Shown here piece after piece: positions 1 to 64,000 of a stretch of 64,000 nt of DNA. Source of the DNA: an uncultured Gammaproteobacteria bacterium (lineage in GTDB: Bacteria > Patescibacteriota > Patescibacteriia > Magasanikbacterales > GWA2-37-8); assembly GCA_964634875.1 (NCBI GenBank), contig CAZWKA010000002.1, positions 79,590-143,589 of the forward strand. The letters are read 5' to 3'. The notes below the pieces were generated by a model. That model had not been told where the DNA came from, did no database searches, and saw only the letters and a program-made list of their open reading frames with translations. The translations under genes were made by a program, and so were the position numbers. How positions within the stretch are numbered: position 1 is the stretch's first letter; each line of letters starts with the position of its first letter.

Positions 1-51
1 AATAAAAACTACTCGAATAGTATACCTTTAAAAACCGACTGTCAATTTTAA

Positions 52-1098
52 CTAATCTTTAACTGCAATAGTTTTTTGATCTTTAGAGCTTTCCTCGAGC
101 GCATACAACGTTCGCAGCACCTGCCTATCTTCATCAAACGAATATGGGTACGGTTGCTTGCCATCAATTGCATCCAAGAAATGCAACATTTCTTCCTGAT
201 ACATATCTTCGGTCGTAACGTAATTCTTTTCCTGCTCGCCCGGCTTCAAACTTATCGTTGTCCATTCTTTGGTACTAGCGCTATATATTTTAATAGTATA
301 ATTTTGCCATTCCCAATCCAAAACGCCATCCGTGCCCAGCAAACGAAGCGTACGGAATGGGGCGCGAGCAATGACATCAATCGATAACGTGCCAACGACA
401 CCGCTCTTAAACTCAACAACTGAAAGATAGCTATCATCAGCTGTCATGTCCAGATCGGAAAGCTTACCCGCAAACCCTGTAACCTTTTTAACGGTTGACC
501 CCAAGAGATCCGTTAACCAAATTAGTTCATAGCCATACATTTCACGGCATGCACCAGTTTCTTTTTGGGCAAAATATACTTGCCGATAATCCTCCCAAGG
601 GTGCCAGTCAGGCAGGTATTGGCCTAAATGATAGTGGAAGGAAAGTACTTTGCCGACTGATCCTGCGACTACTAATTCTTTTATTTTTTTAATCGCTGGG
701 AAATAGCGGAACGTACATGATGGCGCTGCCACGAACGAACTGTCGAGCAACGGCTTTAACTCATCGTACCCCGCATCGCTGGTGGTGACTTCCACAAAAA
801 AATGGCGTTTCTTTTTAGCGGCAGCTAAAAAATAGTCGTGATGCAGATTCGGTGGCGTGGAAATAATGACTACATCGGGGTCAGCTTCCTTTTCGGCCTC
901 ATCGTAGGAAGTAAAAGCACGTACCCCGTGTTTTTCGAGCACCTCCTGGCAACGCTCCGGTGAAAAATCAAAACCAATGATCTGTTCGGGCAAAACTCCG
1001 TGGAAGAGCAGGTTACGGATTCGACGCTTGCCCATGGAGCCAAGGCCGACTTGTAAAAAACGATGGTTAGCGTTTGGCATATTTTTTGAGCTGTTCAA
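52..1098 (-). CDS. Gfo/Idh/MocA-family NAD(P)-dependent sugar oxidoreductase
   Basis: 348-aa ORF with an N-terminal Rossmann dinucleotide-binding motif (VGLGSMGKRR). Length and architecture are typical of Gfo/Idh/MocA enzymes found in nucleotide-sugar pathways. It is translationally coupled to the next ORF. The true start is probably the internal Met at MPNANHRF. Confidence 0.55.
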   Translation of the reverse strand: MNSSKNMPNANHRFLQVGLGSMGKRRIRNLLFHGVLPEQIIGFDFSPERCQEVLEKHGVRAFTSYDEAEKEADPDVVIISTPPNLHHDYFLAAAKKKRHFFVEVTTSDAGYDELKPLLDSSFVAAPSCTFRYFPAIKKIKELVVAGSVGKVLSFHYHLGQYLPDWHPWEDYRQVYFAQKETGACREMYGYELIWLTDLLGSTVKKVTGFAGKLSDLDMTADDSYLSVVEFKSGVVGTLSIDVIARAPFRTLRLLGTDGVLDWEWQNYTIKIYSASTKEWTTISLKPGEQEKNYVTTEDMYQEEMLHFLDAIDGKQPYPYSFDEDRQVLRTLYALEESSKDQKTIAVKD

Positions 1099-2005
1099 TT
1101 AAAACAATGTCGCGGAAACCTTCAGCAAAATTAGAAAAATATTTTTTACGCTCCAGGGCAGCCAAGAAAAAAGCTACTTCGTCGCGGTACATGTCATTGC
1201 GTTCCACGGCTACAGCCTGCACTGTTGTTTTCTGGCCGCGGGTAATCGTGAGGTCAGAATTTTCCGAATCCCAGAGGATGCTCCCCTTTTCGCCAGCAAT
1301 CTCGAGCGAACGGCGGCCCGGACGGCGCACATAATCTTGGTGGACGCTAACCATAACACCTTTTTTAGTAGCGAGCACACTCTCGGCAAAATCTTCAGTC
1401 TCAATCTTGAGTGGAGATATTTTTTTAACGACACAAGCTTTTGCCTCCAATACTTCACCAAGAAGCCAGGACGGATAATTCAAGTCGTGCACTAAATCAA
1501 GCATCACTCCCCCACCACCTTTCGTTTTGGCAGAATAAGTCGTCCGGTAATCACGCTTACGCCATTCGGATAAATCTTGCCCTACAGCGGCGCGGATATA
1601 ATACACTTGGCCAATTTCTTTTTTAGCGAGCAGTTCTTTAATCCTTACAAAGGGAGCAAAAAATTGGAAGTTGTAGCCAACCCACGAACTTATCTTATTT
1701 TTCTCTAGTACTTTTTGGAGTGTTCGAAGCCCGGCTGACGTATGAGAAAGCGGTTTTTCAATAAAGAGGGCCCGAGGTTTAAGCTTAATACACTCCTTAA
1801 TTGTTTGAGCATGTTTACTAGTTTCGTTGGTAATAAAGAGAGCATCGTATGGGCCTTGAGCCACGAACGTTTTCCAGTTCTTTATCAAAGGCACTTCCGG
1901 ACAATCAGTGCGATTTGAAAAAATAGCAATGTCCTCAGTGTGCTTCTTAATATTTTCGTAGTGGCGTGAACCGATCGAACCAAACCCAACGATACCAATT
2001 TTCAT
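1067..2005 (-). CDS. Gfo/Idh/MocA-family oxidoreductase (possible UDP-sugar 3-dehydrogenase, WbpB/WlbA-like)
   Basis: MKIGIVGFGSIGSRH Rossmann motif at the N-terminus. An EKP motif (FIEKPLSHT) is characteristic of Gfo/Idh/MocA enzymes. 312 aa. Confidence 0.6.
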   Translation of the reverse strand: MKIGIVGFGSIGSRHYENIKKHTEDIAIFSNRTDCPEVPLIKNWKTFVAQGPYDALFITNETSKHAQTIKECIKLKPRALFIEKPLSHTSAGLRTLQKVLEKNKISSWVGYNFQFFAPFVRIKELLAKKEIGQVYYIRAAVGQDLSEWRKRDYRTTYSAKTKGGGGVMLDLVHDLNYPSWLLGEVLEAKACVVKKISPLKIETEDFAESVLATKKGVMVSVHQDYVRRPGRRSLEIAGEKGSILWDSENSDLTITRGQKTTVQAVAVERNDMYRDEVAFFLAALERKKYFSNFAEGFRDIVLIEQLKKYAKR

Positions 2006-2008
2006 AAG

Positions 2009-2737
2009 CTAACGTTTAAACTTTTTAAGGCGGGCGGCAATTGCTTTTTTATTTTTGAACAAAACTTCGGCCATGACCCATTCTTCCGGAGTATCAAGAT
2101 CAACCGAACGCCACTTATCGCAGACGACCGCTTTAGTTTTTTTGGTAATAATCACTTTTTCTCTAAGGAGGCTAGCCGTTTTGACAATATACACAAAACA
2201 GCCGTTCAAAAGGTACCCAGCGGGCCAGGCTTGCATATTGGTAGACATTTTTTCACTCCCGTTAACGAGTTTAATATCATTGTCTGGACTAAGATGATAC
2301 AATCGTGGGTGTGTTGGACAGACAGTCAGCACCGTTGTCGCATCGGTCGCCTGGATCATTTTCCAACAGGCGGTAATATCCTGGAGCTCACGGAGTGGCG
2401 AAGTTGTTTGTAAAATAACAATGTACTCAGGGCTGTAATCCTCAATTTGTTTAAGCTTGCTAAGCAGATGCAAAAAACTATCAACCACCTTAGACGTATC
2501 CTGCGCCAATTCAGTAGGGCGCAAAAAAGGCACTTCTGCCCCAGCTCGCTTAGCAATTTTGGCAATACGTGCTGAATCGGTATCAACAATGATACGGGTA
2601 ATAAACGGAGTTTTTTTGGCCTGTTCAATAGCGTACGTAATCAGTGGTTTACCAAAAAATAGCTTGATATTTTTACCCGGAATCCGCTTAGACCCTTCCC
2701 GGGCCGGTATAATACAGAGTACCTCTGGCTGAGCCAT
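2009..2737 (-). CDS. Acylneuraminate/nonulosonate cytidylyltransferase (CMP-sugar synthetase, NeuA/PseF/LegF family)
   Basis: Hallmark N-terminal motif CIIPAREGSKRIPGKNI of the CMP-NeuAc/CMP-Kdo synthetase family. 242 aa. Adjacent to the amidotransferase trio. Confidence 0.7.
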   Translation of the reverse strand: MAQPEVLCIIPAREGSKRIPGKNIKLFFGKPLITYAIEQAKKTPFITRIIVDTDSARIAKIAKRAGAEVPFLRPTELAQDTSKVVDSFLHLLSKLKQIEDYSPEYIVILQTTSPLRELQDITACWKMIQATDATTVLTVCPTHPRLYHLSPDNDIKLVNGSEKMSTNMQAWPAGYLLNGCFVYIVKTASLLREKVIITKKTKAVVCDKWRSVDLDTPEEWVMAEVLFKNKKAIAARLKKFKR

Positions 2738-2742
2738 ATAAT

Positions 2743-3936
2743 TTAGTTAACACGATATTTTAACTTCCATTCATCTCCTACTTTTTCCCACAAGTGCGGC
2801 GAGCGGTAGGAATCAATGACTTCCCAAAAACGCTGTTCAGAAATATTGAGGTACTCCAAAAAATCTTTAAAATACTTTTGAGGGAATTCACCGTCGTACC
2901 GTTTGACCAAAGCAACACCTTCTTCACGGGTTAGGTGGCCAGAGCGGATTTCCATCATCGCATCGCGCGTGGCACGACCCAAACCAAATTTAATGAAGCC
3001 AAGATACCAATGGAAACCATCGGTCTTATCGTCCAGGCTAGCATATTTCGAATAGGTGCCTTCAGAGCGCCCCGTCGCGTTGGTTTCAAAGCCAGTATGT
3101 TTTGAAGCGTAATAAAAATTTTCTTGCGGCACCCATTTTTTGTAATACGACATCCAGTGCATTTGGATCCCCACTTTCTCGATTGCATCGAGGCTAGGGG
3201 GACGATAGAGCTCAAAAGTTTTTTCTTCTACTTCGCCTGGTTCAAAAATGCCACGCTCGAGCCCGGCCTCAACGAGCTTATCAACGCCCGCACCTTTAAA
3301 ATACAAACGCTCCCAGTCTTTGACTGATTCATAGGGCTTGTTGGCGTTTTCCATTGAACCGCCGTATTCAGCTTCACCATTTTCACCGTAGAAAATAAGT
3401 GGGATATTAAATTTAAGGGCGATATGGAAGGCATAGGCCTTTTGACCAAAGGTAAAAGGCTCCCAGGCATCTCCCTTAAGCTCAAAAGCGACCCGGGCAA
3501 GCTTGCGGTGAAGGACACCGTTTTGGAAACAGGTCATCCCGGTAAACCCGGATTGGATGAAATTGTTATAATTCTTAAAACCAATATCTGTATACAAAAA
3601 AGGCGCCCAGGTAACCACCAATGGATGCATCCCATACTTAGTTTTCAGGATGTGGGCGGTATACCCACTATCCTTACCACCGCTCCCGGGCACTACAACG
3701 TCGAAACTACCATCTTTAGATCGGTGCTTATCAAGGAGGGCGACCAATTCGGTTTCACGCTTTTCCCAATCGATGCCATTGTTTTTATACTCAGCATACT
3801 GGCAGGCGGCACAAACACCCACCTCATTGAATGTGATGCGCGGACGCTGGTTTGAAACCACACATTTGGTACAATAAAAAACTTTTTCGGATTGCTCTTT
3901 GAGCTGCTGATCAAGATTAGTAGCCGAAACACTCAT
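2743..3936 (-). CDS. N-acetyl sugar amidotransferase (WbuX/PseA family, PP-loop ATPase)
   Basis: PP-loop motif VVPGSGGKDSGY and a Cys-rich N-terminus (CTKCVVSNQRP...CAAC). The 397-aa size is typical. It lies immediately upstream of HisH/HisF paralogs, as in WbuXYZ and acetamidino-nonulosonate clusters. Confidence 0.65.
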   Translation of the reverse strand: MSVSATNLDQQLKEQSEKVFYCTKCVVSNQRPRITFNEVGVCAACQYAEYKNNGIDWEKRETELVALLDKHRSKDGSFDVVVPGSGGKDSGYTAHILKTKYGMHPLVVTWAPFLYTDIGFKNYNNFIQSGFTGMTCFQNGVLHRKLARVAFELKGDAWEPFTFGQKAYAFHIALKFNIPLIFYGENGEAEYGGSMENANKPYESVKDWERLYFKGAGVDKLVEAGLERGIFEPGEVEEKTFELYRPPSLDAIEKVGIQMHWMSYYKKWVPQENFYYASKHTGFETNATGRSEGTYSKYASLDDKTDGFHWYLGFIKFGLGRATRDAMMEIRSGHLTREEGVALVKRYDGEFPQKYFKDFLEYLNISEQRFWEVIDSYRSPHLWEKVGDEWKLKYRVN

Positions 3937-3940
3937 ACAA

Positions 3941-4582
3941 TTAGAATTTAGAAACTAAGGTACTAAAATTTTTAATAATAGCCAGGCCATCGGTGGCACT
4001 TTTTTCCGGATGGAATTGCGCCCCATACATATTACCAAAACGCACGACTGCCGGGAATGTATAGCCCCCATAAGTTGTGGTTGCCAACACGTTTTTTTCT
4101 TCGGTCGGCTGCATGATATAGGAATGGACAAAATAAGCATACACGCCTGGCTCCAAACCTTCGAGCACTGTATCACTCCACGATACACCCGTCGGCTTAC
4201 TAACCATATTCCAGCCCATGTGGGGCACCTTTTCACTATTCTCAAGCAGCGGAAAGGCAACTACCTGACCAGAAATAAGACCCAGGCCAGGAAAAATTCC
4301 GAGCTCCCGACCTTCGCTAAACAAGAGCTGTGCACCGAGGCAAATACCAAGCACGGGCTTACCAGAAGCTCCAAAAGCCCTCACAACATCAACTAGGCCC
4401 CGGGTAGTAAGTCCGTGCATGCCAGCACCAAACGAACCAACGCCGGGCAACACCAAAGCATCGGCATTCGCAAGGACAGTGGGGTCATCAGAAATTACTG
4501 GAGCAACACCAACTTCCTCAAAAGCCCGTTTTAAGCTTTTAAGGTTGCCGACCCCATAGTCAATAATAACAATACTTTTCAC
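3941..4582 (-). CDS. HisH-like glutamine amidotransferase subunit (WbuY-like; glycan-pathway paralog of imidazole glycerol phosphate synthase)
   Basis: Class I GATase motifs (GICLGAQLL catalytic Cys; HSY...HPEKS). 213 aa. There is a 4-bp overlap with the HisF-like gene. No other his genes are nearby. Confidence 0.7.
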   Translation of the reverse strand: MKSIVIIDYGVGNLKSLKRAFEEVGVAPVISDDPTVLANADALVLPGVGSFGAGMHGLTTRGLVDVVRAFGASGKPVLGICLGAQLLFSEGRELGIFPGLGLISGQVVAFPLLENSEKVPHMGWNMVSKPTGVSWSDTVLEGLEPGVYAYFVHSYIMQPTEEKNVLATTTYGGYTFPAVVRFGNMYGAQFHPEKSATDGLAIIKNFSTLVSKF

Positions 4583-5346
4583 AGGATTCGTACGTTAAGC
4601 CCTTGTTCTTTAAGATACTTTTTAACATCCCCAATGGTATAGTCAGTATAATGGAAAATAGATGAAGCGGCTACCGCATCAACTGCGGCCCTGGAAACAG
4701 CTTCTACCATGGACTCGGGACCGCTCGCGCCACCATGGAGCACGACCGGAACTTGAGCAAAACCAGTGATCTGGCGGGCAAGCTCAAGATCATACCCACG
4801 ACGCGTGCCGTCAAAATCTATTGAAGTCAGAAGAATTTCACCGACCCCTAAGGCCAGACCTTGCTTGATCCACTCTACAACATTCCGCCCGCTCAGCTCA
4901 CGGCCTCCATCGGTATAGGCCTCCCAACCACCGTCGGGCTGGCGCATGGCTTCGACTGATAAGACTATACACTGCGAACCAAACTCAGCGACTGCTTCAC
5001 GCAAAAATTCCGGATGATGGATGGCGTGTGTATTTATAGCCACTTTATCTGCCCCTGCACGCAGGACATTGTTGATATCCTGGATAGTTCGTATACCGCC
5101 GCCGACAGTAATAGGAATAAAAATACCTTCAGTAACAGACGACAACTGGTCAAAATCAATATTGCGCTGGTACAGGCTCGCCACAATATCCATGTATATG
5201 ATTTCATCCGCGCCTTCGTGGTAATAACGCTGCATGAGTGTTTTAGGGTCGCCAACAATACGCAAAGCTTCGGTTTGCACCGGCTTAACGACATGAGGAC
5301 CCTTGATATCAAGACGAGGGATGATGCGGATGTTTTTCATTGGCAA
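4579..5346 (-). CDS. HisF-like cyclase subunit (WbuZ-like)
   Basis: (beta/alpha)8 HisF signatures ([10 protein letters not shown]; VGGGIRT; LHGGASG). 255 aa. It is coupled to the HisH-like gene. Confidence 0.7.
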
Positions 5347-5401
5347 AAGATAGTTACCCGAGGGATTATACTAAGAAACTAAAAAAATTCAAGGTTTTGC
5401 T

Positions 5402-6253
5402 TTATAAAGACCAGGTCAAGAGAATAATACCGCCAATTAAAATACTGGCGATACAAACCTTAAAAACCACATTTATTTCTTTGAAGTAAAATCGTCCTGT
5501 CGCTATTGACCAGAGCACTGCTGAGGAGCGCCGAGCAGCAATGATGACAGAAGCTGGCGCAAACACATACGCAAAGCTATCAACTACTCCAGTCACCCCC
5601 GACAAGAATGCTTGAAAAATAACTATTGGTTGCCGGAGCGAGTGCCACGGTCGCTCTTTAGCGCGGAGCAAACTACCCACAGTGAAATAACCGACTATAC
5701 AGATATAAACGAGCAACTGCTCGGCGACCACTGAATTATAATGGGCGATATCGTATTTAAACAAACTAATCGTTACCGCAGCTAAGACCGTGCTAAGGAC
5801 CGTTAAACCAACTCCTGCGCGTGTTATGGTTTGCCTTGAAAAAACCAACACCAGCGCAACTATAATCACACCGATACCTGCCAGATGATAGGTTGTAAGC
5901 TGGTAACCCAACATCCAGTCAATACCAAGCACAAGTGGAATCGTGCCCACACGAATAAAACTAAAAGTACTACGGTCCGCAATGGTTATGGCCGCCCGTG
6001 AAGTATGTGCCAGCACCATTTCCAAAAATACCCGCAGCGTAAAAAAAGGCAAAGAAGCCGAAGAGAACAAGAACGTTTCATGTTTGATAAGAGCGATAGC
6101 TAGAAAAAATACTGCTGCCGCGGATGATTGGATCCAGCCGAACGTATAAATACTATAGGCTTTTTTACTCACCCGATCTTTTCCAATAGCAGCACTGAGT
6201 TCTTCTAAAAATGTGCTAATTGCGGTTAAGAGAACTCCCCACATAGGTACCAT
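5402..6253 (-). CDS. EamA/DMT-superfamily membrane transporter
   Basis: About 10 predicted hydrophobic helices arranged as two repeated halves. 283 aa. No soluble domains. Confidence 0.5.
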   Translation of the reverse strand: MVPMWGVLLTAISTFLEELSAAIGKDRVSKKAYSIYTFGWIQSSAAAVFFLAIALIKHETFLFSSASLPFFTLRVFLEMVLAHTSRAAITIADRSTFSFIRVGTIPLVLGIDWMLGYQLTTYHLAGIGVIIVALVLVFSRQTITRAGVGLTVLSTVLAAVTISLFKYDIAHYNSVVAEQLLVYICIVGYFTVGSLLRAKERPWHSLRQPIVIFQAFLSGVTGVVDSFAYVFAPASVIIAARRSSAVLWSIATGRFYFKEINVVFKVCIASILIGGIILLTWSL

Positions 6254-6276
6254 GAGTAATTGGAAAAATCCTGACG

Positions 6277-7251
6277 CTAGGTATTCTTGGCCTGATATGC
6301 CGCTTCGAGTACCATTAATTTTTTGTAATTTTCCGGGCTGGCCAGGGTTTTTATCTCTGCAATTTTACTTTCCTTTGCTTTGGCCGACTCTGCATTAGGT
6401 AGTCGTTCACGTACCAAGATCTGGGCCATTTCAGCGGTGACCGGACGGTTTAAAAATTTCTGCAATTTTTTAACAAGCTGGTTAGGATTAGCTAGTATTT
6501 CTTCGTACCTAACCGAAAGCATTTTGGCTTTCTGGCTTGGTGATAATTTTTTGTAACTTGCGCGGCTACGCTCCATCAAGGTTGTAATCGACATAATCAC
6601 TCGGTCCATTTCACTGGCCTTGGCATAACGCTTGGTTTGGCCGGCTATATACCACGGGTACGGGCCGCTCGCGTCTTTAAAAGGAATGATAAATAATTTA
6701 GGGTCGTCCCCGAGGCGCTTAGCGAGCCCACGCTTATACCATGATGCAACGAGCTCTACCGGGCTACGTTCCAAACTAACGACTTTGATACCTGGAAATG
6801 TTTCTAAGTATACTTTAATATTTGGCATTAACTCATGCAAAATAAAAAAACTATACGCCTTACTTTTATAAAAACGTTTGAGCGCCTCGTCACCATCCGG
6901 CTCTTCACCGCGGTGCAAATATTTTTCAGGTTCCGGAACATTATAAATCGAAGATTTGTCACCCCGGCGATGGTTAAGGGTGCGGCCAATAGCCATTTCA
7001 TAACAATGTGTATCGATCTCACATCGTAAAAGCTCTTTCGCAACTTCTTTGGTTAAAAAACCACTTTCCAATAAAAAAGGGATGTGTTCTAAAAGGCCAT
7101 GATATTGAACAGGCTCAATCCCGGACAACCCATTTAAAATATTAGCTAACAAAAATTTTCCAGAGCGAGAAATTCCCTCAACGATAAGCAGGTCTTTTAC
7201 TAACGGAGTGCGTGATCCAAGTCTTAACGACACCTTTTTTTTTGCGGGCAT
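6277..7251 (-). CDS. PAPS-dependent sulfotransferase family protein
   Basis: P-loop-like 5'-PSB region (GISRSGKFLLANIL) and a 3'-PB-like motif (ERSPVELVASWY, resembling RxPxDxxxSxY). It is flanked by cysQ, cysC and sat. 324 aa. Confidence 0.5.
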   Translation of the reverse strand: MPAKKKVSLRLGSRTPLVKDLLIVEGISRSGKFLLANILNGLSGIEPVQYHGLLEHIPFLLESGFLTKEVAKELLRCEIDTHCYEMAIGRTLNHRRGDKSSIYNVPEPEKYLHRGEEPDGDEALKRFYKSKAYSFFILHELMPNIKVYLETFPGIKVVSLERSPVELVASWYKRGLAKRLGDDPKLFIIPFKDASGPYPWYIAGQTKRYAKASEMDRVIMSITTLMERSRASYKKLSPSQKAKMLSVRYEEILANPNQLVKKLQKFLNRPVTAEMAQILVRERLPNAESAKAKESKIAEIKTLASPENYKKLMVLEAAYQAKNT

Positions 7252-7256
7252 ACAAG

Positions 7257-8093
7257 TTAACTGCTTAAAGAATAAAAATGACGGATCGCTTCAATAAGCC
7301 GATTATGCAAAACACCATTAGTCACCACAATCCCCTCTGGATGTTTGACTACGGCCGTATTATACAACAAAGGTTGGCCGCGCGTATCGGTTATAGCACC
7401 ACCAGCTTCTGTAATCAAGCAATGTCCAGCGCTGGTATCCCACTGGCTAATATGACGCGTAAAAGAAAAATAAATATCAGCACTACCACGTGCTAATTCA
7501 GCTATTTTAAGTCCGCAGCTGCCGGTTTGTTTCTCACTTCCTAATCCCAATGTTCCTAAAAATTCTTTTTCTGCAGCGCTTAAGTGGTTCCGGCTTACCA
7601 ATGCCTCAGCTACATTAAAATCGTCGGTCTTACTTACCCCTATTTTACTTAGTTTATTATCTTGAACAAGAAAAGCGCCTCTTCCTTTTTCTGCTATAAA
7701 ATAACGTTCGCGGGCTGGCTGGTACACAATACCAATAGCGGGAATACCATTATCAACTAAACCAATAAGCACGGTAAATTCGTCATTATGGTCGATAAAA
7801 TCCTGCGTACCATCGATTGGGTCGACAATCCAGACCTTCTCAGCATTAAGACGATCTGCTGAGTCAGCCGTTTCTTCGGATAAAATTGGATAACCGGAAG
7901 TATTTAGAATTTCTGAAATTACCTGGTTACTTGCCACATCAGCTTCGGTTACCGGGCCTTCATTGTTTTCTTTTTCACGCACTGAAAAATCACGGGCGTA
8001 TATTTCCCGGATGCGGATGCCCGCAGCTTCCGCCGCAGTAAGAGCGAGCTGGCAATCCGGGCTGAATTGTCCTTTAAAAGCCTCAGAAATCAT
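7257..8093 (-). CDS. cysQ: 3'(2'),5'-bisphosphate nucleotidase CysQ (inositol monophosphatase family; PAP phosphatase)
   Basis: IMPase-family metal-binding motifs (EE...WIVDPIDGT; WD). 278 aa. There is a 4-bp overlap with cysC. Confidence 0.7.
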   Translation of the reverse strand: MISEAFKGQFSPDCQLALTAAEAAGIRIREIYARDFSVREKENNEGPVTEADVASNQVISEILNTSGYPILSEETADSADRLNAEKVWIVDPIDGTQDFIDHNDEFTVLIGLVDNGIPAIGIVYQPARERYFIAEKGRGAFLVQDNKLSKIGVSKTDDFNVAEALVSRNHLSAAEKEFLGTLGLGSEKQTGSCGLKIAELARGSADIYFSFTRHISQWDTSAGHCLITEAGGAITDTRGQPLLYNTAVVKHPEGIVVTNGVLHNRLIEAIRHFYSLSS

Positions 8094-8617
8094 AGGCGAC
8101 CACTGGCTTCCAAAAAAGCCAGTAATTTTTTAATACTTTCGTCCGGGCTTTCGCCCGTAGTTTTAATTTCAATTTCAGGATTGAGCGGTGCTTCATAAGG
8201 ATTACTAACACTTACTCCAATAAGATTTGTCAGTTCGCCTGACGCGGCTTTCGCGTACAGCCCTTTAGTGTCACGGGCAACGCATTCTTCGAGAGGGCAG
8301 TTAACATACACTTCAACAAAATCAGGGCCTATTTTTTGGCGGGCGGCTTGCCGGTCTTCGCGGTAGGGAGAAATAATGGGTGTAATAATAAAATCATATT
8401 CTACCACATGCCCAACAGCGAGCTCGGCAATCAGGCGGTTATTCTCACGGATATCTTCACGGGTGAAACCCAGGTGTTTATGAAGCGTGTCACGCACGGT
8501 GTCACCGTCAAAAAGAATTACTTTTTTCCCTATGGCCATTAATTTTTCTTTTAGGCCATTTGCAATCGTTGACTTGCCAGAACCGCTTAACCCTGTAAAC
8601 CAAAGTACTGTTGCCAT
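8090..8617 (-). CDS. cysC: Adenylyl-sulfate kinase (APS kinase)
   Basis: Walker A motif LWFTGLSGSGKST and an LDGDTVR-type motif (LFDGDTVRDTL). 175 aa, canonical CysC length. Confidence 0.85.
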   Translation of the reverse strand: MATVLWFTGLSGSGKSTIANGLKEKLMAIGKKVILFDGDTVRDTLHKHLGFTREDIRENNRLIAELAVGHVVEYDFIITPIISPYREDRQAARQKIGPDFVEVYVNCPLEECVARDTKGLYAKAASGELTNLIGVSVSNPYEAPLNPEIEIKTTGESPDESIKKLLAFLEASGRL

Positions 8618-8621
8618 ATAT

Positions 8622-9953
8622 TTATTTATTAGTATCTTGGACAGCCACTTGGTTGGTTTCCTCAGGATTGGTAGACAATAATGGCCAACCTTTGCTTAGA
8701 ACAAATCGGAGCCATAAGCCAGCCGCCTGCGAAGTTACTATGGCTGTAATTACCAGGGTCGTATAAAAAGCAGCACTAATTATGCCTGCTTCATAGGCAA
8801 CGCTAGCGAGCACGATACCAGGACCCCCTCGGGCATTAGTGGTAATGGCTAAGTTTAGAATATCCAATTTTTTGAATCCAGCCAGTCGAGCCGCAAACCC
8901 AACCGAGACGAGGGCAATCAACGATGAACCCAATAAAAAAACAACCAATAATCCAAAAGAAAAATCGCGGTCAAATACTAAACGATACCCTACCAGGGCA
9001 AAGTAAATAGGGATAAAAATAGCGAAAGAAAACTTACTGATGGCGTCCAAGGCATCGGCATAATGCTCCCGCTGTCCTCCAATAATACCACCCGATATCC
9101 CAAATCCAGCTAAGAAAGCTGCAAATACCAAATTGACTTCTAGATAGGCCGCGAGGCCGACATACGCAAATAAAATAAAAAGCACATAGGCCGGCACGGA
9201 AGCTTTATAGAGAATGTTCCAGCGTACGCTACGCAAACTTCTCATCAACCTAGGCATGAGAACCAACGCTGACGCCATGTAGATCGCTGTAATAATGATG
9301 TGAGCTGTGGTGGATCCAACCACACTACCTTCGACAAAGTCATTCGCCTTAGTCAGCGCAGCAGCCACTGCCAGCACGCCCCAAAGAGCAATATCTTCTA
9401 AAACCGCAGAACCTAGTATGAGGCTGGCAAAACGAGTGTGTAATATATTCAAATCGTGGAAAATGCGGGAAATAACTGGAATAGAAGTTACCGCTACCGC
9501 ACTCGCGAGAATTAATAAGGCAGCATTCTTAACTCCAGCTGCACCCACCAACGGATCAAGAGGAATTACAGAGAATAAACCCAGTGCCAAAACGAGAAAA
9601 AAGGGTAAGGGTGTACCAATACCAAGCAACCAAGCGGTTTCACGGCGATTCTCTTTAGAAAGCAATCGACGGACCTGGCTCCCTGAAATAAACATGAGAA
9701 GGAGCACACCGAGCCAGTAAATAAATCCAAGGACTATTGAAGTTTTCTGCCCGAGGGCAGGGTTTTGAAAGAGAAAGCTAAACACAGTTGGGGCAAAACG
9801 GCCGAGCACAAAAGGACCCAAGAGAATACCGGCGAGTATTTCTCCTACCAGACGAGGTTGGTGTAACCGTTCAAAGATATAACCCAGAACGTGCACTGCA
9901 GCCACAAATATACCGAGCGTCAGGACAAATAAACCAACTTCTACTTCAGACAT
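8622..9953 (-). CDS. Cation:proton antiporter (Na+/H+ exchanger, CPA family)
   Basis: 443-aa polytopic membrane protein. The N-terminus is typical of the Na_H_Exchanger family (GEILAGILLGP). It sits between cysC and sat on the same strand. Confidence 0.6.
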   Translation of the reverse strand: MSEVEVGLFVLTLGIFVAAVHVLGYIFERLHQPRLVGEILAGILLGPFVLGRFAPTVFSFLFQNPALGQKTSIVLGFIYWLGVLLLMFISGSQVRRLLSKENRRETAWLLGIGTPLPFFLVLALGLFSVIPLDPLVGAAGVKNAALLILASAVAVTSIPVISRIFHDLNILHTRFASLILGSAVLEDIALWGVLAVAAALTKANDFVEGSVVGSTTAHIIITAIYMASALVLMPRLMRSLRSVRWNILYKASVPAYVLFILFAYVGLAAYLEVNLVFAAFLAGFGISGGIIGGQREHYADALDAISKFSFAIFIPIYFALVGYRLVFDRDFSFGLLVVFLLGSSLIALVSVGFAARLAGFKKLDILNLAITTNARGGPGIVLASVAYEAGIISAAFYTTLVITAIVTSQAAGLWLRFVLSKGWPLLSTNPEETNQVAVQDTNK

Positions 9954-10000
9954 AAGGACTATTTATTAAACGAGTAAGCATACTGCTTTTACAGGTAAAG

Positions 10001-12256
10001 CTACTCGTCTTTTACAAAGACCTCTTCTCCTTGCTTTAGCGCATCAACGATCATCTGCGAAATTTCCGGACGCATAAACCATTCCGGAGGCAACTCACCT
10101 TTTTCAAGCATCTTGCGCGCTTCTGTTCCACTGATCTGCATCTTCTCTTCTTCAGAGTGCTCCTTGTCCCCCGCCTCATGGACGTGAGACTGTAATTTTT
10201 TGGAGTAAAAAATCTGGTTAAATCGGACCGGGACGATTCCTAAGTCAGGGAATTGGTCAAAAATCTCATGCGAAGCAGTTGGAGCATAGAAGGCACCAAC
10301 ACCCGTGTGGTCGCGGCCAATGATAAAATGGCTGCACCCAAAATTCTTACGACAAAGCGCCGTAAAAATAGCTTCCTTGGGTCCAGCATAGCGCGAGAAG
10401 GTGCTATACGCCGCAAAAACAGCTTTATTCTTCGGATAAAAATACTGAGACATCATTTCGTAAGCGCGGATTATATATGGTGCGTTAAAGTCCCCGGCTT
10501 TTTTCTTACCAATTACCGGATGGACGAATAAACCATCACACGCTTCCTGTTCTAGGGCTTTAAGCTGGATGAATTCATGGCTGCGATGGATGACGTTGCG
10601 GGTATGAAAACCAACCACCCGGCTCCAACCGCGCTCTTCAAACAAGCGGCGAACTTGGGCTGGGGTCAGCTCGTATTCCTGTGTAGGAGTTTTGCGGCGC
10701 TCAATAAGATCAATCTTCCCCGCTACAAATATTGGTTTCATGTTGCGAACTCGCCGAACTCCCGGATGGTCGGCGCTATTTGTCCCATACAGCTTGGTCG
10801 CAAAATTTTCTAAGTCAAAAGCATAGGTTTCGCTTACGCGAAGGAGTGCGCGATCGCTACCATCAACACCTTTCAAAAGCACTGTATCACCAATTGAAAT
10901 ATTTTTTGCTTCTTCTTCGGAAATATCCAGAACAATCGGAATCGGCCAAATTATACCGCTTGACAGGTGCATTGTGTCGAGGACGCTGGTGACATCGGCT
11001 TTGCCCATAAACCCTTCGAGTGGGCTGAAGGTACCAACTCCCAGCTGTTCAACATCCATATCCAGGTTTTCATCAAGCTGAATGGTGGTCATTTTTTCGA
11101 GCTCTTCTGCAACGGGTTTTTCACGTAACTGACGGTTCACGAGTTTTCCACCGTGCGGCAGTACCAACGACGACGACGACGTAAAGTCAGTGAGATACCC
11201 TTCTGGTACGAGCAGTGTTTCTACTTGTTCAAAAAGCTTCAACGATTTAGTATCTACTGTCTCGTCAACGTGACGGATAACCTTGTTCATCACATTTACT
11301 GTCTCCATAGGGAATTTCCCAATAGCCGTTTCAGCCGACAGAGCTAAGCCGCTCGCACCATCGAGTAACGTATTCACAATATCACAAATTTCCGCGCGGG
11401 TTGGTTTGGGTTTTTCCACCATTGTTTCAAGCAGGTTGGTAGCCACATACACGGGCTTACTCAGCTTGCGAGCTCGCTCCATGATAACTTTTTGCGTAAA
11501 AGGTATCCGTTCAATACGGATTTCTTTGCTCAGGTCTCCACGGTCGATGAGGATCGCGTCGCTGGCCGCAATAATCTCGTCTAGATTCTCTAGGGCATCA
11601 GTACATTCAATTTTGGAAATAATTTGCATCCGATTTTCCGAGGCCCGCGCAACCTCCTTGACTGAAGCCGCATTTCTCATAAATGAAGCGGCCACATGTC
11701 CAATCCCCTCTTTAAGACCAAGTGCAATCGATTGATAATCTTTTTCGGTGAGCGGAGGTAATTTAAAAACTTTGTTGGAACCGGAATCGATAACTACGCC
11801 TTTATTACGCCCGATCGAGCCGGCAGTGATTGCGGTAGCAGTAATATATCCTTCGGCACAGGTGGAGGTATCTGACACTTTTAAAACCAGCGTGCCAAAG
11901 TCTATATATACCAAATCCCCCGGACTTAACTGTTCAATGATCGAACCAGGTTTGAGGGTTAACACATCTTTGTTGCCCAGAATTTGGTCCGTAGTTAATT
12001 TAATCAAAGCATTTTCCTCTAAAAAAATTTCTTTCTCACCCAGGTCACCGGTACGGATCTGTGACCCTTCAGTATCGATAATAAAGGGAATACCGACTTT
12101 TTTTGCGAGTGCGATAAAGTAATGCAAGTCTTCCACGGTGGAATGCGACATATTGACGCGGACGAAAGCAACGCCCTTGGCCTTCAAAAAACGGAGGTCT
12201 TCTTCGGTGCGTGTCGCTGGACCAAGTGTGGCGATGATCTGAGTTTTTTGTTGCAT
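10001..12256 (-). CDS. sat: Fusion protein: pyruvate-kinase-like catalytic domain (N-terminal) fused to ATP sulfurylase / sulfate adenylyltransferase (C-terminal)
   Basis: Residues 1 to about 335 carry pyruvate kinase barrel and B-domain motifs (IIATLGPAT, RVNMSHS, DTEGSQIRTG, ISKIE, DRGDLS, ATNLLETM, PTRAE, SAETAIGKFP). The pyruvate kinase C-terminal allosteric domain is absent. From about residue 345 there is a full ATP sulfurylase (HTRNVIHRSHE, AGPKEAIFTALCRKNFGCSHFIIGRDHTGVG). Confidence 0.8.
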   Translation of the reverse strand: MQQKTQIIATLGPATRTEEDLRFLKAKGVAFVRVNMSHSTVEDLHYFIALAKKVGIPFIIDTEGSQIRTGDLGEKEIFLEENALIKLTTDQILGNKDVLTLKPGSIIEQLSPGDLVYIDFGTLVLKVSDTSTCAEGYITATAITAGSIGRNKGVVIDSGSNKVFKLPPLTEKDYQSIALGLKEGIGHVAASFMRNAASVKEVARASENRMQIISKIECTDALENLDEIIAASDAILIDRGDLSKEIRIERIPFTQKVIMERARKLSKPVYVATNLLETMVEKPKPTRAEICDIVNTLLDGASGLALSAETAIGKFPMETVNVMNKVIRHVDETVDTKSLKLFEQVETLLVPEGYLTDFTSSSSLVLPHGGKLVNRQLREKPVAEELEKMTTIQLDENLDMDVEQLGVGTFSPLEGFMGKADVTSVLDTMHLSSGIIWPIPIVLDISEEEAKNISIGDTVLLKGVDGSDRALLRVSETYAFDLENFATKLYGTNSADHPGVRRVRNMKPIFVAGKIDLIERRKTPTQEYELTPAQVRRLFEERGWSRVVGFHTRNVIHRSHEFIQLKALEQEACDGLFVHPVIGKKKAGDFNAPYIIRAYEMMSQYFYPKNKAVFAAYSTFSRYAGPKEAIFTALCRKNFGCSHFIIGRDHTGVGAFYAPTASHEIFDQFPDLGIVPVRFNQIFYSKKLQSHVHEAGDKEHSEEEKMQISGTEARKMLEKGELPPEWFMRPEISQMIVDALKQGEEVFVKDE

Positions 12257-12266
12257 AAAAAATGAA

Positions 12267-13799
12267 TTAGACTTGAGTCAAACCAACCTTTTTGGCCAGG
12301 AGGTCGACAATCGGGATAAGCTGGGATTTTTTTGCACCCAACACTTGCGAGCCGCCTTCAGTGTCCCAAATTAGACTAAGATCAAGGTCAACACTTTCGG
12401 CATATATCGCCGCGATGAAATTAACTAATTCATCATGATTATACTTAAAATTACGAAGCTGTTCTTTGACTAGGTCGGGCAAAAGATTGATGTCGCTACA
12501 TGTCTTAACCATGGACAGGCGATTATAAAAAACTTTACCAAACACAATGGATGGTTTTTTACACATGGCTGCTTCAAAACCAGCGGTGCCAGTTACAGCA
12601 AGCACCAGCTTGCTTTGAGCAATAATATCGAGGCTATTTTCGACCGAATTAAGCAAGCGGACGTTGGGTAATTTTTTGATTTTGGCGTAAAAATCGCGGG
12701 TGCGCTTACCCATCATCCGCGGATGGTCTTTAACATATAATTTATAGGTAGCAGGTAATGATTGCGAAGCCTGCTCTACAAGCCATGCTTGATCTCGATA
12801 AAAGGGCGCGAGGAGCATGGGCAGTGCTTCTGGTTCGCTGTGAAGTGAAAAATAGGCATACACATCACCAGCAGCAGGCTTATCATAAAAATCACTATAA
12901 CCACGCAGTACCCGGACTTTATTTTTTACCTTATCAATGACATGGTGCCAGGGCTTGATAGTGCTATAATCGCTCGAATGCGGATTCGTGAAATATTCAT
13001 AAAACAAATGGCCGAGCCAATAGACGGAATGAAAAATTTTACCCGGATTTAAAAAGGCAAAATGCTTGCGCCGCATAGCTACCGAATTGGCATACGTATT
13101 GGCCGCTGCAGAGGCAGTGCCGTAGTAAGTTGGCCGTTCTTGGAACGAGGTAAGATATTTAACCGACTGCTCATTAAAAGCCTGGTCGCTCGGCAAAAAC
13201 TGTCCCGATGAAAAACGTTGAAAAGCCGCTTCAAGGTCAGGGAATTCATCGTATTTTTCAGTGATACTGTACTTATTTTCCACTCGCGGACAGAAGAACA
13301 TGGTCGTTTTAATGCCCTTCTTTCTGGCAATATGGAACAAGAGCATACTGCTTAAATTGGAAACGACAGAAAAAAACACAAAATCGGGCTTTTCTTCATC
13401 GAGAAAACGGATAATTGCTTTGGCAGTCACCTGAACAATGCGCAACAAGTCCTCGTGCGAATACTGCGGGGTATCCGATGGAAAACCGCGGAGTAAAAGA
13501 CCGTAGCGTAAAATCCGGTCCATATTGATGTACGGCCAGAGTGTCGGCAAACCATATTCTTTTTCGAGCCAATCAATATAAGCCGTATCGAGTTTTTCAT
13601 TTTTATATTCAGCGTAAATATCCTCTTCTAGAATAAGCTTGGTGTAGGTAAAGTCTGTTTGGTTCTGTAAAAATTCAAAGCTGGAACGTAAATTAACCAG
13701 GCCACAAAAATCAGTAATGCCATAGTGCTCCCTTAAAATAAGCGCCATGGAATGACCGATAAGCGCAAAACGACGTTGCAAGAAAAAACACGCTTTCAT
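12267..13799 (-). CDS. Capsule-polysaccharide-biosynthesis family protein (KpsC/KpsS-like, putative glycosyl/Kdo-type transferase)
   Basis: 510-aa soluble protein with no TM segments. Its size and features resemble the Capsule_synth family. The assignment is tentative and made by resemblance only. Confidence 0.35.
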   Translation of the reverse strand: MKACFFLQRRFALIGHSMALILREHYGITDFCGLVNLRSSFEFLQNQTDFTYTKLILEEDIYAEYKNEKLDTAYIDWLEKEYGLPTLWPYINMDRILRYGLLLRGFPSDTPQYSHEDLLRIVQVTAKAIIRFLDEEKPDFVFFSVVSNLSSMLLFHIARKKGIKTTMFFCPRVENKYSITEKYDEFPDLEAAFQRFSSGQFLPSDQAFNEQSVKYLTSFQERPTYYGTASAAANTYANSVAMRRKHFAFLNPGKIFHSVYWLGHLFYEYFTNPHSSDYSTIKPWHHVIDKVKNKVRVLRGYSDFYDKPAAGDVYAYFSLHSEPEALPMLLAPFYRDQAWLVEQASQSLPATYKLYVKDHPRMMGKRTRDFYAKIKKLPNVRLLNSVENSLDIIAQSKLVLAVTGTAGFEAAMCKKPSIVFGKVFYNRLSMVKTCSDINLLPDLVKEQLRNFKYNHDELVNFIAAIYAESVDLDLSLIWDTEGGSQVLGAKKSQLIPIVDLLAKKVGLTQV

Positions 13800-13802
13800 A
13801 TC

Positions 13803-15839
13803 TTAAGGGTTAAGCTTACCTTTAAAGACAAAATAGTAGACCGACCTACCGTCACCACGGGGATACAGAAGGAGCGATTGGTAACCCAAGCGTTCGAAAA
13901 GCTGCCACAGTGCTGTTCCTTTGTCACCCGCATCGGTTGGATAAAATTCTAAAAGAATGCCTAGATTTGTAGCTGCAGCTAAAATAGCCTCAGCCGCCAA
14001 CAAACTTTCTGCTTCAGCACCACCAATATCAAACTTAAGTAGGCGCGGCGTTTGGCCATGTTCTACCACCCAGCCAGGGATAGTAACGGTCGGCACTTGG
14101 ATCGTGTCTGCCCCTTCCTCAATACGACCTGAAGTTGCTCCAGTGTGTTTGCGAAAACTGACAATCCCGGCCGCTCCCGCCATTGCAGCACCAACCACAC
14201 TTACATTTTTAAGATTGTTAAGCTTAATGTTTTCTTCAATAAGAGCAAGGTTCACTGGCTCTGGTTCGAAAATAACTACCTGGGCCAAAGGGTTGGCAAG
14301 CCCCGCCACCAGGCCATACATGCCGTTATAGCCACCCACGTCAAAAATGACGCCATTACCACTTTCAATTGCTTGTTTTTTCCAGAGCGACAAGAGAACG
14401 CGTTCGTGCTTGCCGGCAGCAACATGCTGGGCAAACAAATGGTGGTACGGATGACTGGAAGACAATTTGCAAACAAGTCCATCTACTATAAATTCGTAGT
14501 ACTGACGGCCCATTGCTCGGGCAAAGTAATAACTGCTTAAAAATGAAGCTTTTTTGCTGTAATGGCGATACGCCCAGCCCCAATTAATACCGGCCAGGAC
14601 CCGTGCTTTTTTAACGACGGAGCTCAGAGCATTTTTTTGAGGCTTCTCCTTTGAAACCAGTGCTTTCATTTTTTCATGGAGCTCGGTTATGCGATGCTGG
14701 TAGTTCATTTCGTCACTATTAATACGCGCGACGACGCCAGCGGATAAACGGCTGCGGAGTTCTGGGTCAGCACCAAGCTGTTCAATCTTTCTGGCTAAAT
14801 CATCCGTATCCCCCTCAGCAAAGTATAAGGCACCTCCTCCAGCGACCCACTCAAGACCCCCGCCACCCGGTAAAATATTGGGCAAACCAAACACCATCGC
14901 CGTTGAAAGCGCCATGGAGGTCATATCCCGTCGCCAGGCGGCCTGGATAAAAATATCAGCTTCCTTTAAGCGTTGGTGTAACTCTTCTTTAGTCATCCAG
15001 CCGGTAAATTGAACATACGGAGCCAAACCGAGATGCTCAACCAGGGCATGGATCGCTTCTTCTTCAGGGCCGCTTCCGCCCAATACTAATTTAAAATCAT
15101 TCTTATTTTTAATTTTTGAAAATGCCGTAACTAACAAATCAAAGCCTTTTCCCGGGGCCATGCGGCTCGAGTAAAACAAGGTCAACGGGCCGCTTTTTTT
15201 GTTACGGAGACGATAGGTATCTTCAGCAACACCAGTAGCCTGCATGAGGCCGTGGTAATCATACGGATCACCAAGCACAACACTCTTACTATCTGTAACC
15301 ATGCCAAAATCCCGATAGCTATCTCGGAGGACGGGATTAGTAAAAGCATGGAGGTCAATAGCATTAGCGACATGCATGAGACCATACTGCTCGATGGCCG
15401 CCCGGGTTTTCTTTTTTAACGCTTTCAGGAAACTATCTTCAGGCACCGCCGACAAAAGTGACGAAACATTTTCAGGCCAGGCAGTTAGTTCACGGTTATA
15501 CAAAGCAACTACCGGAACTTCACCGCACAGCAAACGGTAAAGGCCGGCACCGTACAAAAAAATATGCCCATCAACATGGAAGATATCCGCCTCTTTCGCA
15601 TATTTTTCTAAGAGAGAATATACTTTAGTCTGGATCGAAAGCTGGCGAGCAACATTTAAATTTTCTTCAATGACTTTATACGGTACAGGTTCCAGAAAAC
15701 AATTAAGGTTAGAAAAAGCCGTAACAATCGTAACCGTATTACCAAAACTCTGTAGCGTGCGGGCCAGGATATCTATTTCACCGGTCGAGCCGCCGCCAAG
15801 TTTAAAATTAAGCTTGCTCGTAATAAAAACAATCCTCAT
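13803..15839 (-). CDS. Bifunctional GT4 glycosyltransferase (N-terminal) / FkbM-family SAM methyltransferase (C-terminal)
   Basis: The N-terminal roughly 400 aa form a GT-B/GT4 fold (MRIVFITSKL...GGSG; EAxxxG-like region FIQAAWRRDMTSMALSTAMVFGLP). The C-terminal roughly 230 aa carry FkbM methyltransferase motifs (VIFDVGGYNGMYG; LLKFDIGGAE). Confidence 0.65.
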   Translation of the reverse strand: MRIVFITSKLNFKLGGGSTGEIDILARTLQSFGNTVTIVTAFSNLNCFLEPVPYKVIEENLNVARQLSIQTKVYSLLEKYAKEADIFHVDGHIFLYGAGLYRLLCGEVPVVALYNRELTAWPENVSSLLSAVPEDSFLKALKKKTRAAIEQYGLMHVANAIDLHAFTNPVLRDSYRDFGMVTDSKSVVLGDPYDYHGLMQATGVAEDTYRLRNKKSGPLTLFYSSRMAPGKGFDLLVTAFSKIKNKNDFKLVLGGSGPEEEAIHALVEHLGLAPYVQFTGWMTKEELHQRLKEADIFIQAAWRRDMTSMALSTAMVFGLPNILPGGGGLEWVAGGGALYFAEGDTDDLARKIEQLGADPELRSRLSAGVVARINSDEMNYQHRITELHEKMKALVSKEKPQKNALSSVVKKARVLAGINWGWAYRHYSKKASFLSSYYFARAMGRQYYEFIVDGLVCKLSSSHPYHHLFAQHVAAGKHERVLLSLWKKQAIESGNGVIFDVGGYNGMYGLVAGLANPLAQVVIFEPEPVNLALIEENIKLNNLKNVSVVGAAMAGAAGIVSFRKHTGATSGRIEEGADTIQVPTVTIPGWVVEHGQTPRLLKFDIGGAEAESLLAAEAILAAATNLGILLEFYPTDAGDKGTALWQLFERLGYQSLLLYPRGDGRSVYYFVFKGKLNP

Positions 15840-15910
15840 AACCTGAGCATTATATTATGGAGCGATAGTATCATAAAGAGTAAAAAAAGGCAATGAAGTA
15901 AGCCATTTTA

Positions 15911-15940
15911 TTGACAGCGGCTGGTTTTCCATAGTACCAT
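15911..15940 (+). promoter_or_regulatory. Sigma70-like promoter (TTGACA-N18-TACCAT) for the FdtA-like/DegT genes
   Basis: TTGACA at 15911-15916 and TACCAT at 15935-15940, in a divergent intergenic region. Confidence 0.4.
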
Positions 15941-15943
15941 AAT

Positions 15944-16336
15944 TTGGCTAGCTATTTTCTTATGGAAAAAATCAAACATATTTTTGAACGCAGAGATGAC
16001 CGGGGAGTATTTAAAGAATACCTCAACGGCCCCGAAGGCTGGAAGTCGATCAACGGGGGTACTATGGCCGCGGGTGCCATCCTCGGCAACCATTACCATA
16101 AGAATTGCCGGGCCGCTTTTTTTGTCCTCGCCGGGAAAGCTCAGATATGGTATAAAAATATCCAGGCCGCAGAGGCGGCCACGGAAGATTTTTGGCTCGA
16201 AGCCGGAGAAGGTTGTATTTTTGAGCCGTACGAAACACATGCAGTCCGTTTTGGCGAGGAAAGTTCTTTCCTTCTGTTAAAAAACGAAATTTTTAACTCT
16301 ACTGACCAGGATATTTATCCAGCCCCGCTTATCTAA
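15944..16336 (+). CDS. Cupin / WxcM-like domain protein, putative NDP-4-keto-6-deoxyhexose 3,4-ketoisomerase (FdtA/QdtA-like)
   Basis: The roughly 125-aa cupin has an HYHK His pair and lies directly upstream of a DegT aminotransferase, the classic FdtA-FdtB arrangement. The ORF-track start is a TTG; the likely real start is the ATG at 15962 (MEKIKHIF). Confidence 0.45.
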   Translation: MASYFLMEKIKHIFERRDDRGVFKEYLNGPEGWKSINGGTMAAGAILGNHYHKNCRAAFFVLAGKAQIWYKNIQAAEAATEDFWLEAGEGCIFEPYETHAVRFGEESSFLLLKNEIFNSTDQDIYPAPLI

Positions 16337-16357
16337 ACCTATTTTTAACCTAAACGT

Positions 16358-17461
16358 ATGTCGGACAAAAAAATACCGTGGTGGTCTCCGGAAATGGGAC
16401 AGGAAGAACAAAGGTTGGTTAAGGAAGTCCTGGACAGTAATTATGTTAATGAAGGTAAGTTAGCTTTAGAATTTGAACAAAAGATTGCTGATCGGGTTGG
16501 TGCCAAATACGGTATCGTAACCACGAGCTGTACAATTGCTATTTTTTTGGCCTTAAAAGGCCTGGGAGTTGGCAAAGGTGACGAAGTCATCGTCCCTGAC
16601 ATGACGTTCATTGCCACAGCCAATGCCGCTGAGTTAACCGGCGCCACACCAATATTGGTCGACGTCGACCCTGCTACACTTAACATGAGCCCAGAAGCTT
16701 TCCGTGCGGCCATCACCCCACGCACCAAAGCTGTTGTGCCAGTACATGTTACCGGACGAGCTGCTGACCTTAAACGTATTATGGAGATTGCTGCCGAGCA
16801 CAATATCCTGGTGGTTGAAGATGCAGCCGAAGCCCTAATGTCAAAACACGAAGGAAAATACTTAGGTACTTTTGGCAAAGCAGGCTGCTTTTCTTTTTCA
16901 CCGAATAAAACAATCACGACCGGACAAGGCGGTATCGTTGTTACCGATGACCCCGAACTCAATATCCGTATCCGCGAACTCAAGGATCAGGGTCGCCCGC
17001 AACGCGGCAGCGGTGGTAACGACCTCCATAATACCATCGGGTACAACTTTAAATTCAGCAACCTGCATTCGGCAGTTGGTTTAGGGCAACTTACCTACCT
17101 CGACCAACGCATCAAACGCCAACGCCGAATTTACGAGATCTACCGTGATAATCTTAAAGATGTTCCGGAAATAACCCTCTACCCCTGCGACCTGGAAGGC
17201 GGTGCCGTACCACAATGGACGGATATAGCGACTGATCGCCGCGACGAACTTGAAGCTTATCTTCAAACAAAAAATGTTGATACCCGGAAATACTGGTACC
17301 CCTTACATACCCAACTCGCTTACAAAGAAGGTGATGAACGCTTTCCCAACAGCACCAAGACATCTCCCCGATCACTCTGGCTTTCTTCGGCCTACAGCTT
17401 AAGCGATGAAGACGTGCTCATGGTCTGTGGACATATTAAAGATTTCTTCAGAACAACCTAA
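16358..17461 (+). CDS. DegT/DnrJ/EryC1/StrS-family PLP-dependent sugar aminotransferase
   Basis: The family is recognisable throughout (GDEVIVPDMTFIATANA; FSFSPNKTITTGQGG with the PLP lysine region; LHTQLAYK). 367 aa. Confidence 0.8.
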   Translation: MSDKKIPWWSPEMGQEEQRLVKEVLDSNYVNEGKLALEFEQKIADRVGAKYGIVTTSCTIAIFLALKGLGVGKGDEVIVPDMTFIATANAAELTGATPILVDVDPATLNMSPEAFRAAITPRTKAVVPVHVTGRAADLKRIMEIAAEHNILVVEDAAEALMSKHEGKYLGTFGKAGCFSFSPNKTITTGQGGIVVTDDPELNIRIRELKDQGRPQRGSGGNDLHNTIGYNFKFSNLHSAVGLGQLTYLDQRIKRQRRIYEIYRDNLKDVPEITLYPCDLEGGAVPQWTDIATDRRDELEAYLQTKNVDTRKYWYPLHTQLAYKEGDERFPNSTKTSPRSLWLSSAYSLSDEDVLMVCGHIKDFFRTT

Positions 17462-17583
17462 ACTCGTTAGGCGCGTGAGCTGCGCACCAAAACTGATTGG
17501 CTGCTGACGAAACATGGACCCAGACATTCATAAACCTGGCCAAGCAGCTAATTTTTTGTTAGCCAATTGGCGCCAGAATTTGT

Positions 17584-17612
17584 TTGACAATAAAGTAAAA
17601 ACTCACTATAAT
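17584..17612 (+). promoter_or_regulatory. Consensus sigma70 promoter (TTGACA-N17-TATAAT) upstream of the MBOAT/SGNH genes
   Basis: Perfect -35 TTGACA (17584-17589), a 17-nt spacer and a perfect -10 TATAAT (17607-17612), about 25 nt upstream of the MBOAT ATG. Confidence 0.6.
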
Positions 17613-17637
17613 TTGAGCGTTTGCTTTATAGTTTCGT

Positions 17638-19086
17638 ATGCTCTTCAACTCACTGCCGTTCTTTATCTTTTTTCCCACCGTTACTGCCCTCTACTTTGTT
17701 TTTCCCCACCGCTTCCGTTGGATCGTGCTCTTAACTGCCAGCGCGATTTTTTATATGGCCTTTATACCGGCCTATCTGCTTATTCTTCTTTTTACCATAG
17801 TTATTGATTACATAGCAGGTCTACTCATTGAAAACGCAACAGGTAAAAGAAGGCTTTTATACCTGATTATAAGCCTTGTCTCTAATATCGGCATCCTCAC
17901 TTTTTTTAAATACTTTAATTTTTTTTCAGCCAGCCTCACAAGCATTGCGCACCTTATCCATTGGAATTACAGTTTTCACCTCTTATCAATCATTCTTCCG
18001 GTGGGTCTTTCGTTCCACACCTTTCAAGCCTTAAGTTACACAATCGAGGTTTATCGCGGCCAACAAAAAGCCGAGCGCCATTTGGGAATTTATGCTTTAT
18101 ACGTCATGTTTTTTCCGCAGTTGGTAGCAGGCCCCATTGAACGTCCGCAGAATTTAATCCATCAATTTAAAATTCACCACTCATTTGATTGGCAACGCGT
18201 CGGTTCAGGCTTACGATTGATGCTCTGGGGCTTTTTTAAAAAGATCGTCATTGCTGATAATGCTGCAGCAATTATCAATCGTATTTTTGATTATCCTACC
18301 CAGTTTACCGGGTTGCCACTTATTATTGCAGCCATCTTGTTTACCTTTCAACTCTACTGTGATTTTTCAGGATATTCAGATATCGCAATCGGTTCAGCTC
18401 GAGTTCTCGGCTTTCGACTTATGAAAAATTTTGACCAACCTTTTGGCTCTAGAACATTGCCAGAATTTTGGAGAAAGTGGCATATTTCCCTATCGACCTG
18501 GTTTCGCGACTATCTCTATATTCCACTCGGAGGAAATAGAGTACCACCATTACGTCACTACTTAAATCTCCTCATTATTTTTACTATAAGCGGTTTATGG
18601 CACGGAGCAAATTGGACCTATGTAATCTGGGGCTGCTTGCACGGTTTTTTTATGATATTTTCAACCGCCACAGTGCGCATACGGCAAAAGCTTATACAGC
18701 TTTTCAAGCTCGAACGCTTTCCGCGTTTTCATCACATCTTACAAATGTGCACTACTTTTTCCCTCGTAGTAACTGCTTTTATTTTTTTCCGAGCTAACAC
18801 AACCAGCGATGCGTGGCACATAATTACACACCTCTTTGCAGATTTTAATTTTACATTTTCTAAGCTATTGAACGCACTAGGAACAAGTTCATTTAATTTT
18901 ATCCACCTCCTCACGGCGATAGCGTGTATGGAGATAATTACCTGGGCTGCACGACAAAGTCGTCTTAAAAGCGCTTTTATTAGCACTCCACTCTGGATGA
19001 AGATATCAGGTTATACAACCATAGTATTATGGATCATTTTCTTTGGTTACTTTGGTGAACGGCCTTTTATCTACTTCCAGTTTTAA
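17638..19086 (+). CDS. MBOAT-family membrane-bound O-acyltransferase (AlgI/DltB-like)
   Basis: 482-aa polytopic protein with the MBOAT signature (WRKWHISLSTWFRDYLYIPLGGNR) and the conserved His region (GLWHGANWTYVIWGCLHG). Confidence 0.8.
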   Translation: MLFNSLPFFIFFPTVTALYFVFPHRFRWIVLLTASAIFYMAFIPAYLLILLFTIVIDYIAGLLIENATGKRRLLYLIISLVSNIGILTFFKYFNFFSASLTSIAHLIHWNYSFHLLSIILPVGLSFHTFQALSYTIEVYRGQQKAERHLGIYALYVMFFPQLVAGPIERPQNLIHQFKIHHSFDWQRVGSGLRLMLWGFFKKIVIADNAAAIINRIFDYPTQFTGLPLIIAAILFTFQLYCDFSGYSDIAIGSARVLGFRLMKNFDQPFGSRTLPEFWRKWHISLSTWFRDYLYIPLGGNRVPPLRHYLNLLIIFTISGLWHGANWTYVIWGCLHGFFMIFSTATVRIRQKLIQLFKLERFPRFHHILQMCTTFSLVVTAFIFFRANTTSDAWHIITHLFADFNFTFSKLLNALGTSSFNFIHLLTAIACMEIITWAARQSRLKSAFISTPLWMKISGYTTIVLWIIFFGYFGERPFIYFQF

Positions 19087-19104
19087 ACTATTCTACGCTT
19101 TGGT

Positions 19105-20325
19105 ATGTCCAACTTTTTTTTACACTTCAAGTACGTACATCACATAGCCCTTAGTTTACTTTTCCTGAGTTTACTCCTTCTTGGTATCGAGGGTCTGCTG
19201 CGCCTTAAGGTCGGGACAGCACACATTGATGACATTGGATATATTAAAAAAAATGGGCTGGTTTTTCTAGAACCTAACGCCGATCGAGTGGTTACCGGTG
19301 GCAACTTTCAGCCTATCCACGTGGTAACGAACGAGGACGGATTCCCAACTCGAAACACAACACTTACGACACCAACAGGCACTATCCGTATCGCGTTTAT
19401 GGGCAACTCTTTTACAAAGGGTTTTGAAGTTGATTACACAAAAAAATTCACGAGTCGCGTCGAGCAACTCATGAACGAGGCTGGCGCCCCCAAGAGTCAA
19501 AAATATGAGGTACTCAATTTTGGTAATGGAGCCTACACTTTTGTCGAGCAATTGTTTATATATGAAACTTTTGTTAAAAAATACCAGCCCCACTATGTTT
19601 TCTTAATTACCTACCCTCCAACCGATCTGTATCGTAACGACCTTTTTAAAAATCACAAGGATTATATACTCAAGACTCCTATTGCCGCGCTGACACCAGA
19701 AAAAGTATCACTAATAAGCACCTCCACTTCTACAACACCAACTTCTACCTGGGAATTAACTCGTTTTAAACGCAGGATTTTATCGGGTATTTCAGAAAGA
19801 ATTAATCGTTTTGAAAACAACTCAAATTCTTTTATAAAAAAGATGCTTTACCCTGCAAATAATCTACTTACCCGCCTGGGTAACATCGATAACGCTACAA
19901 ATCAAAAGGATGGGCAGTTTATCGACCTGACGTTTACCTACATGGATCCTCGCTCACAAGAGGCTGAGGAAGCCATCCTTTTTTCTTCCAAGCTAGCGCT
20001 CAAACTGGGTCAGGCAGTCAAAAAGGATGGAACTCATTTTGGTTTTATAATTATCCCGAACTACTGGCAAGTAGATCCTAAATACAGCGAGAAACTTGCC
20101 GTTGAACAGCCAACCCTTGAACCGGGGCGTTGGAATCGCATGTTTAATGAAACTATTGGCAAAATTTATCCAATTTTAGATTTGTATGAGCTATGTCGAC
20201 GCTCGATTGCCGAAGACCATATACAAATGTTTATTCGAGACACCGGACATTTTACACCAACCGGCCACGAAATAGTTGCTCGTGAAATTCAATCTTTTAT
20301 TACTCAGACATTTAAAACACCTTAG
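19105..20325 (+). CDS. SGNH-hydrolase-like O-acyltransferase partner protein (AlgJ/AlgX/DltD-like)
   Basis: N-terminal TM anchor. A GNSF block (IAFMGNSFTKGFE) matches SGNH block I. 406 aa. It is immediately downstream of the MBOAT gene, the conserved two-component O-acylation arrangement. Confidence 0.5.
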   Translation: MSNFFLHFKYVHHIALSLLFLSLLLLGIEGLLRLKVGTAHIDDIGYIKKNGLVFLEPNADRVVTGGNFQPIHVVTNEDGFPTRNTTLTTPTGTIRIAFMGNSFTKGFEVDYTKKFTSRVEQLMNEAGAPKSQKYEVLNFGNGAYTFVEQLFIYETFVKKYQPHYVFLITYPPTDLYRNDLFKNHKDYILKTPIAALTPEKVSLISTSTSTTPTSTWELTRFKRRILSGISERINRFENNSNSFIKKMLYPANNLLTRLGNIDNATNQKDGQFIDLTFTYMDPRSQEAEEAILFSSKLALKLGQAVKKDGTHFGFIIIPNYWQVDPKYSEKLAVEQPTLEPGRWNRMFNETIGKIYPILDLYELCRRSIAEDHIQMFIRDTGHFTPTGHEIVAREIQSFITQTFKTP

Positions 20326-20369
20326 TATTTTTTATACTTTCCTTGTCAGCGTGACTGGTTTTTGATACG

Positions 20370-21128
20370 ATGTCGCTATCTTGTTTATCTATTTCAACTA
20401 TGGAATCTAGCCGGCCCGACATCTCCATTGTGATCCTCTGTTACCGCTCCGAAGACTTTGCACCGATTTTTATTCAGGAGGTCGAGAACAGCCTTTCCAA
20501 GACCAACCTTACGTACGAGCTCGTGTTAGTTGCTAATTTTTTTCTCAATCCAGAAAAAATTGATCGAACCGCCAAAATTGTTACGGAACTAGCCAAGGAT
20601 AACCCCAGACTCATTGTAGTGGCCAAAGAAAAACAGGGAATGATGGGGTGGGACATGAGAACAGGTCTGGATGCTGCAAACGGCAATACCATTGCCGTAA
20701 TAGATGGGGACGGACAAATGCCTCCGGAAGATATTATTAAAGTTTATCGCGCACTTAACAGCGGGCAATTTGCAGTCGCAAAAACTTATCGCGACCAACG
20801 TTTTGATGGTGCCAAACGCCGCATTATTTCAAAAGTCTACAACCTTTTGCTCAAATCATTGTTCCCTAAAGTTACAGTATGCGACGTTAATTCTAAACCA
20901 AAAATCTTTACACGTGAGGCGCTCCAGAAACTCAACCTTACCTCAGACGACTGGTTTATTGATGCCGAAATTATAATCCGTGCCAGCTATCTCAACCTAC
21001 CAATTAATGAGATCGCTACCCAGTTTCACCCCAATAAGCATCGAAAATCTTTTATTCGCCCATCAGCTATACTAGAATTTTTAAAAAACTTAGTCCGCTA
21101 TCGATTGAAGATGAGCTTTAGTAAATAA
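20370..21128 (+). CDS. GT2 glycosyltransferase, polyprenyl-phosphate sugar synthase-like (GtrB/DPM1-like)
   Basis: GT-A fold with ISIVILCY and DGDGQ (DXD) motifs. The small 252-aa size is typical of GtrB-type enzymes. Confidence 0.65.
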   Translation: MSLSCLSISTMESSRPDISIVILCYRSEDFAPIFIQEVENSLSKTNLTYELVLVANFFLNPEKIDRTAKIVTELAKDNPRLIVVAKEKQGMMGWDMRTGLDAANGNTIAVIDGDGQMPPEDIIKVYRALNSGQFAVAKTYRDQRFDGAKRRIISKVYNLLLKSLFPKVTVCDVNSKPKIFTREALQKLNLTSDDWFIDAEIIIRASYLNLPINEIATQFHPNKHRKSFIRPSAILEFLKNLVRYRLKMSFSK

Positions 21129-22899
21129 TTTGATACAAAAACAAATTATTATGAGTGTAGATTAACTTCTTATTTGCAATGAAGGAAAGATCCCATTCTG
21201 GATGGGCGGCACGATCCCAAACAATATAGTTTGTACCATATTTCTTTAAAATACTTATAATCCCCTCCGGATTATTTATTTTTTTGTACTTTTCAACTAA
21301 ATCTCCTAAAATCACCTTACGTCGCTCTAAAAGCTCGGGATCATTTATGGCTATCCGTCGCAAATAATCATAATAGTCAAAACCAGAACGATACCCCTCG
21401 ATCTGTTTGTATTGAGTTTTATAATATGATCCTTCAATTTTACCAACCATATACTTGTGTACTGATTCCTCTATATTATCTCTAAAGTTCTTATTTAAAT
21501 AATGAAAAACGAAAAAACCTTCTTCAAAGCGCTCTAAAGGCGTGTTGGTAAGAGCCGAGTCGCTATGCCAGAATAAATCATGATTAGTATAAATGGTTAT
21601 GAGATACCCGCTGTAATTATCATTTGCCAAGACAACACTTTGCTCGGGCACTGTGTTTAAAATATCAAGAATAGGCCGATACTCTTGAATATCCTGTGTC
21701 GGACCAATTGATGGCAGAAATGAACGGTACTGACCAACAGCAGTATTTAAAAAAACTACCAGTGTAACCCCAGCAAGCAGCAGCTCTCGCGCCCGCTCTT
21801 TAGCCACAAACTGCCAAAGTAAATAAAAATTAACGATAATACCAAGGGGAACGATAAAATACCAATAATAATGACCGATTTGGAGCGATTTACCTGTAAT
21901 AACCTGCTGGTTAAGCGCAACCCATCCAGTGAGAATTATCCCCAAAAGTAACCACTGGTGTTTATTTACCTTCTTGAGAATGATAAAAATAAAAAACCAG
22001 AGCGCTAAAGACACCGCTCCTATCTTACTAAAGATTGGCTGCCGAGTATGACTTGACCAATGGTAGTAGTCCGCCTGCTCTCCAGCGGGAGAAAGAAAAA
22101 ATTTACTCATGGTAAAAAGTTGGTAAGAACCCAATAGAAGCCCTACGCCTGTAATAAGAACGATATGCTTAACAAATTGCCAATCGCGCCGATATAAACA
22201 AATAAGGAATAAAATTCCGTTAAGCGCCAAGGCAAAAGTCCACGCAAAAAAATAAATATAAAATATGATTCCAAAAGTAATGGCGGCAAACAAAATAGCT
22301 ATGCGCTTTCTGGTTATGAAACTCCGGACCAAAGCGTTAAGATAAATAAAAAAGAAGAAAAAACTGGTAAACGGTATCATGGTTCGACCGTACATATTAT
22401 AGTCACTGTAAAAAAGGGTTTTATTATAGACGATATGATACCCGCCCACTATAAATAAAGCAGTCAGGGCAGAGAGTCGTCGGTCGCCTGACAATTGGTA
22501 AACTACTGCATACATGAGAATAATAATCGCCCAGACAATAAAAAAGGTGTAGATGTGTATAAGCAGTACGACATCGATATTTTGACTGATTCCGAGTATT
22601 GTAAACGGCGCTAGCAAAATTTTTTCTCCATACATGAAATAAAGATCTTCCTTGTCTTTACCCTCACGCAATAACGTATTACCCAACGGTTTTTTTTCAG
22701 CAACTTCTTTAACGCGCACCATGTAAATCTGGGCGTCCGAAGGAAAACGAGCTAGATTAATTTTTTGATACGTATCCTTGGTTGCGAGCGGAAAAATAAT
22801 TACTGGAAAAATAATCAAAAATGCCAAAAAAGCACCTGTGACACCAATAAACCAATGTTCTACAAATAAATTTTTAATACGAGCAAAAAATAGTAGCAT
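21118..22899 (-). CDS. Large polytopic membrane protein, putative GT-C-type glycosyltransferase
   Basis: 593 aa with about 12 hydrophobic helices in the N-terminal two thirds, then a roughly 200-aa soluble C-terminal domain. It is adjacent to a GtrB-like GT2. Confidence 0.4.
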   Translation of the reverse strand: MLLFFARIKNLFVEHWFIGVTGAFLAFLIIFPVIIFPLATKDTYQKINLARFPSDAQIYMVRVKEVAEKKPLGNTLLREGKDKEDLYFMYGEKILLAPFTILGISQNIDVVLLIHIYTFFIVWAIIILMYAVVYQLSGDRRLSALTALFIVGGYHIVYNKTLFYSDYNMYGRTMIPFTSFFFFFIYLNALVRSFITRKRIAILFAAITFGIIFYIYFFAWTFALALNGILFLICLYRRDWQFVKHIVLITGVGLLLGSYQLFTMSKFFLSPAGEQADYYHWSSHTRQPIFSKIGAVSLALWFFIFIILKKVNKHQWLLLGIILTGWVALNQQVITGKSLQIGHYYWYFIVPLGIIVNFYLLWQFVAKERARELLLAGVTLVVFLNTAVGQYRSFLPSIGPTQDIQEYRPILDILNTVPEQSVVLANDNYSGYLITIYTNHDLFWHSDSALTNTPLERFEEGFFVFHYLNKNFRDNIEESVHKYMVGKIEGSYYKTQYKQIEGYRSGFDYYDYLRRIAINDPELLERRKVILGDLVEKYKKINNPEGIISILKKYGTNYIVWDRAAHPEWDLSFIANKKLIYTHNNLFLYQIIY

Positions 22900-22904
22900 A
22901 TATC

Positions 22905-23585
22905 TTATTTGTCATGTTTTTGTACCAGCAGATGAAACGTATTAAAGTAGAGCGAGCGGACAAATACTTTATACACTGGGCGAAGCAGCCAGTGTAACCT
23001 CGGAAAAAGTTGTCGGAGCTTTGCTTCTCGTATATCCGCGACACTAAAACCGCATTTTTTCAGGAGCTCACACGCTCTGGTATATGTAAAATAATGCATA
23101 CCTCCGAGCGTTTGACGTCCAGCAACGCCGTCTTCTTTGCTTTTACCAAGAAGAATCAACAAACCATCAGCCCACCGACGAGGCAGCCAGTTAATGCCCC
23201 ACATATGGTAATGGTAATCATACACGCCAAATCGATTGTGAAAACTAATATACGCATATCCCCCCACTTTTAGCACACGAAACATTTCACGCAGAACTTC
23301 TGAAGGGTTTTCCACATGCTCAGTAACCTCGGAGCAATTCAAGAAGTCAAAGGAGTCGTTCTCAAACGGCAGTCTTTCAGCAACACCTTCTTGAAGATGC
23401 GCAGCGACTTTTTCTAAATGCGCTCGCTCTTGAGCCTCCCGGACATATTCTGGGTTAATTTCAATACCAAAAACATCATATCCCAGCGCTGCCATAGCAC
23501 AGACAAATTTTCCCTTGCCAGAACCGACATCTAAAACCTTTCCTGAAGGGGGAATAAATTGAGCACAATAACGGGGATGGCTCAT
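22905..23585 (-). CDS. Class I SAM-dependent methyltransferase
   Basis: Motif I VLDVGSGKG and post-I acidic residues. 226 aa. Confidence 0.7.
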   Translation of the reverse strand: MSHPRYCAQFIPPSGKVLDVGSGKGKFVCAMAALGYDVFGIEINPEYVREAQERAHLEKVAAHLQEGVAERLPFENDSFDFLNCSEVTEHVENPSEVLREMFRVLKVGGYAYISFHNRFGVYDYHYHMWGINWLPRRWADGLLILLGKSKEDGVAGRQTLGGMHYFTYTRACELLKKCGFSVADIREAKLRQLFPRLHWLLRPVYKVFVRSLYFNTFHLLVQKHDK

Positions 23586-23594
23586 AGCTATAAA

Positions 23595-24317
23595 CTAAGT
23601 ATATAGTCCTTTCCAATAATTAAGTTTCATTTCCCAAAGCTCCTTCAAAGAAGAAAAAACTGCTTGGAAAACCTTTACTCGCGAGTCGGTGTCGTGGCGC
23701 CAAGAAACTGCCATCTGTCGAATTGTAATACCATTAAGGTGGGCAATGTACAAAAGTTCTGTATCAAAACCCCAGCGATTAATCTGAGCCTTAGAAAATA
23801 TAACTTTTGCTGCCGCGCTAGAAAAGCATTTAAAACCACAGGTAAAGTCAGTTACCCCGGGAACAAGTAGGTTTGAAAGAAGAGTAAAACCTTGTCCTAA
23901 AAAAACTCGTATATGCGATTCGCTTTTCGTTATCTCTGAATCTTGTAAACGACGGCTCCCAATTACCACCTGATCTTTTGGCTTTAAAAAAGTAACTAAA
24001 TAATTAAATTCAATCAGAGGTGTCGCAAGGTCTATGTCAAAAAAAACAATCCATTTTCCTTGTGCTGCTTTCGTGCCCTGCCTAATAGCATACCCCTTAC
24101 CTTGGTTGTCGGGATAACTTACAATTTGAAACGAATAGGTGTTTTGATACTTTTTAAGCAACTCCTCGGTAGCGTCAGTTGAACCGTCATTTACAAAAAT
24201 AATCTCAATTTTTTGTTGTGCCTGACTAAAAAACCCGAAGATTTCAGCAATATTCTCATTAATTCGCTTGACTTCATTAAAGACTGGAATAACGATAGAA
24301 AACACAACTGTTTCCAT
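23595..24317 (-). CDS. GT2 glycosyltransferase (polyprenyl-phosphate sugar synthase-like)
   Basis: FSIVIPVFNE ... FVNDGSTDAT ... DIDLATP motifs of the GT-A/GT2 family. 240 aa. Confidence 0.75.
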   Translation of the reverse strand: METVVFSIVIPVFNEVKRINENIAEIFGFFSQAQQKIEIIFVNDGSTDATEELLKKYQNTYSFQIVSYPDNQGKGYAIRQGTKAAQGKWIVFFDIDLATPLIEFNYLVTFLKPKDQVVIGSRRLQDSEITKSESHIRVFLGQGFTLLSNLLVPGVTDFTCGFKCFSSAAAKVIFSKAQINRWGFDTELLYIAHLNGITIRQMAVSWRHDTDSRVKVFQAVFSSLKELWEMKLNYWKGLYT

Positions 24318-24329
24318 AAAAGTTCCTAG

Positions 24330-25055
24330 TTATTTTTTTTGATAAACCCCCATCAGGGAGACGCCGAAAGGCAGGTTTATATATGGGAGCAGAAAAACTT
24401 CTGTATTGAAAATATAATAAAAAGGAGCATTGAAGGCAGGCATTCTTTCAAAAGAATCCTTGTCCGGTAGACCCAAGTATCGAATAGCTAGGCGCATGAG
24501 TGCGACCAACGGAAAAAGGATGATATTAAAATAACTCACTTTTAGCTCATTCCAACCGCCTTCAAATAAGCCTCTCAGCATTTTTTGATTATACCGTCTT
24601 TGGTGCAGAAGATACTCATCGTGCTTTGACCATAAGAACGAAAAGGCGGGCACAAAAGCGATAAAGACACCACCCTTTTTGAGAACCCGCTGTATTTCAA
24701 CGACAGCGCCCTGATCGTCTTTAAGATGCTCGAGAACATCAAGCGCGATAACGAGATCAAAAGTAGCATCAGCAAAAGGGAGGTGGTTTGCATCACCCAA
24801 ACGCAAATCAGTAAGACCTTTTTCCTTACAAAAGGAAATAGCATGGGGAGAATTGTCAAGCGAAGTAACCGTGCCAAATTTTTCTAACGTCCGAGAGTTG
24901 AGACCGGTGCCACAACCAATATCTAAAATTTTTAGATCACCTTGTTTAAAGGGAAAAAATTTTTTGACCAGCATAACCAGTAATTTGGTTCTCACACGAA
25001 ACCACCAATGTTTTTTTTCTACTTTATAAATTACCTGATAGGCTTCTTGTTGCAT
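24330..25055 (-). CDS. Class I SAM-dependent methyltransferase
   Basis: ILDIGCGTG motif I; DVLEHL. 241 aa. Confidence 0.7.
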   Translation of the reverse strand: MQQEAYQVIYKVEKKHWWFRVRTKLLVMLVKKFFPFKQGDLKILDIGCGTGLNSRTLEKFGTVTSLDNSPHAISFCKEKGLTDLRLGDANHLPFADATFDLVIALDVLEHLKDDQGAVVEIQRVLKKGGVFIAFVPAFSFLWSKHDEYLLHQRRYNQKMLRGLFEGGWNELKVSYFNIILFPLVALMRLAIRYLGLPDKDSFERMPAFNAPFYYIFNTEVFLLPYINLPFGVSLMGVYQKK

Positions 25056-25061
25056 ATACTG

Positions 25062-26552
25062 TTACCAAAAAGTATAAAAAGCGACCTGGACTGTCATTAT
25101 CTGCAAGAACAATAACATTAGGATGGCAGAAAAGGATTGTTCGTCTTCACCTTCTAGCAAGCTACTACCAAAATGGATAAAGAAGGGTGCGATGAAAAGC
25201 CAAATTCGACCCACTTCGCCCTGAAATATACCAATAATAAGGAAAAAAAACAAGCTTATTGCTCCACAAGTAAACCACTTACTACGTCGTATAAAACTTT
25301 GGGGTAAACTCGTTACAAAAATGTACACGAGCGGTATCCCGAGATAGAAAAGAAACTCTAAAACATTCATTAAAAAATATGAGCTATACGTTATGACTGA
25401 GGCAAAATTACTCTCCACAATCTCGTTATTATGTCCATAAGCAATAAAAAAATTATGGACTATTGAATACCCACTCCCCTTCCAGAGCGCAACAAAAAAA
25501 AGCACGAACACAAAAACTGTACAAACTACCCGAATTAAAAAAATCTTTCTGGCAGGTTTTTCTGCATCGGAATAAAGGCAATAGAGCAAATATACAAAAC
25601 AGGGAGCTAACAGAGCGAACAAAAAATTAGAAAAAAATGAGTACGCTACGAAGCACCCACCCAGCAGAGCCAAGGGTAGATTATTTTTCCAACCCCAATA
25701 GCACGCCCCGAGTGACAGCCAGACCAGACCGACAAATAGCCCCTCCATTGAAGTGGCAGAAAAAAGGACCAGGCTCGGTAAAAAAATAAGAACCATCGCA
25801 ATCCTTTTTGCGCGAGCCACACCTGCCTCAGCCTTAACCAGAAAATAAGTGACTAGGGGCACAATTCCAGCCGTCATGACTAGTAAAATGGCTAAGCCAA
25901 GATTGCCCACATGAAAGAGTTCTTGCCAAAAATATAATGCTAAAGGATATCCGGGTGGATGTATTCTGACGTGGACAGGTAAAACAGGCAGCAATGAAAT
26001 AAAATCGTGTAAAAAACTAAATGTTCCCTTAATAAAGGGGAGTGCGCCAGTATACTCCCAATATGTCCTGGTAAGAGAGTCCACGATGCTCAACAACCCA
26101 TCCCTAACCCCGGCCACACTTAACGCTAGTGCAACAAAAACAAACCAAATAACAAACAAAAACATACGCTCTGAGAGCGCTTCTATCTTGGAACGAAAAT
26201 AGAAAAAAGCCGAAAAGATTCCAATGGGCAGTAGAAACCATCCAAACCCCTTAATGCGCGGCGAGGGAAGACCGTAAAAAAACCAACGATCGCCCAGATA
26301 ATCCTTATAAAAATGGTGTACACCAAGTTTAGCAAGAATAAAAACCCCAAGAATCACTACTGTGGCTAAAAATAAATGGCGCAATCTCTTATCGCTTCCA
26401 AAGGACTTCCAGTACCACATACCAAAAAATATCCAGAGTACTACGAGGCCGATGAGCCCACCTAGAATAAAAGGTATTTTATCGGACCAAGCCGGGTCAT
26501 ATCCTTGACCTGAAACTTTTTCGATTAAGCGGATGAGAAAAGCATTGTTCAT
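25062..26552 (-). CDS. Polytopic membrane protein, putative GT-C glycosyltransferase or polymerase-like
   Basis: 496 aa, mostly hydrophobic helices (about 12 or more). It lies in a glycosyltransferase cluster next to GT2, GT4 and methyltransferase genes. Confidence 0.35.
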   Translation of the reverse strand: MNNAFLIRLIEKVSGQGYDPAWSDKIPFILGGLIGLVVLWIFFGMWYWKSFGSDKRLRHLFLATVVILGVFILAKLGVHHFYKDYLGDRWFFYGLPSPRIKGFGWFLLPIGIFSAFFYFRSKIEALSERMFLFVIWFVFVALALSVAGVRDGLLSIVDSLTRTYWEYTGALPFIKGTFSFLHDFISLLPVLPVHVRIHPPGYPLALYFWQELFHVGNLGLAILLVMTAGIVPLVTYFLVKAEAGVARAKRIAMVLIFLPSLVLFSATSMEGLFVGLVWLSLGACYWGWKNNLPLALLGGCFVAYSFFSNFLFALLAPCFVYLLYCLYSDAEKPARKIFLIRVVCTVFVFVLFFVALWKGSGYSIVHNFFIAYGHNNEIVESNFASVITYSSYFLMNVLEFLFYLGIPLVYIFVTSLPQSFIRRSKWFTCGAISLFFFLIIGIFQGEVGRIWLFIAPFFIHFGSSLLEGEDEQSFSAILMLLFLQIMTVQVAFYTFW

Positions 26553-27688
26553 AGACTATTTAAAATAAATTCTTTAATCGTTCCCGCACGCATTGGCCAG
26601 GTGTGTGCCGCAAGCGTTGACTTTGCCGCTAATGCCGCGGAAGCAAGCGCAGCGGAGTACTTAGCTGGTTCCAACGTGTCTTCAATAGCCCTAGCTAAAG
26701 CCGCAGGATCATCAGGTGCGCAGAACACCACTTCTTCCACTGAGACAACTTCACGCAGGGCTGGCAGGTCGCTCGCAATAAGTGGCGTACCCGAAGCCAA
26801 GTACTCAAACAACTTCATGGGCGAAGTGTACAGGCGGCTAATTGCCAAACGTGCAGAATTGGGCAAAACTAAAAGATCAGCGGCAGCGTGCCACAGAGGT
26901 ATCCGGGCATGATCTTGCCAGCCCACAATATGTAAGTTAGATCCGGTATATTGCTTTTTAAATCGCGCGATGTCTTGGGCAGTTCCACCAACTAAGTAAA
27001 CCTGATTTTCAGAGGAAATTAGCTGAGCTGCTTGAGCCAGCACGTCAGCTCCTTTCCAGTCGTACAAATGCCCCGTATAGATAATTATTTTTAAATCCTC
27101 AGGCAAACCCAACATCGACCGACAGTCCTTTTTATCTAATTGCTTACCATAATCAGTCAGATCAATAGCATCCCGCGCGACTAAAATTTTCTTAGCCGAA
27201 ACTCCTTCTGCCACCAGCTTCGTTTTAATTCCATTACTAATGACTACTAAACCAGCAGCACGGCTCCACGCCGCCCGGTGTAACCAGGTAATTTTTTCGG
27301 GAATTGTATGGAGTTCGTAAAAAACTTTTGCCCCAGTTTTCGCCAACCACCAAGCACCTACCAGGTCACGCGTAAATACAGCAGCTGTTGTATGGGGTAA
27401 AATTAATTTTTTGGCACGAAAATAAAAACTAAACGTCTGTATCCAAAAACCAAAGGACTTAAAGACTGGCCACGCCAAACCGTCGATACAACCTATTTTG
27501 GTAATACTAAAATTGTTCTTGACTTTATAGAAATCAAAAGGTTCAGAGGTGAGGTGGTTTCTTCGGATCGGTACAACAAGTTCTACTCCTACTCCCGCTT
27601 CTGCGAGCGCCTCACAGGTCTTCATGATCTGAAGGCCGTGCGCTTTTTCGGTAGGCAGACGGATGTTGGCAAAATATATTATTTTCAT
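26549..27688 (-). CDS. GT4 (GT-B fold) glycosyltransferase
   Basis: MKIIYFANIRLPTEKAHG N-terminus and a C-terminal EX7E-like region (FEYLASGTPLIASD). 379 aa. Confidence 0.7.
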   Translation of the reverse strand: MKIIYFANIRLPTEKAHGLQIMKTCEALAEAGVGVELVVPIRRNHLTSEPFDFYKVKNNFSITKIGCIDGLAWPVFKSFGFWIQTFSFYFRAKKLILPHTTAAVFTRDLVGAWWLAKTGAKVFYELHTIPEKITWLHRAAWSRAAGLVVISNGIKTKLVAEGVSAKKILVARDAIDLTDYGKQLDKKDCRSMLGLPEDLKIIIYTGHLYDWKGADVLAQAAQLISSENQVYLVGGTAQDIARFKKQYTGSNLHIVGWQDHARIPLWHAAADLLVLPNSARLAISRLYTSPMKLFEYLASGTPLIASDLPALREVVSVEEVVFCAPDDPAALARAIEDTLEPAKYSAALASAALAAKSTLAAHTWPMRAGTIKEFILNSL

Positions 27689-27701
27689 ATTTTCAGCATA
27701 T

Positions 27702-28367
27702 TTATTTGGTGGCTGAAAAAAAATAGCCTAAAGGAAACTTGTCTTTGTTCATGTTGGGACGAATATACTTCACAAGCCTATCCCCTGCCAGGACAAGCGG
27801 GAAAATAACGATCTTCAAAAATTTCGGCACCATCTGTTCACAATGCGACCAGGCCGCAACGCAGGGGCCTGACCCAAAGGAAATAACCTTAACATCACCA
27901 AAACCTGCAGCGCCGATGATTCGCAACAAAGTCTCCTTGGTATACCGCCAATAGTCGCGAGGATCGGGATGGTAATTGACCAAAAATGGTACCACACCCA
28001 AAAGCCTTCCACCTGGTTTTAAGACCCGTCTGCTTTCAGCTATAACCTGATTGTAATTAAAAATATGCTCGAGAACATTAAACAGCAAAACACCATCAAT
28101 ACTATTCTCCTCATACGGAAGCGCATCTTTTTCAAGATCAACAGACAGTTTTTCGTCATCAATCCCAAGCGCAAAACTTAAATCCAAAAAGTGCAGGTCT
28201 GTACTTGGGGCTTTTTGTAAAAAACGATGATAGCTGGCTAGGTTATAACCACTACCGATATCGAGCACTTTTCCAAAGACGCGGTGGTTAGCACATTCTG
28301 CATTCATAAATAAACGGTAAGTATCTTTGCCGCGCCACAGTTCTTTGAGCTGGGTAAAAAAATCCAT
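27702..28367 (-). CDS. Class I SAM-dependent methyltransferase
   Basis: VLDIGSG motif I; LKPGGRLL motif. 221 aa. Confidence 0.65.
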   Translation of the reverse strand: MDFFTQLKELWRGKDTYRLFMNAECANHRVFGKVLDIGSGYNLASYHRFLQKAPSTDLHFLDLSFALGIDDEKLSVDLEKDALPYEENSIDGVLLFNVLEHIFNYNQVIAESRRVLKPGGRLLGVVPFLVNYHPDPRDYWRYTKETLLRIIGAAGFGDVKVISFGSGPCVAAWSHCEQMVPKFLKIVIFPLVLAGDRLVKYIRPNMNKDKFPLGYFFSATK

Positions 28368-28375
28368 AGAGATAA

Positions 28376-30232
28376 TTAATCCTTAAAAAATTCCTGCTGC
28401 CATAGTTGCCACATGACTATCGCCCAAATACTGTTTAAATTATACCGTTTACCACTGAGATGGTCAGCCCACATTTTTTGGACGCCTTGGCGATTAAAAA
28501 ATGCTTCATCGAGGTTTCCAGGAGCAATAATTTCGGCCACAGTATTTTTGAGGTCACCCCGGAGCCATTTAGCCATAGGTGTAAACCACCCTCGCTTCTC
28601 TTGGTTAAGGATATGCGGAGGAATATAGGGCAAAATCGCTTCGCGCCAAATTGATTTACCTTGAAAATTTTTGGGGCGATTGTTCAAAAGCGAAATTTTC
28701 CACTTTGTTGGGATACGGTAACTAAGTTCGACGAGGCGTCGATCAAGAATAGGTACCCGCTCTTCCAAACCAAAAGCCATCGTCATTTTGTCAGTACGTA
28801 AAAGCGACTCGTCGACCAGCCAGCTTTGGCGATCAATATTCATTGACTGCTTCTCAACATCTGACTGTATCCCAGCTGCAAAAAACTGTTGGTTAAAATA
28901 ATCTTCCATAACTGACCGGTCACCAAACTCAGGATTAAACACCTCGCGCACATGTGCCTCGGACTGGGCTAGAAAGGCCAGAATACGCCTACTACCTGGG
29001 GGCAGGCCGAGCTTAGTAGCCAAGGTGCCTTTCCCCAAGGCTCCCAGAGCACCTTCAGCGGCTCTACGCAGCGTTTTTGGCGACTTTTGGTACTGGGTAA
29101 GAAGATAGCTGTAATAATAGCGTGGATAGCCCCCGAAGAGCTCGTCTGCCCCGTCCCCACCTAAGACAACCGCGACTTGTTTTTTGGCCTCACGGCTCAA
29201 CAGAAAAATTGCGGCGGCGGTCGGGTTAAAGTTGGGCTCGTCTAGATGCCATGCGATCTTGGGCAAATTATCGCGCACATCCTTAGCTGAAATACGGAGT
29301 TCGTGGTGGTCAGTGCCGTACCAACGCGCTGTTTTCCGAGCAAGCTCAAAATCAGCGTTGAATTTTCCATTCTCCGGACCAACATCAAAACCAACAGAAA
29401 AAGTAGCTATTTTGCTGGAAAGATATTTTTTGGCAGCACCGAGCACTGCTGTTGAATCAAGCCCACCACTTAAGAAGATGCCAACCGGACGATCGGAAAT
29501 AAGTTGGCGCCTGACGGCATCATCAAAAAGTGTCTTTACCGAGTCGGTTGCAGTAGTACGCGAAGTGAGATTGGAAAAATCGCTGACCTGCCAATAGCGT
29601 TCGAGTGTCAATGTTCCATTTTTAAATATACCCCGATGCGCTGCTGGAAGTTTATAAATACCGTCAAATAAAGTTAAGGGCTCGGGAACATAGAGGAGGT
29701 TAAAGAAAAAATGGGCAGCGCGGTGACTGACCTTACGTTCAATGCCATGAGCTAAAAGCCCTTTTATTTCCGAAGAAAAAATCAGCTGCCCGCGGTGCTC
29801 GACATAATAAAAAGGCTTAATTCCCAGCTGATCACGGGCAATAAATAATTCTTGCCCTGCTGCATCCCAGATCGCAAAGGCAAAAATACCATTTAATTTT
29901 TCAACACACGCCGAACCATATTCTTGATAGGCATACAAAATGACTTCGGTATCACTTTCCGAAAAAAAAGTATATTTTTTTTCAAGCTCCTTTTTTAATT
30001 CCTGAAAATTATAAATTTCACCATTAAACACGATTGAATAGCGTCCGGAGCGGTCGTGCATGGGTTGCGCTGCATGCTCGGACAGGTCAATAATAGCAAG
30101 ACGGTTATGGCCAAATGAAATATTTTCGCCGCACCAAAAATCCGTGGCATCAGGGCCGCGGTGGCGAGTAACTTGGTTCATTTTCTTAACCAAATCCGGA
30201 TTGTGGAAAGTAAAACCGTTAATGCCGCACAT
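28376..30232 (-). CDS. asnB: Asparagine synthase (glutamine-hydrolysing)-family amidotransferase (AsnB/WbpS-like)
   Basis: N-terminal MCGI Ntn-GATase start and an SGGLDS PP-loop. The 618-aa size is typical. Confidence 0.8.
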   Translation of the reverse strand: MCGINGFTFHNPDLVKKMNQVTRHRGPDATDFWCGENISFGHNRLAIIDLSEHAAQPMHDRSGRYSIVFNGEIYNFQELKKELEKKYTFFSESDTEVILYAYQEYGSACVEKLNGIFAFAIWDAAGQELFIARDQLGIKPFYYVEHRGQLIFSSEIKGLLAHGIERKVSHRAAHFFFNLLYVPEPLTLFDGIYKLPAAHRGIFKNGTLTLERYWQVSDFSNLTSRTTATDSVKTLFDDAVRRQLISDRPVGIFLSGGLDSTAVLGAAKKYLSSKIATFSVGFDVGPENGKFNADFELARKTARWYGTDHHELRISAKDVRDNLPKIAWHLDEPNFNPTAAAIFLLSREAKKQVAVVLGGDGADELFGGYPRYYYSYLLTQYQKSPKTLRRAAEGALGALGKGTLATKLGLPPGSRRILAFLAQSEAHVREVFNPEFGDRSVMEDYFNQQFFAAGIQSDVEKQSMNIDRQSWLVDESLLRTDKMTMAFGLEERVPILDRRLVELSYRIPTKWKISLLNNRPKNFQGKSIWREAILPYIPPHILNQEKRGWFTPMAKWLRGDLKNTVAEIIAPGNLDEAFFNRQGVQKMWADHLSGKRYNLNSIWAIVMWQLWQQEFFKD

Positions 30233-30950
30233 AAAAATTTTGCCAAATCTTTAGCCGTATTTTAAGTATATCGACGAGCATCAAAAACGTATCCGTAACG
30301 ATGCGCACACTACTCTCTTTACGATGGTTTAGTACAACCGGAAAATCGCGCAAGGCTAGCTTATTCTGCCGAGCGATTACGAAAAGCTCAATATCAAAAG
30401 CGAAGCGGTCGATAGTTGAATACTTAAGAACCAACTCTACTAAAGGACGAGTGAGGAACTTGATACCGCATTGTGTGTCTTTAATCCCTCCCACCACAGC
30501 TTGCCGGACAACGGTTGAAAAAAAAGATCGGCCAAACTGTCGCAAAAGGCCATAACCGTGCTCAGCAAAAGATTTTGGATTGGTTCGGGAGCCATAGAAG
30601 CAGGAAACTATTGGATCAGCCTTTGAAGCAGCAAGCAGCTCGCCAAAAATAGCTACACCATACGGCAGGTCAGCATCGGTAAATATAACTGCATCGCCGG
30701 TGCTTGCCCGCAGCCCTTCGCGTATTGCGGCTCCTTTGCCTTGATTGGCTTCAAAGTTGATCACGCGGCACAGTGCTTGCTCCTGCCAGACGAGCAAATG
30801 TTCTCGCGTAGCATCAGTACTACCATCATTAACCACAACAACTTCCACAGCTACGGAGGCCTGCTTAACCCAATCAAAAATGCGTCCCAAAGATTGGTCG
30901 ATGAAAGCGGCTCCGTTGAAAATAGGGATAATGATAGAAAGCTCAGCCAT
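30219..30950 (-). CDS. GT2 glycosyltransferase (polyprenyl-phosphate sugar synthase-like)
   Basis: LSIIIPIFN ... VVVNDGSTDAT ... FTDADL motifs. 243 aa. Confidence 0.75.
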   Translation of the reverse strand: MAELSIIIPIFNGAAFIDQSLGRIFDWVKQASVAVEVVVVNDGSTDATREHLLVWQEQALCRVINFEANQGKGAAIREGLRASTGDAVIFTDADLPYGVAIFGELLAASKADPIVSCFYGSRTNPKSFAEHGYGLLRQFGRSFFSTVVRQAVVGGIKDTQCGIKFLTRPLVELVLKYSTIDRFAFDIELFVIARQNKLALRDFPVVLNHRKESSVRIVTDTFLMLVDILKIRLKIWQNFYVRH

Positions 30951-30952
30951 AC

Positions 30953-32407
30953 TTATTTTTTCTTGAACAAACTATACGCATCTTCTCCAGCGATTTTCAC
31001 ATACTGCTGAGCTAAGACAGTTTCGATATTTTCAAGAGCAGTATCTGCTGTCGAGCCGCTGGTAATTATAAAATCATACGCTAGTCCACGGTTATCTTCA
31101 AGCTGAGCGCGTCCAAAAAACAAGGCCGGATTAATTTGTAGAAATTGGTAAACAGGTCGGTCGCTTAGTAGAAAACTTATGCTAGGAGTATTGATTGTTA
31201 AAATAGTTGCGTTTTCGGGTACTTGTGCTTCAACCAGGTGTGCAAAGCTGGTAGGTGCAGGGGCATAGTATAAAGGATCATCTACTTTAGTTGCCGCATG
31301 TCCAGCCTGAACCACAATAAGGCTACTAAGAAAAATAAAGGCCATTGTCCTAAAACGAGCCTGTATTAGAGCAGCTGGAACGACTAAAAATAAAAGCACG
31401 TGAGCCGGAAAAAAATAACGATACCACCCTGGAGTCTTCAGATACCACCCGAGCGTTACGACAATAAAAAAGATGATAGCCAATTCAATTTCGGTACCTC
31501 TTTTTTGAATAAGTCGTTGGTAAATAAAAACACTGGCTACCAAAAATAAAATCAAAAAATGTACTGGCGTTGATTCAGTAATAAAACGTAAGGCGTTTGA
31601 GGCGACTTGAGCAAGCGGGTTTGGCGCAGCATAGGAGTTAGCATAAAAACCAACAGTTGTACGCAAAGAGCCTAAGGAAAACGACTGTAGAATTGAATAC
31701 AACCACCCTACGAACGGCGGTGCTAAGCCTAGTGCGATAAACAGAACCCGAAAAAACAAAACTTTTTTTTCCTTCCAAAAAAACACTATTTCACTGAGGC
31801 CAACCGCCCCAAGAGCAACCAGATAAAAAGGCTTGGTAGCAACCGACAACCCAAGCAACAGTCCAACCAAAAAAAGTCGGCGGGGTTTTGCTGTTTGGGG
31901 CAAGACAAGTAGGGCAGCAAGAAAAAATACTAACCCTGGCACTTCACCCAAGACAGCTTTGCCATTAGCGTAGAATGGTGCAAAAGTAACGATGAGCGCG
32001 ACCGTGCCAAGGGCGGCCCATTTATTCTGATAAACCTTTTTAACCAACGTAAAAGCAAGAAGGCTAAAAAGGCCTAAATAGATGATTTGAGGCAATCGCG
32101 CCACAGCTAAACTGGCACCACCTAATTTAATAAACAGGGCAACCGGTAAAAGAACCGGATAGTTGGTGGTGATAAGAAATGAACGCTGCTCCACATGTTG
32201 ACCCGGTGCAACTGGCAAGCTATACACCCTCTCGGTCACTAAGCTTTTGGCAATTCCCATATTAATCCCTTCGTCGAACCAGGTTGCCGGGCTTGCAGCG
32301 ATCTTCCAAAAAGAAACAAGTAAAAAAATACAAACAACAAGAATGGCCGAACCCTTAAAAATAGTTTGTTCACGGCGTAAAAAAAATTGTTGTATCTTTT
32401 CAAACAT
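30953..32407 (-). CDS. GT-C membrane glycosyltransferase, PMT/ArnT family (GT39/GT83-like)
   Basis: 484-aa polytopic protein with an Asp-Glu motif in the first extracytoplasmic loop (WFDEGINMGIAKSL), typical of the PMT_2/ArnT fold. Confidence 0.6.
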   Translation of the reverse strand: MFEKIQQFFLRREQTIFKGSAILVVCIFLLVSFWKIAASPATWFDEGINMGIAKSLVTERVYSLPVAPGQHVEQRSFLITTNYPVLLPVALFIKLGGASLAVARLPQIIYLGLFSLLAFTLVKKVYQNKWAALGTVALIVTFAPFYANGKAVLGEVPGLVFFLAALLVLPQTAKPRRLFLVGLLLGLSVATKPFYLVALGAVGLSEIVFFWKEKKVLFFRVLFIALGLAPPFVGWLYSILQSFSLGSLRTTVGFYANSYAAPNPLAQVASNALRFITESTPVHFLILFLVASVFIYQRLIQKRGTEIELAIIFFIVVTLGWYLKTPGWYRYFFPAHVLLFLVVPAALIQARFRTMAFIFLSSLIVVQAGHAATKVDDPLYYAPAPTSFAHLVEAQVPENATILTINTPSISFLLSDRPVYQFLQINPALFFGRAQLEDNRGLAYDFIITSGSTADTALENIETVLAQQYVKIAGEDAYSLFKKK

Positions 32408-32409
32408 AC

Positions 32410-33762
32410 TTAGAGACCCAATACCTTTAAATGACTAACAATTACTGACCAAAAAGCAAAAACATCTATGATAGATACAACTGTCAAGAAACCACTAACT
32501 ACGAGCACGATTCGGCGCTGTTCTGACCAGATTTTTTTCCTGTTAACAACTATATAAGCCGCAAAAATGGCGAGCAAGGGATAAATTTGGAAACGATAGC
32601 GTGACTGTACCACCGTTGGTAATAGTACAATAATCGAACTGAACGCCATGACGGCAAGGTAGCGATGTTGCCGAGTACCCACTCGCCATAGTACAGGCAA
32701 GCCGATAAAACCGAACATAAACAGAAAGGCAATCGCGACACCAGACAGTGCCACAAAAATAGCTTGTGATAGGCCTTGCTGATAGAACCAAAAGCCCATA
32801 GGCCGTATCAGGCTGAAATAACGTATTGTACGGATAAGGCTGAGCTTAATAAACGAAAGCGGATGTTCGAGTAAAAAACTTTTAAATTCCTGGTTTGCTT
32901 TTTGCTTAAAATTGAGGAAACCATTGGCTTCGCTATAGGTGGTTACCGGATTAAAACCACCAGAAATTTGGCCACCATTACTTTGAAGCGTGTTACCAAT
33001 CCAAATATTGTATCCTCCTACCAAAGTTGTCGGAATAAAGGTTTTAAAATGATGGTAATTTCGGAGCGTCCACGGAGCAAGCACTGCTCCGAGTACGCAA
33101 ATAAAAACAGCTGCAGAAAAAAAGTTTTTTCTGAGCGCGTAGGCAACCAGAATAATAGGGACAAATAAAAATACCGGCGGACGGCTTAAGATCGCCAAAC
33201 CCGCAACAAACCCCAGCCCCCCTGCCCATCGCCAACTACCCGGCAGCTCATAGGCACGCACAAAAAACCAAATAGTCAGCGTCGTCAAAAAAAGATACAG
33301 CGTTTCTGTAAGAAGCATGGCCGAAGCTTCGATAAGATCTGGATGAAAACCAATACTAGCCGCAGCAACCAGGCCAATTACTATTCCTCCCTCAGAAAAA
33401 AGACGTCGGCCAATTAAAAAAACTAAACCCGCTGTGGCAGCATGCAGGATCGCTTGCACAACCCACACCGCAGCATACGAATGTCCAAAAAGAGCGTACA
33501 CACCGGCTAAAAAAAATTCGTACCCCGGACCTGCGCGGATGATGGCTGTATCAAAGACAAAACTTTGCTCACACACCTCCTTAAAACCACACCCACTGAG
33601 CAGGTTCAGCGCAATAGCATCATAGGCCTGAGCATCAACCAAAGGTTGGATACGGTAGATAAAAGCGTAGGCTAAAGTAGCGACCAAGGAGCAAAAAATA
33701 ATACCCCAGAGTACTCGTTCAGGCACCTGGTTAACGACTTTTTTTAAGCTGCTCAAATTCAT
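32410..33762 (-). CDS. GT-C membrane glycosyltransferase, PMT/ArnT family
   Basis: 450-aa polytopic protein with an acidic first loop (DAQAYDAIALNLLSG). There is a 32-nt overlap with the downstream Rmd-like gene. Confidence 0.55.
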   Translation of the reverse strand: MNLSSLKKVVNQVPERVLWGIIFCSLVATLAYAFIYRIQPLVDAQAYDAIALNLLSGCGFKEVCEQSFVFDTAIIRAGPGYEFFLAGVYALFGHSYAAVWVVQAILHAATAGLVFLIGRRLFSEGGIVIGLVAAASIGFHPDLIEASAMLLTETLYLFLTTLTIWFFVRAYELPGSWRWAGGLGFVAGLAILSRPPVFLFVPIILVAYALRKNFFSAAVFICVLGAVLAPWTLRNYHHFKTFIPTTLVGGYNIWIGNTLQSNGGQISGGFNPVTTYSEANGFLNFKQKANQEFKSFLLEHPLSFIKLSLIRTIRYFSLIRPMGFWFYQQGLSQAIFVALSGVAIAFLFMFGFIGLPVLWRVGTRQHRYLAVMAFSSIIVLLPTVVQSRYRFQIYPLLAIFAAYIVVNRKKIWSEQRRIVLVVSGFLTVVSIIDVFAFWSVIVSHLKVLGL

Positions 33763-34708
33763 AGGTAATCATCATCTCAACGAGTTCCTTAAACGAAGTA
33801 CGCGGCATCCAGCCCATTTTTTTAATTGCTTGGTTTGAACCTTTCATTTCTTTGATCTCGTCTTTTCTGATAAATTCCTTCTTTTGGATTATTCTATTTT
33901 TCCACACTTTTACACCAGCAACTCGAAAGGCTTCAGCGGCGAAATCCGCAAGTGAGCGGGTGATGCCGGTGCAGATAACTGCGTCCGTTGGTTTTTGCTG
34001 CTGGAGCATCAACCACATTGCTTCAACATAATCGCCAGCAAAACCCCAGTCCCGCCGTACCGACAAATCCCCCACTTCGATTCTGGCTGCCTCACCCATG
34101 GCAATAGCTACGACCCCCTGGCAAATTTTTTTAGTAACAAAATTCGCCTGACGCAGCGGCGATTCATGGTTGAATAAAATACCATTTACTGCATACGTCC
34201 CATAGTGTTCGCGAGCAATATGCACACCCCAATGCGCTGCGGCTTTAGACAGGGCATAGGGGTTGGGCGGCTCAAAACGATACGAACGCTCGGTAATACT
34301 TTTTTCACTATTACCATACATTTGGGCGCTTGAAGGATTGAAAAAGCGGGTTGCCGGACTTAATAGTCGAATATTTTCCAAAATAGCCATCGTGGCATTG
34401 AAATTAGTCGTCAGTGTCTCGGCGGGTGCTTCCCACGACTGAGTAACGCTTGATTGTCCGGCAAAATTGTACCATTCCCGGGGCTGGTATGTACGTAAAA
34501 TTTTAGCAATTTTTTTCTGGTCATCAATCGAACCCTTTACCAGAATCACATCCGATAAAACATCCAGGTACAGCAGGCGCTCTAAACTTTTTTTGGTGGT
34601 GGAACGAGCCAAACCAACAACCGAATACCCTTTTGCAACCAAAAAACGAGCAAGATACGCCCCATCTTGTCCGTCAATACCGGTGATAACGGCAACATTT
34701 TTGGCCAT
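33731..34708 (-). CDS. GDP-mannose 4,6-dehydratase paralog; likely GDP-4-keto-6-deoxy-D-mannose reductase (Rmd-like) or a second Gmd
   Basis: Short-chain dehydrogenase/reductase (SDR) fold (VITGIDGQDGAYLA; YALSK catalytic pair). It is homologous to the adjacent canonical Gmd but diverged. Confidence 0.6.
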   Translation of the reverse strand: MAKNVAVITGIDGQDGAYLARFLVAKGYSVVGLARSTTKKSLERLLYLDVLSDVILVKGSIDDQKKIAKILRTYQPREWYNFAGQSSVTQSWEAPAETLTTNFNATMAILENIRLLSPATRFFNPSSAQMYGNSEKSITERSYRFEPPNPYALSKAAAHWGVHIAREHYGTYAVNGILFNHESPLRQANFVTKKICQGVVAIAMGEAARIEVGDLSVRRDWGFAGDYVEAMWLMLQQQKPTDAVICTGITRSLADFAAEAFRVAGVKVWKNRIIQKKEFIRKDEIKEMKGSNQAIKKMGWMPRTSFKELVEMMITYEFEQLKKSR

Positions 34709-34731
34709 AGATACTTGCGAAATCTTATAAC

Positions 34732-35724
34732 TTAAAGGGTGATACCCACCTCAGCACAGTCATTTATTACCATAATTTTTACTAATTCTTTAAAGCTCGT
34801 TGTAGGTTGCCAGCCTAATTTTTGGCGGGCTTTAGTAGCGTCACCGAGCAGGCGGTCAACTTCCGTTGGACGGAAATATTTTGCGTCTACGACAACATGG
34901 TCTTCCCAGTTCAGTCCTGCAATTGCAAATGCTTCACGACAGAATTCACGGACAGTATGCGTTTCACCCGTGGCGATAACATAGTCATCCGGGGCCGACT
35001 GCTGGAGCATGAGCCACATTGCTTCAACATAATCTTTAGCGTAACCCCAGTCACGCTCAGCATCTAGATTTCCTAAGTAGAGCTTGTCAGTTTTTTTAAC
35101 CAGGATATCGGCAATGCCTTTGGTAATTTTACGGGTAACAAAGTTTTCCCCGCGGCGAGGCGATTCGTGGTTGAACAAAATACCATTGCAGGCAAAGAGG
35201 CCATAGCTTTCACGGTAATTTACCGTAGAATAGTGGGCAAAAACTTTGGCGGTTGCATAGGGGCTGCGCGGATAGAACGGGGTTGTTTCACGCTGCGGTG
35301 TTTCGAGGACTTTGCCGAACATTTCGCTACTTGAGGCCTGGTAAAATTTAGTCTTTGCCCCATGGTCCCGAAGCCATTCTAAGATACGCACCGCACCAAC
35401 ACCAGCAACGTCAGCGGTATATTCTGGGACGTCAAAACTAATTTTGACGTGGCTTTGGGCAGCCAGGTTGTAAATTTCATCAGGCTGAATCTTGCTGAGC
35501 AAGCGCGCAAGACTGCTGCCATCGGTCATATCGCTGTAATGCAAAAACAAATCACGATCACGGTGTTCGGCGTAGACGTGCTCCAAACGCTCACGGAAAA
35601 CGTTGCTTGAGCGGCGCACAAGACCATGCACTTCGTAGCCTTTAGAAAGCAGTAATTCAGTAAGATAACTCCCATCCTGGCCAGTGATACCCGTAATTAA
35701 AGCCTTTTTCTTCGGTTCGGTCAT
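34732..35724 (-). CDS. gmd: GDP-mannose 4,6-dehydratase
   Basis: [24 protein letters not shown] catalytic motif, NHESPRRG. 330 aa; textbook Gmd. Confidence 0.85.
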
Positions 35725-35725
35725 A

Positions 35726-36424
35726 TTAGTCTAAAACATTAAATTTAAAGATAGACCAGATCGCGCTGACGCCATCTTTCCACCCAATTTTCTTACCCTC
35801 AGCATACGTACGGCCATAGTAGGAAATTCCTACCTCATACAAACGTAATTTAGCTTGGGCGACCCGGGCCGCAATTTCCGGTTCAATATTAAAACGGTTG
35901 GCAGTAAGTTTGGGTAAAATTTGTGCCAAAGCAGCTTTGGTGAACATTTTATAACAAGTTTCCATGTCCGTGAGGTTGAGGTCAGTAAAGACATTGGAGA
36001 AAAAGGTCAATATTCTATTGCCGATCGAATGCCAAAAAAATAAAATGCGGTGAGGGTTGCCACCCATGAAACGCGAACCAAAGACAACATCAGCCCGGCC
36101 CGTTACCAGCGGCGCCAAGAGCAGGCGGTATTCTTCCGGGTCATACTCAAGATCAGCGTCCTGGATAACGATATAGTCCCCAGTTGCCAAGGCCATGCCT
36201 TGGCGGATCGCCGCGCCCTTGCCTTTGTTTTCAGGTTGTAAATGAATTTTATAATCTAACCTCGTGAATGTCGCCAAAAGGTCGCGGGTTCCGTCTTTTG
36301 ACCCATCATCAACGATCACAATCTCTTTTTCGCAGTTAGGGAGAGTAACCCGATCGATTGCTTCCAAAATTTCGTGGATGGTTTTTACTTCGTTGTACAC
36401 GGGCATGACGATAGACAGCTTCAT
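35726..36424 (-). CDS. GT2 glycosyltransferase (DPM1/GtrB-like polyprenyl-phosphate sugar synthase)
   Basis: [10 protein letters not shown] ... VDDGSKDGT ... QDADLEYDP motifs. 232 aa. Confidence 0.75.
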
Positions 36425-37524
36425 ATACTTGTCGCAGCTATAAAGTAAGTAACAATACGGTCAATTAATACCGTTAAATTGTGGTTTTTAATTACATACT
36501 CCCGTCCTTTTTGGTTTGGGGTAAGTATACCAGAGTGGCAGATTTTTTCAATAACTTCAGCCAAGTTCGACGATTCCCCTTCCTGAAACGTCATAACAAT
36601 CCCTTCGTTTGTCAGCGGAAGAAAAGCCTCGTTTGAGGTAACTACGGGTAGACGGGCAGCGAGCGCTTCGAGCACTGCTTTATCGACACTCCCTGTCCGA
36701 CTAGCATTAATGAAGACACTTTGCTGCGCAAGCACTTCGCGAAGGTCGGTATTAGTCATTTTACCGGTAAAGATAACGTTTGTACCGAGATCTAATTCTT
36801 GCACAAGCGTCTGTATTTTTTGAAAGTACAGCTGGTCGTCAGATCGTATCGGCTCCCCAACAACAGTGAGCAGTATTTCGCTTTCAGGCAACAAAACTTT
36901 TAGCCGCACAACTGAACGGATAATTGTTTCCAAATCTTTTGATTCGGTAATCCTTCCGGTAGTTATAAGTTTTAAAGGATTACATGACAGTTTCGGTACC
37001 GCGGTAAAAAGCTCAACCGGGATTCCATGACCCACATATTCAACTTTATGACTCGGCAAACGAAAACTCTCTGGTGATGTGGTGAAAATATTGTTTACCA
37101 GCTTCTCGGCCAACCTAAGGGTGGCGCTGACAGACCGGTGCACATACCAAAGTAGAATTGGTTTTTTCCACGATTTCCAAAAAAGCGCGCCCAAAATTAC
37201 ATATATTTGATTCATATGTACCCACACTCCATCATACTGCCCGCGACGAGAAATAATATAACGATAAAAATTAACGATATACTTACTACGGGACGCACCG
37301 ACCTCTTTACCAAGTGATAAAACCTCCACATTTGCAGGCAAATCACACGACCCCTTCTCTAAACAAATGACAGTTAATTTCTTAACTTGTAATGATAAAC
37401 GAAGCAACCATTCGTGAAATGATCCGAGATTACTATCGTTTCGGTCAACTTTTTGAGTGATGACCAGCAAGGAAAGTGTTGGGTCAATCATAGGAGTACG
37501 TGTTAAACGATATTCGAGAAACAA
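36421..37524 (-). CDS. GT4 glycosyltransferase
   Basis: GT-B C-terminal region (EALAARLPVVTSN). 367 aa. Confidence 0.6.
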   Translation of the reverse strand: MFLEYRLTRTPMIDPTLSLLVITQKVDRNDSNLGSFHEWLLRLSLQVKKLTVICLEKGSCDLPANVEVLSLGKEVGASRSKYIVNFYRYIISRRGQYDGVWVHMNQIYVILGALFWKSWKKPILLWYVHRSVSATLRLAEKLVNNIFTTSPESFRLPSHKVEYVGHGIPVELFTAVPKLSCNPLKLITTGRITESKDLETIIRSVVRLKVLLPESEILLTVVGEPIRSDDQLYFQKIQTLVQELDLGTNVIFTGKMTNTDLREVLAQQSVFINASRTGSVDKAVLEALAARLPVVTSNEAFLPLTNEGIVMTFQEGESSNLAEVIEKICHSGILTPNQKGREYVIKNHNLTVLIDRIVTYFIAATSI

Positions 37525-38753
37525 TTCCGAAGCACCCGGTCAATAACGTCTTGACCAAAAAATAACCCGCTCTTACGCTGAGCATTCTGCGACAGCTGAA
37601 GGCGACACGCCGGATCAATTAAAGTTCCTAAGGCATCAACATACTCGGCTGCAGTGCCCCCCACCAGAACATCTTCGCCGGGCACAAAAGCATACCCTGC
37701 CAAACCTCGCAGGTTCGTAACTGTTGGAAAGCCACGGGCAAGCGGTTCAAAGATCTTTTGTTGCATGCCTGAACCAAAAAAAGAAGGTGCAATAGCAATA
37801 TCCATTTCCTGCATAGCACTATCGAGATCATCAACAAAACCGCGTTTAATTACATTTGCAGGAATACTTTTTTCAAGATCAAGCGGAAATTTGCTGCCAA
37901 AAATATGAATTTTAAATTTCCCAGGAAACTGTTTTTCCAAAAGCGGCGCTAGTTCGAGCACAAACTCCAGCGCTCGACGATTGTGAGCCACCGTAAACGT
38001 AGAACCGGTAAAAAAAATATTGAGCGGCGCTGAGTGTTCACGCACGGCGTGCGTGCCCAGTTTTTTGTAGAGCGACCGGAGCGGTAAGGTTTGTACTTTT
38101 TTAGCGTGCACAGCACGGTATTGATCTTCTTCGGCCGGAGTAATCGAAAACAACACATCTGCTTTGCGGGCAGTAACATGTTCAGTCAAAAATTTGGGTA
38201 ACGACCGCAAGTATGTGCTTAGGGAGCGCCCATCTTCATCAAGAAAATGTCTGGCCTCAAAATTAATCGAGCGGACGAGGATGGGAATATGTTTTTCTTT
38301 GGCCAAATGATAGAGCGGCCAAAGATAGGTGTAATCAAACCACACTGCCGCCGGGTTGAGCTCGAAGATTTTACTCCGGACTGCATTTTGTATTTCCGGA
38401 TCATTAAATTCCCCAGCGGCACCATCCCAGGAACGGGGTGAAACAAGCCGTCTCAAAAATTCACCCATAGTATGCGGGTGCTTTTTGTATGGGATAAGCA
38501 TGACATCGACACCTTCTTTAGCCCAAGCAGTCTTAATTTCGACAGCGGACTGCCAATCAAAATACTTGGCAACCACGCTTACCTGGTACCCGAGGCGCTG
38601 CAGTTGGCGGATGCCGTCAGCCCGATCTTGTTCACAAGCTCCGGCTTCAGGATACGGAAAACGCGGCGTAACGACAAGGATATTTTTTGATTGTTCTTTA
38701 AGCTCAATCATAACTTTAAATAGCGAGCATGGCTTTTTTAAAGCCATCAACAT
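37503..38753 (-). CDS. GT4 glycosyltransferase
   Basis: NILVVTPRFPYP N-terminus and EPLARGFPTVT C-terminal motif. 416 aa. Confidence 0.65.
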   Translation of the reverse strand: MLMALKKPCSLFKVMIELKEQSKNILVVTPRFPYPEAGACEQDRADGIRQLQRLGYQVSVVAKYFDWQSAVEIKTAWAKEGVDVMLIPYKKHPHTMGEFLRRLVSPRSWDGAAGEFNDPEIQNAVRSKIFELNPAAVWFDYTYLWPLYHLAKEKHIPILVRSINFEARHFLDEDGRSLSTYLRSLPKFLTEHVTARKADVLFSITPAEEDQYRAVHAKKVQTLPLRSLYKKLGTHAVREHSAPLNIFFTGSTFTVAHNRRALEFVLELAPLLEKQFPGKFKIHIFGSKFPLDLEKSIPANVIKRGFVDDLDSAMQEMDIAIAPSFFGSGMQQKIFEPLARGFPTVTNLRGLAGYAFVPGEDVLVGGTAAEYVDALGTLIDPACRLQLSQNAQRKSGLFFGQDVIDRVLRNCFSNIV

Positions 38754-39708
38754 CGTTCACCGGCAGAATAGTTACTTTTTCACTTGGTTGCAGCTCATAA
38801 TTAGCGACGCCAACATCGGACATAATTACCGGCGTACCAAGTGCAGCAGCTTCCATCGGAACCAGGCCATAGCCTTCACTCAAGCTAGGGAATACTACAG
38901 CATCGGCCGTTTTAAGATACTGAGCTGGATTAGCTATAAACGGCTCCATAAAAACATTTTTTTGAAGTTGAAGCCGACTAATGTCGGCAAGTAGGCGTTT
39001 TTTTTGGGGACCATCACCAACAATCACAAGCGCAGCTTTCGGCTGTGATTCTAGAACTTGTTTAAAAACTACAAGCAACCAGGGAATATTTTTAACCGGA
39101 TCAAGACGGTTAAGTGCTAAAAATATTTTTTCAAAACCCGGGTATCGTTCTTGTAAACCACCAGTCATACCGTCTCTAGTAAGACGTTCGACATCAAGCG
39201 CAACAGGACGGATAACAATTTTTTCTTCTGGAACTCCCAATGGTATTAAACTCTTTTTAATTCGCTGACCCACAACACGGATTCGATCCGCCCGGCGTAC
39301 AATGTACTTTCCCAAATAATACTGCAAACGATTTTTTAGTCCGTTGGTACGATAATATTTGCTACCATAAAAATCCCCGTGCATTTGAATTTCGAGCCGC
39401 AATTTGAATTGTTTTTTAAGCCCTAAACCAACCAGACCAATAAAAAATGGATCCTGGGCGCTGATAATATCTACCTTATACTCTTTGAGCGTCTGCTCAC
39501 CAACTCCATACAAACGCCAGAGCTGACTGATTTTATTACTCCCCCCCGAACCCTTGATTGTAACCGTCGGACTCAAACTAATAATTTCCTTTTTAAAATA
39601 AGGGGCAATAATATATAAAACTTTTTTTTCACCATACTGAATCATCCGGCGCGCCACAGCAGACGACGGATTGAAAATTTTATTGTCGAGACTGATCATT
39701 AATTGCAT
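38716..39708 (-). CDS. GT4 glycosyltransferase
   Basis: PMEAAALGTPVIMSD motif. The likely start is the internal Met (MIQYGEKKVLYII). Confidence 0.6.
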   Translation of the reverse strand: MQLMISLDNKIFNPSSAVARRMIQYGEKKVLYIIAPYFKKEIISLSPTVTIKGSGGSNKISQLWRLYGVGEQTLKEYKVDIISAQDPFFIGLVGLGLKKQFKLRLEIQMHGDFYGSKYYRTNGLKNRLQYYLGKYIVRRADRIRVVGQRIKKSLIPLGVPEEKIVIRPVALDVERLTRDGMTGGLQERYPGFEKIFLALNRLDPVKNIPWLLVVFKQVLESQPKAALVIVGDGPQKKRLLADISRLQLQKNVFMEPFIANPAQYLKTADAVVFPSLSEGYGLVPMEAAALGTPVIMSDVGVANYELQPSEKVTILPVNDVDGFKKAMLAI

Positions 39709-40847
39709 ACTTTTTCTAATAATTCTCTTGTTTCTGAAATCATAGTCTGAACTGTAAATTGTTTAAAAAATCTAATCCTTTCGTTACTCCTTAGTAGATT
39801 ATTTGATATTTTTACTGAACCATCTAAAAATTGTTTAATTTTATCTTCTATACCTTTACTATCATTAAAATCAAACAATAAACCTGTTTCATTCTTAATA
39901 ATTATCTCAGAATTGCCTCCACAATTACTTGCAAGAATTGGCCTATTAAAACTAAGCGCTTCGAGTAAAAAATGAGATAGACCTTCGTAACCGCTATTGA
40001 GCAGGATTAGATCTGCTCCATGAATATAAGACAGTGTTTCAATTCGATTTTTATTACCAACTAATTCTACTCTACTAGCAATATTACCCTCAATAACTTG
40101 TTTCTTTAAGCTATCCATTTGCGGGCCATCTCCAATTATTTTTAATCTAACATCGTTATATTTATCAATCTTAGACAATCGGGTCATTACTCCAATAAGC
40201 GCATCCATTCCTTTCCAAGGTAACAAACGGCTAACACTCACCAACCAACGTTCGCCCTTATGAACTTTAGGCTCCATATCCTTAAATTCAACGGCATTAT
40301 ACACAACTGTAATTTTTTGCTCTTTAACCCCCCAACCCATCACCATTTTCTTTAAATAATGAGCTGGAGTAATTACCTGGTCAGCATATCTAACCACCCA
40401 AGCCTCAATCCGTCGTAAAAGCCCAACAAAGTTAAAACCTTTCTTTTGTTTCTGGAATTCATCAATTGAAGTAGTAACCCCAAAACGAACGGCACCTTGC
40501 TCCCAGGCATAATCCCCTACTACTTTAACAACAAATTTCTTGCGGCGCAGACGGCTTGCTTTGAGCGCAGGAAGCCCGGCATTAACCGGACCCATGGCAT
40601 ACACTACGTCGACATCCTTGGCATGTTTAAACAGAAGCCAAAAATATTCGGCATATCGAAGTAGTTTATTTTTGTAGTGGACCGAAAATACTGGACACGT
40701 AACAACCGACACGTCTGAATTAGGATTCAGCGAAACAATCTTTACTTCCACGCCAAGTTTTGTAAGCTCGTTAGCTAGGGTTACAGAGTACGTTGCAGGT
40801 CCACCGGACTCCGGCGGGAAAATGTCGGCCGCAATTAATAATTTCAT
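39699..40847 (-). CDS. GT4 glycosyltransferase (AT-rich gene)
   Basis: MKLLIAADIFPPESGGPATY N-terminus and FLLEALSFNRPILAS C-terminal motif. It is noticeably more AT-rich than its neighbours. Confidence 0.7.
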   Translation of the reverse strand: MKLLIAADIFPPESGGPATYSVTLANELTKLGVEVKIVSLNPNSDVSVVTCPVFSVHYKNKLLRYAEYFWLLFKHAKDVDVVYAMGPVNAGLPALKASRLRRKKFVVKVVGDYAWEQGAVRFGVTTSIDEFQKQKKGFNFVGLLRRIEAWVVRYADQVITPAHYLKKMVMGWGVKEQKITVVYNAVEFKDMEPKVHKGERWLVSVSRLLPWKGMDALIGVMTRLSKIDKYNDVRLKIIGDGPQMDSLKKQVIEGNIASRVELVGNKNRIETLSYIHGADLILLNSGYEGLSHFLLEALSFNRPILASNCGGNSEIIIKNETGLLFDFNDSKGIEDKIKQFLDGSVKISNNLLRSNERIRFFKQFTVQTMISETRELLEKVCN

Positions 40848-40849
40848 AC

Positions 40850-41992
40850 TTACAGTGTTTCAAAAATTTTACGCATTTCGGCCGCAACAGTTTCCCAAGT
40901 ATATTTTTCGTTTATTAACTTGCGTGCATTTTCGGCCACGTGGTCAACTTTTGCTTTGTTTTCTTCGCGCAGTAAAAAAAGAACTTTTTCCGCAATACTG
41001 GTAGGACTTTTTACTTTACAAAACCAACCCGTTACCCCATCAATTAAAAAATCTGGAATGCCGCCTACCGGAGTCGCAATAACCGGCGTGCCTGCGGCCA
41101 TAGCTTCAAGAAACGAATTACCAAGACCCTCTGATAGGCTGGGACGACAAAAGACATTACTGGCCCACAGATACCGCGGCACTTCGTCGTGCGATTTGGA
41201 ACCCAAAAAGTGAACGCGCTCGGTGACTTTATTTATAACAGCCAACCGGCGCAATTCACTTTCTAGTTCGCCACTACCCGCGATAACTAGGCAAACAGAG
41301 TTCGGCAAATGGTATAAACTTCTAATAATGTCCCCTACTCCGTTTTTGGGCACTAATCGAGAAACGGTAAAAATTATTTTGCTATCAAGCGGAATACCGA
41401 GCTCGCTTCTAACGCTGGTCACCGCTTTTTCACGAACAGCGGAATCAGTTTGCTGAAAACGCTCGATCATAACACCGTTTGGTATGACGCTGACAAAATT
41501 CTTCGCACCCAACTTTACCGCCCAATTTTTGAGCGTGCTGCTGATAGCTTGGATACGGTTAGCAGCCGTAAAAATCTGTTTGAAATACCACCAGCACCAC
41601 CAAACATGCTTATAAATGTGCCACTTACTATCACCTTCCTGCAGCGTAAGGAGGAGTGGCACGGTAGGATGTTGTTTTTTATATCGGAGGGCAGCAAAAC
41701 CACCATAGCTCGCCATAATTGCCCAGGTCGCATCAAAACCACCTAATTTTGCTGCTGCCTTAGGACCACTTAGGATTAAACGGAATTTATCAAAGGCAGT
41801 ACCCCGCCCGATACGATGGACGAGGACTGACCCTATTTTTTCTTCAACCGGGAGCTGAGGGTCAAGACGGGCAGTGATCATTTCAAAGGTAAAATCCGCC
41901 CCAAGCCGGTCGGTGATTTCTTTGACTGCCACTTCAGCACCACCTACAGCTGGAAAATATGCCGGGGAAAAAATAAGGATGCGTTTTGCCAT
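40850..41992 (-). CDS. GT4 glycosyltransferase
   Basis: RILIFSPAYFPAVGGAE N-terminus; FLEAMAAGTPVIATPVGG motif. Confidence 0.75.
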   Translation of the reverse strand: MAKRILIFSPAYFPAVGGAEVAVKEITDRLGADFTFEMITARLDPQLPVEEKIGSVLVHRIGRGTAFDKFRLILSGPKAAAKLGGFDATWAIMASYGGFAALRYKKQHPTVPLLLTLQEGDSKWHIYKHVWWCWWYFKQIFTAANRIQAISSTLKNWAVKLGAKNFVSVIPNGVMIERFQQTDSAVREKAVTSVRSELGIPLDSKIIFTVSRLVPKNGVGDIIRSLYHLPNSVCLVIAGSGELESELRRLAVINKVTERVHFLGSKSHDEVPRYLWASNVFCRPSLSEGLGNSFLEAMAAGTPVIATPVGGIPDFLIDGVTGWFCKVKSPTSIAEKVLFLLREENKAKVDHVAENARKLINEKYTWETVAAEMRKIFETL

Positions 41993-42004
41993 ATCTAGTA
42001 GAGT

Positions 42005-43690
42005 TTAGGGGGTTTGAGTAACATGATACACCTTAAAAGCCACCTCTCCATCGTCACGGTAAATAACTACAGGCATAATATTAAGATCAATAATTTTTTT
42101 CTCCATATCCGCTGCGAGAGTTGAGGCGGCTGTTACGGAATCTAGTGGGGCACCATCTTCTGCCTTGATAAAATAAAAACTGCGGATCCCGAGCTGGTTT
42201 AACAGGTAATCTTCGCTTATCGAAATAACCGGTAGATTATTATAGAAACGGCGGCGTTCAAACAACCATACGCGCGAAAACCAGTTAATGCGGTCGTCAA
42301 AAATAATAACTGTAGCCTGTTTAAGGTTCTTAGCCATTATTTCTAAGGTAGTTTCCAAGAGGTACGGTTCTAAATTTTTTTGTTTGATTTTGATATCGCC
42401 ATACGGATCAAACCGGGTCAGCTCAGGGTCAGCTTCGACAAGCTTGTCTAAATACGCATCAAGTTGCGCAACACCAAAATTTTGAGAAGCAGCGGCACTT
42501 TTAGCCAAACCAACCGAACCATAGTGGCGAGGCATTACGTGACTATTTAAAGTAAAAAATCCTAAGTATATCCCAAAAATAATTGAGGAAGCTAAAAATA
42601 TATTTTTTCCTCGTACTGCGTGCCAGGCAATCAACCGCTCTCGGACATCAACTGCGGCCAGAGCAATAAGCGGTGCAAACAAAACCGCATACATTGAAAG
42701 GACATACCCCTGCTGCCCAATAAAAAATTGTTGGATTGTAAAAAAGAGGATTAATGACAAATACAAAGTAAGGCGGCGCTTACTCCAGAGTGTAAAAATA
42801 ATTGCGGCCAGCGCTAACGCTAAAAAGGGCCACGAAATAAAATGAGCTAGATTGATGAAAATCTGGACAAAACCAAAAGGTGAAAAGCCGGAGACCCCGG
42901 CCAAATGCCAGGGGCTATCTTGACCGAAAAGACGTGCGAACTGGAGAGAAAAATGTCCAGTTGCTTCGAACATCAGAAGGTTATAAAAAATTACCGGCAA
43001 GAGAACAACAACACTTAACCCAAGAGCTGCATACAGTTTAGCTTCGCGAAGCAGCTGACGATTATTACAAGCGACATAGAGCAGAAGACCTGGAATTAAA
43101 AAGAGGGTAGTAAATTTAACCGAAAGAGCCAAACCAAAAGCAAATCCAAACTTCCACCAGCTGGCTCGGTTTGTTTCAAACTGGGTAAAATAATACAAGC
43201 AGAGCGCGATACAGAACATGACTCCGCTTTCGAGGTACGCTACCCGTCCAGCCCAAATAAAATGCGCATTGAGGACCAAAAAGAGCGTGGCACCAAGGGC
43301 AGCCCGAGGTTCTTGACGCTTCACCACATGGTAAAGAACAAAAATAGTTCCCAGAGCAAACAAAACAGAAGGAAGCTTGGCGAAGAAACCATTGGCATTT
43401 ATTGACAAAAACAGATGCTGGACTAAAAATAGTGGCTTTGGATGGTCGTGGAATGAAAGCCCAGCCCACCGTGGTACAATATCAAACCACTGGATCGGCG
43501 TCGACTGAAACTGACCATCGCCAAACATAAAATCGACGGGCCCAATGGCTCGCACACTGTAATGAGCGTCGTCGCCCACCATATCGACATGGGTCACGCG
43601 AAACAAAAGTACAGCGGCTACCACCAGGATAATCGCGAGGAGCGGACGAGGCAGCTTTTCGACGGAAGAAGAAAGCTTGCGGCCTGACAT
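42005..43690 (-). CDS. GT-C membrane glycosyltransferase, PMT/ArnT family
   Basis: 561 aa with a polytopic N-terminal half and an acidic first loop (VGDDAHYSVRAIG), then a roughly 190-aa soluble C-terminal domain. Confidence 0.55.
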   Translation of the reverse strand: MSGRKLSSSVEKLPRPLLAIILVVAAVLLFRVTHVDMVGDDAHYSVRAIGPVDFMFGDGQFQSTPIQWFDIVPRWAGLSFHDHPKPLFLVQHLFLSINANGFFAKLPSVLFALGTIFVLYHVVKRQEPRAALGATLFLVLNAHFIWAGRVAYLESGVMFCIALCLYYFTQFETNRASWWKFGFAFGLALSVKFTTLFLIPGLLLYVACNNRQLLREAKLYAALGLSVVVLLPVIFYNLLMFEATGHFSLQFARLFGQDSPWHLAGVSGFSPFGFVQIFINLAHFISWPFLALALAAIIFTLWSKRRLTLYLSLILFFTIQQFFIGQQGYVLSMYAVLFAPLIALAAVDVRERLIAWHAVRGKNIFLASSIIFGIYLGFFTLNSHVMPRHYGSVGLAKSAAASQNFGVAQLDAYLDKLVEADPELTRFDPYGDIKIKQKNLEPYLLETTLEIMAKNLKQATVIIFDDRINWFSRVWLFERRRFYNNLPVISISEDYLLNQLGIRSFYFIKAEDGAPLDSVTAASTLAADMEKKIIDLNIMPVVIYRDDGEVAFKVYHVTQTP

Positions 43691-43699
43691 ATTAAAAAA

Positions 43700-44650
43700 C
43701 TACTTAAGTGCAGCGAGCCGCGCTGCAAAATCGGCTATGGTCTTTTCAAGGCCTGTTTTTAGATCAATCGTTGGCTGCCAAGCGAGCAATTGCTTCGCAA
43801 GAGTTATATCTGGGCAACGCTGCATCGGGTCGTCAACTCGAAATTGACCGCTATACACAAGCTTGCTCGAGCTGCCGGTGAGCGCCAAAATCCGCTCGGC
43901 AAATTCCCGAATAGTTAATTCAACTGGATTACCCAAATTAATCGGCCCCCGCACTTCACTTGGTGTGGCCATCATTTTTAAAATACCATCGATAAGATCA
44001 TCAACATAACAAAAACTGCGCGTTTGTGAGCCGTCACCATCAACTGTCAGGTCCCTACCCTCTAAAGCTTGTACAATAAAATTTGAAACAACTCGCCCAT
44101 CATTAAAGGCCATCCGCGGTCCATAGACATTAAAAAGACGGACCACTTTAATGTCCAGACCATGCATCCGGTGATAATCAAAAAAAAGTGTTTCTGCGCA
44201 ACGTTTACCCTCGTCATAGCAGGCCCTCGGGCCAATAGGGTTAACATTCCCCCAATAGGTTTCTTTCTGCGGGTGAACAGAGGGATCACCGTAAATTTCT
44301 GAGGTGGAAGTTTCCAGGATGCGGGCGCCATGCTTACGCGCCAAACCGAGCATATTGATAACTCCAATAGTATTGGCCTTAATCGTGTGCACTGGATTAT
44401 ATTGGTACTGCACCGGTGAAGCGGGACAAGCGAGATTATAAATCTGATCTATTTTTTCTTCGGTGAAAAAAGGCTCGACAATGTCGTGTTCAATAAACGT
44501 AAAATTCTTGTTTGGCAGCAAATGAGCTATGGTGTCTTTGGAACCAGTAAATAAACTATCAAGACAGACCACTGCATGACCCAAAGTAAGCAACCGTTCA
44601 CAAAGGTGTGAACCAATAAAACCAGCGCCTCCCGTTACCAAAATGCGCAT
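43700..44650 (-). CDS. UDP-glucuronate decarboxylase (UDP-xylose synthase, UXS) / NDP-sugar 4,6-dehydratase family SDR
   Basis: [21 protein letters not shown]; YDEGKR catalytic motif. The 316-aa size is UXS-like. Confidence 0.75.
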
Positions 44651-44664
44651 ATTTAATGTAGATA

Positions 44665-45897
44665 TTGCTTAAAATTTATAAAGATAGTATGCTTTATTTA
44701 GCCCAAAAAGTCAATATGAGCAAAAAAATAAAAATACTCTACGTTATTACCCAAGGCGCATGGGGAGGTGCCCAGCGCTACGTCTTTGATCTGGCCACAA
44801 ATCTTGGGCAGGATTTTGATATTTATATTGCTGTCGGCGAAGATACAGGACCGCATGATTTGCAAAAAAAACTAGAAGATTGGCAAGCGGAACATGCGCA
44901 GACAACTTTTACTATACTTTCGCTTAAGCACCTCTACCGCTCAATTAAGCCAACAGAAGACCTGCTCGCCGTCCTTGAACTTGCCAGAGCCTACCACCGC
45001 ATTAAACCTGACATCGTCCATTTAAACAGCACCAAGGCAGGCATCGTGGGATCCTTGGCAAAATGGGGGCGGTTTTTACGAAAAATGTCTGTAGTATATA
45101 CAGTTCACGGCTGGGTATTCAACGAACCGCTTAATCCTAAGGTTCGTTGGTTCTATGTTTGGCTTGAAAGATTGACTGCCAGTTTTAAGGAAAAAATTAT
45201 TGTTCTTTCTGAACCAGACCACCTCGACGGCCAAAAAGTCTTAGAAATTCCTCCAAACCGCTTTGCCACCATTCCCCTCGGTATTGACCCGCCAGAACCA
45301 GCGTGGAGCCCAATAAAGGCCCGAGAAGTCCTCGGTGCCTATCTCAGCATATCATCCCAAACACCACGACGATGGATCGGTACTATCGCTAACTTTTACC
45401 ACACCAAAGGGCTGGATATTTTGGTAGAAGCGGTTGCCAAAATCAAAGACCGTTTACCACCAATTTTATTTACATTTATTGGTGAAGGTCCTGGCCAACT
45501 ACTTTTGGAAACATTGATTAAAAAACATGAATTAACGGATACTATTTACCTCTCCGGTAGCTTAGAAAATGCCGCCAGTCTTATTCCGGCTTTCGACCTT
45601 TTTATAGTACCGTCCCGCAAAGAGGGCTTACCTTATGTTATCTTAGAAGCAATGGCTGTAGGTTGTCCGGTCATAGCTACGAAAGTGGGCGGTATTCCCA
45701 CCCTTATTGAGCATAAAAAAACCGGCCTCCTCGTTGACACACCAGAAGCCAGTTTGCTAGGGGAACAAATACTGTACGCCATTGCGCACATGGATGAAAT
45801 GGAAAGTTTTGCCAATCAAGCCAAAGAAAAAAGACAGTACTACACGCTTCCAACAATGACAGAAGGCACTAAGGCTATCTATTACTCCCTGACGTAG
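44665..45897 (+). CDS. GT4 glycosyltransferase
   Basis: Probable start at [10 protein letters not shown] (about 44716). [10 protein letters not shown]-terminal motif; [17 protein letters not shown]-terminal motif. Confidence 0.7.
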
Positions 45898-47926
45898 ACG
45901 ATACCACGAGCGCTTCAACCTGGCGCGCCTGGTCGTTAAATACTAATCCCCGTTCACGGGCGAGCGCCAAAATTTGGCGCGCTTTTTCGTTTTGACCCAT
46001 TAATTGATAGAGATAAGCAAAACGCCAATAGGTTTCTAAAATTTTCGGGTTGTCGTCAAGGGCTTGTTCCATGAGTTTGATGGCTTCGTCGTTTTTACCC
46101 AGCTGCAGTTTGAAATTAGCAAGCGTGTAGAGGAATTGCTGGCGGCGTGGCGAATAACTAAGACCAATCGTCATAAAACGTTCGGCATCCGTTATAAAGC
46201 TTGGATTATTGGTAACAGCAAAGCCAATCTGGCCAAGCTGCGAAAGAAGCAGGTACGTGCGTACGTCTGCGGGGTGGAGCCTCACGTTCTCTTGTAGGGC
46301 GCTATAAGCGGTATCAAGCAACGCAGTACTGTCAGCTTTAGGCAGTTTTTGGTAATTGTCACCAAGAATATCGGTCACTGTACGAGCAATATCACCACGG
46401 ATATCATCAACATGTGGCGAATTGAAAGCAATTGCTTCCTTGGCGGCAGCAAGACCTGTGGCTGGATTACGCGAGAGTTGCTGTAGGGCAAAAAGGGTTT
46501 TTTGGTTTGCCCTGGCTGGTTGAATATTAAATACAAAAATAAGCAACATACCAGCGCCGCCGACAATAGCCACAGACACAAATCCGACATTTCGGTCAGC
46601 ATTTTTGGAGACTCGCTCGCCTGTTTCTTCTAGCTCTTCCGCATAGAGCGGGCTACCCAAACGATTAACCATGGCCAGCCAAAAAACAAAATACAAATAG
46701 GACGTTGGATTTTCAAAAACCGTAATATTCTGGACAAGATGAGCGACCAGAAAACCAGTTCCCCAGGCAATCAAGTGGATACGCTTACCCCTGCTTTCCG
46801 GCCGTTGCCAAAGGGTTACGACAGCTAAAATAAAAATTCCCAGATATGCCAGCACCCCAAAAATACCTTGTACAGTAAGAGTATTCACTACTATATTATG
46901 GGCGTTATCAAACCATGTTTCTCCGTAACCGTATTCCAGCGAACGTGGGTTATAGTATTTGTTGAAAGCATAAAAAAAGTTATTTGGCCCCCAGCCAAAA
47001 ACCGGACGTTCCTTCCAACTATCCACACCGATTTTCCAAGCAATAAAACGCGTATCACCTGTCCCGCTCTTCAAAGAAGTACCAAGAAGACGTCCGATAG
47101 CCGGCAGGTTTTGGACAAAGGGTACGTGACGGAAAGCAAAGAGCACACCTACGAGCAGGACGCCTCCACCCATAACGCCATAAATAGTTAGTCGTAATTT
47201 TTTATTTTCTTTAAGTAAAAAGCTATAGCTTACAAAAACAACAAAGAGACCTGCCAGTAAACCTAAAACCGAGCCGCGGGTGCCACTGAAGAGCAACCCC
47301 AAGAGACTAAGAAGACCAAGGGCTGCATAGAGTGCCCGCAGAGCATTGGCTTTTTCTTTGAAGAAAAGAAGCATAGCCACAAAAAAGAGGAACAACCCAT
47401 AACCACCGACATAAATGGCGTTACCGAGCGTGCTAGCAACACGATCACTGCCCTGGTTTAAAAGAAGTTCGGGATTAATTTTTTGCATTACTCCAATTAC
47501 CATTACCAAGGAACCAGCAACTAAAAACACTTTAAGCGCCTGCTTCCAATCAGACCAATTTTTAAAAACACTTGTACAAACAAAGTAGTAGATAACGTAA
47601 TGGACGATCGTAAACAAGCCCAACATGCGTTCGTGGTTATCCCAAAAACTGTGATACGTATCAACACCCGTAAACGTTGAAAGCGCAAAACTTAAAAGAA
47701 ATGTGCCTAGCGCTAAACTGACAGCTGTAAATCGTGGACGATACACTTCATAGTTCGCCAACAGCAAAAGTACATATCCGCCAAGCATTGCGATAACAAG
47801 CGATCGGAACAAAAGCACCTTAGGGACAATAAACGGAAAAATAAAAGAACTTGGCGCAATAATTAAAGGAATGAAAAAAGTGGCATAGATAAGTAATTTT
47901 ACGACCCGCTCAATGGTTAATCTCAT
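45875..47926 (-). CDS. O-antigen ligase-like (Wzy_C) polytopic membrane domain fused to C-terminal TPR repeats
   Basis: About 12 TM helices, including the Wzy_C-like region (FSGTRGSVLGLLAG), followed by roughly 250 aa of TPR-like repeats. 683 aa. Confidence 0.6.
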   Translation of the reverse strand: MRLTIERVVKLLIYATFFIPLIIAPSSFIFPFIVPKVLLFRSLVIAMLGGYVLLLLANYEVYRPRFTAVSLALGTFLLSFALSTFTGVDTYHSFWDNHERMLGLFTIVHYVIYYFVCTSVFKNWSDWKQALKVFLVAGSLVMVIGVMQKINPELLLNQGSDRVASTLGNAIYVGGYGLFLFFVAMLLFFKEKANALRALYAALGLLSLLGLLFSGTRGSVLGLLAGLFVVFVSYSFLLKENKKLRLTIYGVMGGGVLLVGVLFAFRHVPFVQNLPAIGRLLGTSLKSGTGDTRFIAWKIGVDSWKERPVFGWGPNNFFYAFNKYYNPRSLEYGYGETWFDNAHNIVVNTLTVQGIFGVLAYLGIFILAVVTLWQRPESRGKRIHLIAWGTGFLVAHLVQNITVFENPTSYLYFVFWLAMVNRLGSPLYAEELEETGERVSKNADRNVGFVSVAIVGGAGMLLIFVFNIQPARANQKTLFALQQLSRNPATGLAAAKEAIAFNSPHVDDIRGDIARTVTDILGDNYQKLPKADSTALLDTAYSALQENVRLHPADVRTYLLLSQLGQIGFAVTNNPSFITDAERFMTIGLSYSPRRQQFLYTLANFKLQLGKNDEAIKLMEQALDDNPKILETYWRFAYLYQLMGQNEKARQILALARERGLVFNDQARQVEALVVSSTSGSNR

Positions 47927-48037
47927 AGCCGATAAAGATAAAAATATACCTATAGTTTATCGATTAAACGACGGAAAGTCAAAAGCACTTTCATAAACAG
48001 ACTTGCTATACGATTGACAAAATGAGCCTTATGCGAT

Positions 48038-48523
48038 ATGAAAATAGTAGCTGTGGAGGCACCCGTGGAAAAAAACCAAGCTTACTGCACCGTCTTTCCG
48101 CCCGTTTCTCAATTCTGGTTCACGCTGTCATGGGGATTGCGCGGCTGTAAGGACGCGATTATGCGCGAACTCGCCATACTAGTGAAAACCCATCGCCGAC
48201 TCCTCGAAGAGTCCTTTCGGCGCACTTTCGATGAGCGCGACCCGGCGAAGCGAGATGTTTGCAAACAGTACCTGGCGCGACTAGAAGAATCATACGACAA
48301 AACCCAACGTGCCTATGATGATATTGCCAGCTGGAGAGCACGAGGCCCCACAGGAGCGAAACTGCTCGTTACAAAGCAGGCTCAAGATGAGCAGCAGGTC
48401 AGAATATCTTTTTCTTATAGCGATGAACGAGGCAGTTGGCTTGTAGCCTTGCGCTGGCCGAAACCGCGCATTACTTCAATTAAGCCGGCCTTCAGCATCA
48501 GCTTCGAACCCCCTCCTGCCTAA
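48038..48523 (+). CDS. Hypothetical protein (GC-elevated small ORF)
   Basis: The ORF has no recognisable motifs. The probable start is the ATG at 48161 (MRELAIL), preceded by an AAGGA ribosome-binding site. Composition is visibly richer in GC than the flanks. Confidence 0.35.
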   Translation: MKIVAVEAPVEKNQAYCTVFPPVSQFWFTLSWGLRGCKDAIMRELAILVKTHRRLLEESFRRTFDERDPAKRDVCKQYLARLEESYDKTQRAYDDIASWRARGPTGAKLLVTKQAQDEQQVRISFSYSDERGSWLVALRWPKPRITSIKPAFSISFEPPPA

Positions 48524-48530
48524 GCCCTTC

Positions 48531-48600
48531 TCCTCAGGTCCCCTATAAGGCTGCACCTGAGGAGCTAAGCAAAAAAGTTCTCAGCTGAGAACTTTTTTGC
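48531..48600. terminator. Tandem hairpins; the second is a perfect bidirectional rho-independent terminator between convergent genes
   Basis: Hairpin 1: tcctcaggt-N15-acctgagga (48531-48563). Hairpin 2: gcaaaaaagttctcagc|tgagaacttttttgc, a perfect palindrome with A and T runs (48569-48600). Confidence 0.6.
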
Positions 48601-49005
48601 TTACCACTCAAACGTATGTCGTAATTTTTTGACCAAAGAAGTGCGGCGCTTATTTTCGCCACGCCTTATCGCAGAAGCCTTAGTCGGCATGGTTTTTTGC
48701 CGGGTTTTCGGTTTTTTAAGCGCCTCGGCAACCAACTGGTTAAGCCGCTTAATGGCGGCTTCTCGGTTTTTAGACTGCGAACGGGTTTGTTCGGAGGCAA
48801 TCACCAATTCATCTCGACTGTTAAGGCGATTAGCAAGCTTATGACGGATACGCTCTTTCTGCTCAAGAGAAAAGGCCTGAGAGGTGCCGACCTGCCAATG
48901 AACAACGACTTTGGTAGCTGTTTTATTAACATTTTGCCCGCCAGGACCTGAAGCACGGGCGAAATTAATGGTAATTTCAAAAAGTGGAACGGGATGAATT
49001 GACAT
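48601..49005 (-). CDS. arfB: Alternative ribosome-rescue factor ArfB (peptidyl-tRNA hydrolase, RF-1 domain)
   Basis: GGQ motif (ASGPGGQNVNKT) and a basic C-terminal tail. 134 aa. Confidence 0.8.
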   Translation of the reverse strand: MSIHPVPLFEITINFARASGPGGQNVNKTATKVVVHWQVGTSQAFSLEQKERIRHKLANRLNSRDELVIASEQTRSQSKNREAAIKRLNQLVAEALKKPKTRQKTMPTKASAIRRGENKRRTSLVKKLRHTFEW

Positions 49006-49066
49006 GGAAAGAAAACTAAATACCTTCTCTTTTTAAAGAAGCATTTATAAAGGCGGTGTTAAAATT

Positions 49067-49090
49067 AAAAACAACCTTTCGGTTGTTTTT
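49067..49090. terminator. Rho-independent terminator (aaaaacaacc-tttc-ggttgttttt)
   Basis: 7-bp GC-containing stem flanked by A and T runs. It lies downstream of the TPR gene on the minus strand. Confidence 0.55.
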
Positions 49091-49161
49091 CCCCCTCCGC
49101 TTTCAATAGTATAAGTATAGCAAAAGAACCAACCAAAGGTAAGTAAAAATGTGGATAACTT

Positions 49162-49860
49162 TTAAGATTCGGCAGCAATTTTTTCTTTTAACTCCTCAAC
49201 GATTTTTTGGTACCCATTGCTCGGTAAATTTTCAACTAATACCTCGTAGTCTTTAAGTGCCGCCCGGTTATCACCAACACGTCGCAAATAAGAGCCACGA
49301 GCCGCAACAAGAGCTATGGGATTAAATAATTTTTCAATACCTTGTTTAAAGACAGCGAGAATTTCCTCCTTGCTCTTATGCATTTTGTAATCGTACAAAG
49401 TTGCCAGACTAATATACCCACTTTCATCCCCGGGTGAAATAGCGATTACCTGACGGTAATCTTGTTCGGCTCGGGCATAATCCTCGACAATTTCAGCAAC
49501 CTTGCCGTGATTTAAATAGAACAAAATGTTCTTAGAACCAAACCGCTCAATGCCTTCGTTGTATATTTTTAACGACTGCTCGTAAAAATCCCTTTGCCGA
49601 CGCGGAGCGAGCTCACCCAGACTCTTCCAGTTTAAACCGAGCGCCAAGTAAGCCGAAACTTTTTCGGGGTCTTCTTTAATTACCTGCTCATCTTTTTTAA
49701 TCTGGTCAGTGATAGCTACCAGGTCAGGGCGATCTTTAACAGCGGCCATAAGGCCGTGTTTGCTTTGTCCAAATATACCTTGATACCAAAGCCCAAAAAT
49801 AACCACCCCTGCCACCACGACACCAAGTATTCCGAGAAAATAAAATTTTTTGTTATTCAT
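49162..49860 (-). CDS. TPR-repeat protein with N-terminal TM anchor
   Basis: N-terminal hydrophobic helix followed by TPR-like helical repeats. 232 aa. Confidence 0.5.
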   Translation of the reverse strand: MNNKKFYFLGILGVVVAGVVIFGLWYQGIFGQSKHGLMAAVKDRPDLVAITDQIKKDEQVIKEDPEKVSAYLALGLNWKSLGELAPRRQRDFYEQSLKIYNEGIERFGSKNILFYLNHGKVAEIVEDYARAEQDYRQVIAISPGDESGYISLATLYDYKMHKSKEEILAVFKQGIEKLFNPIALVAARGSYLRRVGDNRAALKDYEVLVENLPSNGYQKIVEELKEKIAAES

Positions 49861-49869
49861 AAAAAAGTA

Positions 49870-52137
49870 TTAACGCAAATTATTTTCTTTAATAAAGTCA
49901 TCGGCTTCTTCGCGCAGGCTCGGTTCAATGGCGACAGCCCGCTCGGCGTATTCAAGGGCTCCTTTTTTATTGCCCGCCAAGGCATAGAGAGCGGCTAAAC
50001 GTACATACCAATTTGGATTTTCAGGTTCGGCAGCAATGAATTCCTGATAGAGCTCTGCCGCAGCAGAGTACTCCTTGGCAACAGTGAAGATGTCAATGAC
50101 GTACATTTTTTGGTCAGGGGGCAAGTAAAGCCCTAACCTGCGGGCTTCTTGTATTTCTACAATAGCTTCAGCGTGCTTGTCGGCCGCCTGATAGGTAAGA
50201 CCCAAAAACCAATGGCTGGTTGGATTGCTGGGGTCAGCCGCAAGCGCTGCCTGCTGGACCTTGATTGCCTGGGCGAAATCTTTTTTCAAAAGATATAAAC
50301 GTCCCAGAAGGAATAAAATATCTTGTTTGCGCGGCGAAATTTCAACTGCCCGTTTGAGCTCGGTTTCGGCCTGGTCCAAATACTCAACTTTCCCCTCTGT
50401 ACCCAGCACCGAATATATCTGCCCAGCCCAAGCTGGGTAGGCGATCGTCAACGGGTGCGCCACTCCTTCATCATGAAGGACATTGGCCACGGCCACAGCA
50501 TCGTCTTCAGCCGCTTGGGCAATAGGAACTCCACTTTTATCCAAAAGAACAAAACGCTCCGCTAAAAACACCCCTGTTTCAGCACGAAAAGCTACGGGTA
50601 CAGCAAGTGCTGCCCGACTTTCACGCGCCCATTCGCTAGGCGTAAAAGTTTTTTGAGCGTTCTTGAGGTGATATGATGCCTTAAGGGGCAAAAGACTACC
50701 CTTGTAGAGCACAGAAACAAGCACCAATACGCCAAAACCTGCTGCTATTTTTTGGTACCACAGACCACGGGGCACCACAACACCTTCCCCTACCCTATTG
50801 CCGTCGACACCGCTGCTGATGGCTGCTAATAAAAAGAAAAATAAGAGGAGTGAGTTATTCGTTTCAAATAGAAATATTTGCTGCACACCATACGCCACCA
50901 ACACGCCTGTAAAAATGATCGAAGCAGCACGTGTCTGAATGCTTTTTTCTGAATCAGTAGCATCGCTAAAAATGAAGGATGGTTTTTTTAGTACATACCA
51001 AAGCGCAGCAGCGTAAATTCCAAGATACGCAGCCAAACCTACAATACCAGCACTACCCGCAATCTCCAAAAACCAGTTATGCGGTTTATCCCATACAGTT
51101 TCGCTGAAAGAGTGCTTTAAAAAACCTGGATTATAATACTTGCTAAACACGGCTTCGTAACTACCAATCCCCGACCCAAGTAGCGGATGCTCCTTAATAC
51201 CTTGCAAGGCTATCTGCCAAGCCCATAAACGTGTTTCACCTGTACCGGCAGTAAAATTACTAACATTAAAAAAATGACTAATCGATGGCAAATTAATAAT
51301 CATCCACGGCGTACGGGCAACTACTACAAGTACTGCACCCATAATAATTATACCCGAAAGACTCAATCCGGCAATTATTTTTGTTTTCTTTTTCGCCGCT
51401 AGCAACAGCGCCGCCACAACTGCCGCTATGATCCCAAATCCAAAACCAATTACTGACCCACGGGATTGGGTAAAGACAAGCGTTATACAGAGTGCTACCA
51501 CCCCCATTCCACACAGTGCGATTTTCCAAAAATTGGTCGCCTTGCCTTTCCAAGCAGTTACCCCGGCCAGGAGCGGGAGCGCGATGGCAGGCACAAGATA
51601 CATAGACAGGAAGTTAGGATTACCCAAAATTCCTTGTAAACGCTTTTCACCACCAAGACCCCAACCCGCAGGTAAACTCTTTTGAAAAAAAGCAGTCAAG
51701 ATAATTAAAAACAATACGACAATACTAATTAGTAATGCCCGTTTCCATTCTAAACTGGTCCATGTTTTTTTTAATAGAAAATACCATATTCCAAAATGAA
51801 TCCACGTTAAGGCTCCATTCGCGCGAGCCTGGTCACCCCAAAAACTGAGTGCAGGATTATTTCCTAAAAGTGAAGTTACTACCAGAAGTCCTATAAAAAG
51901 CACCACAGCCACATCGAGCTTGTTGTGCCACCATGGCATTTTTTTTAAGGATGTTTTATTTTCATCAATGAGTACTCCAACTAACACCAACGCCAAACAC
52001 AAACCAACCAAAATCTGAAAAATCATTGTTTTGCCAAAATGGGGGGCAAAGGCTGTAAAAGGAGTATAGAGGAGTGGTATCAAGAGTGTCAGGTACAGCA
52101 AATTTTTTCGTAGAAAATACAAATACTTCATAGTCAC
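49870..52137 (-). CDS. O-antigen ligase-like (Wzy_C) membrane domain fused to C-terminal TPR repeats
   Basis: 755 aa with a polytopic N-terminal region (FTQSRGSVIGFGFG) and C-terminal TPR repeats. It is a paralog-like copy of the 45875-47926 architecture. Confidence 0.6.
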   Translation of the reverse strand: MTMKYLYFLRKNLLYLTLLIPLLYTPFTAFAPHFGKTMIFQILVGLCLALVLVGVLIDENKTSLKKMPWWHNKLDVAVVLFIGLLVVTSLLGNNPALSFWGDQARANGALTWIHFGIWYFLLKKTWTSLEWKRALLISIVVLFLIILTAFFQKSLPAGWGLGGEKRLQGILGNPNFLSMYLVPAIALPLLAGVTAWKGKATNFWKIALCGMGVVALCITLVFTQSRGSVIGFGFGIIAAVVAALLLAAKKKTKIIAGLSLSGIIIMGAVLVVVARTPWMIINLPSISHFFNVSNFTAGTGETRLWAWQIALQGIKEHPLLGSGIGSYEAVFSKYYNPGFLKHSFSETVWDKPHNWFLEIAGSAGIVGLAAYLGIYAAALWYVLKKPSFIFSDATDSEKSIQTRAASIIFTGVLVAYGVQQIFLFETNNSLLLFFFLLAAISSGVDGNRVGEGVVVPRGLWYQKIAAGFGVLVLVSVLYKGSLLPLKASYHLKNAQKTFTPSEWARESRAALAVPVAFRAETGVFLAERFVLLDKSGVPIAQAAEDDAVAVANVLHDEGVAHPLTIAYPAWAGQIYSVLGTEGKVEYLDQAETELKRAVEISPRKQDILFLLGRLYLLKKDFAQAIKVQQAALAADPSNPTSHWFLGLTYQAADKHAEAIVEIQEARRLGLYLPPDQKMYVIDIFTVAKEYSAAAELYQEFIAAEPENPNWYVRLAALYALAGNKKGALEYAERAVAIEPSLREEADDFIKENNLR

Positions 52138-52186
52138 TCACGTATTATTTTACTTATATATCTTGCTTATTGTAACAATCTCAGTA

Positions 52187-52230
52187 TAAAAAAACAACCC
52201 CCCGAACAAGTTCGAGGGGTGTGTTTTTTG
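52187..52230 (-). terminator. Rho-independent terminator downstream of the giant surface protein gene
   Basis: A-run, an imperfect GC stem (cccccgaac/gttcgagggg) and a T-run (gtgttttttg) between 52187 and 52230. Confidence 0.5.
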
Positions 52231-52266
52231 GGTTATGAGCTACCCTAAAACTAAATCCTAAAGGCT

Positions 52267-55200
52267 TTAGTAGGTGAAGGTCTTGTATTGCAATGGCAAG
52301 TCAAGGCCCATAGCTGTTAAGCCAGTAGAGACGCCATCCGACCATACGATACCGCCGTTAGGAATGCGGATCGAAAGGGACTTGGATTGAGCAGCGTCGC
52401 TGGTGTCTAAGGTCACGAAGAAAGTCTTCGAGGAACCAGACGAGATGCTGACATCAGTGAAGTTAGCATCGACGATAGTTGTAGCGCCGCTGATGGTTGG
52501 CATACCAGAACCATTGCTGTTGAAGTTTGTCGTAGCCAAGGCAGTCGTGTTAAGAGAGTCTTTGTAGACAGTCAAAGCACGGGCAGTGTTAAGACCGCCA
52601 GCCTGTGAAATGGTAGAGGACAATTCAAAGTTAATATGGCTAATGGTAGCTGTGTAGTTCCCAGCGTTTGCTAAGTTCGTAACAACAAACTTGCCAATCG
52701 TTTGGGCTGCAGCAGGAGAACCGGCTCCGTTAGGGGAATCGGAAGACCAGGCAGTTGTCAACTTAGCGCGGTACAAGGTAGTTGTAGCAGCGTAAGCAAC
52801 GCGGTTGGTGTTGAACGAGCCAGTGTTAACCTGGAAGATCTTAGTGCCAGAGTCAATGACGTCTGGGGTAATGACCGTACCAGATGAACCACCTGTAGAA
52901 GTAATTGAGAGGCTGTCGCCACTGTAATACTTCGCGAGGGCAAGGTTAACAACCTGGCCGGTGGTGGTAAGACCACTGTCATCGTACGTAACGATATCAG
53001 CTACAACCTGGAGAACTTTGGAAGCGCCTTTCGGTACTTGGAAAGTAAGATTGCTGAAGGTAGCGTGTACGAGGGTGGAGGTAGCACTACTGCTGTCAAA
53101 GGAAGGTACTGTTGTACCAATCTGTTGACCATTGTCATTGTCGATAAGTTTGATGTTGCGGAGTGTACCGGTAGCACCAGAACTTACGCGATTGCTGACA
53201 ACTAACTGAGTGATGTTGATCGGCTCAGTTGAAGAAGCAGTGACATTAAATTTACCAAGTAACTGACCAGTAGCACCCATCAAGTAGTTGGTGGTAACTG
53301 GAGTATCGGAATCGATAGCTACAGTGTAAGCACCAGCTGTTGAGACGTAGTTGTTCTGGAGAGAAACGGTAGGAGTTGTGTAGCTGGCGCTGCTGCCGGT
53401 TTTAACACCAGTTGCAGTTACAGCACTAACCTTGATCAAGTTTGAGCCACCAGTGTAGGCAGCCTTGAGGTCAGCGTAGATACCAACAGCGTACTGAGAA
53501 CCGTTAACAACGCGGATAGCCGGGGAGATGTTAAAGGTGTAGGTGTTGGCAGGATTACAGGAAGTAGCCTGTGGATTTGGGTAGGTTTGACCAAGTTGTT
53601 TGCCAGCGGCATCCTTCAAGGTCAAATTTTGCATCGTAGCACCGATACAGACAGTAGCGGTCTCAGTCAAAGTGACTTGAGAAACGTCAACGTCTTCTCC
53701 AGCTCCAGCGGTAATGATGAAAGAACCAACTTTAGCTTGAGTAGCGTTTACTGTTCCGTTCGGGTTGGTAGATGATTTGTCACCAAAGGAAGTGTCCTTG
53801 GTAACACTAACCGTACCAGATTTTACCGTTACAGTGTTGGCATTCTGTTCAACAGTCGAAAGCGAGCTGAGGGAAATAACGCCCTGAGCATTGCTCGATC
53901 CATCGTCCAAACCAACAGTGATAGTGTCGTTAGCTGCAATCGTAGCGTCTGTGGTGTCTGCAGTTACAGTAACGGTCGCAGTGGTGCCAGCTTTAATGAT
54001 AAAGCTACTACCAAAGGTACCGAAACCAGTGTTGGCAACGCCATTACCAGTCAAGCTAGTGATAGTCGTACCAACCTGAGATCCGTCAACTAACAAACGA
54101 ACGTTTGATAATTTATCGGTGTTTACAGCGGTAATAGTAGAAGAAACGCTGAGGCTTGATACCTTAACATCTTCACCATTGGCTTTCCAAAGCCACTTAC
54201 CGAGGGTTACGTTAGTAGCCGCGTCAGCAATGTTGCCAGTTGGAGAGTCGGAAGCGAGAGTCTGAGTGAGCGATCCAGTGTTAACACTGTAGTTCACTGC
54301 AGTTCCTGCTGAGTTTGGTTCAATGATATTGAAGCTGTCAGTACCATTGGCTTTCAAGAAGACATTGTATCCACGGTCGTAGACAACGATGTCAGAAGAG
54401 TTCTGCAAGGTAGCGCGGAATTGGCGGTTAGTACCGGCAACAACGTCAGCCTTGAGGCTCAAAATCTTGGTTTGTCCTTTGGTAATAACATATGGAGCTG
54501 CTGACCAGTCGAACCAGACAGTTTTGTCTGAGCTCATGTCAGCAACGGTTGAACCGATCTGGGTTGCACCGTCCCAAAGAGAGAAATTCTTGAGGTCACC
54601 AACGTTGACTGAGCCAACGATCGTGAAGTTCAATTTGCGAATTTCAGTATCCTGAGCAGTGTTTTGAACCTGGATTCTCCAGATTTCGTATCCAGTTGTA
54701 CCAGGATCTACCGTTGCGTTAGCAGATGGAGCAGAGCTGGTGAAAGCAAGTTTACCAAGATCCGTTACCGAAGCTGTAGTAAACATGTTGCTGGACAATG
54801 GGAAGCTTCCACTTACAGTACCAGAGGTAGTGATAATGGAAGAAGCAGCCTGGACAGAGAATCCAATCGTCTTACCAGAGGTAACGGCGGTTTTGAGATC
54901 CATCTTGACCCATACTGGCTTAACAGTTCCGCGGCTTACGGTGAAAAGACCGGAAGAGTTGGAGAAAGTTACTAAACCATTGGAAATGCTTGGATTTGAT
55001 CCAACTTTAACACCCATGTCATCGTAGAGGTACAAGTTGCTGATATCGGTATCAGCAGAAATACCTGTTCTCTTCAATTGAACAGAGGTAACTTTTACAT
55101 CTCCATCGTTACCGGCGGAGAAGTTCAATTTTAAGACTGGGATTTGTCCCTGAGCACCATTGGTGGTATCAGAAACGATCGTGGTAGCAAAAGGGTTGTC

Positions 55201-55992
55201 ACTCGCAAGTGAAACACTAAGGCTTCCATTTTGAGTTGGGCTTGGGTTGCCAACTACACCACCGCTCTGAGTCTTGTCCGTGAGGGCTTTGACTTCAGCA
55301 GTGATAGCTACGTCGGTCATCAAACCAGCAACCGCACTGTCTGAGACAGCGTGGACAAACTTAGTCTGGAAACCGTTAGCTGTCATACCAGTGGAAGTTA
55401 CTTCTTGCAACTTACCATCTTTGTTGACATACCAAGTTTTGCCGCCGTTTGAGACGAGCATACCTGGGTGTACTTTAGCTTCAGTTACGTCTGCACCGCG
55501 CTGGGTGTAATGTGGCCAGAAAGCATCGTCAACGACCATAACTTTGTAGTTAGTGCCGTAGAGAGCTTTGGCTGCATCAGCCGTAATTTTTGACAAGGTG
55601 TTGCCCGGTAATACAACGTAGAGTTGGTCGGAAGAAGGGCGCTTCACGACATAGGAACCTGGTTGGTAGTTAACTGCACCAGGGTAGGTACTAGGTACCG
55701 ACAAAGAGTCGAAACAAGCCTGATCGATAGAAACATATCCACCGTAGGTTGGTCTCCAGCTCTTGAAAACGTCACCATTTGGGAAGTAAAGGACTTTGAG
55801 GTCGTTGTTAACAGCGTAAATAGCTGGTTTGCCAGTTACTTTAAGCATGTCGCCAGCGTTCAATGTAGGACATACAGCTGCCTGAGCGGCGAGCGGTAAA
55901 AGCGCAGCATTGAGACCGGAGAAGACTACGGTAACAGCAACGGAAACGACGACGTTCACAATCTTTCTTCCGAGTTTTTTTACATCGTTCAT
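52267..55992 (-). CDS. Giant secreted/surface protein, Ser/Thr/Gly/Asn/Val-rich with repeated beta-rich (Ig-like) modules
   Basis: 1241 aa. N-terminal signal or anchor sequence (VVVSVAVTVVFSGLNAALLPLAAQAAV). The remainder is low-complexity Ser/Thr-rich repeats of about 100-130 aa. No enzymatic motifs. Confidence 0.6.
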   Translation of the reverse strand: MNDVKKLGRKIVNVVVSVAVTVVFSGLNAALLPLAAQAAVCPTLNAGDMLKVTGKPAIYAVNNDLKVLYFPNGDVFKSWRPTYGGYVSIDQACFDSLSVPSTYPGAVNYQPGSYVVKRPSSDQLYVVLPGNTLSKITADAAKALYGTNYKVMVVDDAFWPHYTQRGADVTEAKVHPGMLVSNGGKTWYVNKDGKLQEVTSTGMTANGFQTKFVHAVSDSAVAGLMTDVAITAEVKALTDKTQSGGVVGNPSPTQNGSLSVSLASDNPFATTIVSDTTNGAQGQIPVLKLNFSAGNDGDVKVTSVQLKRTGISADTDISNLYLYDDMGVKVGSNPSISNGLVTFSNSSGLFTVSRGTVKPVWVKMDLKTAVTSGKTIGFSVQAASSIITTSGTVSGSFPLSSNMFTTASVTDLGKLAFTSSAPSANATVDPGTTGYEIWRIQVQNTAQDTEIRKLNFTIVGSVNVGDLKNFSLWDGATQIGSTVADMSSDKTVWFDWSAAPYVITKGQTKILSLKADVVAGTNRQFRATLQNSSDIVVYDRGYNVFLKANGTDSFNIIEPNSAGTAVNYSVNTGSLTQTLASDSPTGNIADAATNVTLGKWLWKANGEDVKVSSLSVSSTITAVNTDKLSNVRLLVDGSQVGTTITSLTGNGVANTGFGTFGSSFIIKAGTTATVTVTADTTDATIAANDTITVGLDDGSSNAQGVISLSSLSTVEQNANTVTVKSGTVSVTKDTSFGDKSSTNPNGTVNATQAKVGSFIITAGAGEDVDVSQVTLTETATVCIGATMQNLTLKDAAGKQLGQTYPNPQATSCNPANTYTFNISPAIRVVNGSQYAVGIYADLKAAYTGGSNLIKVSAVTATGVKTGSSASYTTPTVSLQNNYVSTAGAYTVAIDSDTPVTTNYLMGATGQLLGKFNVTASSTEPINITQLVVSNRVSSGATGTLRNIKLIDNDNGQQIGTTVPSFDSSSATSTLVHATFSNLTFQVPKGASKVLQVVADIVTYDDSGLTTTGQVVNLALAKYYSGDSLSITSTGGSSGTVITPDVIDSGTKIFQVNTGSFNTNRVAYAATTTLYRAKLTTAWSSDSPNGAGSPAAAQTIGKFVVTNLANAGNYTATISHINFELSSTISQAGGLNTARALTVYKDSLNTTALATTNFNSNGSGMPTISGATTIVDANFTDVSISSGSSKTFFVTLDTSDAAQSKSLSIRIPNGGIVWSDGVSTGLTAMGLDLPLQYKTFTY

Positions 55993-56021
55993 AATAAATA
56001 ATTTAATTCCTTACCCACCTG

Positions 56022-56047
56022 CGCCCCGCCTAAACGGAGTCAGATGA
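56022..56047 (-). promoter_or_regulatory. Possible ECF-type promoter (GAAC-N17-CGTT) upstream of the giant surface protein gene
   Basis: The minus-strand sense reads GAGAACC-ttagttcatctgactc-CGTTTA, about 30-55 nt upstream of the ATG at 55992. It resembles AAC/CGT ECF consensus elements. Confidence 0.25.
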
Positions 56048-56159
56048 ACTAAGGTTCTCCCGATACACACACCACTGCGGTGAACATAGAGCGGGATACA
56101 ATGATCAGGCAAGCCCGTATGGGCTTTCGACCTAGGCACTGACCTTTTTCAAAACTAAT

Positions 56160-56214
56160 TCTCTCCCCCATTCTTTTTACCAAAGCGTATCTTGGTAAAA
56201 AGTAGGGAGAGAGT
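56160..56214 (-). terminator. Long imperfect hairpin directly after the anti-sigma stop codon (putative terminator or attenuator)
   Basis: Outer stem tctctccc/gggagaga and inner stem ctttttaccaa/ttggtaaaaag (11 bp) with an 8-nt loop. It separates the sigma/anti-sigma operon from the surface protein gene. Confidence 0.45.
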
Positions 56215-56219
56215 AATTT

Positions 56220-57563
56220 TTATTTTAACGAACTTGAGCTTGCTGTACTGGTTATCACTGCAGCCGTCCCTGAAACCATTACGACAATTGGTTTTTGATC
56301 CGGGGTTGTTGTTACAACTACCATCACTGTTCCGGTTGAGGCAGAGAGTGATGCGTCGTTTTGATCCTTAATGACCTGAACTATTGGTAACACTGTTTTT
56401 ACTTTAGCTAGTGTTGTGTCGGAAATTTTTTCTGCTGCTTTGCTAGCTTCAGTCACCTGTTTTATAGCTTCTACCGCTCGAGTAAGGTCGCCGGTTGCAA
56501 TCAGGGCTTTCGCTTCGGTAATTGTCTTGTCTACCTGGAGGGAAACAGCATCGGTCTTAAACGCTGCGTCTTTTGTTTCAGCAGCGACACTAGAGATGGT
56601 TTCATTAAAGCCTTTGGTAGAGGTGGCCAGAGCTCCGGCTGTTTTACTGTTAACGCCAGTGGTTAAATCTTTCACTTCATTCTTTACTACTTCGACAATA
56701 TTCTTTACACCATCGACATGACCTTTAGAGCCACCAATATCGCTGGCAGCAGTATCAAGTGCACTCGTTATAATACCGTTAACCGCTTCTTTAGAGATGC
56801 TGTGATCATCGGCCAAATGTTTGGCAATAACTACTTCAATCGTTTTTACTCCAGTATCTTTGGCGAGATCCTTAGCAACACTTACTTCTTTTGACAGGTC
56901 ACTGTCAGCAGTTGTCGCGCTCGTCTGCAAATTATCTTTTACTTCCTGGAGGGCGACTTTGATGTTGTCAGTATTTTCTTGGATCGTAGTAACCACTTGT
57001 GGCAAGAGCGTTTGAGTGGAAGAGTTTTTGATGCTTTCTAAATTCTTATTAACATTTTCAAGTTCATTTTTAAGGTCGGAGACTGTTTCAGCAATATGAA
57101 ATTTCTTGTCTGGATTGTTAACAATCTGCTTGGCTTCCTCTGCGCGGCGACCTGCCAATTCAAGACTAAATTTTGCTTGGTCATTGGAAGTGCCGACCAA
57201 GGCAACGCGTGTTTTTTCTACCGCCTCAAAAGCACGCTTGACCGGATAGAGCACCTGGTCCCCAGGAAGCGCGTCGTTTGAAGCGTTGGCGCTAAAGGCA
57301 TAACTGCTGGTCGCGAGCACTGCCACCATAACAACCCCCACTACCGGACGGACAAAGTTATAAACAAAGGCACGGGGGAAAAAAATAGACAAAGCCGACC
57401 ATACCCGTTCAAGCCTGACAGCCGCAGTGGTTTCCCCGGAGTTCGATACGGTATTTTTTACCTGAGACAAAAGAAGCGCGCGGTTATTCTTTACCCATTC
57501 CTCGCGCGGATTGATATCGGCATGCCGGATCTTTTTAAGTTGTCGGATCAATTCAGTTTCCAT
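56220..57563 (-). CDS. Putative anti-sigma factor (single-pass; cytoplasmic N-domain, extracytoplasmic coiled-coil domain)
   Basis: Immediately downstream of, and 6 bp from, an ECF sigma gene. It has one TM helix (VVGVVMVAVLATSSYAF) and a long Lys/Glu/Ala/Thr-rich extracytoplasmic region. Confidence 0.5.
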   Translation of the reverse strand: METELIRQLKKIRHADINPREEWVKNNRALLLSQVKNTVSNSGETTAAVRLERVWSALSIFFPRAFVYNFVRPVVGVVMVAVLATSSYAFSANASNDALPGDQVLYPVKRAFEAVEKTRVALVGTSNDQAKFSLELAGRRAEEAKQIVNNPDKKFHIAETVSDLKNELENVNKNLESIKNSSTQTLLPQVVTTIQENTDNIKVALQEVKDNLQTSATTADSDLSKEVSVAKDLAKDTGVKTIEVVIAKHLADDHSISKEAVNGIITSALDTAASDIGGSKGHVDGVKNIVEVVKNEVKDLTTGVNSKTAGALATSTKGFNETISSVAAETKDAAFKTDAVSLQVDKTITEAKALIATGDLTRAVEAIKQVTEASKAAEKISDTTLAKVKTVLPIVQVIKDQNDASLSASTGTVMVVVTTTPDQKPIVVMVSGTAAVITSTASSSSLK

Positions 57564-57569
57564 ACCTTA

Positions 57570-58151
57570 TTATTGTTTGGCAATTTCTTTTAATTTTTTG
57601 AGGGCGCGGTGAAGCGTTACACGGACGGCGATCGCACCTTTGCCGGTGATCTCTCCAATTTCATCCATTTCAAGTTCATCAACAAACCGCAGTATTATTA
57701 TTTCTTGATATTCTTGTTTCAATTTTTTAAGTGCCTGGACCAGTTTTTCATTTTCAATCTTAATCTCTAATTTTTCGTGCCACGCCCCCCTATCACCAAC
57801 TTCCGTTTCTTCGTTGAGGAGCAAGGGTTCTTTGGCCCGGCTGCGATACAAGTCTATAATTGATGTCCGGGCAACGCGGTACAAAAGTCCGCTAAAACTT
57901 TTTACTTCCTTATTTTCGCGGAGATAATTCCAGGTTTTAAGGAACACATCAGCGGTAACATCTTCGGCTTCTTCTCTTGAGCTAACTTTAAAATAAACAA
58001 AACGGTAGATTTGTTTAACATAAACATCGTACAACTGGCCAAAAGCTTCTGGGTCTTGTTTGGCCTGGATACGATACAGTAGCAGCTTTTCAGAGATCTT
58101 GTTCATTAATGAAGACGCCAAAAATAAAAAAATGTTACACTTCAGAAACAT
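57570..58151 (-). CDS. RNA polymerase sigma-70 family ECF sigma factor
   Basis: Region 2 (VTADVFLKTWNYL) and region 4 HTH (ILRFVDELEMDEIGEITGKGAIAVRVTLHRALKKL). Real start probably at MNKISEKL. Confidence 0.8.
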   Translation of the reverse strand: MFLKCNIFLFLASSLMNKISEKLLLYRIQAKQDPEAFGQLYDVYVKQIYRFVYFKVSSREEAEDVTADVFLKTWNYLRENKEVKSFSGLLYRVARTSIIDLYRSRAKEPLLLNEETEVGDRGAWHEKLEIKIENEKLVQALKKLKQEYQEIIILRFVDELEMDEIGEITGKGAIAVRVTLHRALKKLKEIAKQ

Positions 58152-58352
58152 TCTCTCACGAACTTCTATATTCTATAGCTGTAATAAGCATTTTTGAACT
58201 TCCTTAAGCACCTCTGGGGCTTCTTAAACTACTCCTTAAAATACCAAAAAAACGCCTTAACGTCAAATAATACCCCCCTTTTTAAAACCCTCAAGATCAT
58301 TGCTTCTGTAACGCGCTTCTTAGGACGCCGGTCAAGAAAGCTTTTCTTTTTA

Positions 58353-58382
58353 TTATTTGTATATACTATCCTATACAAATAA
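58353..58382. promoter_or_regulatory. Operator-like inverted repeat TTATTTGTATA-N8-TATACAAATAA
   Basis: Perfect 11-bp arms (58353-58363 and 58372-58382). It lies in the divergent region between the ECF sigma gene and the Xis-HTH gene. Confidence 0.5.
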
Positions 58383-58426
58383 TAATTTTTGAACGTAGGG
58401 CTAAAATAAGGTCATTTTTTGATTAT

Positions 58427-58448
58427 TTGTATACACAAGTGTATACAA
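58427..58448. promoter_or_regulatory. Second operator-like inverted repeat TTGTATACA-CAAG-TGTATACAA sharing the TTTGTATA half-site
   Basis: Perfect 9-bp arms with a 4-bp spacer. The upstream direct repeat TTATTTGTATA is shared with the first palindrome. Confidence 0.5.
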
Positions 58449-58485
58449 TCATAACAAAATACAGCACTCTTTTTAGGCCTAAGTA

Positions 58486-58514
58486 TTGACAAAACAATCA
58501 AAATATGGTACCAT
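58486..58514 (+). promoter_or_regulatory. Sigma70-like promoter (TTGACA-N17-TACCAT) for the Xis-family HTH gene
   Basis: TTGACA at 58486-58491 and TACCAT at 58509-58514. A third TATACAAA half-site lies in the leader at about 58529-58536. Confidence 0.45.
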
Positions 58515-58919
58515 TTGTCTAGACTACTTTATACAAACATTATGAATCCTCCGGCCAAGTCCGTGGAATCAAAAGAAATGATACGTGTTTCGATCTCAGA
58601 GGCGGCCCGACTTTTTGGGGTTAACACCCAAACAATTCGCAGAGCCATTAAAGCCCAAGAAATTACCTACGTCATAGTAGGCGGGCGCTACAAGCTTAAC
58701 TTTGAAAATCTTGTTAAATGGTCCCAACGCCACATTACGATTCAGAACAAGCTGGCAAAAAAAGGTATCGGGCAATTTGTAGATAAATGGAAAATTAAAA
58801 ACCCTCTTTTTTCCCCCAATCCCAAATCAATCAGCAAGCCAGGGAGCGAACCTAAAGAAGAGGCACCACTCCTCACCCCTCCTTCAGCTATCACCCCAAG
58901 CTCTTCAAAAAATCCCTAA
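58515..58919 (+). CDS. Excisionase/Xis-family helix-turn-helix DNA-binding protein
   Basis: ISEAARLFGVNTQTIRRAIKAQEITYVIVGGRYKLNFENLVKW matches the excisionase-family HTH (MerR-like). The ORF-track start is a TTG; the probable real start is the ATG at 58541. It has a Pro/Ser-rich C-terminal tail. Confidence 0.6.
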   Translation: MSRLLYTNIMNPPAKSVESKEMIRVSISEAARLFGVNTQTIRRAIKAQEITYVIVGGRYKLNFENLVKWSQRHITIQNKLAKKGIGQFVDKWKIKNPLFSPNPKSISKPGSEPKEEAPLLTPPSAITPSSSKNP

Positions 58920-59025
58920 TGCAAGGGATTTTTTGTTTGACAAAATGGGGTTTTAAGGACTATACTGGAAACAACAAAATCAAAATGTAAGCTTGCCGAC
59001 CTTGTGATTTGAAATTTTAAAAAGT

Positions 59026-60774
59026 ATGTTTAAACGCATCCACGCTTTTTTTCACACCCACTACCACAGACATTATCATGGCATTTATAAAAACCCAAAA
59101 AAACTTTTTATCTTTGACCTCTTCCTTTTGGGCACCTCGCTCATTATGCTGGGCAGCAGTTTATTCTTTTTTTTCTGGAAACCCGGCACCACCGATCTCG
59201 TTGACCTGAAAATAAGCCTTGGTGACACCCGTATCAAAAGCGGTGAAGCGGTTAAAGTCAGTGTCAATTTTACCAACCGAAATAAGTTTGAACTCACCCG
59301 CCCGACACTCGCCATTCATTTGCCTGACGGTTTTATAGTTGATCGAAGCAAAACTCCGGAAAGTGTTTTTTCGAACAACTCCATCGTTGCACTCGACACG
59401 ATCGAGCCGGGAGCAAAAGGACAGGCTGAGGTCTACGGACATCTTTTTGCAGAACCTAAAACTGACGAGCGTATACTTGCCTCACTCTCGTACCAAGCAG
59501 GTCCCGATCGAGCAGTTGAACAAAAACTGGCTTCATACTTTATCACGCTCCCCGAGAGCATTCTCCAAGATACTCTAGCCATTGCCAGCTCTAGTTTTGG
59601 CAAGCAGTCCGTGCCGTTTACGTATACTCTTAAAAATACAGGTAGTACGCCCGTAAATAACTTGGGGCTTGAGGACACCTGGAATGAACCGCTCGTTCCT
59701 GAAAATAAACGCAAAGATCTGACTTTGGCACCTGGCGAAACAATTGAGCTCAAAGGCACACTCACAGCACCTACTCAAGCCGGAGAGTATACAGTGGTTA
59801 TCCGTTCATATGTCGTTGCCAACAACCAAAAAATCACCCAATCAACCCAGCAAAAAAAATTGACCGTCATCGTTCCTGAGTTACGCTCGGAAATTAAACT
59901 TACCAAACCTGTCGCTTTTGTTGAACCTCGCCAAGAGCTTCCACTGGAAATAAGCTGGAAAAACACCAACGCATTTGCGCTCAAAAATGTACGGCTGAAG
60001 ATCACTCCTACTGCCGGACTTGTTGACCTCGCCAAAACAGGGCGTGAAAATCAGTTGAAGGTTGAAAACGGCGCGCTCGTTATCGATAGCAGCCGACGGA
60101 CAGTGCTAGGACGCGCAGAGCCTGGAGCTACAGATACGCTCGAGATCACCCTATACTTACTCCCTTCGTTCCAAGGCTCAAATAACGCCCCACGCCTGAC
60201 TATCACTCCCACACTCGAAGGCAGCACCGAGCTTATCGAGGGACAGGTTTTTAACGAGAGTAGCGCGCCGCTTATTCTCGCACTTTCAACTGACTTGGCA
60301 CTCAACGCGGAAGTACGCTACTTTACTGCCGAAGGAGACCAACTCGGCCGCGGTCCCTTGCCACCGGAAGTTGGTAATAGCACCAAATACTGGGTCTTCC
60401 TCGAACTCTTTAACACCATTAACCCCACCGAAGAAAATGCTTTAACCATCTCTTTGGCGCCGGGCGTTACCTTTACTGGCAAACAAAGTGTCACCCTGGG
60501 CAAGCCGCTCGGCACCTCTGGCGACGGACGTACACTTTCCTGGCAACACCCCGAAATTCCACCCGCCACAAAAACCGGCTGGTATTTTGAACTAGAAAGC
60601 ACTCCGACCGAAGCGAATATCGGAAAAAACCTAAGCTTAGTGCAGGGCATAACGTTTACTGCCAAAGACAGCGTGGTCAGTAAGGCATTTAGATTGCAAC
60701 CTGGAAGCCTGACAAACGTGCTCAAAGCCAATGACCGCGGTTCACGATCCGCTTCAAAAGTAATTGCACCGTAA
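59026..60774 (+). CDS. Membrane-anchored extracytoplasmic repeat protein (DUF11/CARDB-like beta-sandwich repeats?), His-rich N-terminus
   Basis: N-terminal HTHYHRHYHG segment, then a TM helix (LFIFDLFLLGTSLIMLGSSLFFFFW), then about 500 aa of Thr/Leu/Pro-rich beta-type repeats. No catalytic motifs. Confidence 0.4.
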   Translation: MFKRIHAFFHTHYHRHYHGIYKNPKKLFIFDLFLLGTSLIMLGSSLFFFFWKPGTTDLVDLKISLGDTRIKSGEAVKVSVNFTNRNKFELTRPTLAIHLPDGFIVDRSKTPESVFSNNSIVALDTIEPGAKGQAEVYGHLFAEPKTDERILASLSYQAGPDRAVEQKLASYFITLPESILQDTLAIASSSFGKQSVPFTYTLKNTGSTPVNNLGLEDTWNEPLVPENKRKDLTLAPGETIELKGTLTAPTQAGEYTVVIRSYVVANNQKITQSTQQKKLTVIVPELRSEIKLTKPVAFVEPRQELPLEISWKNTNAFALKNVRLKITPTAGLVDLAKTGRENQLKVENGALVIDSSRRTVLGRAEPGATDTLEITLYLLPSFQGSNNAPRLTITPTLEGSTELIEGQVFNESSAPLILALSTDLALNAEVRYFTAEGDQLGRGPLPPEVGNSTKYWVFLELFNTINPTEENALTISLAPGVTFTGKQSVTLGKPLGTSGDGRTLSWQHPEIPPATKTGWYFELESTPTEANIGKNLSLVQGITFTAKDSVVSKAFRLQPGSLTNVLKANDRGSRSASKVIAP

Positions 60775-60782
60775 TAAAAAAT

Positions 60783-60830
60783 AAAAAAGAACGAAAGGAA
60801 AACTTTCGTTCTTTTTTATTTTTTGTTTTT
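60783..60830. terminator. Bidirectional rho-independent terminator (aagaacgaaag-gaaaa-ctttcgttctt flanked by A and T runs)
   Basis: 11-bp stem and T-run after the repeat-protein gene. The symmetric A-run means it can also terminate minus-strand transcripts from the GC-rich island. Confidence 0.65.
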
Positions 60831-60883
60831 CCAGTAGAAGTTTCTAGCACCTAAGTAAGGTACTAAAAGCTTGGATCTACTGG
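60831..60883. repeat. Structured repeat element copy A (53 nt; terminal inverted repeat CCAGTAGA...TCTACTGG)
   Basis: It lies in the 3' UTR of GC-island gene 1, between its stop codon and the terminator. It is about 88% identical to copy B. Confidence 0.6.
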
Positions 60884-60929
60884 AAAGGAGGAAGAGACGA
60901 CCCAGCCGAACACAGGTTAGACCTGCGTT

Positions 60930-61613
60930 CTAGAACGGGGGCGGCGGGACGGGACGGCGGGGCTTCTTTTTGACCACCTTCTTCTTGGGCGGGACAACGA
61001 CCTTCTTCTTCGCACAATCCTTGGCGAGCACATCGCGATCGAGCTCGAGATCCTTGATGCGACGCTCCGCCGCGCGCTGCACGAGGGCGGCTGAGGTGCG
61101 GTAGAAAAAGTAGGTACCAGAACAGACAAGCAAGCCGACGACAGCAGCCAGCAGACAGGCCGACTTGAACAGCCTGCTGTCATCCTTGGCAGCTACAAGA
61201 GCCTGCTGCGCTTGCAACTTTTCGGCAGCCTCGGCTCGGAACAACTGATCCTTCTGATCGAGACTGGCGGCAGCGGCCTTGCGTGTGGCCTCGAGACGAG
61301 CCTCCAGCTGCTGGGCACGCTCGAGGGCGTCCTTTTCAGCACGAGTTGCCGTGCAGGCCTGCTGCTCCAGCTTATTAGCCCGAAGCGCTTCTTGGTCGGC
61401 CACCTCTTCAGCGGCCGCGGTCACGCGGCAGAGCGCAACCAGAGCGTTACACTCGAAGGGGTGAGCCTGGACCAAGTCGGCCCAGTTCATAGACACGAGC
61501 TTTGCAGGCACAGGAATCGTCTTTTTGGACATGAAACCCTCCAGTAAAAAGTTTACATACCTCTTTGAGGCATGCTTCCTTAAATACTCTATAGCTGATA
61601 GAGAACTTAACAA
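60930..61613 (-). CDS. Coiled-coil single-pass membrane protein (GC-rich island gene 1)
   Basis: Probable start at the ATG at 61532 (MSKKTIPV), preceded by a GGAGGG ribosome-binding site. Ala/Glu/Arg/Gln-rich coiled coil, a TM helix (ACLLAAVVGLLVCSGTYFFY) and a Lys/Pro-rich C-terminal tail. GC-rich codon usage unlike the neighbouring genes. Confidence 0.45.
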   Translation of the reverse strand: MLSSLSAIEYLRKHASKRYVNFLLEGFMSKKTIPVPAKLVSMNWADLVQAHPFECNALVALCRVTAAAEEVADQEALRANKLEQQACTATRAEKDALERAQQLEARLEATRKAAAASLDQKDQLFRAEAAEKLQAQQALVAAKDDSRLFKSACLLAAVVGLLVCSGTYFFYRTSAALVQRAAERRIKDLELDRDVLAKDCAKKKVVVPPKKKVVKKKPRRPVPPPPF

Positions 61614-61645
61614 AACATGCCTTATTTTTAAGGAACTAACGCCTA

Positions 61646-61674
61646 ACTATAGCACATTTTTACCCTTTTGTCAA
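61646..61674 (-). promoter_or_regulatory. Sigma70-like promoter (TTGACA-N17-TATAGT) for GC-island gene 1
   Basis: The minus-strand sense reads cTTGACAaaagggtaaaaatgtgcTATAGT, about 110 nt upstream of the ATG at 61532. Confidence 0.55.
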
Positions 61675-61680
61675 GGTTGT

Positions 61681-61718
61681 CGGCCAAAACAAAAACAACC
61701 GTTTTGTGCGGTTGTTTT
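61681..61718 (-). terminator. Rho-independent terminator (minus strand) after GC-island gene 2 and repeat B
   Basis: Stem aaaacaaccg/cggttgtttt with a ttttgtg loop. The minus-strand RNA then has a U-rich tail (uuuguuuugg). Confidence 0.5.
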
Positions 61719-61733
61719 GGCTTGAGAAACCCT

Positions 61734-61787
61734 CCAGTAGAAGTTCCTACCACCTTGGTAAAGGTAGTAAAAGCTTGGATCTACTGG
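61734..61787. repeat. Structured repeat element copy B (54 nt)
   Basis: Same position relative to GC-island gene 2 (3' UTR, before the terminator). Same outer 8-bp stem, with an inner 7-bp stem carrying a compensatory G-C to C-G change relative to copy A. Confidence 0.6.
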
Positions 61788-61868
61788 AGTGAGTATAAAG
61801 TGATGACCCTTGCCGAAAACGAGTTTTCACTCATTCTCTAGACAGCTCGGGCCACGGAACCTCTCTGG

Positions 61869-62654
61869 CTAGCTGCCCTCGGCCTTCAGACGCTGGGCGC
61901 GCAGATGGGCCTTGCGGGCAGCCTTCTTGAGGGCACGCCGCTCGTCGGCCTGGCGAGCCTCGTTGACCTGGCGCTGCAGGGCCTTCTGGCCCTGTTCGGC
62001 CTCGATCAGCTCGCGATCGCGGGCGTCCACGGCCTTCTCCAACGTACGGGCGTTCGCCTCACTGCTCGTGGCCGCAAAGCGCGCCTCGGCGATGGCACGA
62101 TCCTTCTGGATGAGTCTCTTTGCGTACTCGTTGTACTGGTAGAGACTGAAGGCCGAACAGAAGGCCGTGAACACCATGAAGACGAGGACGAAGCGGCGGC
62201 TGCGTCTCTTGGTTTTCGCTCGGTGGCTCTTGGCGAGGCTGGTGCGAACATCGGCCACAGCGTCGCGCTGATCGATGATGGTCGCGGCGAGCGCTTGCAC
62301 GAGAGCAAGGTGCGCTGCGGCCTGGTTCTTCAGCTCACGGTGGAAGTAGAGGGCAACCGCGACTCTCGCCTTTTCCGCGAGGCGAAGCTCCTCCAGGTGA
62401 CTCTGGCGCGTTTCCCGGCGCTCGGTGATGAGCTCCTGGATACGAATGGAGCGACCCACGAGATCAACCAGCAGCTGCTGGATGATGCGGCGGCTCTGTG
62501 CCAGATCGTCCTGGAGGGTGAGCATACGGAGGCCATGGCTCACCAGGGTGCTGGCGTCCGGCGTCGGATCCGCCTGGACGAGGCGGAGCGGCGGGAACTG
62601 GGGCAGCGTGGCCGAAGAGCCGGGCTTGGCATGCGAAGCGACAATATCATCCAT
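61869..62654 (-). CDS. Coiled-coil single-pass membrane protein (GC-rich island gene 2; architecture paralogous to gene 1)
   Basis: GGGAGG ribosome-binding site 5 nt upstream of the ATG. Coiled-coil regions flank a TM helix (FVLVFMVFTAFCSAFSLYQY). It has the same promoter, gene, 3' repeat and terminator layout as gene 1. Confidence 0.45.
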   Translation of the reverse strand: MDDIVASHAKPGSSATLPQFPPLRLVQADPTPDASTLVSHGLRMLTLQDDLAQSRRIIQQLLVDLVGRSIRIQELITERRETRQSHLEELRLAEKARVAVALYFHRELKNQAAAHLALVQALAATIIDQRDAVADVRTSLAKSHRAKTKRRSRRFVLVFMVFTAFCSAFSLYQYNEYAKRLIQKDRAIAEARFAATSSEANARTLEKAVDARDRELIEAEQGQKALQRQVNEARQADERRALKKAARKAHLRAQRLKAEGS

Positions 62655-62774
62655 GATGGTGTCCTCCCAAAAACAGGTTATACATCCGCACCTAGGGTTA
62701 AGGTGCGTTCCCGCAAAAGCTCAGTAAAAGCTTTTAAGGAAAAACACCTTATATTTCAAAGACCACGACAAACC

Positions 62775-62803
62775 AGCCTAGTACATTTTAGCCGTTTTGT
62801 CAA
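62775..62803 (-). promoter_or_regulatory. Sigma70-like promoter (TTGACA-N17-TAGGCT) for GC-island gene 2, homologous to the gene 1 promoter
   Basis: The minus-strand sense reads TTGACAaaacggctaaaatgtacTAGGCT. It can be aligned to the gene 1 promoter block (TTGACAAAAGGGTAAAAATGTGCTA...). Confidence 0.45.
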
Positions 62804-62835
62804 GATATGCTCAGCATTAAACCTTAATTTTAGCT

Positions 62836-62872
62836 AAAAAAAGAAAGCCCTGGCTAGGTGTACTAGCCAGGA
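62836..62872 (-). terminator. Rho-independent terminator (minus strand) after the Pro-rich lipoprotein gene
   Basis: 9-bp stem cctggctag/ctagccagg with a gtgta loop, followed on the minus strand by a U-run (from the plus-strand aaaaaaagaaag). Confidence 0.55.
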
Positions 62873-62908
62873 CTTGAAGAAGGACTCCCTAGAAGAACAA
62901 CGTGCCGC

Positions 62909-63310
62909 CTACTCAGCCAACACGCAGATCAGCTGCCACTCCTGTTGAGTAGCCGGAGCCGGAGGGGGCGGTGGAGGAGGGGCCGGTGGAAGTGGCGGGT
63001 TTGGAGGGGGCGGATCAAGCCGACCGAGTTGGACAGTGAAACCGTCTTGCCCCGGGGGATTACAGAGCACGGTATCACCACTTCGAACGCACTCCAGCAC
63101 TGTCCTTGCGCGTTCACCGGTAGTGATAGTACATCGGCTTGGCGCTCGCGGGATCACTGCCAAAATATCGGGGGCGACAGGAATGAACTCTACGTCCGAC
63201 TCATGACTGACGGTCGACCCAAAGCCTCCACCAACACCATAGGCAACCAAGGCCGGACAACCTGGTAACAGCACAAGCACACACGGCAAAAAACACGTCG
63301 TGAGCTTCAT
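62909..63310 (-). CDS. Putative lipoprotein with poly-proline C-terminal region
   Basis: Signal peptide with a lipobox-like LLPGC and a C-terminal PPPPNPPLPPAPPPPPPPAP stretch. GC-rich. Followed by a rho-independent terminator. Confidence 0.4.
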   Translation of the reverse strand: MKLTTCFLPCVLVLLPGCPALVAYGVGGGFGSTVSHESDVEFIPVAPDILAVIPRAPSRCTITTGERARTVLECVRSGDTVLCNPPGQDGFTVQLGRLDPPPPNPPLPPAPPPPPPPAPATQQEWQLICVLAE

Positions 63311-63389
63311 GGCTGACTCCTTTCGTGAACCAAAAGATCAGAACTACATCGTAAGATAAACATTTTTTTGCCGTAACGTCAATACAGAT

Positions 63390-63998
63390 TTAGTGCTTAC
63401 CCGAGAAAGCAGACGCCAATTTTTGAAGCCGCTGTACCTGGTCAACTTTTTCCCAAGAAAATCCCTCTTTTCCAAAATGTCCGTAGCTCGCTGTAGCTCG
63501 GTACATCGGCCGAAGCAACTGCAGCTGTTCAATAATTTTACCCGGACGAAAATCAAAAACACGTGCAATTATTTTTACCAGATCCGCGTCAGCGATCGCA
63601 CTGGTACCAAAGGTATTTACATTAATGCTCGTTGGCTCTGCTTTACCGATGCAATAAGCCACTTGGACTTCACACCGTTCGGCCAAACCGGCAGCGACCA
63701 TGTTTTTGGCCACATAGCGAGCCATGTATGCGCCCGAACGATCTACCTTTGATGCGTCTTTGCCTGAAAAGCAGCCCCCGCCATGCCGACCCATGCCGCC
63801 GTAGGTATCGACAATAATTTTGCGCCCCGTCAGCCCCGCATCACCATGTGGGCCACCGACCACAAAGCGGCCAGTCATATTAATATGGAACTCAGTTTTC
63901 TTGTCGAGGTAGCGGGCGCACACAGGATTAATAACGTGCTTAATGATATCGGCGCGTAATTTTGTGAGCGACACTTTTTCATCATGCTGGGCTGACAC
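63390..63998 (-). CDS. metK: S-adenosylmethionine synthetase (methionine adenosyltransferase), C-terminal part; gene continues beyond the window end
   Basis: [21 protein letters not shown] and [26 protein letters not shown] motifs of MetK. The ORF is open at the window edge. Confidence 0.85.
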
Positions 63999-64000
63999 CA

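Follow-up and report, generated by a model that had tools for sequence, protein, structure and literature searches.

The window, that is, the whole 64-kb stretch of DNA that was analysed, carries three consecutive genes encoding an ECF sigma factor, a membrane protein with a DUF5667 domain and a large secreted protein, here called the coat protein (Table 1). All three are co-oriented, as an earlier sequence-only reading of this DNA had proposed, and lie on the minus strand. The order sigma-DUF5667-coat is kept in all five loci found through the coat protein, as well as in every locus found through the sigma factor that has enough downstream DNA (~70/70, from ~70 Patescibacteria genomes); in 74 of 80 loci a divergent HTH_17 gene lies beside the sigma gene. 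This conserved order supports the three genes as a genuine functional unit.

Table 1. Positions of genes, promoter elements and RNA elements at the locus (window coordinates).
Feature	Position	Strand	Basis or remark
ECF (group 4) sigma factor, 178 aa	57570..58106	minus	Pfam, TIGR02937, orthologue N-termini
Single-pass membrane protein with extracytoplasmic DUF5667 domain, 447 aa	56220..57563	minus	Pfam DUF5667
Secreted coat-type protein, 1,241 aa	52267..55992	minus	AlphaFold2, Foldseek
Wzy_C (O-antigen-ligase-type) membrane protein with C-terminal TPR domain	49870..52137	minus	Pfam
Small TPR protein	49860..49162		Pfam; follows first Wzy_C+TPR gene
Second Wzy_C+TPR protein	47926..45875		Pfam; follows small TPR gene
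Operator-like palindrome TTGTATACActtgTGTATACAA	58427..58448	minus	Divergent HTH_17/sigma intergenic region
Second palindrome copy TTTGTATA..TATACAAA	58379..58356		HTH_17/sigma divergent region
Sigma-70-type promoter TTGACG-17-TATTTT with TG extension	58238..58266	minus	Upstream of sigma gene
ECF-type promoter TGTAAC-N16-CGTC	58114..58139	minus	CGTC ends 7 nt before sigma ATG
Hairpin-1, long near-perfect stem pairing CUCUCUCC with GGAGAGAG	56158..56214	minus	Followed by UUAGUUUU in the window
Leader motif A: outer stem P1, 5' bulge, hairpin P2	56103..56144	minus	Covariation, covariance model
Leader hairpin P3	56057..56097	minus	Fold of window leader
Leader motif B: outer stem S1, loop UCUGAC, hairpin S2, loop GCGCAG	56009..56056	minus	
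Canonical intrinsic terminator, GC stem then U-tract	52188..52220	minus	After coat gene

The ECF identity of the sigma factor, read earlier from the sequence, was confirmed by a Pfam architecture of Sigma70_r2 and Sigma70_r4_2 only and by a TIGR02937 (sigma70-ECF) score of 89 bits against a cut-off of 43. The start codon was corrected to 58106 (MNKISEK..., M16 of the listed ORF) because six orthologue N-termini align there and the promoter abuts that ATG in 82/86 loci; on the same grounds, the listed start at 58151 was rejected. The closest solved structures were SigW (5wuq, E 3.6e-31) and BldN (6dxo), the latter being the second-best PDB sequence match. BldN was also the best-scoring NCBIfam subfamily, yet the score of 119.5 falls below the family cut-off of 206, and the sigma factor is therefore not a BldN family member.

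The DUF5667 gene starts 7 nt past the sigma stop codon in the window and within a few nucleotides of it in most of 64 loci. Its product has one hydrophobic segment and is best conserved in the N-terminal 40 aa and the juxtamembrane segment. The single-pass topology of the proposed anti-sigma partner was thus upheld; the anti-sigma models of Pfam and NCBIfam and the solved structures gave no match to it, and its role as an anti-sigma factor is presumed from position and topology only. In Streptomyces, sigma-BldN is paired with RsbN, a membrane anti-sigma unlike the classical anti-sigma domains, and drives genes for self-assembling coat proteins (PMC6101532). The sigma-BldN/RsbN/chaplin-rodlin system and the window both join an ECF sigma factor and a membrane partner to a surface-coat gene (PMC6101532). 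Apart from the sigma factor scoring below the BldN cut-off, the window differs from that system in that the DUF5667 protein has no detectable similarity to RsbN or any solved chain, and in that the coat gene apparently shares an operon with the sigma gene, whereas BldN targets have dispersed promoters.

Conservation across the loci shows two predicted promoters for the sigma gene, one of sigma-70 type and one of ECF type abutting the ATG. In 84% of loci, a site scoring comparably to the former precedes the sigma gene. The ECF-type element was found in 82/86 loci, at exactly 7 nt from the start codon in 67 of the 82. In the window, TGTAAC-N16-CGTC was the sole match to the promoter model (36.8 bits), with 0.04 exact matches expected by chance, and 1.17 Mb of related loci held only four sites other than the 82 own ones. 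Within 8 kb on either side (85 loci) no further ECF site was found; therefore, the sole visible target of the sigma factor is its own operon. An ECF-type promoter 7 nt before the ATG implies an autoregulated, leaderless sigma mRNA. Farther upstream, GTATAC occurs in the HTH_17/sigma intergenic region of 56/82 loci, at a density of 3.7 per kb compared with 0.24 per kb overall.

The ECF consensus of Bacillus subtilis sigma-W, sigma-X and sigma-M type takes the forms TGAAAC-N16-CGTA and TGTAAC-N17-CGAC, and the window element shares this architecture. SigW is the closest solved relative of the window sigma factor, and the operon order of sigma then anti-sigma, as well as the positive autoregulation predicted here, are also alike. 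Unlike the B. subtilis systems, the -10 element lies 7 nt from the ATG and a leaderless mRNA is predicted, the DUF5667 partner lacks a zinc-binding or RsiW-type anti-sigma domain, and the visible regulon, as judged from 1.17 Mb of neighbourhoods, is confined to the operon.

The coat protein consists of a signal peptide (residues 1-38, cleavage AQA|AV), an alpha/beta N-terminal domain (~39-245) and ~8-10 Ig-like beta-sandwich domains; with 24.3% Ser+Thr, it fits the earlier description as a secreted, Ser/Thr-rich protein of 1,241 aa. AlphaFold2 gave a pLDDT of 90.8 overall and of 94.5 in the N-domain, and in its model the predicted beta modules proved to be Ig-like domains; they are not sequence repeats, as self-BLASTP (E<=1e-3) detected none. 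Pfam and NCBIfam models gave no match. Foldseek returned tandem-Ig arrays only, including an archaeal S-layer, and in P0026 and P0071 PG_binding_1 stands in place of the N-domain. On these grounds the coat protein is read as a wall-anchor-type domain plus an Ig-like chain. At E<=1e-30 its family numbers 689 cluster representatives.

Patescibacteria are generally seen as episymbionts, and the coat protein might serve such a cell as an adhesin or a fibre for host contact instead of being an S-layer subunit. Tandem Ig-like arrays are typical of adhesins, and PrgB was among the best structural matches. We consider this unlikely: adhesins usually vary in repeat number, while the coat family has a nearly constant length (close to 1,250 aa, range ~1,200-1,270 aa) with 34-60% full-length identity across orders; the protein has no internal sequence repeats; its composition is Ser/Thr-rich, Cys-poor and mildly acidic; and its neighbourhood resembles the slg (S-layer glycosylation) loci.

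In slg loci such as those of Geobacillus stearothermophilus (sgsE with wsaA/wsaB) and Paenibacillus alvei (wsfB), the surface-protein gene adjoins a glycan cluster, as it does in the window (PMC2943079). Wzy_C/TPR transferases adjoin the S-layer gene there; WsaB and WsfB are Wzy_C O-oligosaccharyltransferases, and the putative O-oligosaccharyltransferase is either fused to TPR (WsfB, PglL) or found beside a small TPR protein (WsaA) (PMC2943079). Both arrangements exist in the window, where two Wzy_C+TPR genes and a small TPR gene follow the coat gene, which makes a link of the coat protein to glycosylation plausible by analogy; the first Wzy_C+TPR protein is a candidate protein O-oligosaccharyltransferase. 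The glycosylation genes had been placed upstream of the coat gene, which is true in window coordinates only; in the direction of transcription they are downstream, and a Wzy_C gene just downstream of the coat gene was present in only 36/64 loci. GT2/GT4 transferases and nucleotide-sugar genes are also found in the window, and the adjacent glycan island spans 50 kb. Compared with slg loci, the window has two Wzy_C paralogues and adds GT-C/PMT-family proteins and a sulfation gene set, while a Wzm/Wzt ABC transporter and a WbaP-type initiating transferase were not recognised in it by Pfam.

Between the DUF5667 and coat genes lies a spacer of 227 nt with a long hairpin at 56214..56158, in agreement with the hairpin and ~230-nt leader reported earlier, and comparison of the loci shows the spacer to be a conserved multi-helix RNA leader absent from Rfam. 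Hairpin-1 has stems of 20-28 bp in ~38/40 loci, with a mean dG of -30 kcal/mol and a mean z of -5.5, and its purine box GGAGAGAG keeps both its sequence and its pairing (35/40 loci). The distance from hairpin-1 to motif A is fixed at 13-20 nt in 30/31 loci, even where extra DNA separates hairpin-1 from the upstream stop codon; therefore, hairpin-1 belongs to the leader. Motif A contains the 5' bulge (C)AAAGGUCGA (CCUAGGUCGA in the window, 56136..56127) and closes P2 on a CAUAnG loop, which is followed by AUUGUA. Compensatory changes were seen in 13 of its 14 pairs, with 86.9% of cells paired versus 72.9% in shuffles; in the fitted alignment, 92.6% were paired and 12/13 pairs were compensatory. 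Its covariance model matched exactly once per locus, always in the DUF5667/coat spacer (56155..56085 in the window, 66.4 bits). P3 is variable, being replaced at the same place in other loci by a hairpin of different sequence. Motif B, which ends ~17 nt before the AUG, is more weakly supported than motif A: its anchors were found in 32 of 38 distinct leaders, S1 had at least 5 bp in 22/32 (null 24%) and S2 at least 4 bp in 22/32 (null 20%), and the covariation score of S1 was 0.56 versus 0.31 in shuffles.

A GAAC-N17-CGTT pattern in this leader had been taken for an ECF promoter of the coat gene itself. The pattern is indeed present ~40 nt upstream of the ATG (56057..56033; GAAC 56057..56054, CGTT 56036..56033) and loosely resembles the generic AAC/CGT ECF consensus. 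As a promoter it was rejected. The window has three matches where 2.25 are expected, a count equalled or exceeded in 36 of 100 shuffles; on the sigma family's own promoter model it scores -9 bits versus 25.8 for the sigma factor's own site; CGTT is missing from the closest relative, L006, which has GCTGCTTCGGCAGC at the same position; across 64 homologous spacers, the top ECF-like sites (median -5.2 bits) do not outscore those in shuffles (-3.6); and both halves are paired in the RNA, GAAC at the 5' base of S1 and CGTT inside S2 of motif B. An ECF-dependent promoter of the coat gene at this site is thus highly improbable and already largely refuted by the related loci; on this comparison, the pattern arose by chance within a leader RNA whose fold is conserved.

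Comparison of the homologous loci revealed no recognisable promoter of sigma-70 or ECF type in the spacer; over the spacer plus the final 150 nt of DUF5667 coding sequence, sigma-70-like sites occurred in 8% of loci, the same as the coding background (11%). A canonical terminator was detected in 10/64 spacers, with L003 among the distant loci that have one, versus 46/58 regions downstream of the coat gene. ECF control of the coat gene is therefore likely to be exerted via the sigma-gene promoter and read-through, and we infer that the coat mRNA most likely originates as part of a transcript begun at the sigma promoters and is then processed or stabilised. In the proposed mechanism, the sigma factor would transcribe its own leaderless mRNA from the ECF promoter, and transcription from the sigma promoters would continue across the DUF5667 gene and on to the coat gene. 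Hairpin-1, whose length fits an RNase III substrate, would be a processing site; motifs A and B would shield the 5' end of the 3.7-kb coat mRNA and control how strongly it is translated, and its abundance would thereby be uncoupled from that of the sigma and DUF5667 messages. The DUF5667 protein would hold the sigma factor at the membrane until a cell-surface signal, for which envelope stress was put forward earlier as a candidate, releases it, and the Wzy_C-TPR proteins would transfer glycan from the 50-kb island onto the Ser/Thr-rich coat protein. To the reading of the trio as a conserved Patescibacteria operon, in which a dedicated ECF sigma/anti-sigma pair governs an S-layer-like coat protein that is wall-anchored and probably glycosylated, we assign a probability of about one half.

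Known S-layer genes are transcribed alone and normally need a very strong promoter (PMC2943079), which counts against co-transcription and sets them apart from the window, where the structural gene is apparently linked to a sigma/anti-sigma pair. It is conceivable, if somewhat unlikely, that hairpin-1 ends the sigma/DUF5667 transcript and that the coat gene has its own promoter of unrecognised type, the sigma pair being a conserved neighbour with other targets. Such a promoter would overlap the purine box GGAGAGAG and the 16 AT-rich nucleotides that precede motif A and would start the mRNA at P1, a 5'-terminal stem-loop being a classic mRNA stabiliser (PMC3666127). The purine box, with its sequence conservation and fixed distance from P1, could be part of it, and hairpin-1 is followed in the window by a U-rich run; UUAGUUUU makes partial termination possible. 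Against two separate units stand the rarity of canonical terminators in the spacer, the failure to find a sigma-70-like or ECF-like promoter there and the lack of any visible target of the sigma factor outside its own operon. Moreover, hairpin-1 has a 5' arm that is conserved for its pairing; therefore, the hairpin works as RNA and needs transcription from upstream.

Compatible with co-transcription is a further reading, in which the leader RNA would sense or recruit instead of passively stabilising the message. It could be a protein operator whose AAAGGUCGA bulge receives feedback from, e.g., coat protein not yet assembled or a different RNA-binding protein; it could be riboswitch-like; or it could act in processive antitermination of the EAR/ops kind, carrying RNA polymerase through the long gene. 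Sequence is conserved in the bulge and in the loops UGAC and GCGCA, whereas the stems covary, the usual signature of ligand or protein contact, and the element spans several Patescibacteria classes. This reading is rather improbable, since many riboswitches serve several operons while the covariance model detected no second copy of motif A in the window or loci, no similar Rfam family was found, and a candidate ligand or binding protein was not identified.

Structured 5' UTRs stabilise the S-layer (slpA) mRNAs of Lactobacillus acidophilus and L. crispatus, and the window likewise has a long structured 5' leader before its coat-protein gene (PMC3666127). The two show no sequence or structural similarity; the window leader differs in its conserved single-stranded AAAGGUCGA, UGAC and GCGCA, in a possible upstream processing hairpin and in its conservation across classes of a phylum.

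The order of the sigma gene, the gene of the DUF5667 membrane protein and the gene of the big secreted protein, which we call the coat protein, was found in all five contigs picked via coat-protein homologues of 34-56% identity, and it was unchanged in eighty further genomes reached via the sigma factor wherever the downstream sequence was long enough. The sequence-only reading had recognised these genes and their likely link correctly, and the order is kept in the related loci. The eighty further genomes were gathered with a sigma alignment, because an alignment of 27 coat-protein homologues was too divergent and was rejected for the locus search. The coat protein itself has hundreds of homologues of near-constant length (~1,200-1,270 aa), with named records from Magasanik-, Falkow-, Uhr- and Parcubacteria, and at E<=1e-30 an exhaustive search counts 689 cluster representatives, rising to 2,094 when the threshold is relaxed to E<=1e-3. 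The contig index gave no entry for the window's own protein. A divergent HTH_17 (excisionase-type) gene lies upstream of the unit in 74 of 80 loci, followed by the gene of a 582-aa protein in 45 of 71, while a Wzy_C gene comes after the coat gene in 36 of 64. Many of the loci (L006, the closest relative, L009, L010, L012 and others) sit in binchicken/SRP co-assembly records titled "uncultured Gammaproteobacteria bacterium"; by gene content and a sigma identity of 60-88% to Magasanikbacteria, the records that carry the module appear to be mislabelled.

Features of the unit, its leader and the neighbouring glycan genes (window coordinates)
Feature	Position	Strand	Description
Two palindromic TTGTATACAA-type sites	58356-58448	minus	divergent region between HTH_17 gene and sigma gene
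Sigma-70-type promoter	58266..58238	minus	farther upstream of sigma gene; comparable site in 84% of loci
ECF sigma ORF	58151..57570	minus	Pfam Sigma70_r2 and Sigma70_r4_2 as sole domains
ECF promoter TGTAAC-N16-CGTC	58139..58114	minus	36.8 bits; no other match reaching 8 bits on either strand of the window
DUF5667 protein ORF	57563..56220	minus	extracytoplasmic Pfam DUF5667; one hydrophobic segment, ~residues 66-93
Hairpin-1	56214..56158	minus	first element of the 227-nt spacer, right after the upstream stop codon
Motif A	56144..56103	minus	outer stem P1, 5' bulge (C)AAAGGUCGA, hairpin P2 with CAUAnG loop, then AUUGUA
Hairpin P3	56097..56057	minus	variable
Motif B	56056..56009	minus	outer stem S1, loop UYUGAC, hairpin S2, loop GCGCAR
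Coat protein ORF	55992..52267	minus	1,241 aa; signal peptide AQA/AV; 24.3% Ser+Thr
Canonical terminator	52220..52188	minus	after the coat gene
Wzy_C protein with C-terminal TPR repeats	52137..49870		directly after the coat-gene terminator
134-aa RF-1-domain protein (ArfB-type peptidyl-tRNA hydrolase)	48601-49005	minus	flanked by the two Wzy_C-TPR genes on one side and the remaining glycan island on the other
Sulfate-activation/transfer set	6277-12256	minus	inside the glycan island; complete

The sigma protein is an ECF (group 4) sigma-70 factor, having two domains, a size within the expected ~170-200 aa and a score of 89.3 bits against TIGR02937, the NCBIfam model of the sigma70-ECF superfamily (cut-off 42.9), which agrees with its earlier identification. 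According to an alignment with five orthologues, it starts at M16 of the listed ORF (58106) and is 178 aa long. The best subfamily model is BldN (TIGR02952) at 119.5 bits, below the equivalog cut-off of 206.45, and the nearest solved structures are SigW (5wuq, E 3.6e-31) and BldN (6dxo, E 4e-28).

The DUF5667 ORF starts 7 nt past the sigma stop codon, and across 64 loci this distance is usually within a few nt. In the same loci, the DUF5667 protein is best conserved in its N-terminal 40 aa and in the juxtamembrane region. Translational coupling to the sigma gene, a single-pass topology and a short conserved cytoplasmic N-terminus are features of an anti-sigma factor, and the protein would presumably bind and inhibit the sigma factor. 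No anti-sigma model was matched in Pfam or NCBIfam, nor was any PDB entry at E <0.1, so the name "anti-sigma" is taken from position and topology. The N-terminal 65 residues contain neither a Cys nor an HxxxCxxC motif, and a recognisable N-terminal anti-sigma domain such as zf-HC2, as expected of a classical (class I or zinc-binding) anti-sigma factor, was not found. Of the partner proposed earlier, the single-pass, co-oriented and closely adjacent gene is confirmed, and its anti-sigma role is presumptive. Our literature search found no paper mentioning DUF5667.

The pattern TGTAAC-N16(15-17)-CGTC stands directly 5' of the sigma ATG in 82 of 86 loci, with a gap of exactly 7 nt between the -10 element and the start codon in 67 of the 82. 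For the exact pattern with N16, 0.04 chance matches are expected in the window. Counted over 1.17 Mb of related loci, 82 sites fall on the sigma gene and four elsewhere, none of them before the coat gene, and a second ECF site close to the sigma gene was found in none of 85 related loci. The site is a putative autoregulatory promoter with an AAC-type -35 and a CGT-type -10 element before the sigma factor's own gene, at which the holoenzyme would initiate transcription. Transcription from ECF promoters begins ~6-8 nt past the CGT element; given the 7-nt gap to the ATG, the sigma mRNA made from this promoter should therefore be leaderless. Across loci, the divergent region between the HTH_17 and sigma genes is ~15-fold enriched in GTATAC, which 56 of 82 loci have there. 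The palindromes of the window in this region probably serve as operator for the conserved HTH_17 protein; the operon would then have a third layer of control.

A different promoter had been proposed for the coat gene, namely the motif GAAC-N17-CGTT (56057..56033) within the 227-nt leader. This motif occurs three times in the window against 2.25 expected, scores -9 bits on the promoter model of the sigma family versus 25.8 bits for the sigma factor's own site, and is not conserved among the spacers. Among 64 orthologous spacers, the top-scoring ECF-like sites reach a median of -5.2 bits, no better than shuffled sequences (-3.6), and the proposal was rejected as a chance motif. The AT-rich stretch before P1 was also considered as an extended -10 promoter and rejected, its hexamers matching at most 1-4 of 6 positions. 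A generic AAC/CGT match in a leader is thus no evidence of a promoter, and the cognate ECF promoter can be read instead from the region upstream of the sigma gene across orthologues.

The spacer folds far better than its shuffles (z = -5.0), and this RNA structure lay beyond what the sequence-only reading could have seen. Its promoter motif falls inside motif B, with GAAC in S1 and CGTT in S2; in L006, GCTGCTTCGGCAGC stands where CGTT would be, and the hairpin is preserved. The long hairpin noticed earlier, hairpin-1, is present and conserved across loci. Its stem measures 20-28 bp in ~38 of 40 loci (mean dG -30 kcal/mol, mean z -5.5), and at its base a pyrimidine run UUUCUCUCC is paired with a purine box GGAGAGAGAAA in 35 of 40. 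Hairpin-1 is part of the leader and not of the upstream gene, because its distance to motif A is fixed (13-20 nt in 30 of 31 loci), whereas its spacing from the upstream stop codon ranges between 61 and 405 nt.

In a MAFFT alignment of 33 motif A sequences, 86.9% of the cells are paired versus 72.9% in shuffles, and 13 of 14 pairs have compensatory changes. The covariation score is 0.53, compared with 0.28 for shuffles and at most 0.21 for slid partners. G-U pairs are frequent, indicating that motif A acts as RNA on the sense strand. A covariance model found 40 matches in 1.22 Mb, one per locus and always in this spacer (66.4 bits in the window); in the fitted alignment, 92.6% are paired and 12 of 13 pairs are compensatory. 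A looser scan for an RGUYGN core followed by a hairpin was positive in 59 of 64 spacers, distant classes included. Motif B, which ends 14-22 nt 5' of the AUG, was found in 32 of 38 distinct leaders and is less firmly supported than motif A. RNAalifold predicted zero pairs on its MAFFT alignment because the hairpin lengths vary; with the outer stem specified by hand in place of RNAalifold, the covariation of S1 is 0.56 versus 0.31 in shuffles. Pairing of the motif A bulge with the motif B loop was considered and rejected, since the two sequences are not antiparallel complements.

Neither the leader nor the whole window matched Rfam 15 at the gathering score, and a permissive leader search (E<=10) returned spurious miRNA hairpins only; a tRNA/tmRNA search found none. 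Two short Logan contigs barely longer than the gene (L086 and L087), which are possible assembled transcripts, are uninformative, as their ends miss the leader elements. Extra DNA is inserted in the leaders of some relatives, L013 (9870-10134), L036 (10010-10417) and L010 (9870-10334). The L013 insert separates hairpin-1 from motif A and has a duplicated TTGTTTATTAG at its borders; that of L036, a block with many TTGACAT and GGAAATT repeats, separates the stop codon from hairpin-1. These inserts look like small mobile elements tolerated by the leader. A Shine-Dalgarno sequence is absent from the coat gene at the usual distance, as it is from the sigma gene; the 15-20 nt before the coat AUG are almost purely A/U, e.g., AAUUAAAUUAUUUAUUAUG, and the nearest purine run is the 3' strand of motif B, ~17 nt upstream (55993-56010 in the window and homologous loci).

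The simplest reading of the promoters, the terminators and hairpin-1 as RNA is that the sigma, DUF5667 and coat genes would form a single transcription unit, read from the sigma-70-type promoter and the ECF promoter of the sigma gene. Within the spacer and the final 150 nt of the DUF5667 gene, sigma-70-like sites occur in 8% of loci, level with the coding background (11%), and the intrinsic-terminator criterion (GC-rich stem plus U-tract) selects 10 of 64 spacers versus 46 of 58 regions after the coat gene. Two serious rivals are partial termination at hairpin-1 and an unrecognised promoter overlapping its purine box; they retain their weight because the hairpin-1 stem of the window is followed by UUAGUUUU, and because L003 and some other distant loci have a true terminator in the spacer. 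Under the single transcription unit, hairpin-1 may be a processing site, as its stem length suits an RNase III substrate, and motifs A and B would protect the 5' end of the coat mRNA and organise its translation. A protective leader has a precedent in the leaders that stabilise Lactobacillus slpA mRNAs (PMC3666127). It is a tentative and on balance unlikely proposal that Magasanik-, Uhr- and Falkowbacteria possess a coat-homeostasis circuit, in which the sigma regulon would be its own operon only, the extracellular DUF5667 domain would monitor coat or wall assembly, and the hitherto undescribed leader RNA (hairpin-1, the AAAGGUCGA bulged stem-loop and the UGAC/GCGCA element) would be a specific device for both processing and sensing, setting the output of the long-sought S-layer protein.

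The coat protein has no match in Pfam or NCBIfam, and SLH and CWB2 domains are absent. The signal sequence and Ser/Thr richness claimed for it earlier are both present. In an AlphaFold2 model built on a 94-sequence alignment (pLDDT 90.8), the N-terminal domain is alpha/beta with three beta-beta-beta-alpha repeats, and ~8-10 Ig-like beta-sandwiches come after it. The beta modules anticipated from the sequence are Ig-like domains in the model; no internal sequence repeats were detected. Foldseek matched the model to tandem-Ig arrays only (PrgB, macroglobulin/complement domains, integrin legs and the Nitrosopumilus S-layer 8c8m), with TM-scores of ~0.1. The N-domain modelled alone reached a pLDDT of 94.5, with weak matches to EccB repeats (E ~3e-3). 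Many family members align from ~residue 200 onwards only, and two homologues (P0026 and P0071) have PG_binding_1 in place of the N-domain, suggesting that this domain may be a swappable wall anchor. We infer that the protein is better explained as an S-layer-like coat subunit than as a variable adhesin.

After the first Wzy_C gene come those of a small TPR protein and of a second protein with Wzy_C and TPR, and then ~45 kb of glycan genes, including GT2/GT4 transferases, PMT-type GT-C proteins, GDP-mannose dehydratase-type enzymes, a DegT aminotransferase, an MBOAT acyltransferase, methyltransferases, a cytidylyltransferase and HisH/HisF-like proteins. In slg loci, the proposed components of the S-layer O-oligosaccharyltransferase are WsaA, a TPR protein, and the Wzy_C proteins WsaB and WsfB, with or without TPR (PMC2943079). 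In gene content, the window shares with these loci the Wzy_C and TPR candidates, glycosyltransferases and nucleotide-sugar genes beside a structural gene. However, a recognisable exporter and initiating transferase are expected in slg loci, and none of the 55 window ORFs of 150 aa or more has a Pfam domain of a Wzm/Wzt ABC exporter, a flippase or a WbaP/WecA-type initiating transferase; several membrane ORFs without Pfam matches could fill these roles. The sulfation set within the island consists of a 751-aa fusion (pyruvate-kinase barrel, PUA-like domain and ATP sulfurylase), an APS kinase, a CysQ-type phosphatase and a sulfotransferase, and points to a putative sulfated surface glycan. The fusion itself is unusual.

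The system of the window would work like sigma-BldN/RsbN/chaplin (PMC6101532) and like the autoregulated operons of the Bacillus sigma-W type, but it belongs to neither subfamily. Searches of Rfam and the literature yielded no description of the leaderless ECF-promoter geometry, of a coat gene apparently within a sigma operon, of the covarying leader RNA or of the coat protein family. Our literature searches on Patescibacteria/CPR S-layers, Patescibacteria ECF sigmas and Magasanikbacteria S-layers likewise brought up neither this gene nor its regulation, and these phyla go unmentioned in the main text of the ECF re-classification paper. The ultra-small Patescibacteria have a distinctive envelope with a surface layer visible by microscopy. 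The locus provides a concrete candidate for an S-layer gene, from a family of ~690 cluster representatives without a Pfam model, and adds a regulator pair, a new covarying leader RNA and a precisely defined ECF promoter from which leaderless translation is predicted. All of these candidates are open to metatranscriptome, metaproteome and in vitro testing.

Finally, ~2.5 kb of the window (60900-63350) has a G+C content of 53-55% versus ~44% elsewhere and carries three ORFs on the minus strand, of 227, 261 and 133 aa, which are coiled-coil or proline-rich and have no Pfam match. It lies between the 582-aa gene and metK, whose homologues in the related locus L001 are ~325 nt apart, and looks like an insertion of foreign DNA.

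Follow-up and report, generated by a model that had tools for sequence, protein, structure and literature searches.

From work on Neisseria and marine bacteria comes the concept of small flexible genomic islands, also called 'minimal mobile elements', which occupy conserved intergenic hot spots. Stem-loops in untranslated regions can stabilise mRNA, either at the 5' end (ompA type) or at the 3' end, as do the 'retroregulator' hairpins of Bacillus thuringiensis cry genes. Genomic islands are reported to be common in Patescibacteria (PMC12455944), and phage morons in the HK97/HK022 sense are defined by a deviant GC content together with a promoter and a terminator of their own (PMC3594210). Here, we describe a GC-rich island of 2.6 kb with three minus-strand ORFs (A, B and C; Table 1), which occupies positions 60823-63389 of the 64-kb window, i.e. 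of the whole stretch of DNA that was analysed. We read the island as a lineage-specific insertion of three moron-like, horizontally acquired envelope genes in a Magasanikiibacteriota-like Patescibacterium, with a probability of roughly 0.6.

As in phage morons, the island adds DNA between two genes that relatives have side by side, each of its units has its own promoter and terminator by consensus match, and its GC content departs from the surroundings (GC3 0.55-0.81 vs 0.423 ± 0.044). The predicted products are also of the kind often encoded by morons, namely small membrane proteins and lipoproteins. In contrast to morons, the island lies in a bacterial chromosome and has no PHROG, phage DNA or phage protein matches. 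It further differs in having three units in a row, two of which hold unrelated ORFs within one conserved UTR scaffold, and in combining host-like promoters with foreign-like ORFs.

The island is the only strongly GC-rich stretch of the window. Calculated over 1 kb, GC content was 0.56-0.59 at 61001-63000 and 0.36-0.51 at 1-60000; calculated over 200 nt, it was 0.58-0.70 within the island ORFs and 0.375-0.43 between them. Apart from the island, just 220 nt within metK lay at least 13 GC points above the window mean. The preference for codons ending in G or C noted in a preliminary description of this DNA was confirmed, as GC3 of all three ORFs exceeds the maximum of 0.54 among the 51 background ORFs of the window (mean 0.423, sd 0.044). 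Tetranucleotide composition deviated as well (60801-63200 vs the remaining window, z = 4.5), with one background window comparably far away (0.042 vs 0.040). The location first given to the island was correct, but its extent (60831-63330, ~2.4 kb) is better replaced by the limits stated above. Past each stop codon, GC remained at 0.53-0.55 for ~60 nt, so the shift in GC does not fall on the 3' end of the coding sequence. Read in their minus-strand frames, A and B have GC3 above GC1 and GC1 above GC2, while in C the lowest value is that of GC3. Not GC3 alone but also GC1 and GC2 are elevated in A and B, as a GC-rich donor predicts. All three codon positions of ORF B fit a donor of ~64-70% GC, and for the host the medians give a consistent 42-44%. 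Promoter, Shine-Dalgarno and terminator signals all lie on the minus strand, and the hairpins of the island fold better as minus-strand RNA.

Table 1. Features of the GC-rich island and its flanks (positions in the window; GC values for the island ORFs).
Feature	Position	Strand	GC	GC3	GC1	Description
582-aa surface-protein gene (left flank)	59026..60774	+				Conserved ORF; N-terminal TM segment, Ig-like NEW3/CARDB-type region; convergent with the island
Two-way intrinsic terminator	60778..60822	.				20-bp stem, T runs on both sides; common to the 582-aa gene and unit A
3' UTR module, unit A	60826..60912	-				Includes ~23-bp hairpin at 60828-60886
ORF A	60930..61532	-	0.61	0.72		200 aa; no Pro/Gly in residues 36-121 of the ~120-aa N-terminal part; hydrophobic segment 125-143; basic proline-rich tail
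Leader, unit A	61533..61640	-				Long hairpin 61568-61622; second stem 61527-61561, in which the Shine-Dalgarno site is paired to a U run
Promoter, unit A	61674-61646	-				TTGACA-N17-TATAGT, with TG
Intrinsic terminator, unit B	61718-61692	-				Terminator scan
3' UTR module, unit B	61729..61819	-				Includes hairpin 61732-61789; homologous to the unit A copy
ORF B	61869..62654	-	0.65	0.81		261 aa; basic KTKRRSRR before a single hydrophobic segment 155-173
Leader, unit B	62655..62768	-				Long hairpin at ~62699-62751
Promoter, unit B	62803-62775	-				TTGACA-N17-TAGGCT; homologous to the unit A promoter
Intrinsic terminator, unit C	62875-62845	-				Terminator scan
ORF C	62909..63310	-	0.59	0.55	0.67	133 aa; signal-like N-terminus with LPGC; beta-rich 33-94 (low confidence); tail PPPPNPPLPPAPPPPPPPAP
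Promoter-like site, unit C	63382-63353	-				TTGACG-N18-TATCTT; not homologous to the A/B promoters
metK, 3' part (S-adenosylmethionine synthetase; right flank)	63390..64000	-				S-AdoMet_synt_C, E = 1.9e-68; extends beyond the window; complete gene in L001

The 582-aa protein encoded by the left flank gave weak Pfam matches to NPCBM_assoc/CARDB. Its homologues adjoin metK in relatives (36-59% identity in the best tblastn segment, 40-46% for near full-length matches), where the two genes are convergent neighbours. In L082, L088 and L090 they lie ~100-145 nt apart with a terminator only between them, while the distance is ~2.6 kb here. The spacer of these empty sites holds a single terminator-like hairpin with T runs (read by eye). 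Other relatives (L002, L083/84) carry one gene of normal GC content at the same spot. In a distant relative from an unrelated metagenome (L087), it is taken by another GC-rich ORF (GC3 0.85), which has a TTGACA-N17-TAGTAT promoter of its own. Since the flanking genes are adjacent in relatives, the island is an insertion at a variable spot. The setting is the chromosome rather than a prophage, and the nearby genes are chromosomal in type (Wzy_C/TPR proteins, a GT4 glycosyltransferase, an RF-1 domain protein, an ECF sigma factor and an HTH protein). Pfam searches found no integrase or transposase domain in 10 neighbouring ORFs (44.6-58.9 kb), the 582-aa protein or the metK fragment; on the other side of the island, there were only metK and a permease.

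Conserved flanks without a mobility gene inside are likewise found in minimal mobile elements and Patescibacteria islands (PMC12455944). As in both, the cargo at the site differs between relatives, from nothing through a single gene of native GC or a single GC-rich gene to three genes. The relatives compared here are, however, distant (36-59% flanking-protein identity, best segment) rather than strains of the same species, and exchange through homologous recombination of the flanks is putative. GC3-outlier ORFs were more frequent in related Patescibacteria loci (7/283) than in the other fetched loci (4/1235; Fisher p = 0.0012). Some GC3-rich ORFs of relatives (L005 4403-5287; L083 13030-13428) had a GC3 of 0.86-0.88 and a host-like GC1 of 0.56-0.57.

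The AT-rich intergenic pieces (GC 0.37-0.43) carry sigma70-like promoters, and, as described before, those of A and B are homologous to each other. The promoter-leader regions of both units align over ~65 nt with a score of 42 (shuffle maximum 27). The island promoters resemble the native promoters of the window, and the native genes at 58486 and 58937 have the TTGACAAAA start in common with the unit A promoter. Ribosome-binding sites and rho-independent terminators were rightly recognised in the earlier reading and are present for each of the three ORFs. The Shine-Dalgarno sites read from the sequence (GGAGGG, GGGAGG and AAGGAG) lie 5-10 nt ahead of the three ATGs. While the NCBI form of ORF A comprises 227 aa from a TTG at 61613, the Shine-Dalgarno site favours the ATG at 61532. 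In the stretch from the metK stop (63390) to C, the scan for terminators detected none, and the unit C terminator probably now also stops metK read-through. Judged by these consensus-matching signals, the units may be expressed.

Promoter, leader hairpin and 3' hairpin are common to A and B, and their base pairing is preserved by compensatory changes. The two 3' repeat copies align over ~85 nt (score 86, shuffle maximum 23), and pairing of the 3' hairpin is retained with 2 double changes and 1 one-sided change. In the leader hairpin, 18/18 pairs are kept, 3 via double changes and 7 via one-sided changes. The 3' module of unit A folds with -29 kcal/mol (z = -7.2; the opposite strand is weaker with -25.3) and its leader with -36.9 kcal/mol (z = -4.7). 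Between the conserved flanks lies a non-homologous segment, which runs from the ATG to 11-45 nt beyond the stop. Comparison of the A and B proteins gave a BLASTP E of 5 and a Smith-Waterman score of 49 (shuffle mean 47.7), and the coding sequences have no residual likeness at the protein or DNA level. Unit C has neither flank in common with A or B, and the L087 unit is likewise without the scaffold. The tandem duplicated modules of the preliminary description thus hold for the non-coding scaffold of A and B, but not for the unrelated coding sequences and not for C. The end of the unit B 3' module (61726-61742) matches the Shine-Dalgarno region of A (61533-61549) at 16/17 positions.

A search for further copies of the 3' repeat in the 64-kb window returned none besides these two, and the hairpin was not found in viral contigs, metagenome contigs or relatives. 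In Rfam 15, neither the leader nor the 3' hairpin had a match at gathering score, the best E-values being at chance level. REP/BIME-type palindromes typically occur in many copies dispersed through the extragenic parts of a genome; the 64 kb contain 2, both in the island, and there are none in relatives or public contigs. A diversity-generating retroelement target, which calls for a template/variable repeat pair with adenine-specific differences and a reverse transcriptase in the vicinity, was rejected, because no repeat of at least 30 nt in the window involves the island. Like stabilising stem-loops, the long, stable hairpins of the island are placed close to the start of the leader and directly before the terminator. 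They also fold more strongly as mRNA than as its complement, and compensatory changes preserve their pairing. They show, however, no sequence relation to the known examples and no Rfam match. With stems of 22-25 bp, they might just as well be cut by RNase III, which would destabilise the mRNA. Short gene units with unrelated cargo and a conserved imperfect 3' hairpin of ~55-60 nt are also typical of integron cassettes and CALINs (attC arrays without integrase). However, a pattern scan of 60700-63450 found no R'' (RYYYAAC)/R' (GTTRRRY) pair, the hairpin arms being TCCAGTAGA/TCTACTGGA, and no integrase was found among the neighbouring ORFs searched. Whereas integron cassettes are mostly promoterless and expressed from Pc, every island unit has a promoter and a terminator. 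Furthermore, the 5' side of the island units is conserved too, and there are two hairpins only.

Database searches, suggested in the preliminary description, returned no relatives of A, B or C among 5.8 billion clusters. ORF A hit itself alone and had no Pfam, PHROG, PADLOC or NCBIfam match over cut-off. ORF B gave self-hits alone, also in an exhaustive HMMER search against 1.84 billion representatives, and no PDB, phage or fold match. Helices of B are predicted at residues 34-143, 150-195 and 199-260. For A and B, the same architecture of coiled coil, one TM helix and coiled coil had been proposed. Each indeed has one hydrophobic segment and B has long helices, but neither showed significant 3.5-residue periodicity (p = 0.10-0.38), so a coiled coil is not supported. 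ORF C had been described as a poly-proline lipoprotein; the signal-like N-terminus and the poly-proline tail are in place (19% Pro overall), but the lipobox LPGC is non-canonical (Pro at -2). The structure model of C reached a pLDDT of 43.6, and predicted signals make C a separate transcription unit. Such predictions give a weak structural reading of A, B and C.

In our preferred reading, the island would have been inserted into the terminator spacer between the convergent, conserved metK and surface-protein genes. It would consist of three monocistronic units. In each, a host-style sigma-70-type promoter would be followed by an untranslated leader (~40 nt in C, 105-115 nt in A and B) with a strong Shine-Dalgarno site, and then by the GC-rich orphan ORF and its intrinsic terminator. 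The ORFs may have evolved in genomes of ~61-70% GC and been acquired horizontally at different times; amelioration seems absent from B, slight in A and far advanced at the third codon positions of C. The long 5' and 3' hairpins that bracket the A and B mRNAs are putative elements of mRNA stabilisation or processing, either as substrates of an RNase III-type enzyme or as barriers to exonucleases, and might help the foreign ORFs to be expressed. All three products would end up in the cell envelope: A and B as single-pass membrane proteins (N-in/C-out) that are largely built of long helices, and C as an exported protein, possibly lipid-anchored, with a poly-proline spacer. By analogy, they probably have accessory surface or membrane roles, e.g. 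in phage exclusion or host-cell contact. Of the earlier proposal of a horizontally acquired, still-expressed cassette array, the foreign composition, the extra DNA compared to relatives and the stand-alone promoter-gene-terminator units stand; expression is predicted from consensus signals, and the duplicated modules do not stand as worded. Since very large searches gave no donor or homologue for any of the three proteins, the case for horizontal origin comes entirely from composition and synteny. With regulatory parts that are AT-rich (0.37-0.43 GC) and resemble those of the host, the units cannot have come intact from a GC-rich donor, and horizontal transfer leaves the joining of GC-rich ORFs to native-style leaders without explanation. 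Two unrelated ORFs within one scaffold are predicted neither by simple horizontal transfer nor by simple duplication.

An assembly chimera that joins a Patescibacterium to a GC-rich organism, raised as an alternative in the preliminary description, would fit the jump in composition and a contig that is metagenome-assembled. Such a mis-join is very unlikely to explain the island, and we give it almost no weight. A contig of 5993 nt (L001) from the Logan assembly of run SRR12762304, obtained with a different pipeline, equals window positions 60164-64000 with zero mismatches and crosses both borders. AT-rich host-style promoters and terminators moreover alternate with GC-rich ORFs, so a chimera would need at least six precise joins, placed cleanly beside start and stop codons, and an analogous unit (L087) occupies the same site in an unrelated metagenome. 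A small proline-rich exported protein next to helical single-pass membrane proteins also calls to mind the remnant of a prophage lysis cassette, with A and B as i-spanin-like and C as an o-spanin-like protein, which we consider highly improbable. In i-spanins (Rz type), an N-terminal TM segment precedes a periplasmic coiled coil, while the TM segments of A and B lie at residues 125-143 and 155-173 and heptad periodicity is absent. C is proline-rich as are o-spanins (Rz1 type), which are small lipoproteins with a canonical lipobox whose genes lie inside or next to that of the i-spanin in lysis cassettes, but it has 133 aa, the LPGC motif and a unit of its own. No holin, endolysin or other phage genes lie nearby, PHROG, phage tblastn and phage DNA searches gave no matches, and an outer membrane is not known from Patescibacteria. 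Improbable, too, is that the ORFs are untranslated, being GC-rich foreign DNA or decaying fragments that are open since GC-rich sequence has few stops. The lack of homologues and family matches would agree with this, as would the helices without heptad periodicity, the low-confidence model of C and open shadow ORFs such as a 310-aa plus-strand ORF over B. Yet family matches are likewise missing in the alternative frames, three-base periodicity is strong (GC3 0.81 vs GC2 0.44 in B), and each ATG follows a strong Shine-Dalgarno site by 5-10 nt, with a promoter upstream and a terminator downstream. A hydrophobic segment is present in each ORF, preceded by a basic cluster in B.

A and B might instead be native, very fast-evolving paralogues from one duplicated unit, with the scaffold under selection, the proteins diverged past recognition and the high GC content due to codon selection or a process confined to coding sequence. 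The common architecture and scaffold speak for this, and ORFs of relatives with high GC3 but host-like GC1 (L005, L083) look enriched at the codon level. The leader is strongly diverged, with 10/18 pairs changed, so the A/B duplication need not be recent. We nevertheless hold this origin to be unlikely, though deserving of attention: no residual similarity links A and B in protein or DNA, GC1 and GC2 are raised as for a GC-rich donor, the genes are wholly absent at this site in relatives, and GC enrichment limited to a coding sequence has no known process. A dedicated cassette system, in which promoter-leader and 3' hairpin modules act as recombination or capture sites of an unrecognised ORF-swapping mechanism, is a rather doubtful proposition. 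It would account for the position of the non-homologous segment between conserved flanks and for the differing cargo at the same intergenic spot in relatives, and the folded 3' hairpin, with an internal loop and a bulge, is superficially attC-like. Against it stand the missing R''/R' attC consensus, the lack of integrase or transposase domains in the 10 neighbouring ORFs tested, metK and the permease, the failure to find the hairpin in viral or metagenome contigs or in relatives, the known copy number of only two for the scaffold, and the units of C and L087, which do without it. In its broader form the idea is equally tentative: some Patescibacteria might keep native expression scaffolds that capture or swap unrelated GC-rich orphan ORFs, a promoter-carrying cassette mechanism distinct from integrons. 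In the proposed scaffold, the ORF would be preceded by a housekeeping-type promoter, a 5' hairpin leader and a Shine-Dalgarno site, and followed by the conserved 3' hairpin with its terminator.

Because Patescibacteria live with tiny genomes in dependence on other cells, surface and membrane proteins are central to their lifestyle; most of these proteins lack annotation. Three foreign-looking orphan genes for envelope proteins, placed under host-style signals at a variable chromosomal spot, make the locus a clean case that can be checked. Bacterial orphan genes are usually AT-rich, and those of the island are the opposite. The island goes beyond a routine genomic islet in that unrelated ORFs sit in one conserved UTR scaffold, with hairpins kept by compensatory changes, and in that related lineages repeatedly have GC3-rich orphan units under native-type promoters. 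Scaffold and recurrence bear on gene gain and expression in streamlined symbionts and on the origins of orphan genes. If the scaffold is a capture device, it would represent a new route of gene acquisition; otherwise, the locus is an ordinary small island. A native scaffold, if true, would help explain why GC3-rich orphans under host-style promoters recur in these lineages.

Between the stop codon of the 582-aa surface-protein gene and that of metK lie ∼2.6 kb of deviant composition, which hold three units (A, B and C), each consisting of a promoter, a leader, an ORF and a terminator. In 1-kb windows the GC content was 0.56-0.59 over 61-63 kb versus 0.36-0.51 over the first 60 kb. At 200-nt resolution it reached 0.58-0.70 within the three ORFs compared to 0.375-0.43 between them, and the island intergenic pieces had 0.37-0.43 GC. 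The preliminary description had noted a GC-rich island whose codons end mostly in G or C; the GC3 values of the three ORFs bear this out against the background of 51 ORFs of the window (mean 0.423, sd 0.044, maximum 0.54). GC remained at 0.53-0.55 for ∼60 nt 3' of each island stop codon, thus the foreign-looking segment extends slightly beyond the coding sequence. Outside the island, the mildest GC outlier was a 161-aa ORF without Pfam match at 48038-48523 (+; GC 0.53, GC3 0.54). An ORF of 1241 aa at 52267-55992 (-), likewise without Pfam match, had odd codon-position GC (GC1 0.47, GC2 0.49, GC3 0.47) and lies at 52-56 kb, where alone in the window the GC skew is positive.

The deviant composition had left open a metagenomic mis-join, which a second assembly does not support. 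A 5993-nt Logan assembly contig (L001, run SRR12762304) carries, in this order, a permease gene, metK, C, B, A and the end of the 582-aa gene. It matched window positions 60164-64000 over 3837 nt with 0 mismatches and crossed both island borders; the NCBI record holding the window is itself 182,704 nt long. This identity rules out an assembler mis-join, though not every type of error, as reads are possibly common to both assemblies. A chimera would furthermore require six clean junctions adjoining start or stop codons. The islet is real, and small. The full metK, taken from the second assembly, was 71% identical to metK of a Candidatus Magasanikiibacteriota MAG, and the next best matches included Patescibacteria and Parcubacteria MAGs. 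The window comes from the chromosome of a Patescibacterium. To the left of the island lie genes for Wzy_C/TPR proteins, a GT4 glycosyltransferase, an RF-1 domain protein, an ECF sigma factor, a DUF5667 protein and an HTH protein; the vicinity of the island showed no phage genes. The ECF sigma factor gene (57570-58151, -) and the HTH gene (58515-58919, +) are divergent, and the region separating them contains repeated palindromes TTATTTGTATAYAC…GTATACAA at 58334-58471, whose two copies, 70 nt apart, form a 50-nt inverted repeat and look like operator sites. Elsewhere in the window, the adjacent ORFs 33731-34708 and 34732-35724 (both -) are tandem paralogues, with segments that are 70-86% identical and always offset by 1001 nt.

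Coordinates of the islet units, their neighbours and GC3-outlier ORFs in related loci
Feature	Sequence	Position	Strand	Details
ORF A	window	60930-61532	-	200 aa; GC3 0.716
ORF B	window	61869-62654	-	261 aa; GC3 0.809
ORF C	window	62909-63310	-	133 aa; GC3 0.545
Promoter A	window	61674-61646	-	TTGACA-N17-TATAGT, with TG; Shine-Dalgarno GGAGGG
Promoter B	window	62803-62775	-	TTGACA-N17-TAGGCT; Shine-Dalgarno GGGAGG
Promoter C	window	63382-63353	-	TTGACG-N18-TATCTT; Shine-Dalgarno AAGGAG
Two-way terminator	window	60778-60822		shared by A and the convergent 582-aa gene
Intrinsic terminator of B	window	61718-61692	-	
Intrinsic terminator of C	window	62875-62845	-	
582-aa surface-protein gene	window	59026-60774	+	convergent with the island
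metK stop	window	63390	-	
Gap with GC-rich ORF	L087	3820-4660		ORF 3939-4442; 167 aa, multi-TM, GC3 0.85
GC3-outlier ORFs	L005	1801-2319, 4403-5299, 7884-8393		
GC3-outlier ORF	L002	3764-5053		
GC3-outlier ORF	L085	13283-13480		
GC3-outlier ORF	L089	13262-13450		

Sigma70-like promoters, ribosome-binding sites and terminators, as described before, were recovered as consensus matches for all three units, with 5-10 nt between Shine-Dalgarno sequence and ATG. Native promoter-like sites of the window (58486 and 58937) share the start TTGACAAAA with the island promoters, which marks the island regulatory DNA as host-style and not donor-style. As a scan showed no terminator-like site in the stretch from metK to C, the terminator of C is probably where metK transcripts now stop. 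In the NCBI record, ORF A is annotated with 227 aa from a TTG at 61613 (60930-61613), within the leader hairpin; the better start is the ATG that follows GGAGGG by 5 nt at 61532, and the resulting length of 200 aa agrees with the Logan gene call. Just downstream of the -10 box of unit A, the exact 14-mer TTAGTTCCTTAAAA was observed (61626-61639, -). It is also present at 13594-13607 (-) of L089, in the leader of a distant relative's GC-rich ORF unit, and is absent elsewhere in 99 loci.

An unusual property of the islet concerns units A and B, which had been taken for tandem duplicated modules with homologous promoters. Their non-coding flanks are indeed homologous. Promoter and leader start align over ∼65 nt with a score of 42 (shuffle maximum 27), and ∼85 nt of the 3' UTR align with 88% identity and a score of 86 (shuffle maximum 23). 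The coding sequences in between, in contrast, are unrelated: BLASTP of A against B gave E = 5, and the Smith-Waterman score of 49 was no better than that of shuffles (mean 47.7), which also speaks against hidden paralogy. The non-homologous segment thus reaches from the ATG to 11-45 nt beyond the stop codon, and two unrelated ORFs occupy one conserved scaffold. Unit C shares neither the 5' nor the 3' flank with A or B.

Both ends of the scaffold fold. At the end of the 3' module lies a hairpin of ∼23 bp, interrupted by a 4-nt internal loop. Its folding energies in the two copies are -29 and -29.9 kcal/mol (z = -7.2 and -5.1) for the mRNA strand, compared to -25.3 and -26.5 kcal/mol for the opposite strand. 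Stem differences between the two copies include two pairs with compensatory double changes and one pair with a wobble-compatible change, and no pair is broken. A leader hairpin of ∼55 nt is present in both units; all 18 consensus pairs of the leader alignment are kept, three via double and seven via one-sided changes. Coming from two sequences, these counts are suggestive of kept pairing rather than proof of it. Rfam yielded no match for the leader or the 3' module by gathering score or E-value search, and no tRNA was found in the RNA search. Covariance models of the 3' module and leader hairpin recovered just the two copies of each in the window and none in 24-25 related loci, so that the ccagtaga-type 3' repeat has no third copy there; its exact hairpin pattern was absent from viral and metagenome contig collections. 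The Shine-Dalgarno region of ORF A (61533-61549) matches the 3' end of the hairpin following B (61726-61742) at 16 of 17 positions, which makes the 5' arm of that hairpin complementary to the ribosome-binding site of A. This match could be a trace of unit joining or could serve regulatory pairing.

The three proteins are orphans. A word-indexed search of 5.8 billion protein clusters returned self-matches only for A, B and C, and exhaustive HMMER of B against 1.84 billion representatives found only B itself. Nothing scored above cut-off for the three in Pfam, PHROGs, PADLOC and NCBIfam, no relatives occurred in viral contigs, and Pfam had no matches to alternative reading frames across the island. 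The best hits, to MapZ, CrgA and anti-sigma-E (E = 0.003-0.02), are at chance level and reflect the make-up of helix plus TM segment alone. Neither phages nor plasmids gave a blastn match to the island, and tblastn of B against phage genomes was likewise negative; a PDB sequence search with B found nothing, and all Foldseek hits of the B model in PDB had E > 6, so no solved fold was matched. The single-sequence AlphaFold2 model of B (pLDDT 77.6, pTM 0.32) consists of three long helices (34-143, 150-195 and 199-260), with a hydrophobic segment at 155-173. KTKRRSRR just ahead of this segment suggests an N-in topology. Protein A has a hydrophobic segment at 125-143, 86 residues (36-121) that lack both Pro and Gly, and a tail that is basic and rich in proline. 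Of the architecture assigned earlier to both proteins (coiled coil, one TM helix, coiled coil), the single hydrophobic segment holds, but a 3.5-residue hydrophobic periodicity was not significant in A or B (p = 0.10-0.38); the predictions support long helices, and coiled coils would be a guess. C fits its description as a poly-proline lipoprotein in its signal-like N-terminus and poly-proline tail, which flank a beta-rich region of low confidence (pLDDT 43.6), but its lipobox LPGC has Pro at position -2, which we read as off the usual pattern.

Relatives of the locus were located via metK and via the 582-aa protein (36-59% identity, best segment). In these, metK and the 582-aa homologue are convergent neighbours, and the content of the gap differs. 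It amounts to ∼100-145 nt with a terminator only in three loci (L082, L088 and L090), and holds one DUF5666 gene of normal GC in L002 and one small gene of normal GC in L083/84. In L087 (Ga0172368_10014493), a distant relative from an unrelated metagenome, a different GC-rich ORF occupies the gap in opposite orientation; it is preceded by a TTGACA-N17-TAGTAT promoter of its own and also has a terminator and a GC-rich 3' tail. The island was inserted into an intergenic spot whose content varies. No record was returned when the sequences of the 582-aa protein and the ECF sigma factor were looked up exactly in search of strain variants. Further 3' in L087, past the GC-rich tail, a second promoter-like TTGACAAAAATGG... 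directly followed by a terminator resembles an "empty" promoter.

ORFs with outlying GC3 and with promoters and terminators of native type were found repeatedly in related Patescibacteria loci, three of them in L005 and others in L083, L085, L087, L089 and L002. Such ORFs made up 7 of 283 in related Patescibacteria loci compared to 4 of 1235 for the non-Patescibacteria loci that were retrieved (Fisher p = 0.0012). No significant similarity was found among them or to A, B and C; of six tested, five fell into no Pfam family and the sixth is a DUF218 protein. Two such ORFs under AT-rich TTGACA promoters (L005:4403-5287 and L083:13030-13428) combine GC3 of 0.86-0.88 with host-like GC1 of 0.56-0.57, and in L005 GC2 is just 0.32; enrichment at GC3 only does not fit import from a 70% GC genome. 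The L005 product has a lipoprotein-like start (…MLNMVYCS).

Donor GC was estimated with the Lawrence-Ochman regressions, which relate codon-position GC to genome GC; as a sanity check, host medians gave 42-44% at all three positions. For B the positions agree (GC3 66.9%, GC1 70.4%, GC2 63.7%), as for an unameliorated gene; A would be slightly ameliorated (61.4%, 68.0% and 61.5%), and in C GC3 has apparently drifted hostward (GC3 51.3%, GC1 65.5%; GC2 not usable, Pro-rich). These values look like those of horizontally acquired genes of differing ages, and codon-position GC argues for evolved coding sequences rather than random GC-rich DNA. Simple transfer is weakened, however, by the lack of a donor or homologue in very large databases and by the host-like regulatory DNA. 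The most economical account is that the ORFs would be fragments of a mobile gene pool that has not been sampled, which illegitimate recombination joined to native-type signals and selection then kept. The scaffold of A and B may have arisen by local duplication, after which one ORF was replaced. Of the horizontally acquired, still-expressed cassette array proposed initially, an acquired-looking islet stands, but A and B are not duplicated genes and C lacks shared flanks.

Known systems fit in part. Like phage morons, the island is extra DNA with its own promoters and terminators and deviant GC, but it lies outside any phage. An integron array was discarded because the island has no attC consensus and no nearby integrase, and its promoters lie within the units. 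A spanin pair is very unlikely given the misplaced TM segments and absent lysis context, and a DGR target was discarded since there are no template/variable or other DGR-type repeats. In a comparison with REP elements, the 3' hairpin was seen in just two copies in the 64-kb window. Host RNA polymerase would initiate at three separate promoters, with predicted start sites at ∼61639, ∼62768 and ∼63346. The hairpins of A and B exist and are conserved; their mRNAs would carry long hairpins at both ends, which may confer nuclease protection or RNase III marking. Strong Shine-Dalgarno sites would drive translation, that of A being perhaps partly masked by a weak stem. A and B would insert as single-pass membrane proteins, with ∼120-155 aa inside and a helix/basic tail of 57-88 aa outside, and C would be exported and possibly lipid-anchored. 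Prophage morons often encode membrane proteins or lipoproteins with roles in blocking phage or altering the surface (PMC3594210); by analogy, an accessory envelope role is expected for A, B and C.

Genomic islands are reported to be common in Patescibacteria (PMC12455944), and nothing specific was found in the literature on GC-rich orphans in the Candidate Phyla Radiation. The locus is a horizontally acquired-looking islet of three orphan envelope-protein genes. It is unusual in that unrelated ORFs have a UTR scaffold in common, and in that the orphans are GC-rich, not AT-rich, and stand under host-style promoters. If the scaffold were a true capture device, interest in the locus would climb sharply.

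Follow-up and report, generated by a model that had tools for sequence, protein, structure and literature searches.

An uncatalogued structured element with compensatory base-pair changes behind unrelated orphan genes of a CPR bacterium

Two neighboring genes at the right end of the window (the whole 64-kb stretch of DNA that was analyzed) have coding sequences with no similarity to one another (E 5), and each is followed by almost the same imperfect palindrome, which raises the question of what this sequence is and whether it acts as RNA or as DNA. The element is real, structured and uncatalogued, with many compensatory changes across four related genomes. Conserved 3'-end stem-loops are a known kind of structure, and this family of them is new. 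A search of the whole window against Rfam 15 gave no match at the gathering thresholds, and only generic hairpins, far below threshold, at E values up to 10, so that the original prediction was right to assign the element to no RNA family; no description of the element or of the cassettes was found in the literature searched.

The GC-rich island and its two element copies

The host is an uncultured groundwater-type bacterium of the CPR, and the first 52 kb of the window are taken up by a large cluster of glycan and sulfation genes. Three GC-rich genes (59–65% GC vs. 44.7% for the window) lie on the minus strand at the right end of the window, one more than the two originally proposed. They are flanked by a conserved 582-aa gene on the plus strand (59026–60774) and by metK on the minus strand (63390 onward). 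A DUF5667 protein and an ECF sigma factor adjoin the 582-aa gene; along with the source names of that gene's homologues, they assign the host to the Magasanikbacteria-like CPR bacteria. Island gene 1 (g1; 60930–61532, minus strand; GC 61%, GC3 0.72) encodes a 200-aa protein with a coiled coil, one TM segment and a basic, Pro-rich tail, and gene 2 (g2; 61869–62654, minus strand; GC 65%, GC3 0.81) a 261-aa protein with a coiled coil and one central TM segment. The product of gene 3 (g3; 62909–63310, minus strand; GC 59%) is a 133-aa lipoprotein-like protein with a proline-rich tail. An exhaustive phmmer search matched g1 only to itself among 1.84 billion representatives, and no relative of g2 was found among 5.8 billion clustered proteins; both are thus ORFans. 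Pfam and PHROGs returned nothing for any of the island proteins.

Every island gene has its own sigma-70-type promoter and intrinsic terminator. The promoter of gene 1 (61646–61674, minus strand) consists of TTGACA, a 17-nt spacer and TATAGT with an extended TG, and that of gene 2 (62775–62803, minus strand) of TTGACA, a 17-nt spacer and TAGGCT; the latter lies below the threshold of the promoter scan and was read from the sequence, and it is homologous to the promoters of gene 1 and of the single units in two related genomes (L020 and L022, see below). The 5' leaders of gene 1 (61533–61645, minus strand), with a hairpin and then a U-run at 61555–61575, and of gene 2 (62655–62774, minus strand) are conserved and structured. 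At the other end, gene 1 shares a bidirectional intrinsic terminator (60778–60822, both strands) with the convergent 582-aa gene, while gene 2 is closed by a terminator of its own (61692–61718, minus strand). Gene 3, with its own promoter and its own terminator (62845–62875), has no copy of the element.

Element copy A occupies 60828–60887 and copy B 61731–61791, both on the minus strand. Each is placed between a stop codon (60930 and 61869, respectively) and a terminator, which begins 5 nt past copy A and 12 nt past copy B, so the 3' UTR location given in the original prediction is correct. Judged from the positions of the promoters and terminators only, transcription would run through both copies. 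A covariance model built from copies A and B only (R1) scores them at 89 and 91 bits, and a second model, R2, at 70.5 and 72.5 bits. In the 64-kb window R1 finds only A and B (E about 1e-24), along with their weaker reverse-strand images, and the next-best match has an E value of 0.25. Terminator-like matches of R1 and R2 elsewhere in the window were not accepted as family members.

On the sense strand both copies fold alike: the outer stem has 10 bp and the inner stem 14–15 bp, four nucleotides (UCCA) bulge out between them on the 5' side, and the loop has 4–5 nt. In copy A, listed in sense-strand order on the minus strand, the outer 5' arm spans 60885–60876, the bulge 60875–60872, the inner 5' arm 60871–60858, the loop 60857–60853, the inner 3' arm 60852–60839 and the outer 3' arm 60838–60829. 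The corresponding positions in copy B are 61789–61780, 61779–61776, 61775–61761, 61760–61757 (loop UACC), 61756–61742 and 61741–61732. The inner stem begins with two pairs, followed by a 1x1 C/A mismatch and then by 11–12 further pairs. The outer stem of 8 bp described earlier (CCAGTAGA/TCTACTGG) is present and is in reality 10 bp long; the earlier reading missed an extra pair, U-A in A and C-G in B, and with it a further compensatory change. The inner stem, taken for 7 bp, has 14–15 bp on the transcribed minus strand, and the C-A mismatch said to be retained in both copies is a mismatch on the plus strand only, being a G·U wobble on the minus strand.

A and B agree in 48 of 54 alignment columns (89%, close to the 88% first given); the differences, five substitutions (T>C, G>C, A>T, A>G, C>G) plus a single indel, all fall within the inner hairpin. 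Each of them fits the common fold. Two double changes are compensatory, namely the inner-stem G-C/C-G swap that had been noticed at the outset and the U-A/C-G exchange at the base of the outer stem; once, U-A is changed to U·G, and the other differences are in or beside the loop, where copy B gains one pair. The calculated minimum free energies of the RNA are -29.0 and -29.9 kcal/mol on the minus strand (z -7.2 and -5.0) and -25.3 and -26.1 kcal/mol on the plus strand, for A and B respectively; both copies adopt the same structure, which is better on the minus strand. The sequence that comes next is AAAAACAAAA for copy A and GGGUUUCUCA for copy B, and the terminator scan lists neither copy; since the window copies have no U-tract, they are not terminators themselves. 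A protein-coding reading was rejected, as the 1-nt indel between A and B and the changes of loop length in L020 break any frame, and so was a diversity-generating retroelement (DGR) target, with no RT domain in the window and A/B differences that are not adenine-specific. A tRNA-derived att site was likewise set aside (no tRNA in the window).

Homologues in related genomes and covariation

Because g1 and g2 are unrelated and without relatives, syntenic loci were reached through the neighboring 582-aa gene. Two loci with neighbor identities of 64% (L020/L021) and 63% (L022/L023) carry one GC-rich minus-strand gene between the 580-aa gene and metK, in the order gene, element, terminator, and there R1 scores 62 and 74 bits, respectively; L020 and L022 have one copy each in 21.7 kb, at the orthologous spot. 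At a third locus (L024, neighbor identity 51%) there are two GC-rich lipoprotein-like genes, each followed by a hairpin that shares the architecture and differs strongly in sequence, and then by a terminator. The R1 matches in L024 sit exactly 3' of these two genes, with E values of 3.7e-5 and 2.9e-3 that, coming from a short calibration, are rough. The most distant locus (L030, neighbor identity 46%, genome about 32% GC) was matched by R2, the model built from a structure-guided alignment of six copies, at similarly rough E values of 1e-8 and 3e-7. In L030 the site at the 580-aa gene has no element, and the copies are found after a 284-aa lipoprotein gene and after one further gene. Their hairpins are directly followed by a U-run (UUUUUAUUUU or UUUUUUAUUU), which makes the L030 homologues terminators.

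The six further copies, in four other genomes, thus keep the architecture of the window pair. In the window, L020, L022 and L024, each of the six copies has on the sense strand a stop codon ahead of it and a canonical terminator behind it, and in all eight copies the bulge is on the 5' side and the orientation is sense to the upstream gene. No copy was found in L027, L028 and L035–L037, where metK directly follows the 580-aa gene, nor in L025, L029 and L031, where other genes follow it; a weak R2 match in L035/L036 (E 0.05) was not accepted as a family member. The number of units at the locus is therefore variable among related genomes (0, 1, 2 or 3). Population copies of the window, L020 and L022 (L001, L021 and L023, respectively) are 99.95–100% identical to them, so they provide no strain-level evidence of cassette exchange. 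The island-type ORFs encode small membrane-anchored coiled-coil proteins or lipoproteins, with GC3 values of 0.54–0.81 as compared to 0.38–0.51 in neighbor genes, and the untranslated regions of their units have a host-like GC content of 27–44%.

The eight copies come from five genomes and represent only three sequence types. Since MAFFT could not bring the L024 and L030 types into register with the window type, N-padded, structure-guided rows were used for six sequences and a manual alignment, made in Python, for eight. Among six copies, 96.6% of the pair cells are standard pairs and 14 of the 25 pairs are changed on both sides; among eight, 97% of the pair cells are paired and 18 of the 25 pairs are changed on both sides, all these counts being inflated because structure guided the alignment across the types. 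The six-copy values were reached in none of 500 column shuffles, and sliding the registers by 1–3 columns left at most four two-sided pairs. RNAalifold, applied to a plain, unguided MAFFT alignment of the four window-type 3' UTRs, recovered the same helices with 23 pairs, four of them compensatory, and the sole exception in the consensus is one gap cell. In L024 and L030 the architecture persists with sequence identity down to about 40–45%. Selection on secondary structure, argued in the original prediction from the G-C to C-G swap, is therefore borne out by the six-copy and eight-copy comparisons.

The level at which the structure is read was judged from the two strands. All copies share the sense-strand RNA fold. 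In five out of six it surpasses the antisense fold, and in the sixth, a perfect palindrome, the two are equal. In the eight copies there are 13 G·U cells at 7 positions on the sense strand, compared with four C·A cells at 3 positions, which would be G·U on the antisense strand; one of the L024 copies (L024b) has an outer-stem C·A that can be paired only on the antisense strand. With DNA parameters the strands differ by only about 1 kcal/mol, and copy B loses the common fold. The terminator role of the L030 members, as an RNA-level function, also favors RNA. The evidence thus leans toward action at the RNA level, without proving it.

Sequence constraint and the conserved leader and trailer

The element is 71–83% identical among the window, L022 and L020, while the neighboring orthologous terminator is 48–59% identical, near the random expectation of 47% (calculated for random 55-mers); for comparison, identity over the final 150 nt of the adjacent conserved gene is 62–73%. 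The primary sequence and the bulge of the element are conserved much better than the terminator nearby, and its sequence also better than this gene end; the element is therefore constrained in sequence as well as in pairing, which points to a trans-acting reader. On this pattern of conservation, a sequence-specific factor probably reads the element, either an RNA-binding protein or a double-strand-specific nuclease.

When complete units are compared by blastn, two conserved blocks appear, corresponding to the leader and the trailer. The leader block, of about 70–100 nt and 73–81% identity, is detected only among the g1, g2, L020 and L022 units. The trailer block, of 60–88 nt and 74–89% identity, is centered on the element. 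The two L024 units have a common block at the 3' end only (160 nt, 88% identical). Nothing aligns between the leader and trailer blocks, at either the DNA or the protein level. Around the locus, the window and L022 still share 75% identity across 8.4 kb of flanking sequence, and the coding parts cannot be aligned; the latter have therefore been replaced and have not simply drifted apart. For a hairpin this is an odd context: unrelated, GC3-rich orphan genes at a variable locus, enclosed by a leader and a trailer that are conserved.

The trailer starts upstream of the element. In gene 1 (60898–60930, minus strand) it opens with a 10-bp hairpin, GAACGCAGGU/ACCUGUGUUC, which overlaps the stop codon by 1 nt, and continues with the motif GGCUGGGUCG; in gene 2 (61805–61838, minus strand) the hairpin is GAGAAUGAGU/ACUCGUUUUC and the motif GGCAAGGGUC. 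Four 3' UTRs can be aligned over the motif, UUCGGCU(C)GGGUC, whereas the hairpin was read by eye in the two window trailers and in L022 and was not recovered by RNAalifold.

Possible roles of the hairpin

The reading that we prefer, and to which we give about an even chance, is that of a cis-acting hairpin at the 3' end of the mRNA, which probably defines and protects this end, may reinforce termination and is probably recognized by a factor. The element would be a transcribed, strand-specific hairpin of about 25 bp (10-bp outer stem, 3–5-nt bulge, 14–15-bp inner stem, 3–6-nt loop) and the second-to-last structure of the message, 5–25 nt upstream of the intrinsic terminator. As a stable barrier (-28 to -36 kcal/mol), it would set the mature 3' end and protect the message from 3'-to-5' decay, and it may also back up termination. 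The copies form a lineage-specific family of 3'-end hairpins in Magasanikbacteria-like CPR bacteria, the homologues of which in a distant relative serve as terminators. It counts against this reading that a second hairpin beside a good terminator is not obviously needed, that the outer-stem C·A of L024b would pair only on the antisense strand, and that the role of a simple stabilizer leaves the exclusive tie to foreign-looking orphan genes at a variable locus unexplained.

The closest known structures fit in part. Like intrinsic terminators, the element is a stable sense-strand hairpin at the end of a transcription unit, and the L030 homologues carry direct U-tracts. The copies of the window, L020, L022 and L024, by contrast, have no U-tract and a separate canonical terminator downstream, and the helix is unusually long (25 bp), with a conserved 5' bulge and a conserved primary sequence. 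With the REP/BIME elements and protective 3' stem-loops of enterobacteria, which are transcribed and can block 3' exonucleases and stabilize the upstream mRNA, it shares the form of an imperfect palindrome placed 3' of the coding region.

A hairpin that a factor reads could also be a site of cleavage instead of protection. The element would in this case be a regulatory processing site, where RNase III-type cleavage triggers decay from the 3' side, as in lambda sib retroregulation, or it would form the 5' end of a small RNA derived from the 3' UTR. The RNase III substrates T7 R1.1 and lambda sib consist of a helix of about two turns with an asymmetric internal loop or bulge, located in the 3' part of an mRNA, and control message stability. 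The 25-bp helix with a 3–5-nt 5' bulge in 8/8 copies has the usual shape of such substrates, in which about 20 bp or more are double-stranded and often interrupted by an asymmetric internal loop; the likeness is one of shape and position alone, as there is no sequence relation. The conservation of the element above that of the neighboring terminator suits this reading too, since it speaks for a trans-acting reader. The second version agrees with a trailer that is conserved and closes with a terminator, as small RNAs from 3' UTRs usually do; but the would-be body of such an RNA, downstream of the element, shows no conservation from genome to genome. No complementarity to a target was found, and the evidence presented here does not separate cleavage from protection. 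We consider this processing role rather unlikely.

At the DNA level, the variable and cassette-like locus makes a recombination site attractive, similar to the attC sites of integrons. The element would fold as a single strand, be served by a recombinase encoded elsewhere and allow unrelated ORFs to be installed or exchanged between the 582-aa gene and metK. This agrees with the 0, 1, 2 or 3 units in related genomes, with ORFans of atypical GC3 that are mutually unrelated, and with an imperfect palindrome that is always 3' of the ORF in one orientation, keeps its structure more than its sequence and folds better from one strand; attC sites are likewise imperfect palindromes behind unrelated ORFs at loci with a varying number of units, with a structure conserved more than the sequence and one strand that folds better. 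Yet no integrase or other recombinase, transposase or reverse transcriptase was found in the ORFs of at least 150 aa in the 64-kb window or, in L020 and L022, among the genes called up to 10 kb away on both sides, and an IntI and an attI/Pc platform are absent. The ends of the element, (U/C)UCCAG...CUGGA(A/G) in the window type and CCAGACGC...GCGUCUGG in L024, contain no R''/R' cores (RYYYAAC/GTTRRRY), as the original prediction had already remarked. Integron cassettes are mostly promoterless and have attC as their only common sequence, whereas each unit described here has a promoter and a terminator of its own as well as about 120 nt of conserved leader. As conservation runs upstream into the trailer and there is a separate 5' leader, the borders of exchange would not be at the hairpin, and both the conserved leader and the conservation of the trailer upstream of the hairpin are left unexplained. 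In addition, island-free genomes have no empty-site copy, and the L030 homologues are plain terminators of AT-rich genes, which a recombination site does not explain. Taken together, a recombination site of this kind appears quite improbable.

A broader proposal, in our opinion a long shot, is that the hairpin and the 5' leader mark a new gene-cassette slot in CPR bacteria, in which GC3-rich orphan cargo, consisting of mutually unrelated genes for membrane or secreted proteins, is swapped within a fixed expression shell made up of a promoter, a structured leader, the trailer hairpin and a terminator. The hairpin would be the signal for recombination or capture, or an anchor for homology, in a system that resembles integrons and uses different sites and a different enzyme; this part, too, we regard as doubtful to the same degree. 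Phage morons and variable surface-protein expression sites, such as those of Borrelia vsp/vlp with their upstream and downstream homology sequences, offer a parallel, as stand-alone promoter-ORF-terminator units of deviant base composition with conserved 5' and 3' flanks around interchangeable genes for surface or secreted proteins. The present units differ from both in belonging to a chromosomal CPR locus, with no phage or plasmid similarity found (the whole island was compared to phage and plasmid collections by blastn, without a match) and no silent cassette archive seen.

A selfish palindromic repeat of the REP/BIME or MITE kind is very improbable. In favor of it, the element lies in intergenic DNA 3' of genes and is imperfectly palindromic, GTAG/CTAC occurs in the window-type copies as it does in many REPs, and REPs as well can stabilize the upstream mRNA. 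But the element is not dispersed: there are two copies in 64 kb, both in the island, and one in each of the 21.7-kb L020 and L022 loci, at positions orthologous across genomes and tied to one gene class. It is also longer than a REP (60 vs. about 35 nt) and always in sense orientation to the upstream gene; GTAG is missing from the L024 and L030 types, and no Y1/RAYT-like gene was seen in the window. Scans of public genome, metagenome, viral, phage and plasmid sequences gave no copies. The pattern CCAGTAGAAGN{28,38}GATCTACTGG had one match in genome contigs, in Paenibacillus, attributable to chance, AAGCTTGGATCTACTGGA occurred at 17 loci in metagenome contigs, none of which has the 5' arm, and exact-pattern scans of viral contigs returned nothing; such exact patterns would miss true relatives, as L022 has AAA for AAG and L020 GGGTC for GGATC.

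A functionless, neutral remnant of a tandem duplication of the expression unit is scarcely tenable, for although units 1 and 2 are alike in both leader and trailer, and 80–89% identity in 60 nt is not extreme next to flanks that are 75% identical over 8.4 kb (window vs. L022), pairing is preserved through all the differences between the two window copies, the architecture survives in L024 and L030 with 18/25 pairs covarying, and the adjacent terminator has diverged to the random level while the element has not.

CPR bacteria (Patescibacteria) make up a large share of bacterial diversity, and very little is known of their post-transcriptional control; the element adds to it an RNA motif that is supported by covariation, absent from Rfam and tied to stand-alone units. 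If the hairpin takes part in gene exchange, it would belong to a new cassette system; if it has no such role, it is a marker for this class of genes and a candidate handle for an RNA-binding factor. More surprising than the hairpin is the conserved shell with orphan, GC-rich cargo, since searches of 1.84 to 5.8 billion proteins detect no relative of the coding sequence inside the leader and trailer, and this sequence changes from one related genome to another. The genes linked to the element encode small secreted or membrane orphan proteins, which may act in host contact.

Leader and 3' hairpins of the units

A conserved 5' leader of ~120 nt is common to all four window-type units, namely those of the GC-rich island genes g1 and g2 (leaders at 61533-61645 and 62655-62774 of the window) and the single units of the syntenic loci L020 (12310-12440) and L022 (12628-12752) in relatives. 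The leader has no match in Rfam. It is predicted by RNAalifold to form a long helix of 23 pairs, some of them compensatory, with UAAGGUGUUUUUC... paired with ...GAAACGCACCUU. This helix competes with a predicted alternative fold, in which a short GCACCUU-loop-AAGGUGC hairpin is followed by a U-run. In the layout of these predicted folds (long helix versus hairpin plus U-run), the leader resembles an attenuator or a riboswitch.

The last ~32 nt of the g1 leader (window 61533-61565), with the g1 ribosome-binding site ACUGGAGGGUUUC inside this stretch, are similar to the 3' half and flank (61726-61760) of element B, the copy of the bulged hairpin found 3' of g2. The local alignment score is 33, whereas none of 400 random windows scored above 31. 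A further similarity links the apex of the element (ACCUU...AAGGUG) to the leader hairpin, and the leader and the element may have a common ancestry or a common binding factor.

In L024, another syntenic locus, the terminators downstream of the two elements (7766-7805 and 8895-8935) are near-identical, and their stem shows a compensatory A-T to C-G change. The 3' module of ~160 nt is present there in two copies with 88% identity and is a recent duplication as a whole. The two hairpin family members of L030, the locus of a distant AT-rich relative (17650-17708 and 21573-21634, minus strand), are each directly followed by a U-tract and act as terminators. The genes that they terminate are small, of lipoprotein type, and not GC-rich.

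Cargo genes of the island

Seven GC3-rich ORFs were found (window 60930-63310; L020 11914-12309; L022 11941-12627; L024 7931-8593 and 9049-9408), with GC3 of 0.54-0.81 versus the host range of 0.38-0.51. The GC-richness is confined to the coding parts, as the surrounding untranslated regions are AT-rich and host-like. The ORFs show no mutual relatedness, their products are either TM plus coiled-coil proteins or lipoproteins, and all three that were tested are ORFans (searched against 1.84 to 5.8 billion proteins). The third window gene, g3 (62909-63310), encodes a lipoprotein-like product with the tail PPPPNPPLPPAPPPPPPPAP and has its own promoter and its own terminator (62845-62875); both the element and the conserved trailer are absent from its unit.

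A 310-aa ORF on the plus strand (61905-62837) runs antisense to g2. Its product is Leu/Gly/Ala-rich and it lacks a ribosome-binding site context; it is almost certainly a high-GC by-product.

The window organism and the L022-type relative (L001 and L023, near-identical population copies of the window and of L022) were both assembled from sequencing run SRR12762304, thus one sample contains two related species whose cargo genes at the shared slot differ.

Other features of the window

Upstream of an HTH_17 (excisionase/MerR-like) gene (58515-58919), a 41-nt unit occurs as three direct repeats, accompanied by inverted repeats based on TTATTTGTATA(C/T)A...TATACAAATAA. These repeats (58334-58536), conserved at 86-96% in L020 and L022, look like an operator array.

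A long gene cluster for cell-envelope glycans occupies positions 1-52137; it encodes two Wzy_C/TPR proteins and many transferases (GT1, GT2, GT4, and PMT-type). Within it lies a sulfation module, comprising a sulfotransferase (6277-7251), an APS kinase (8090-8617), and a 751-aa protein (10001-12256) in which a pyruvate-kinase barrel, a PUA-like domain, and ATP sulfurylase are fused. The cluster together with this module points to a CPR bacterium with sulfated glycans at its surface.
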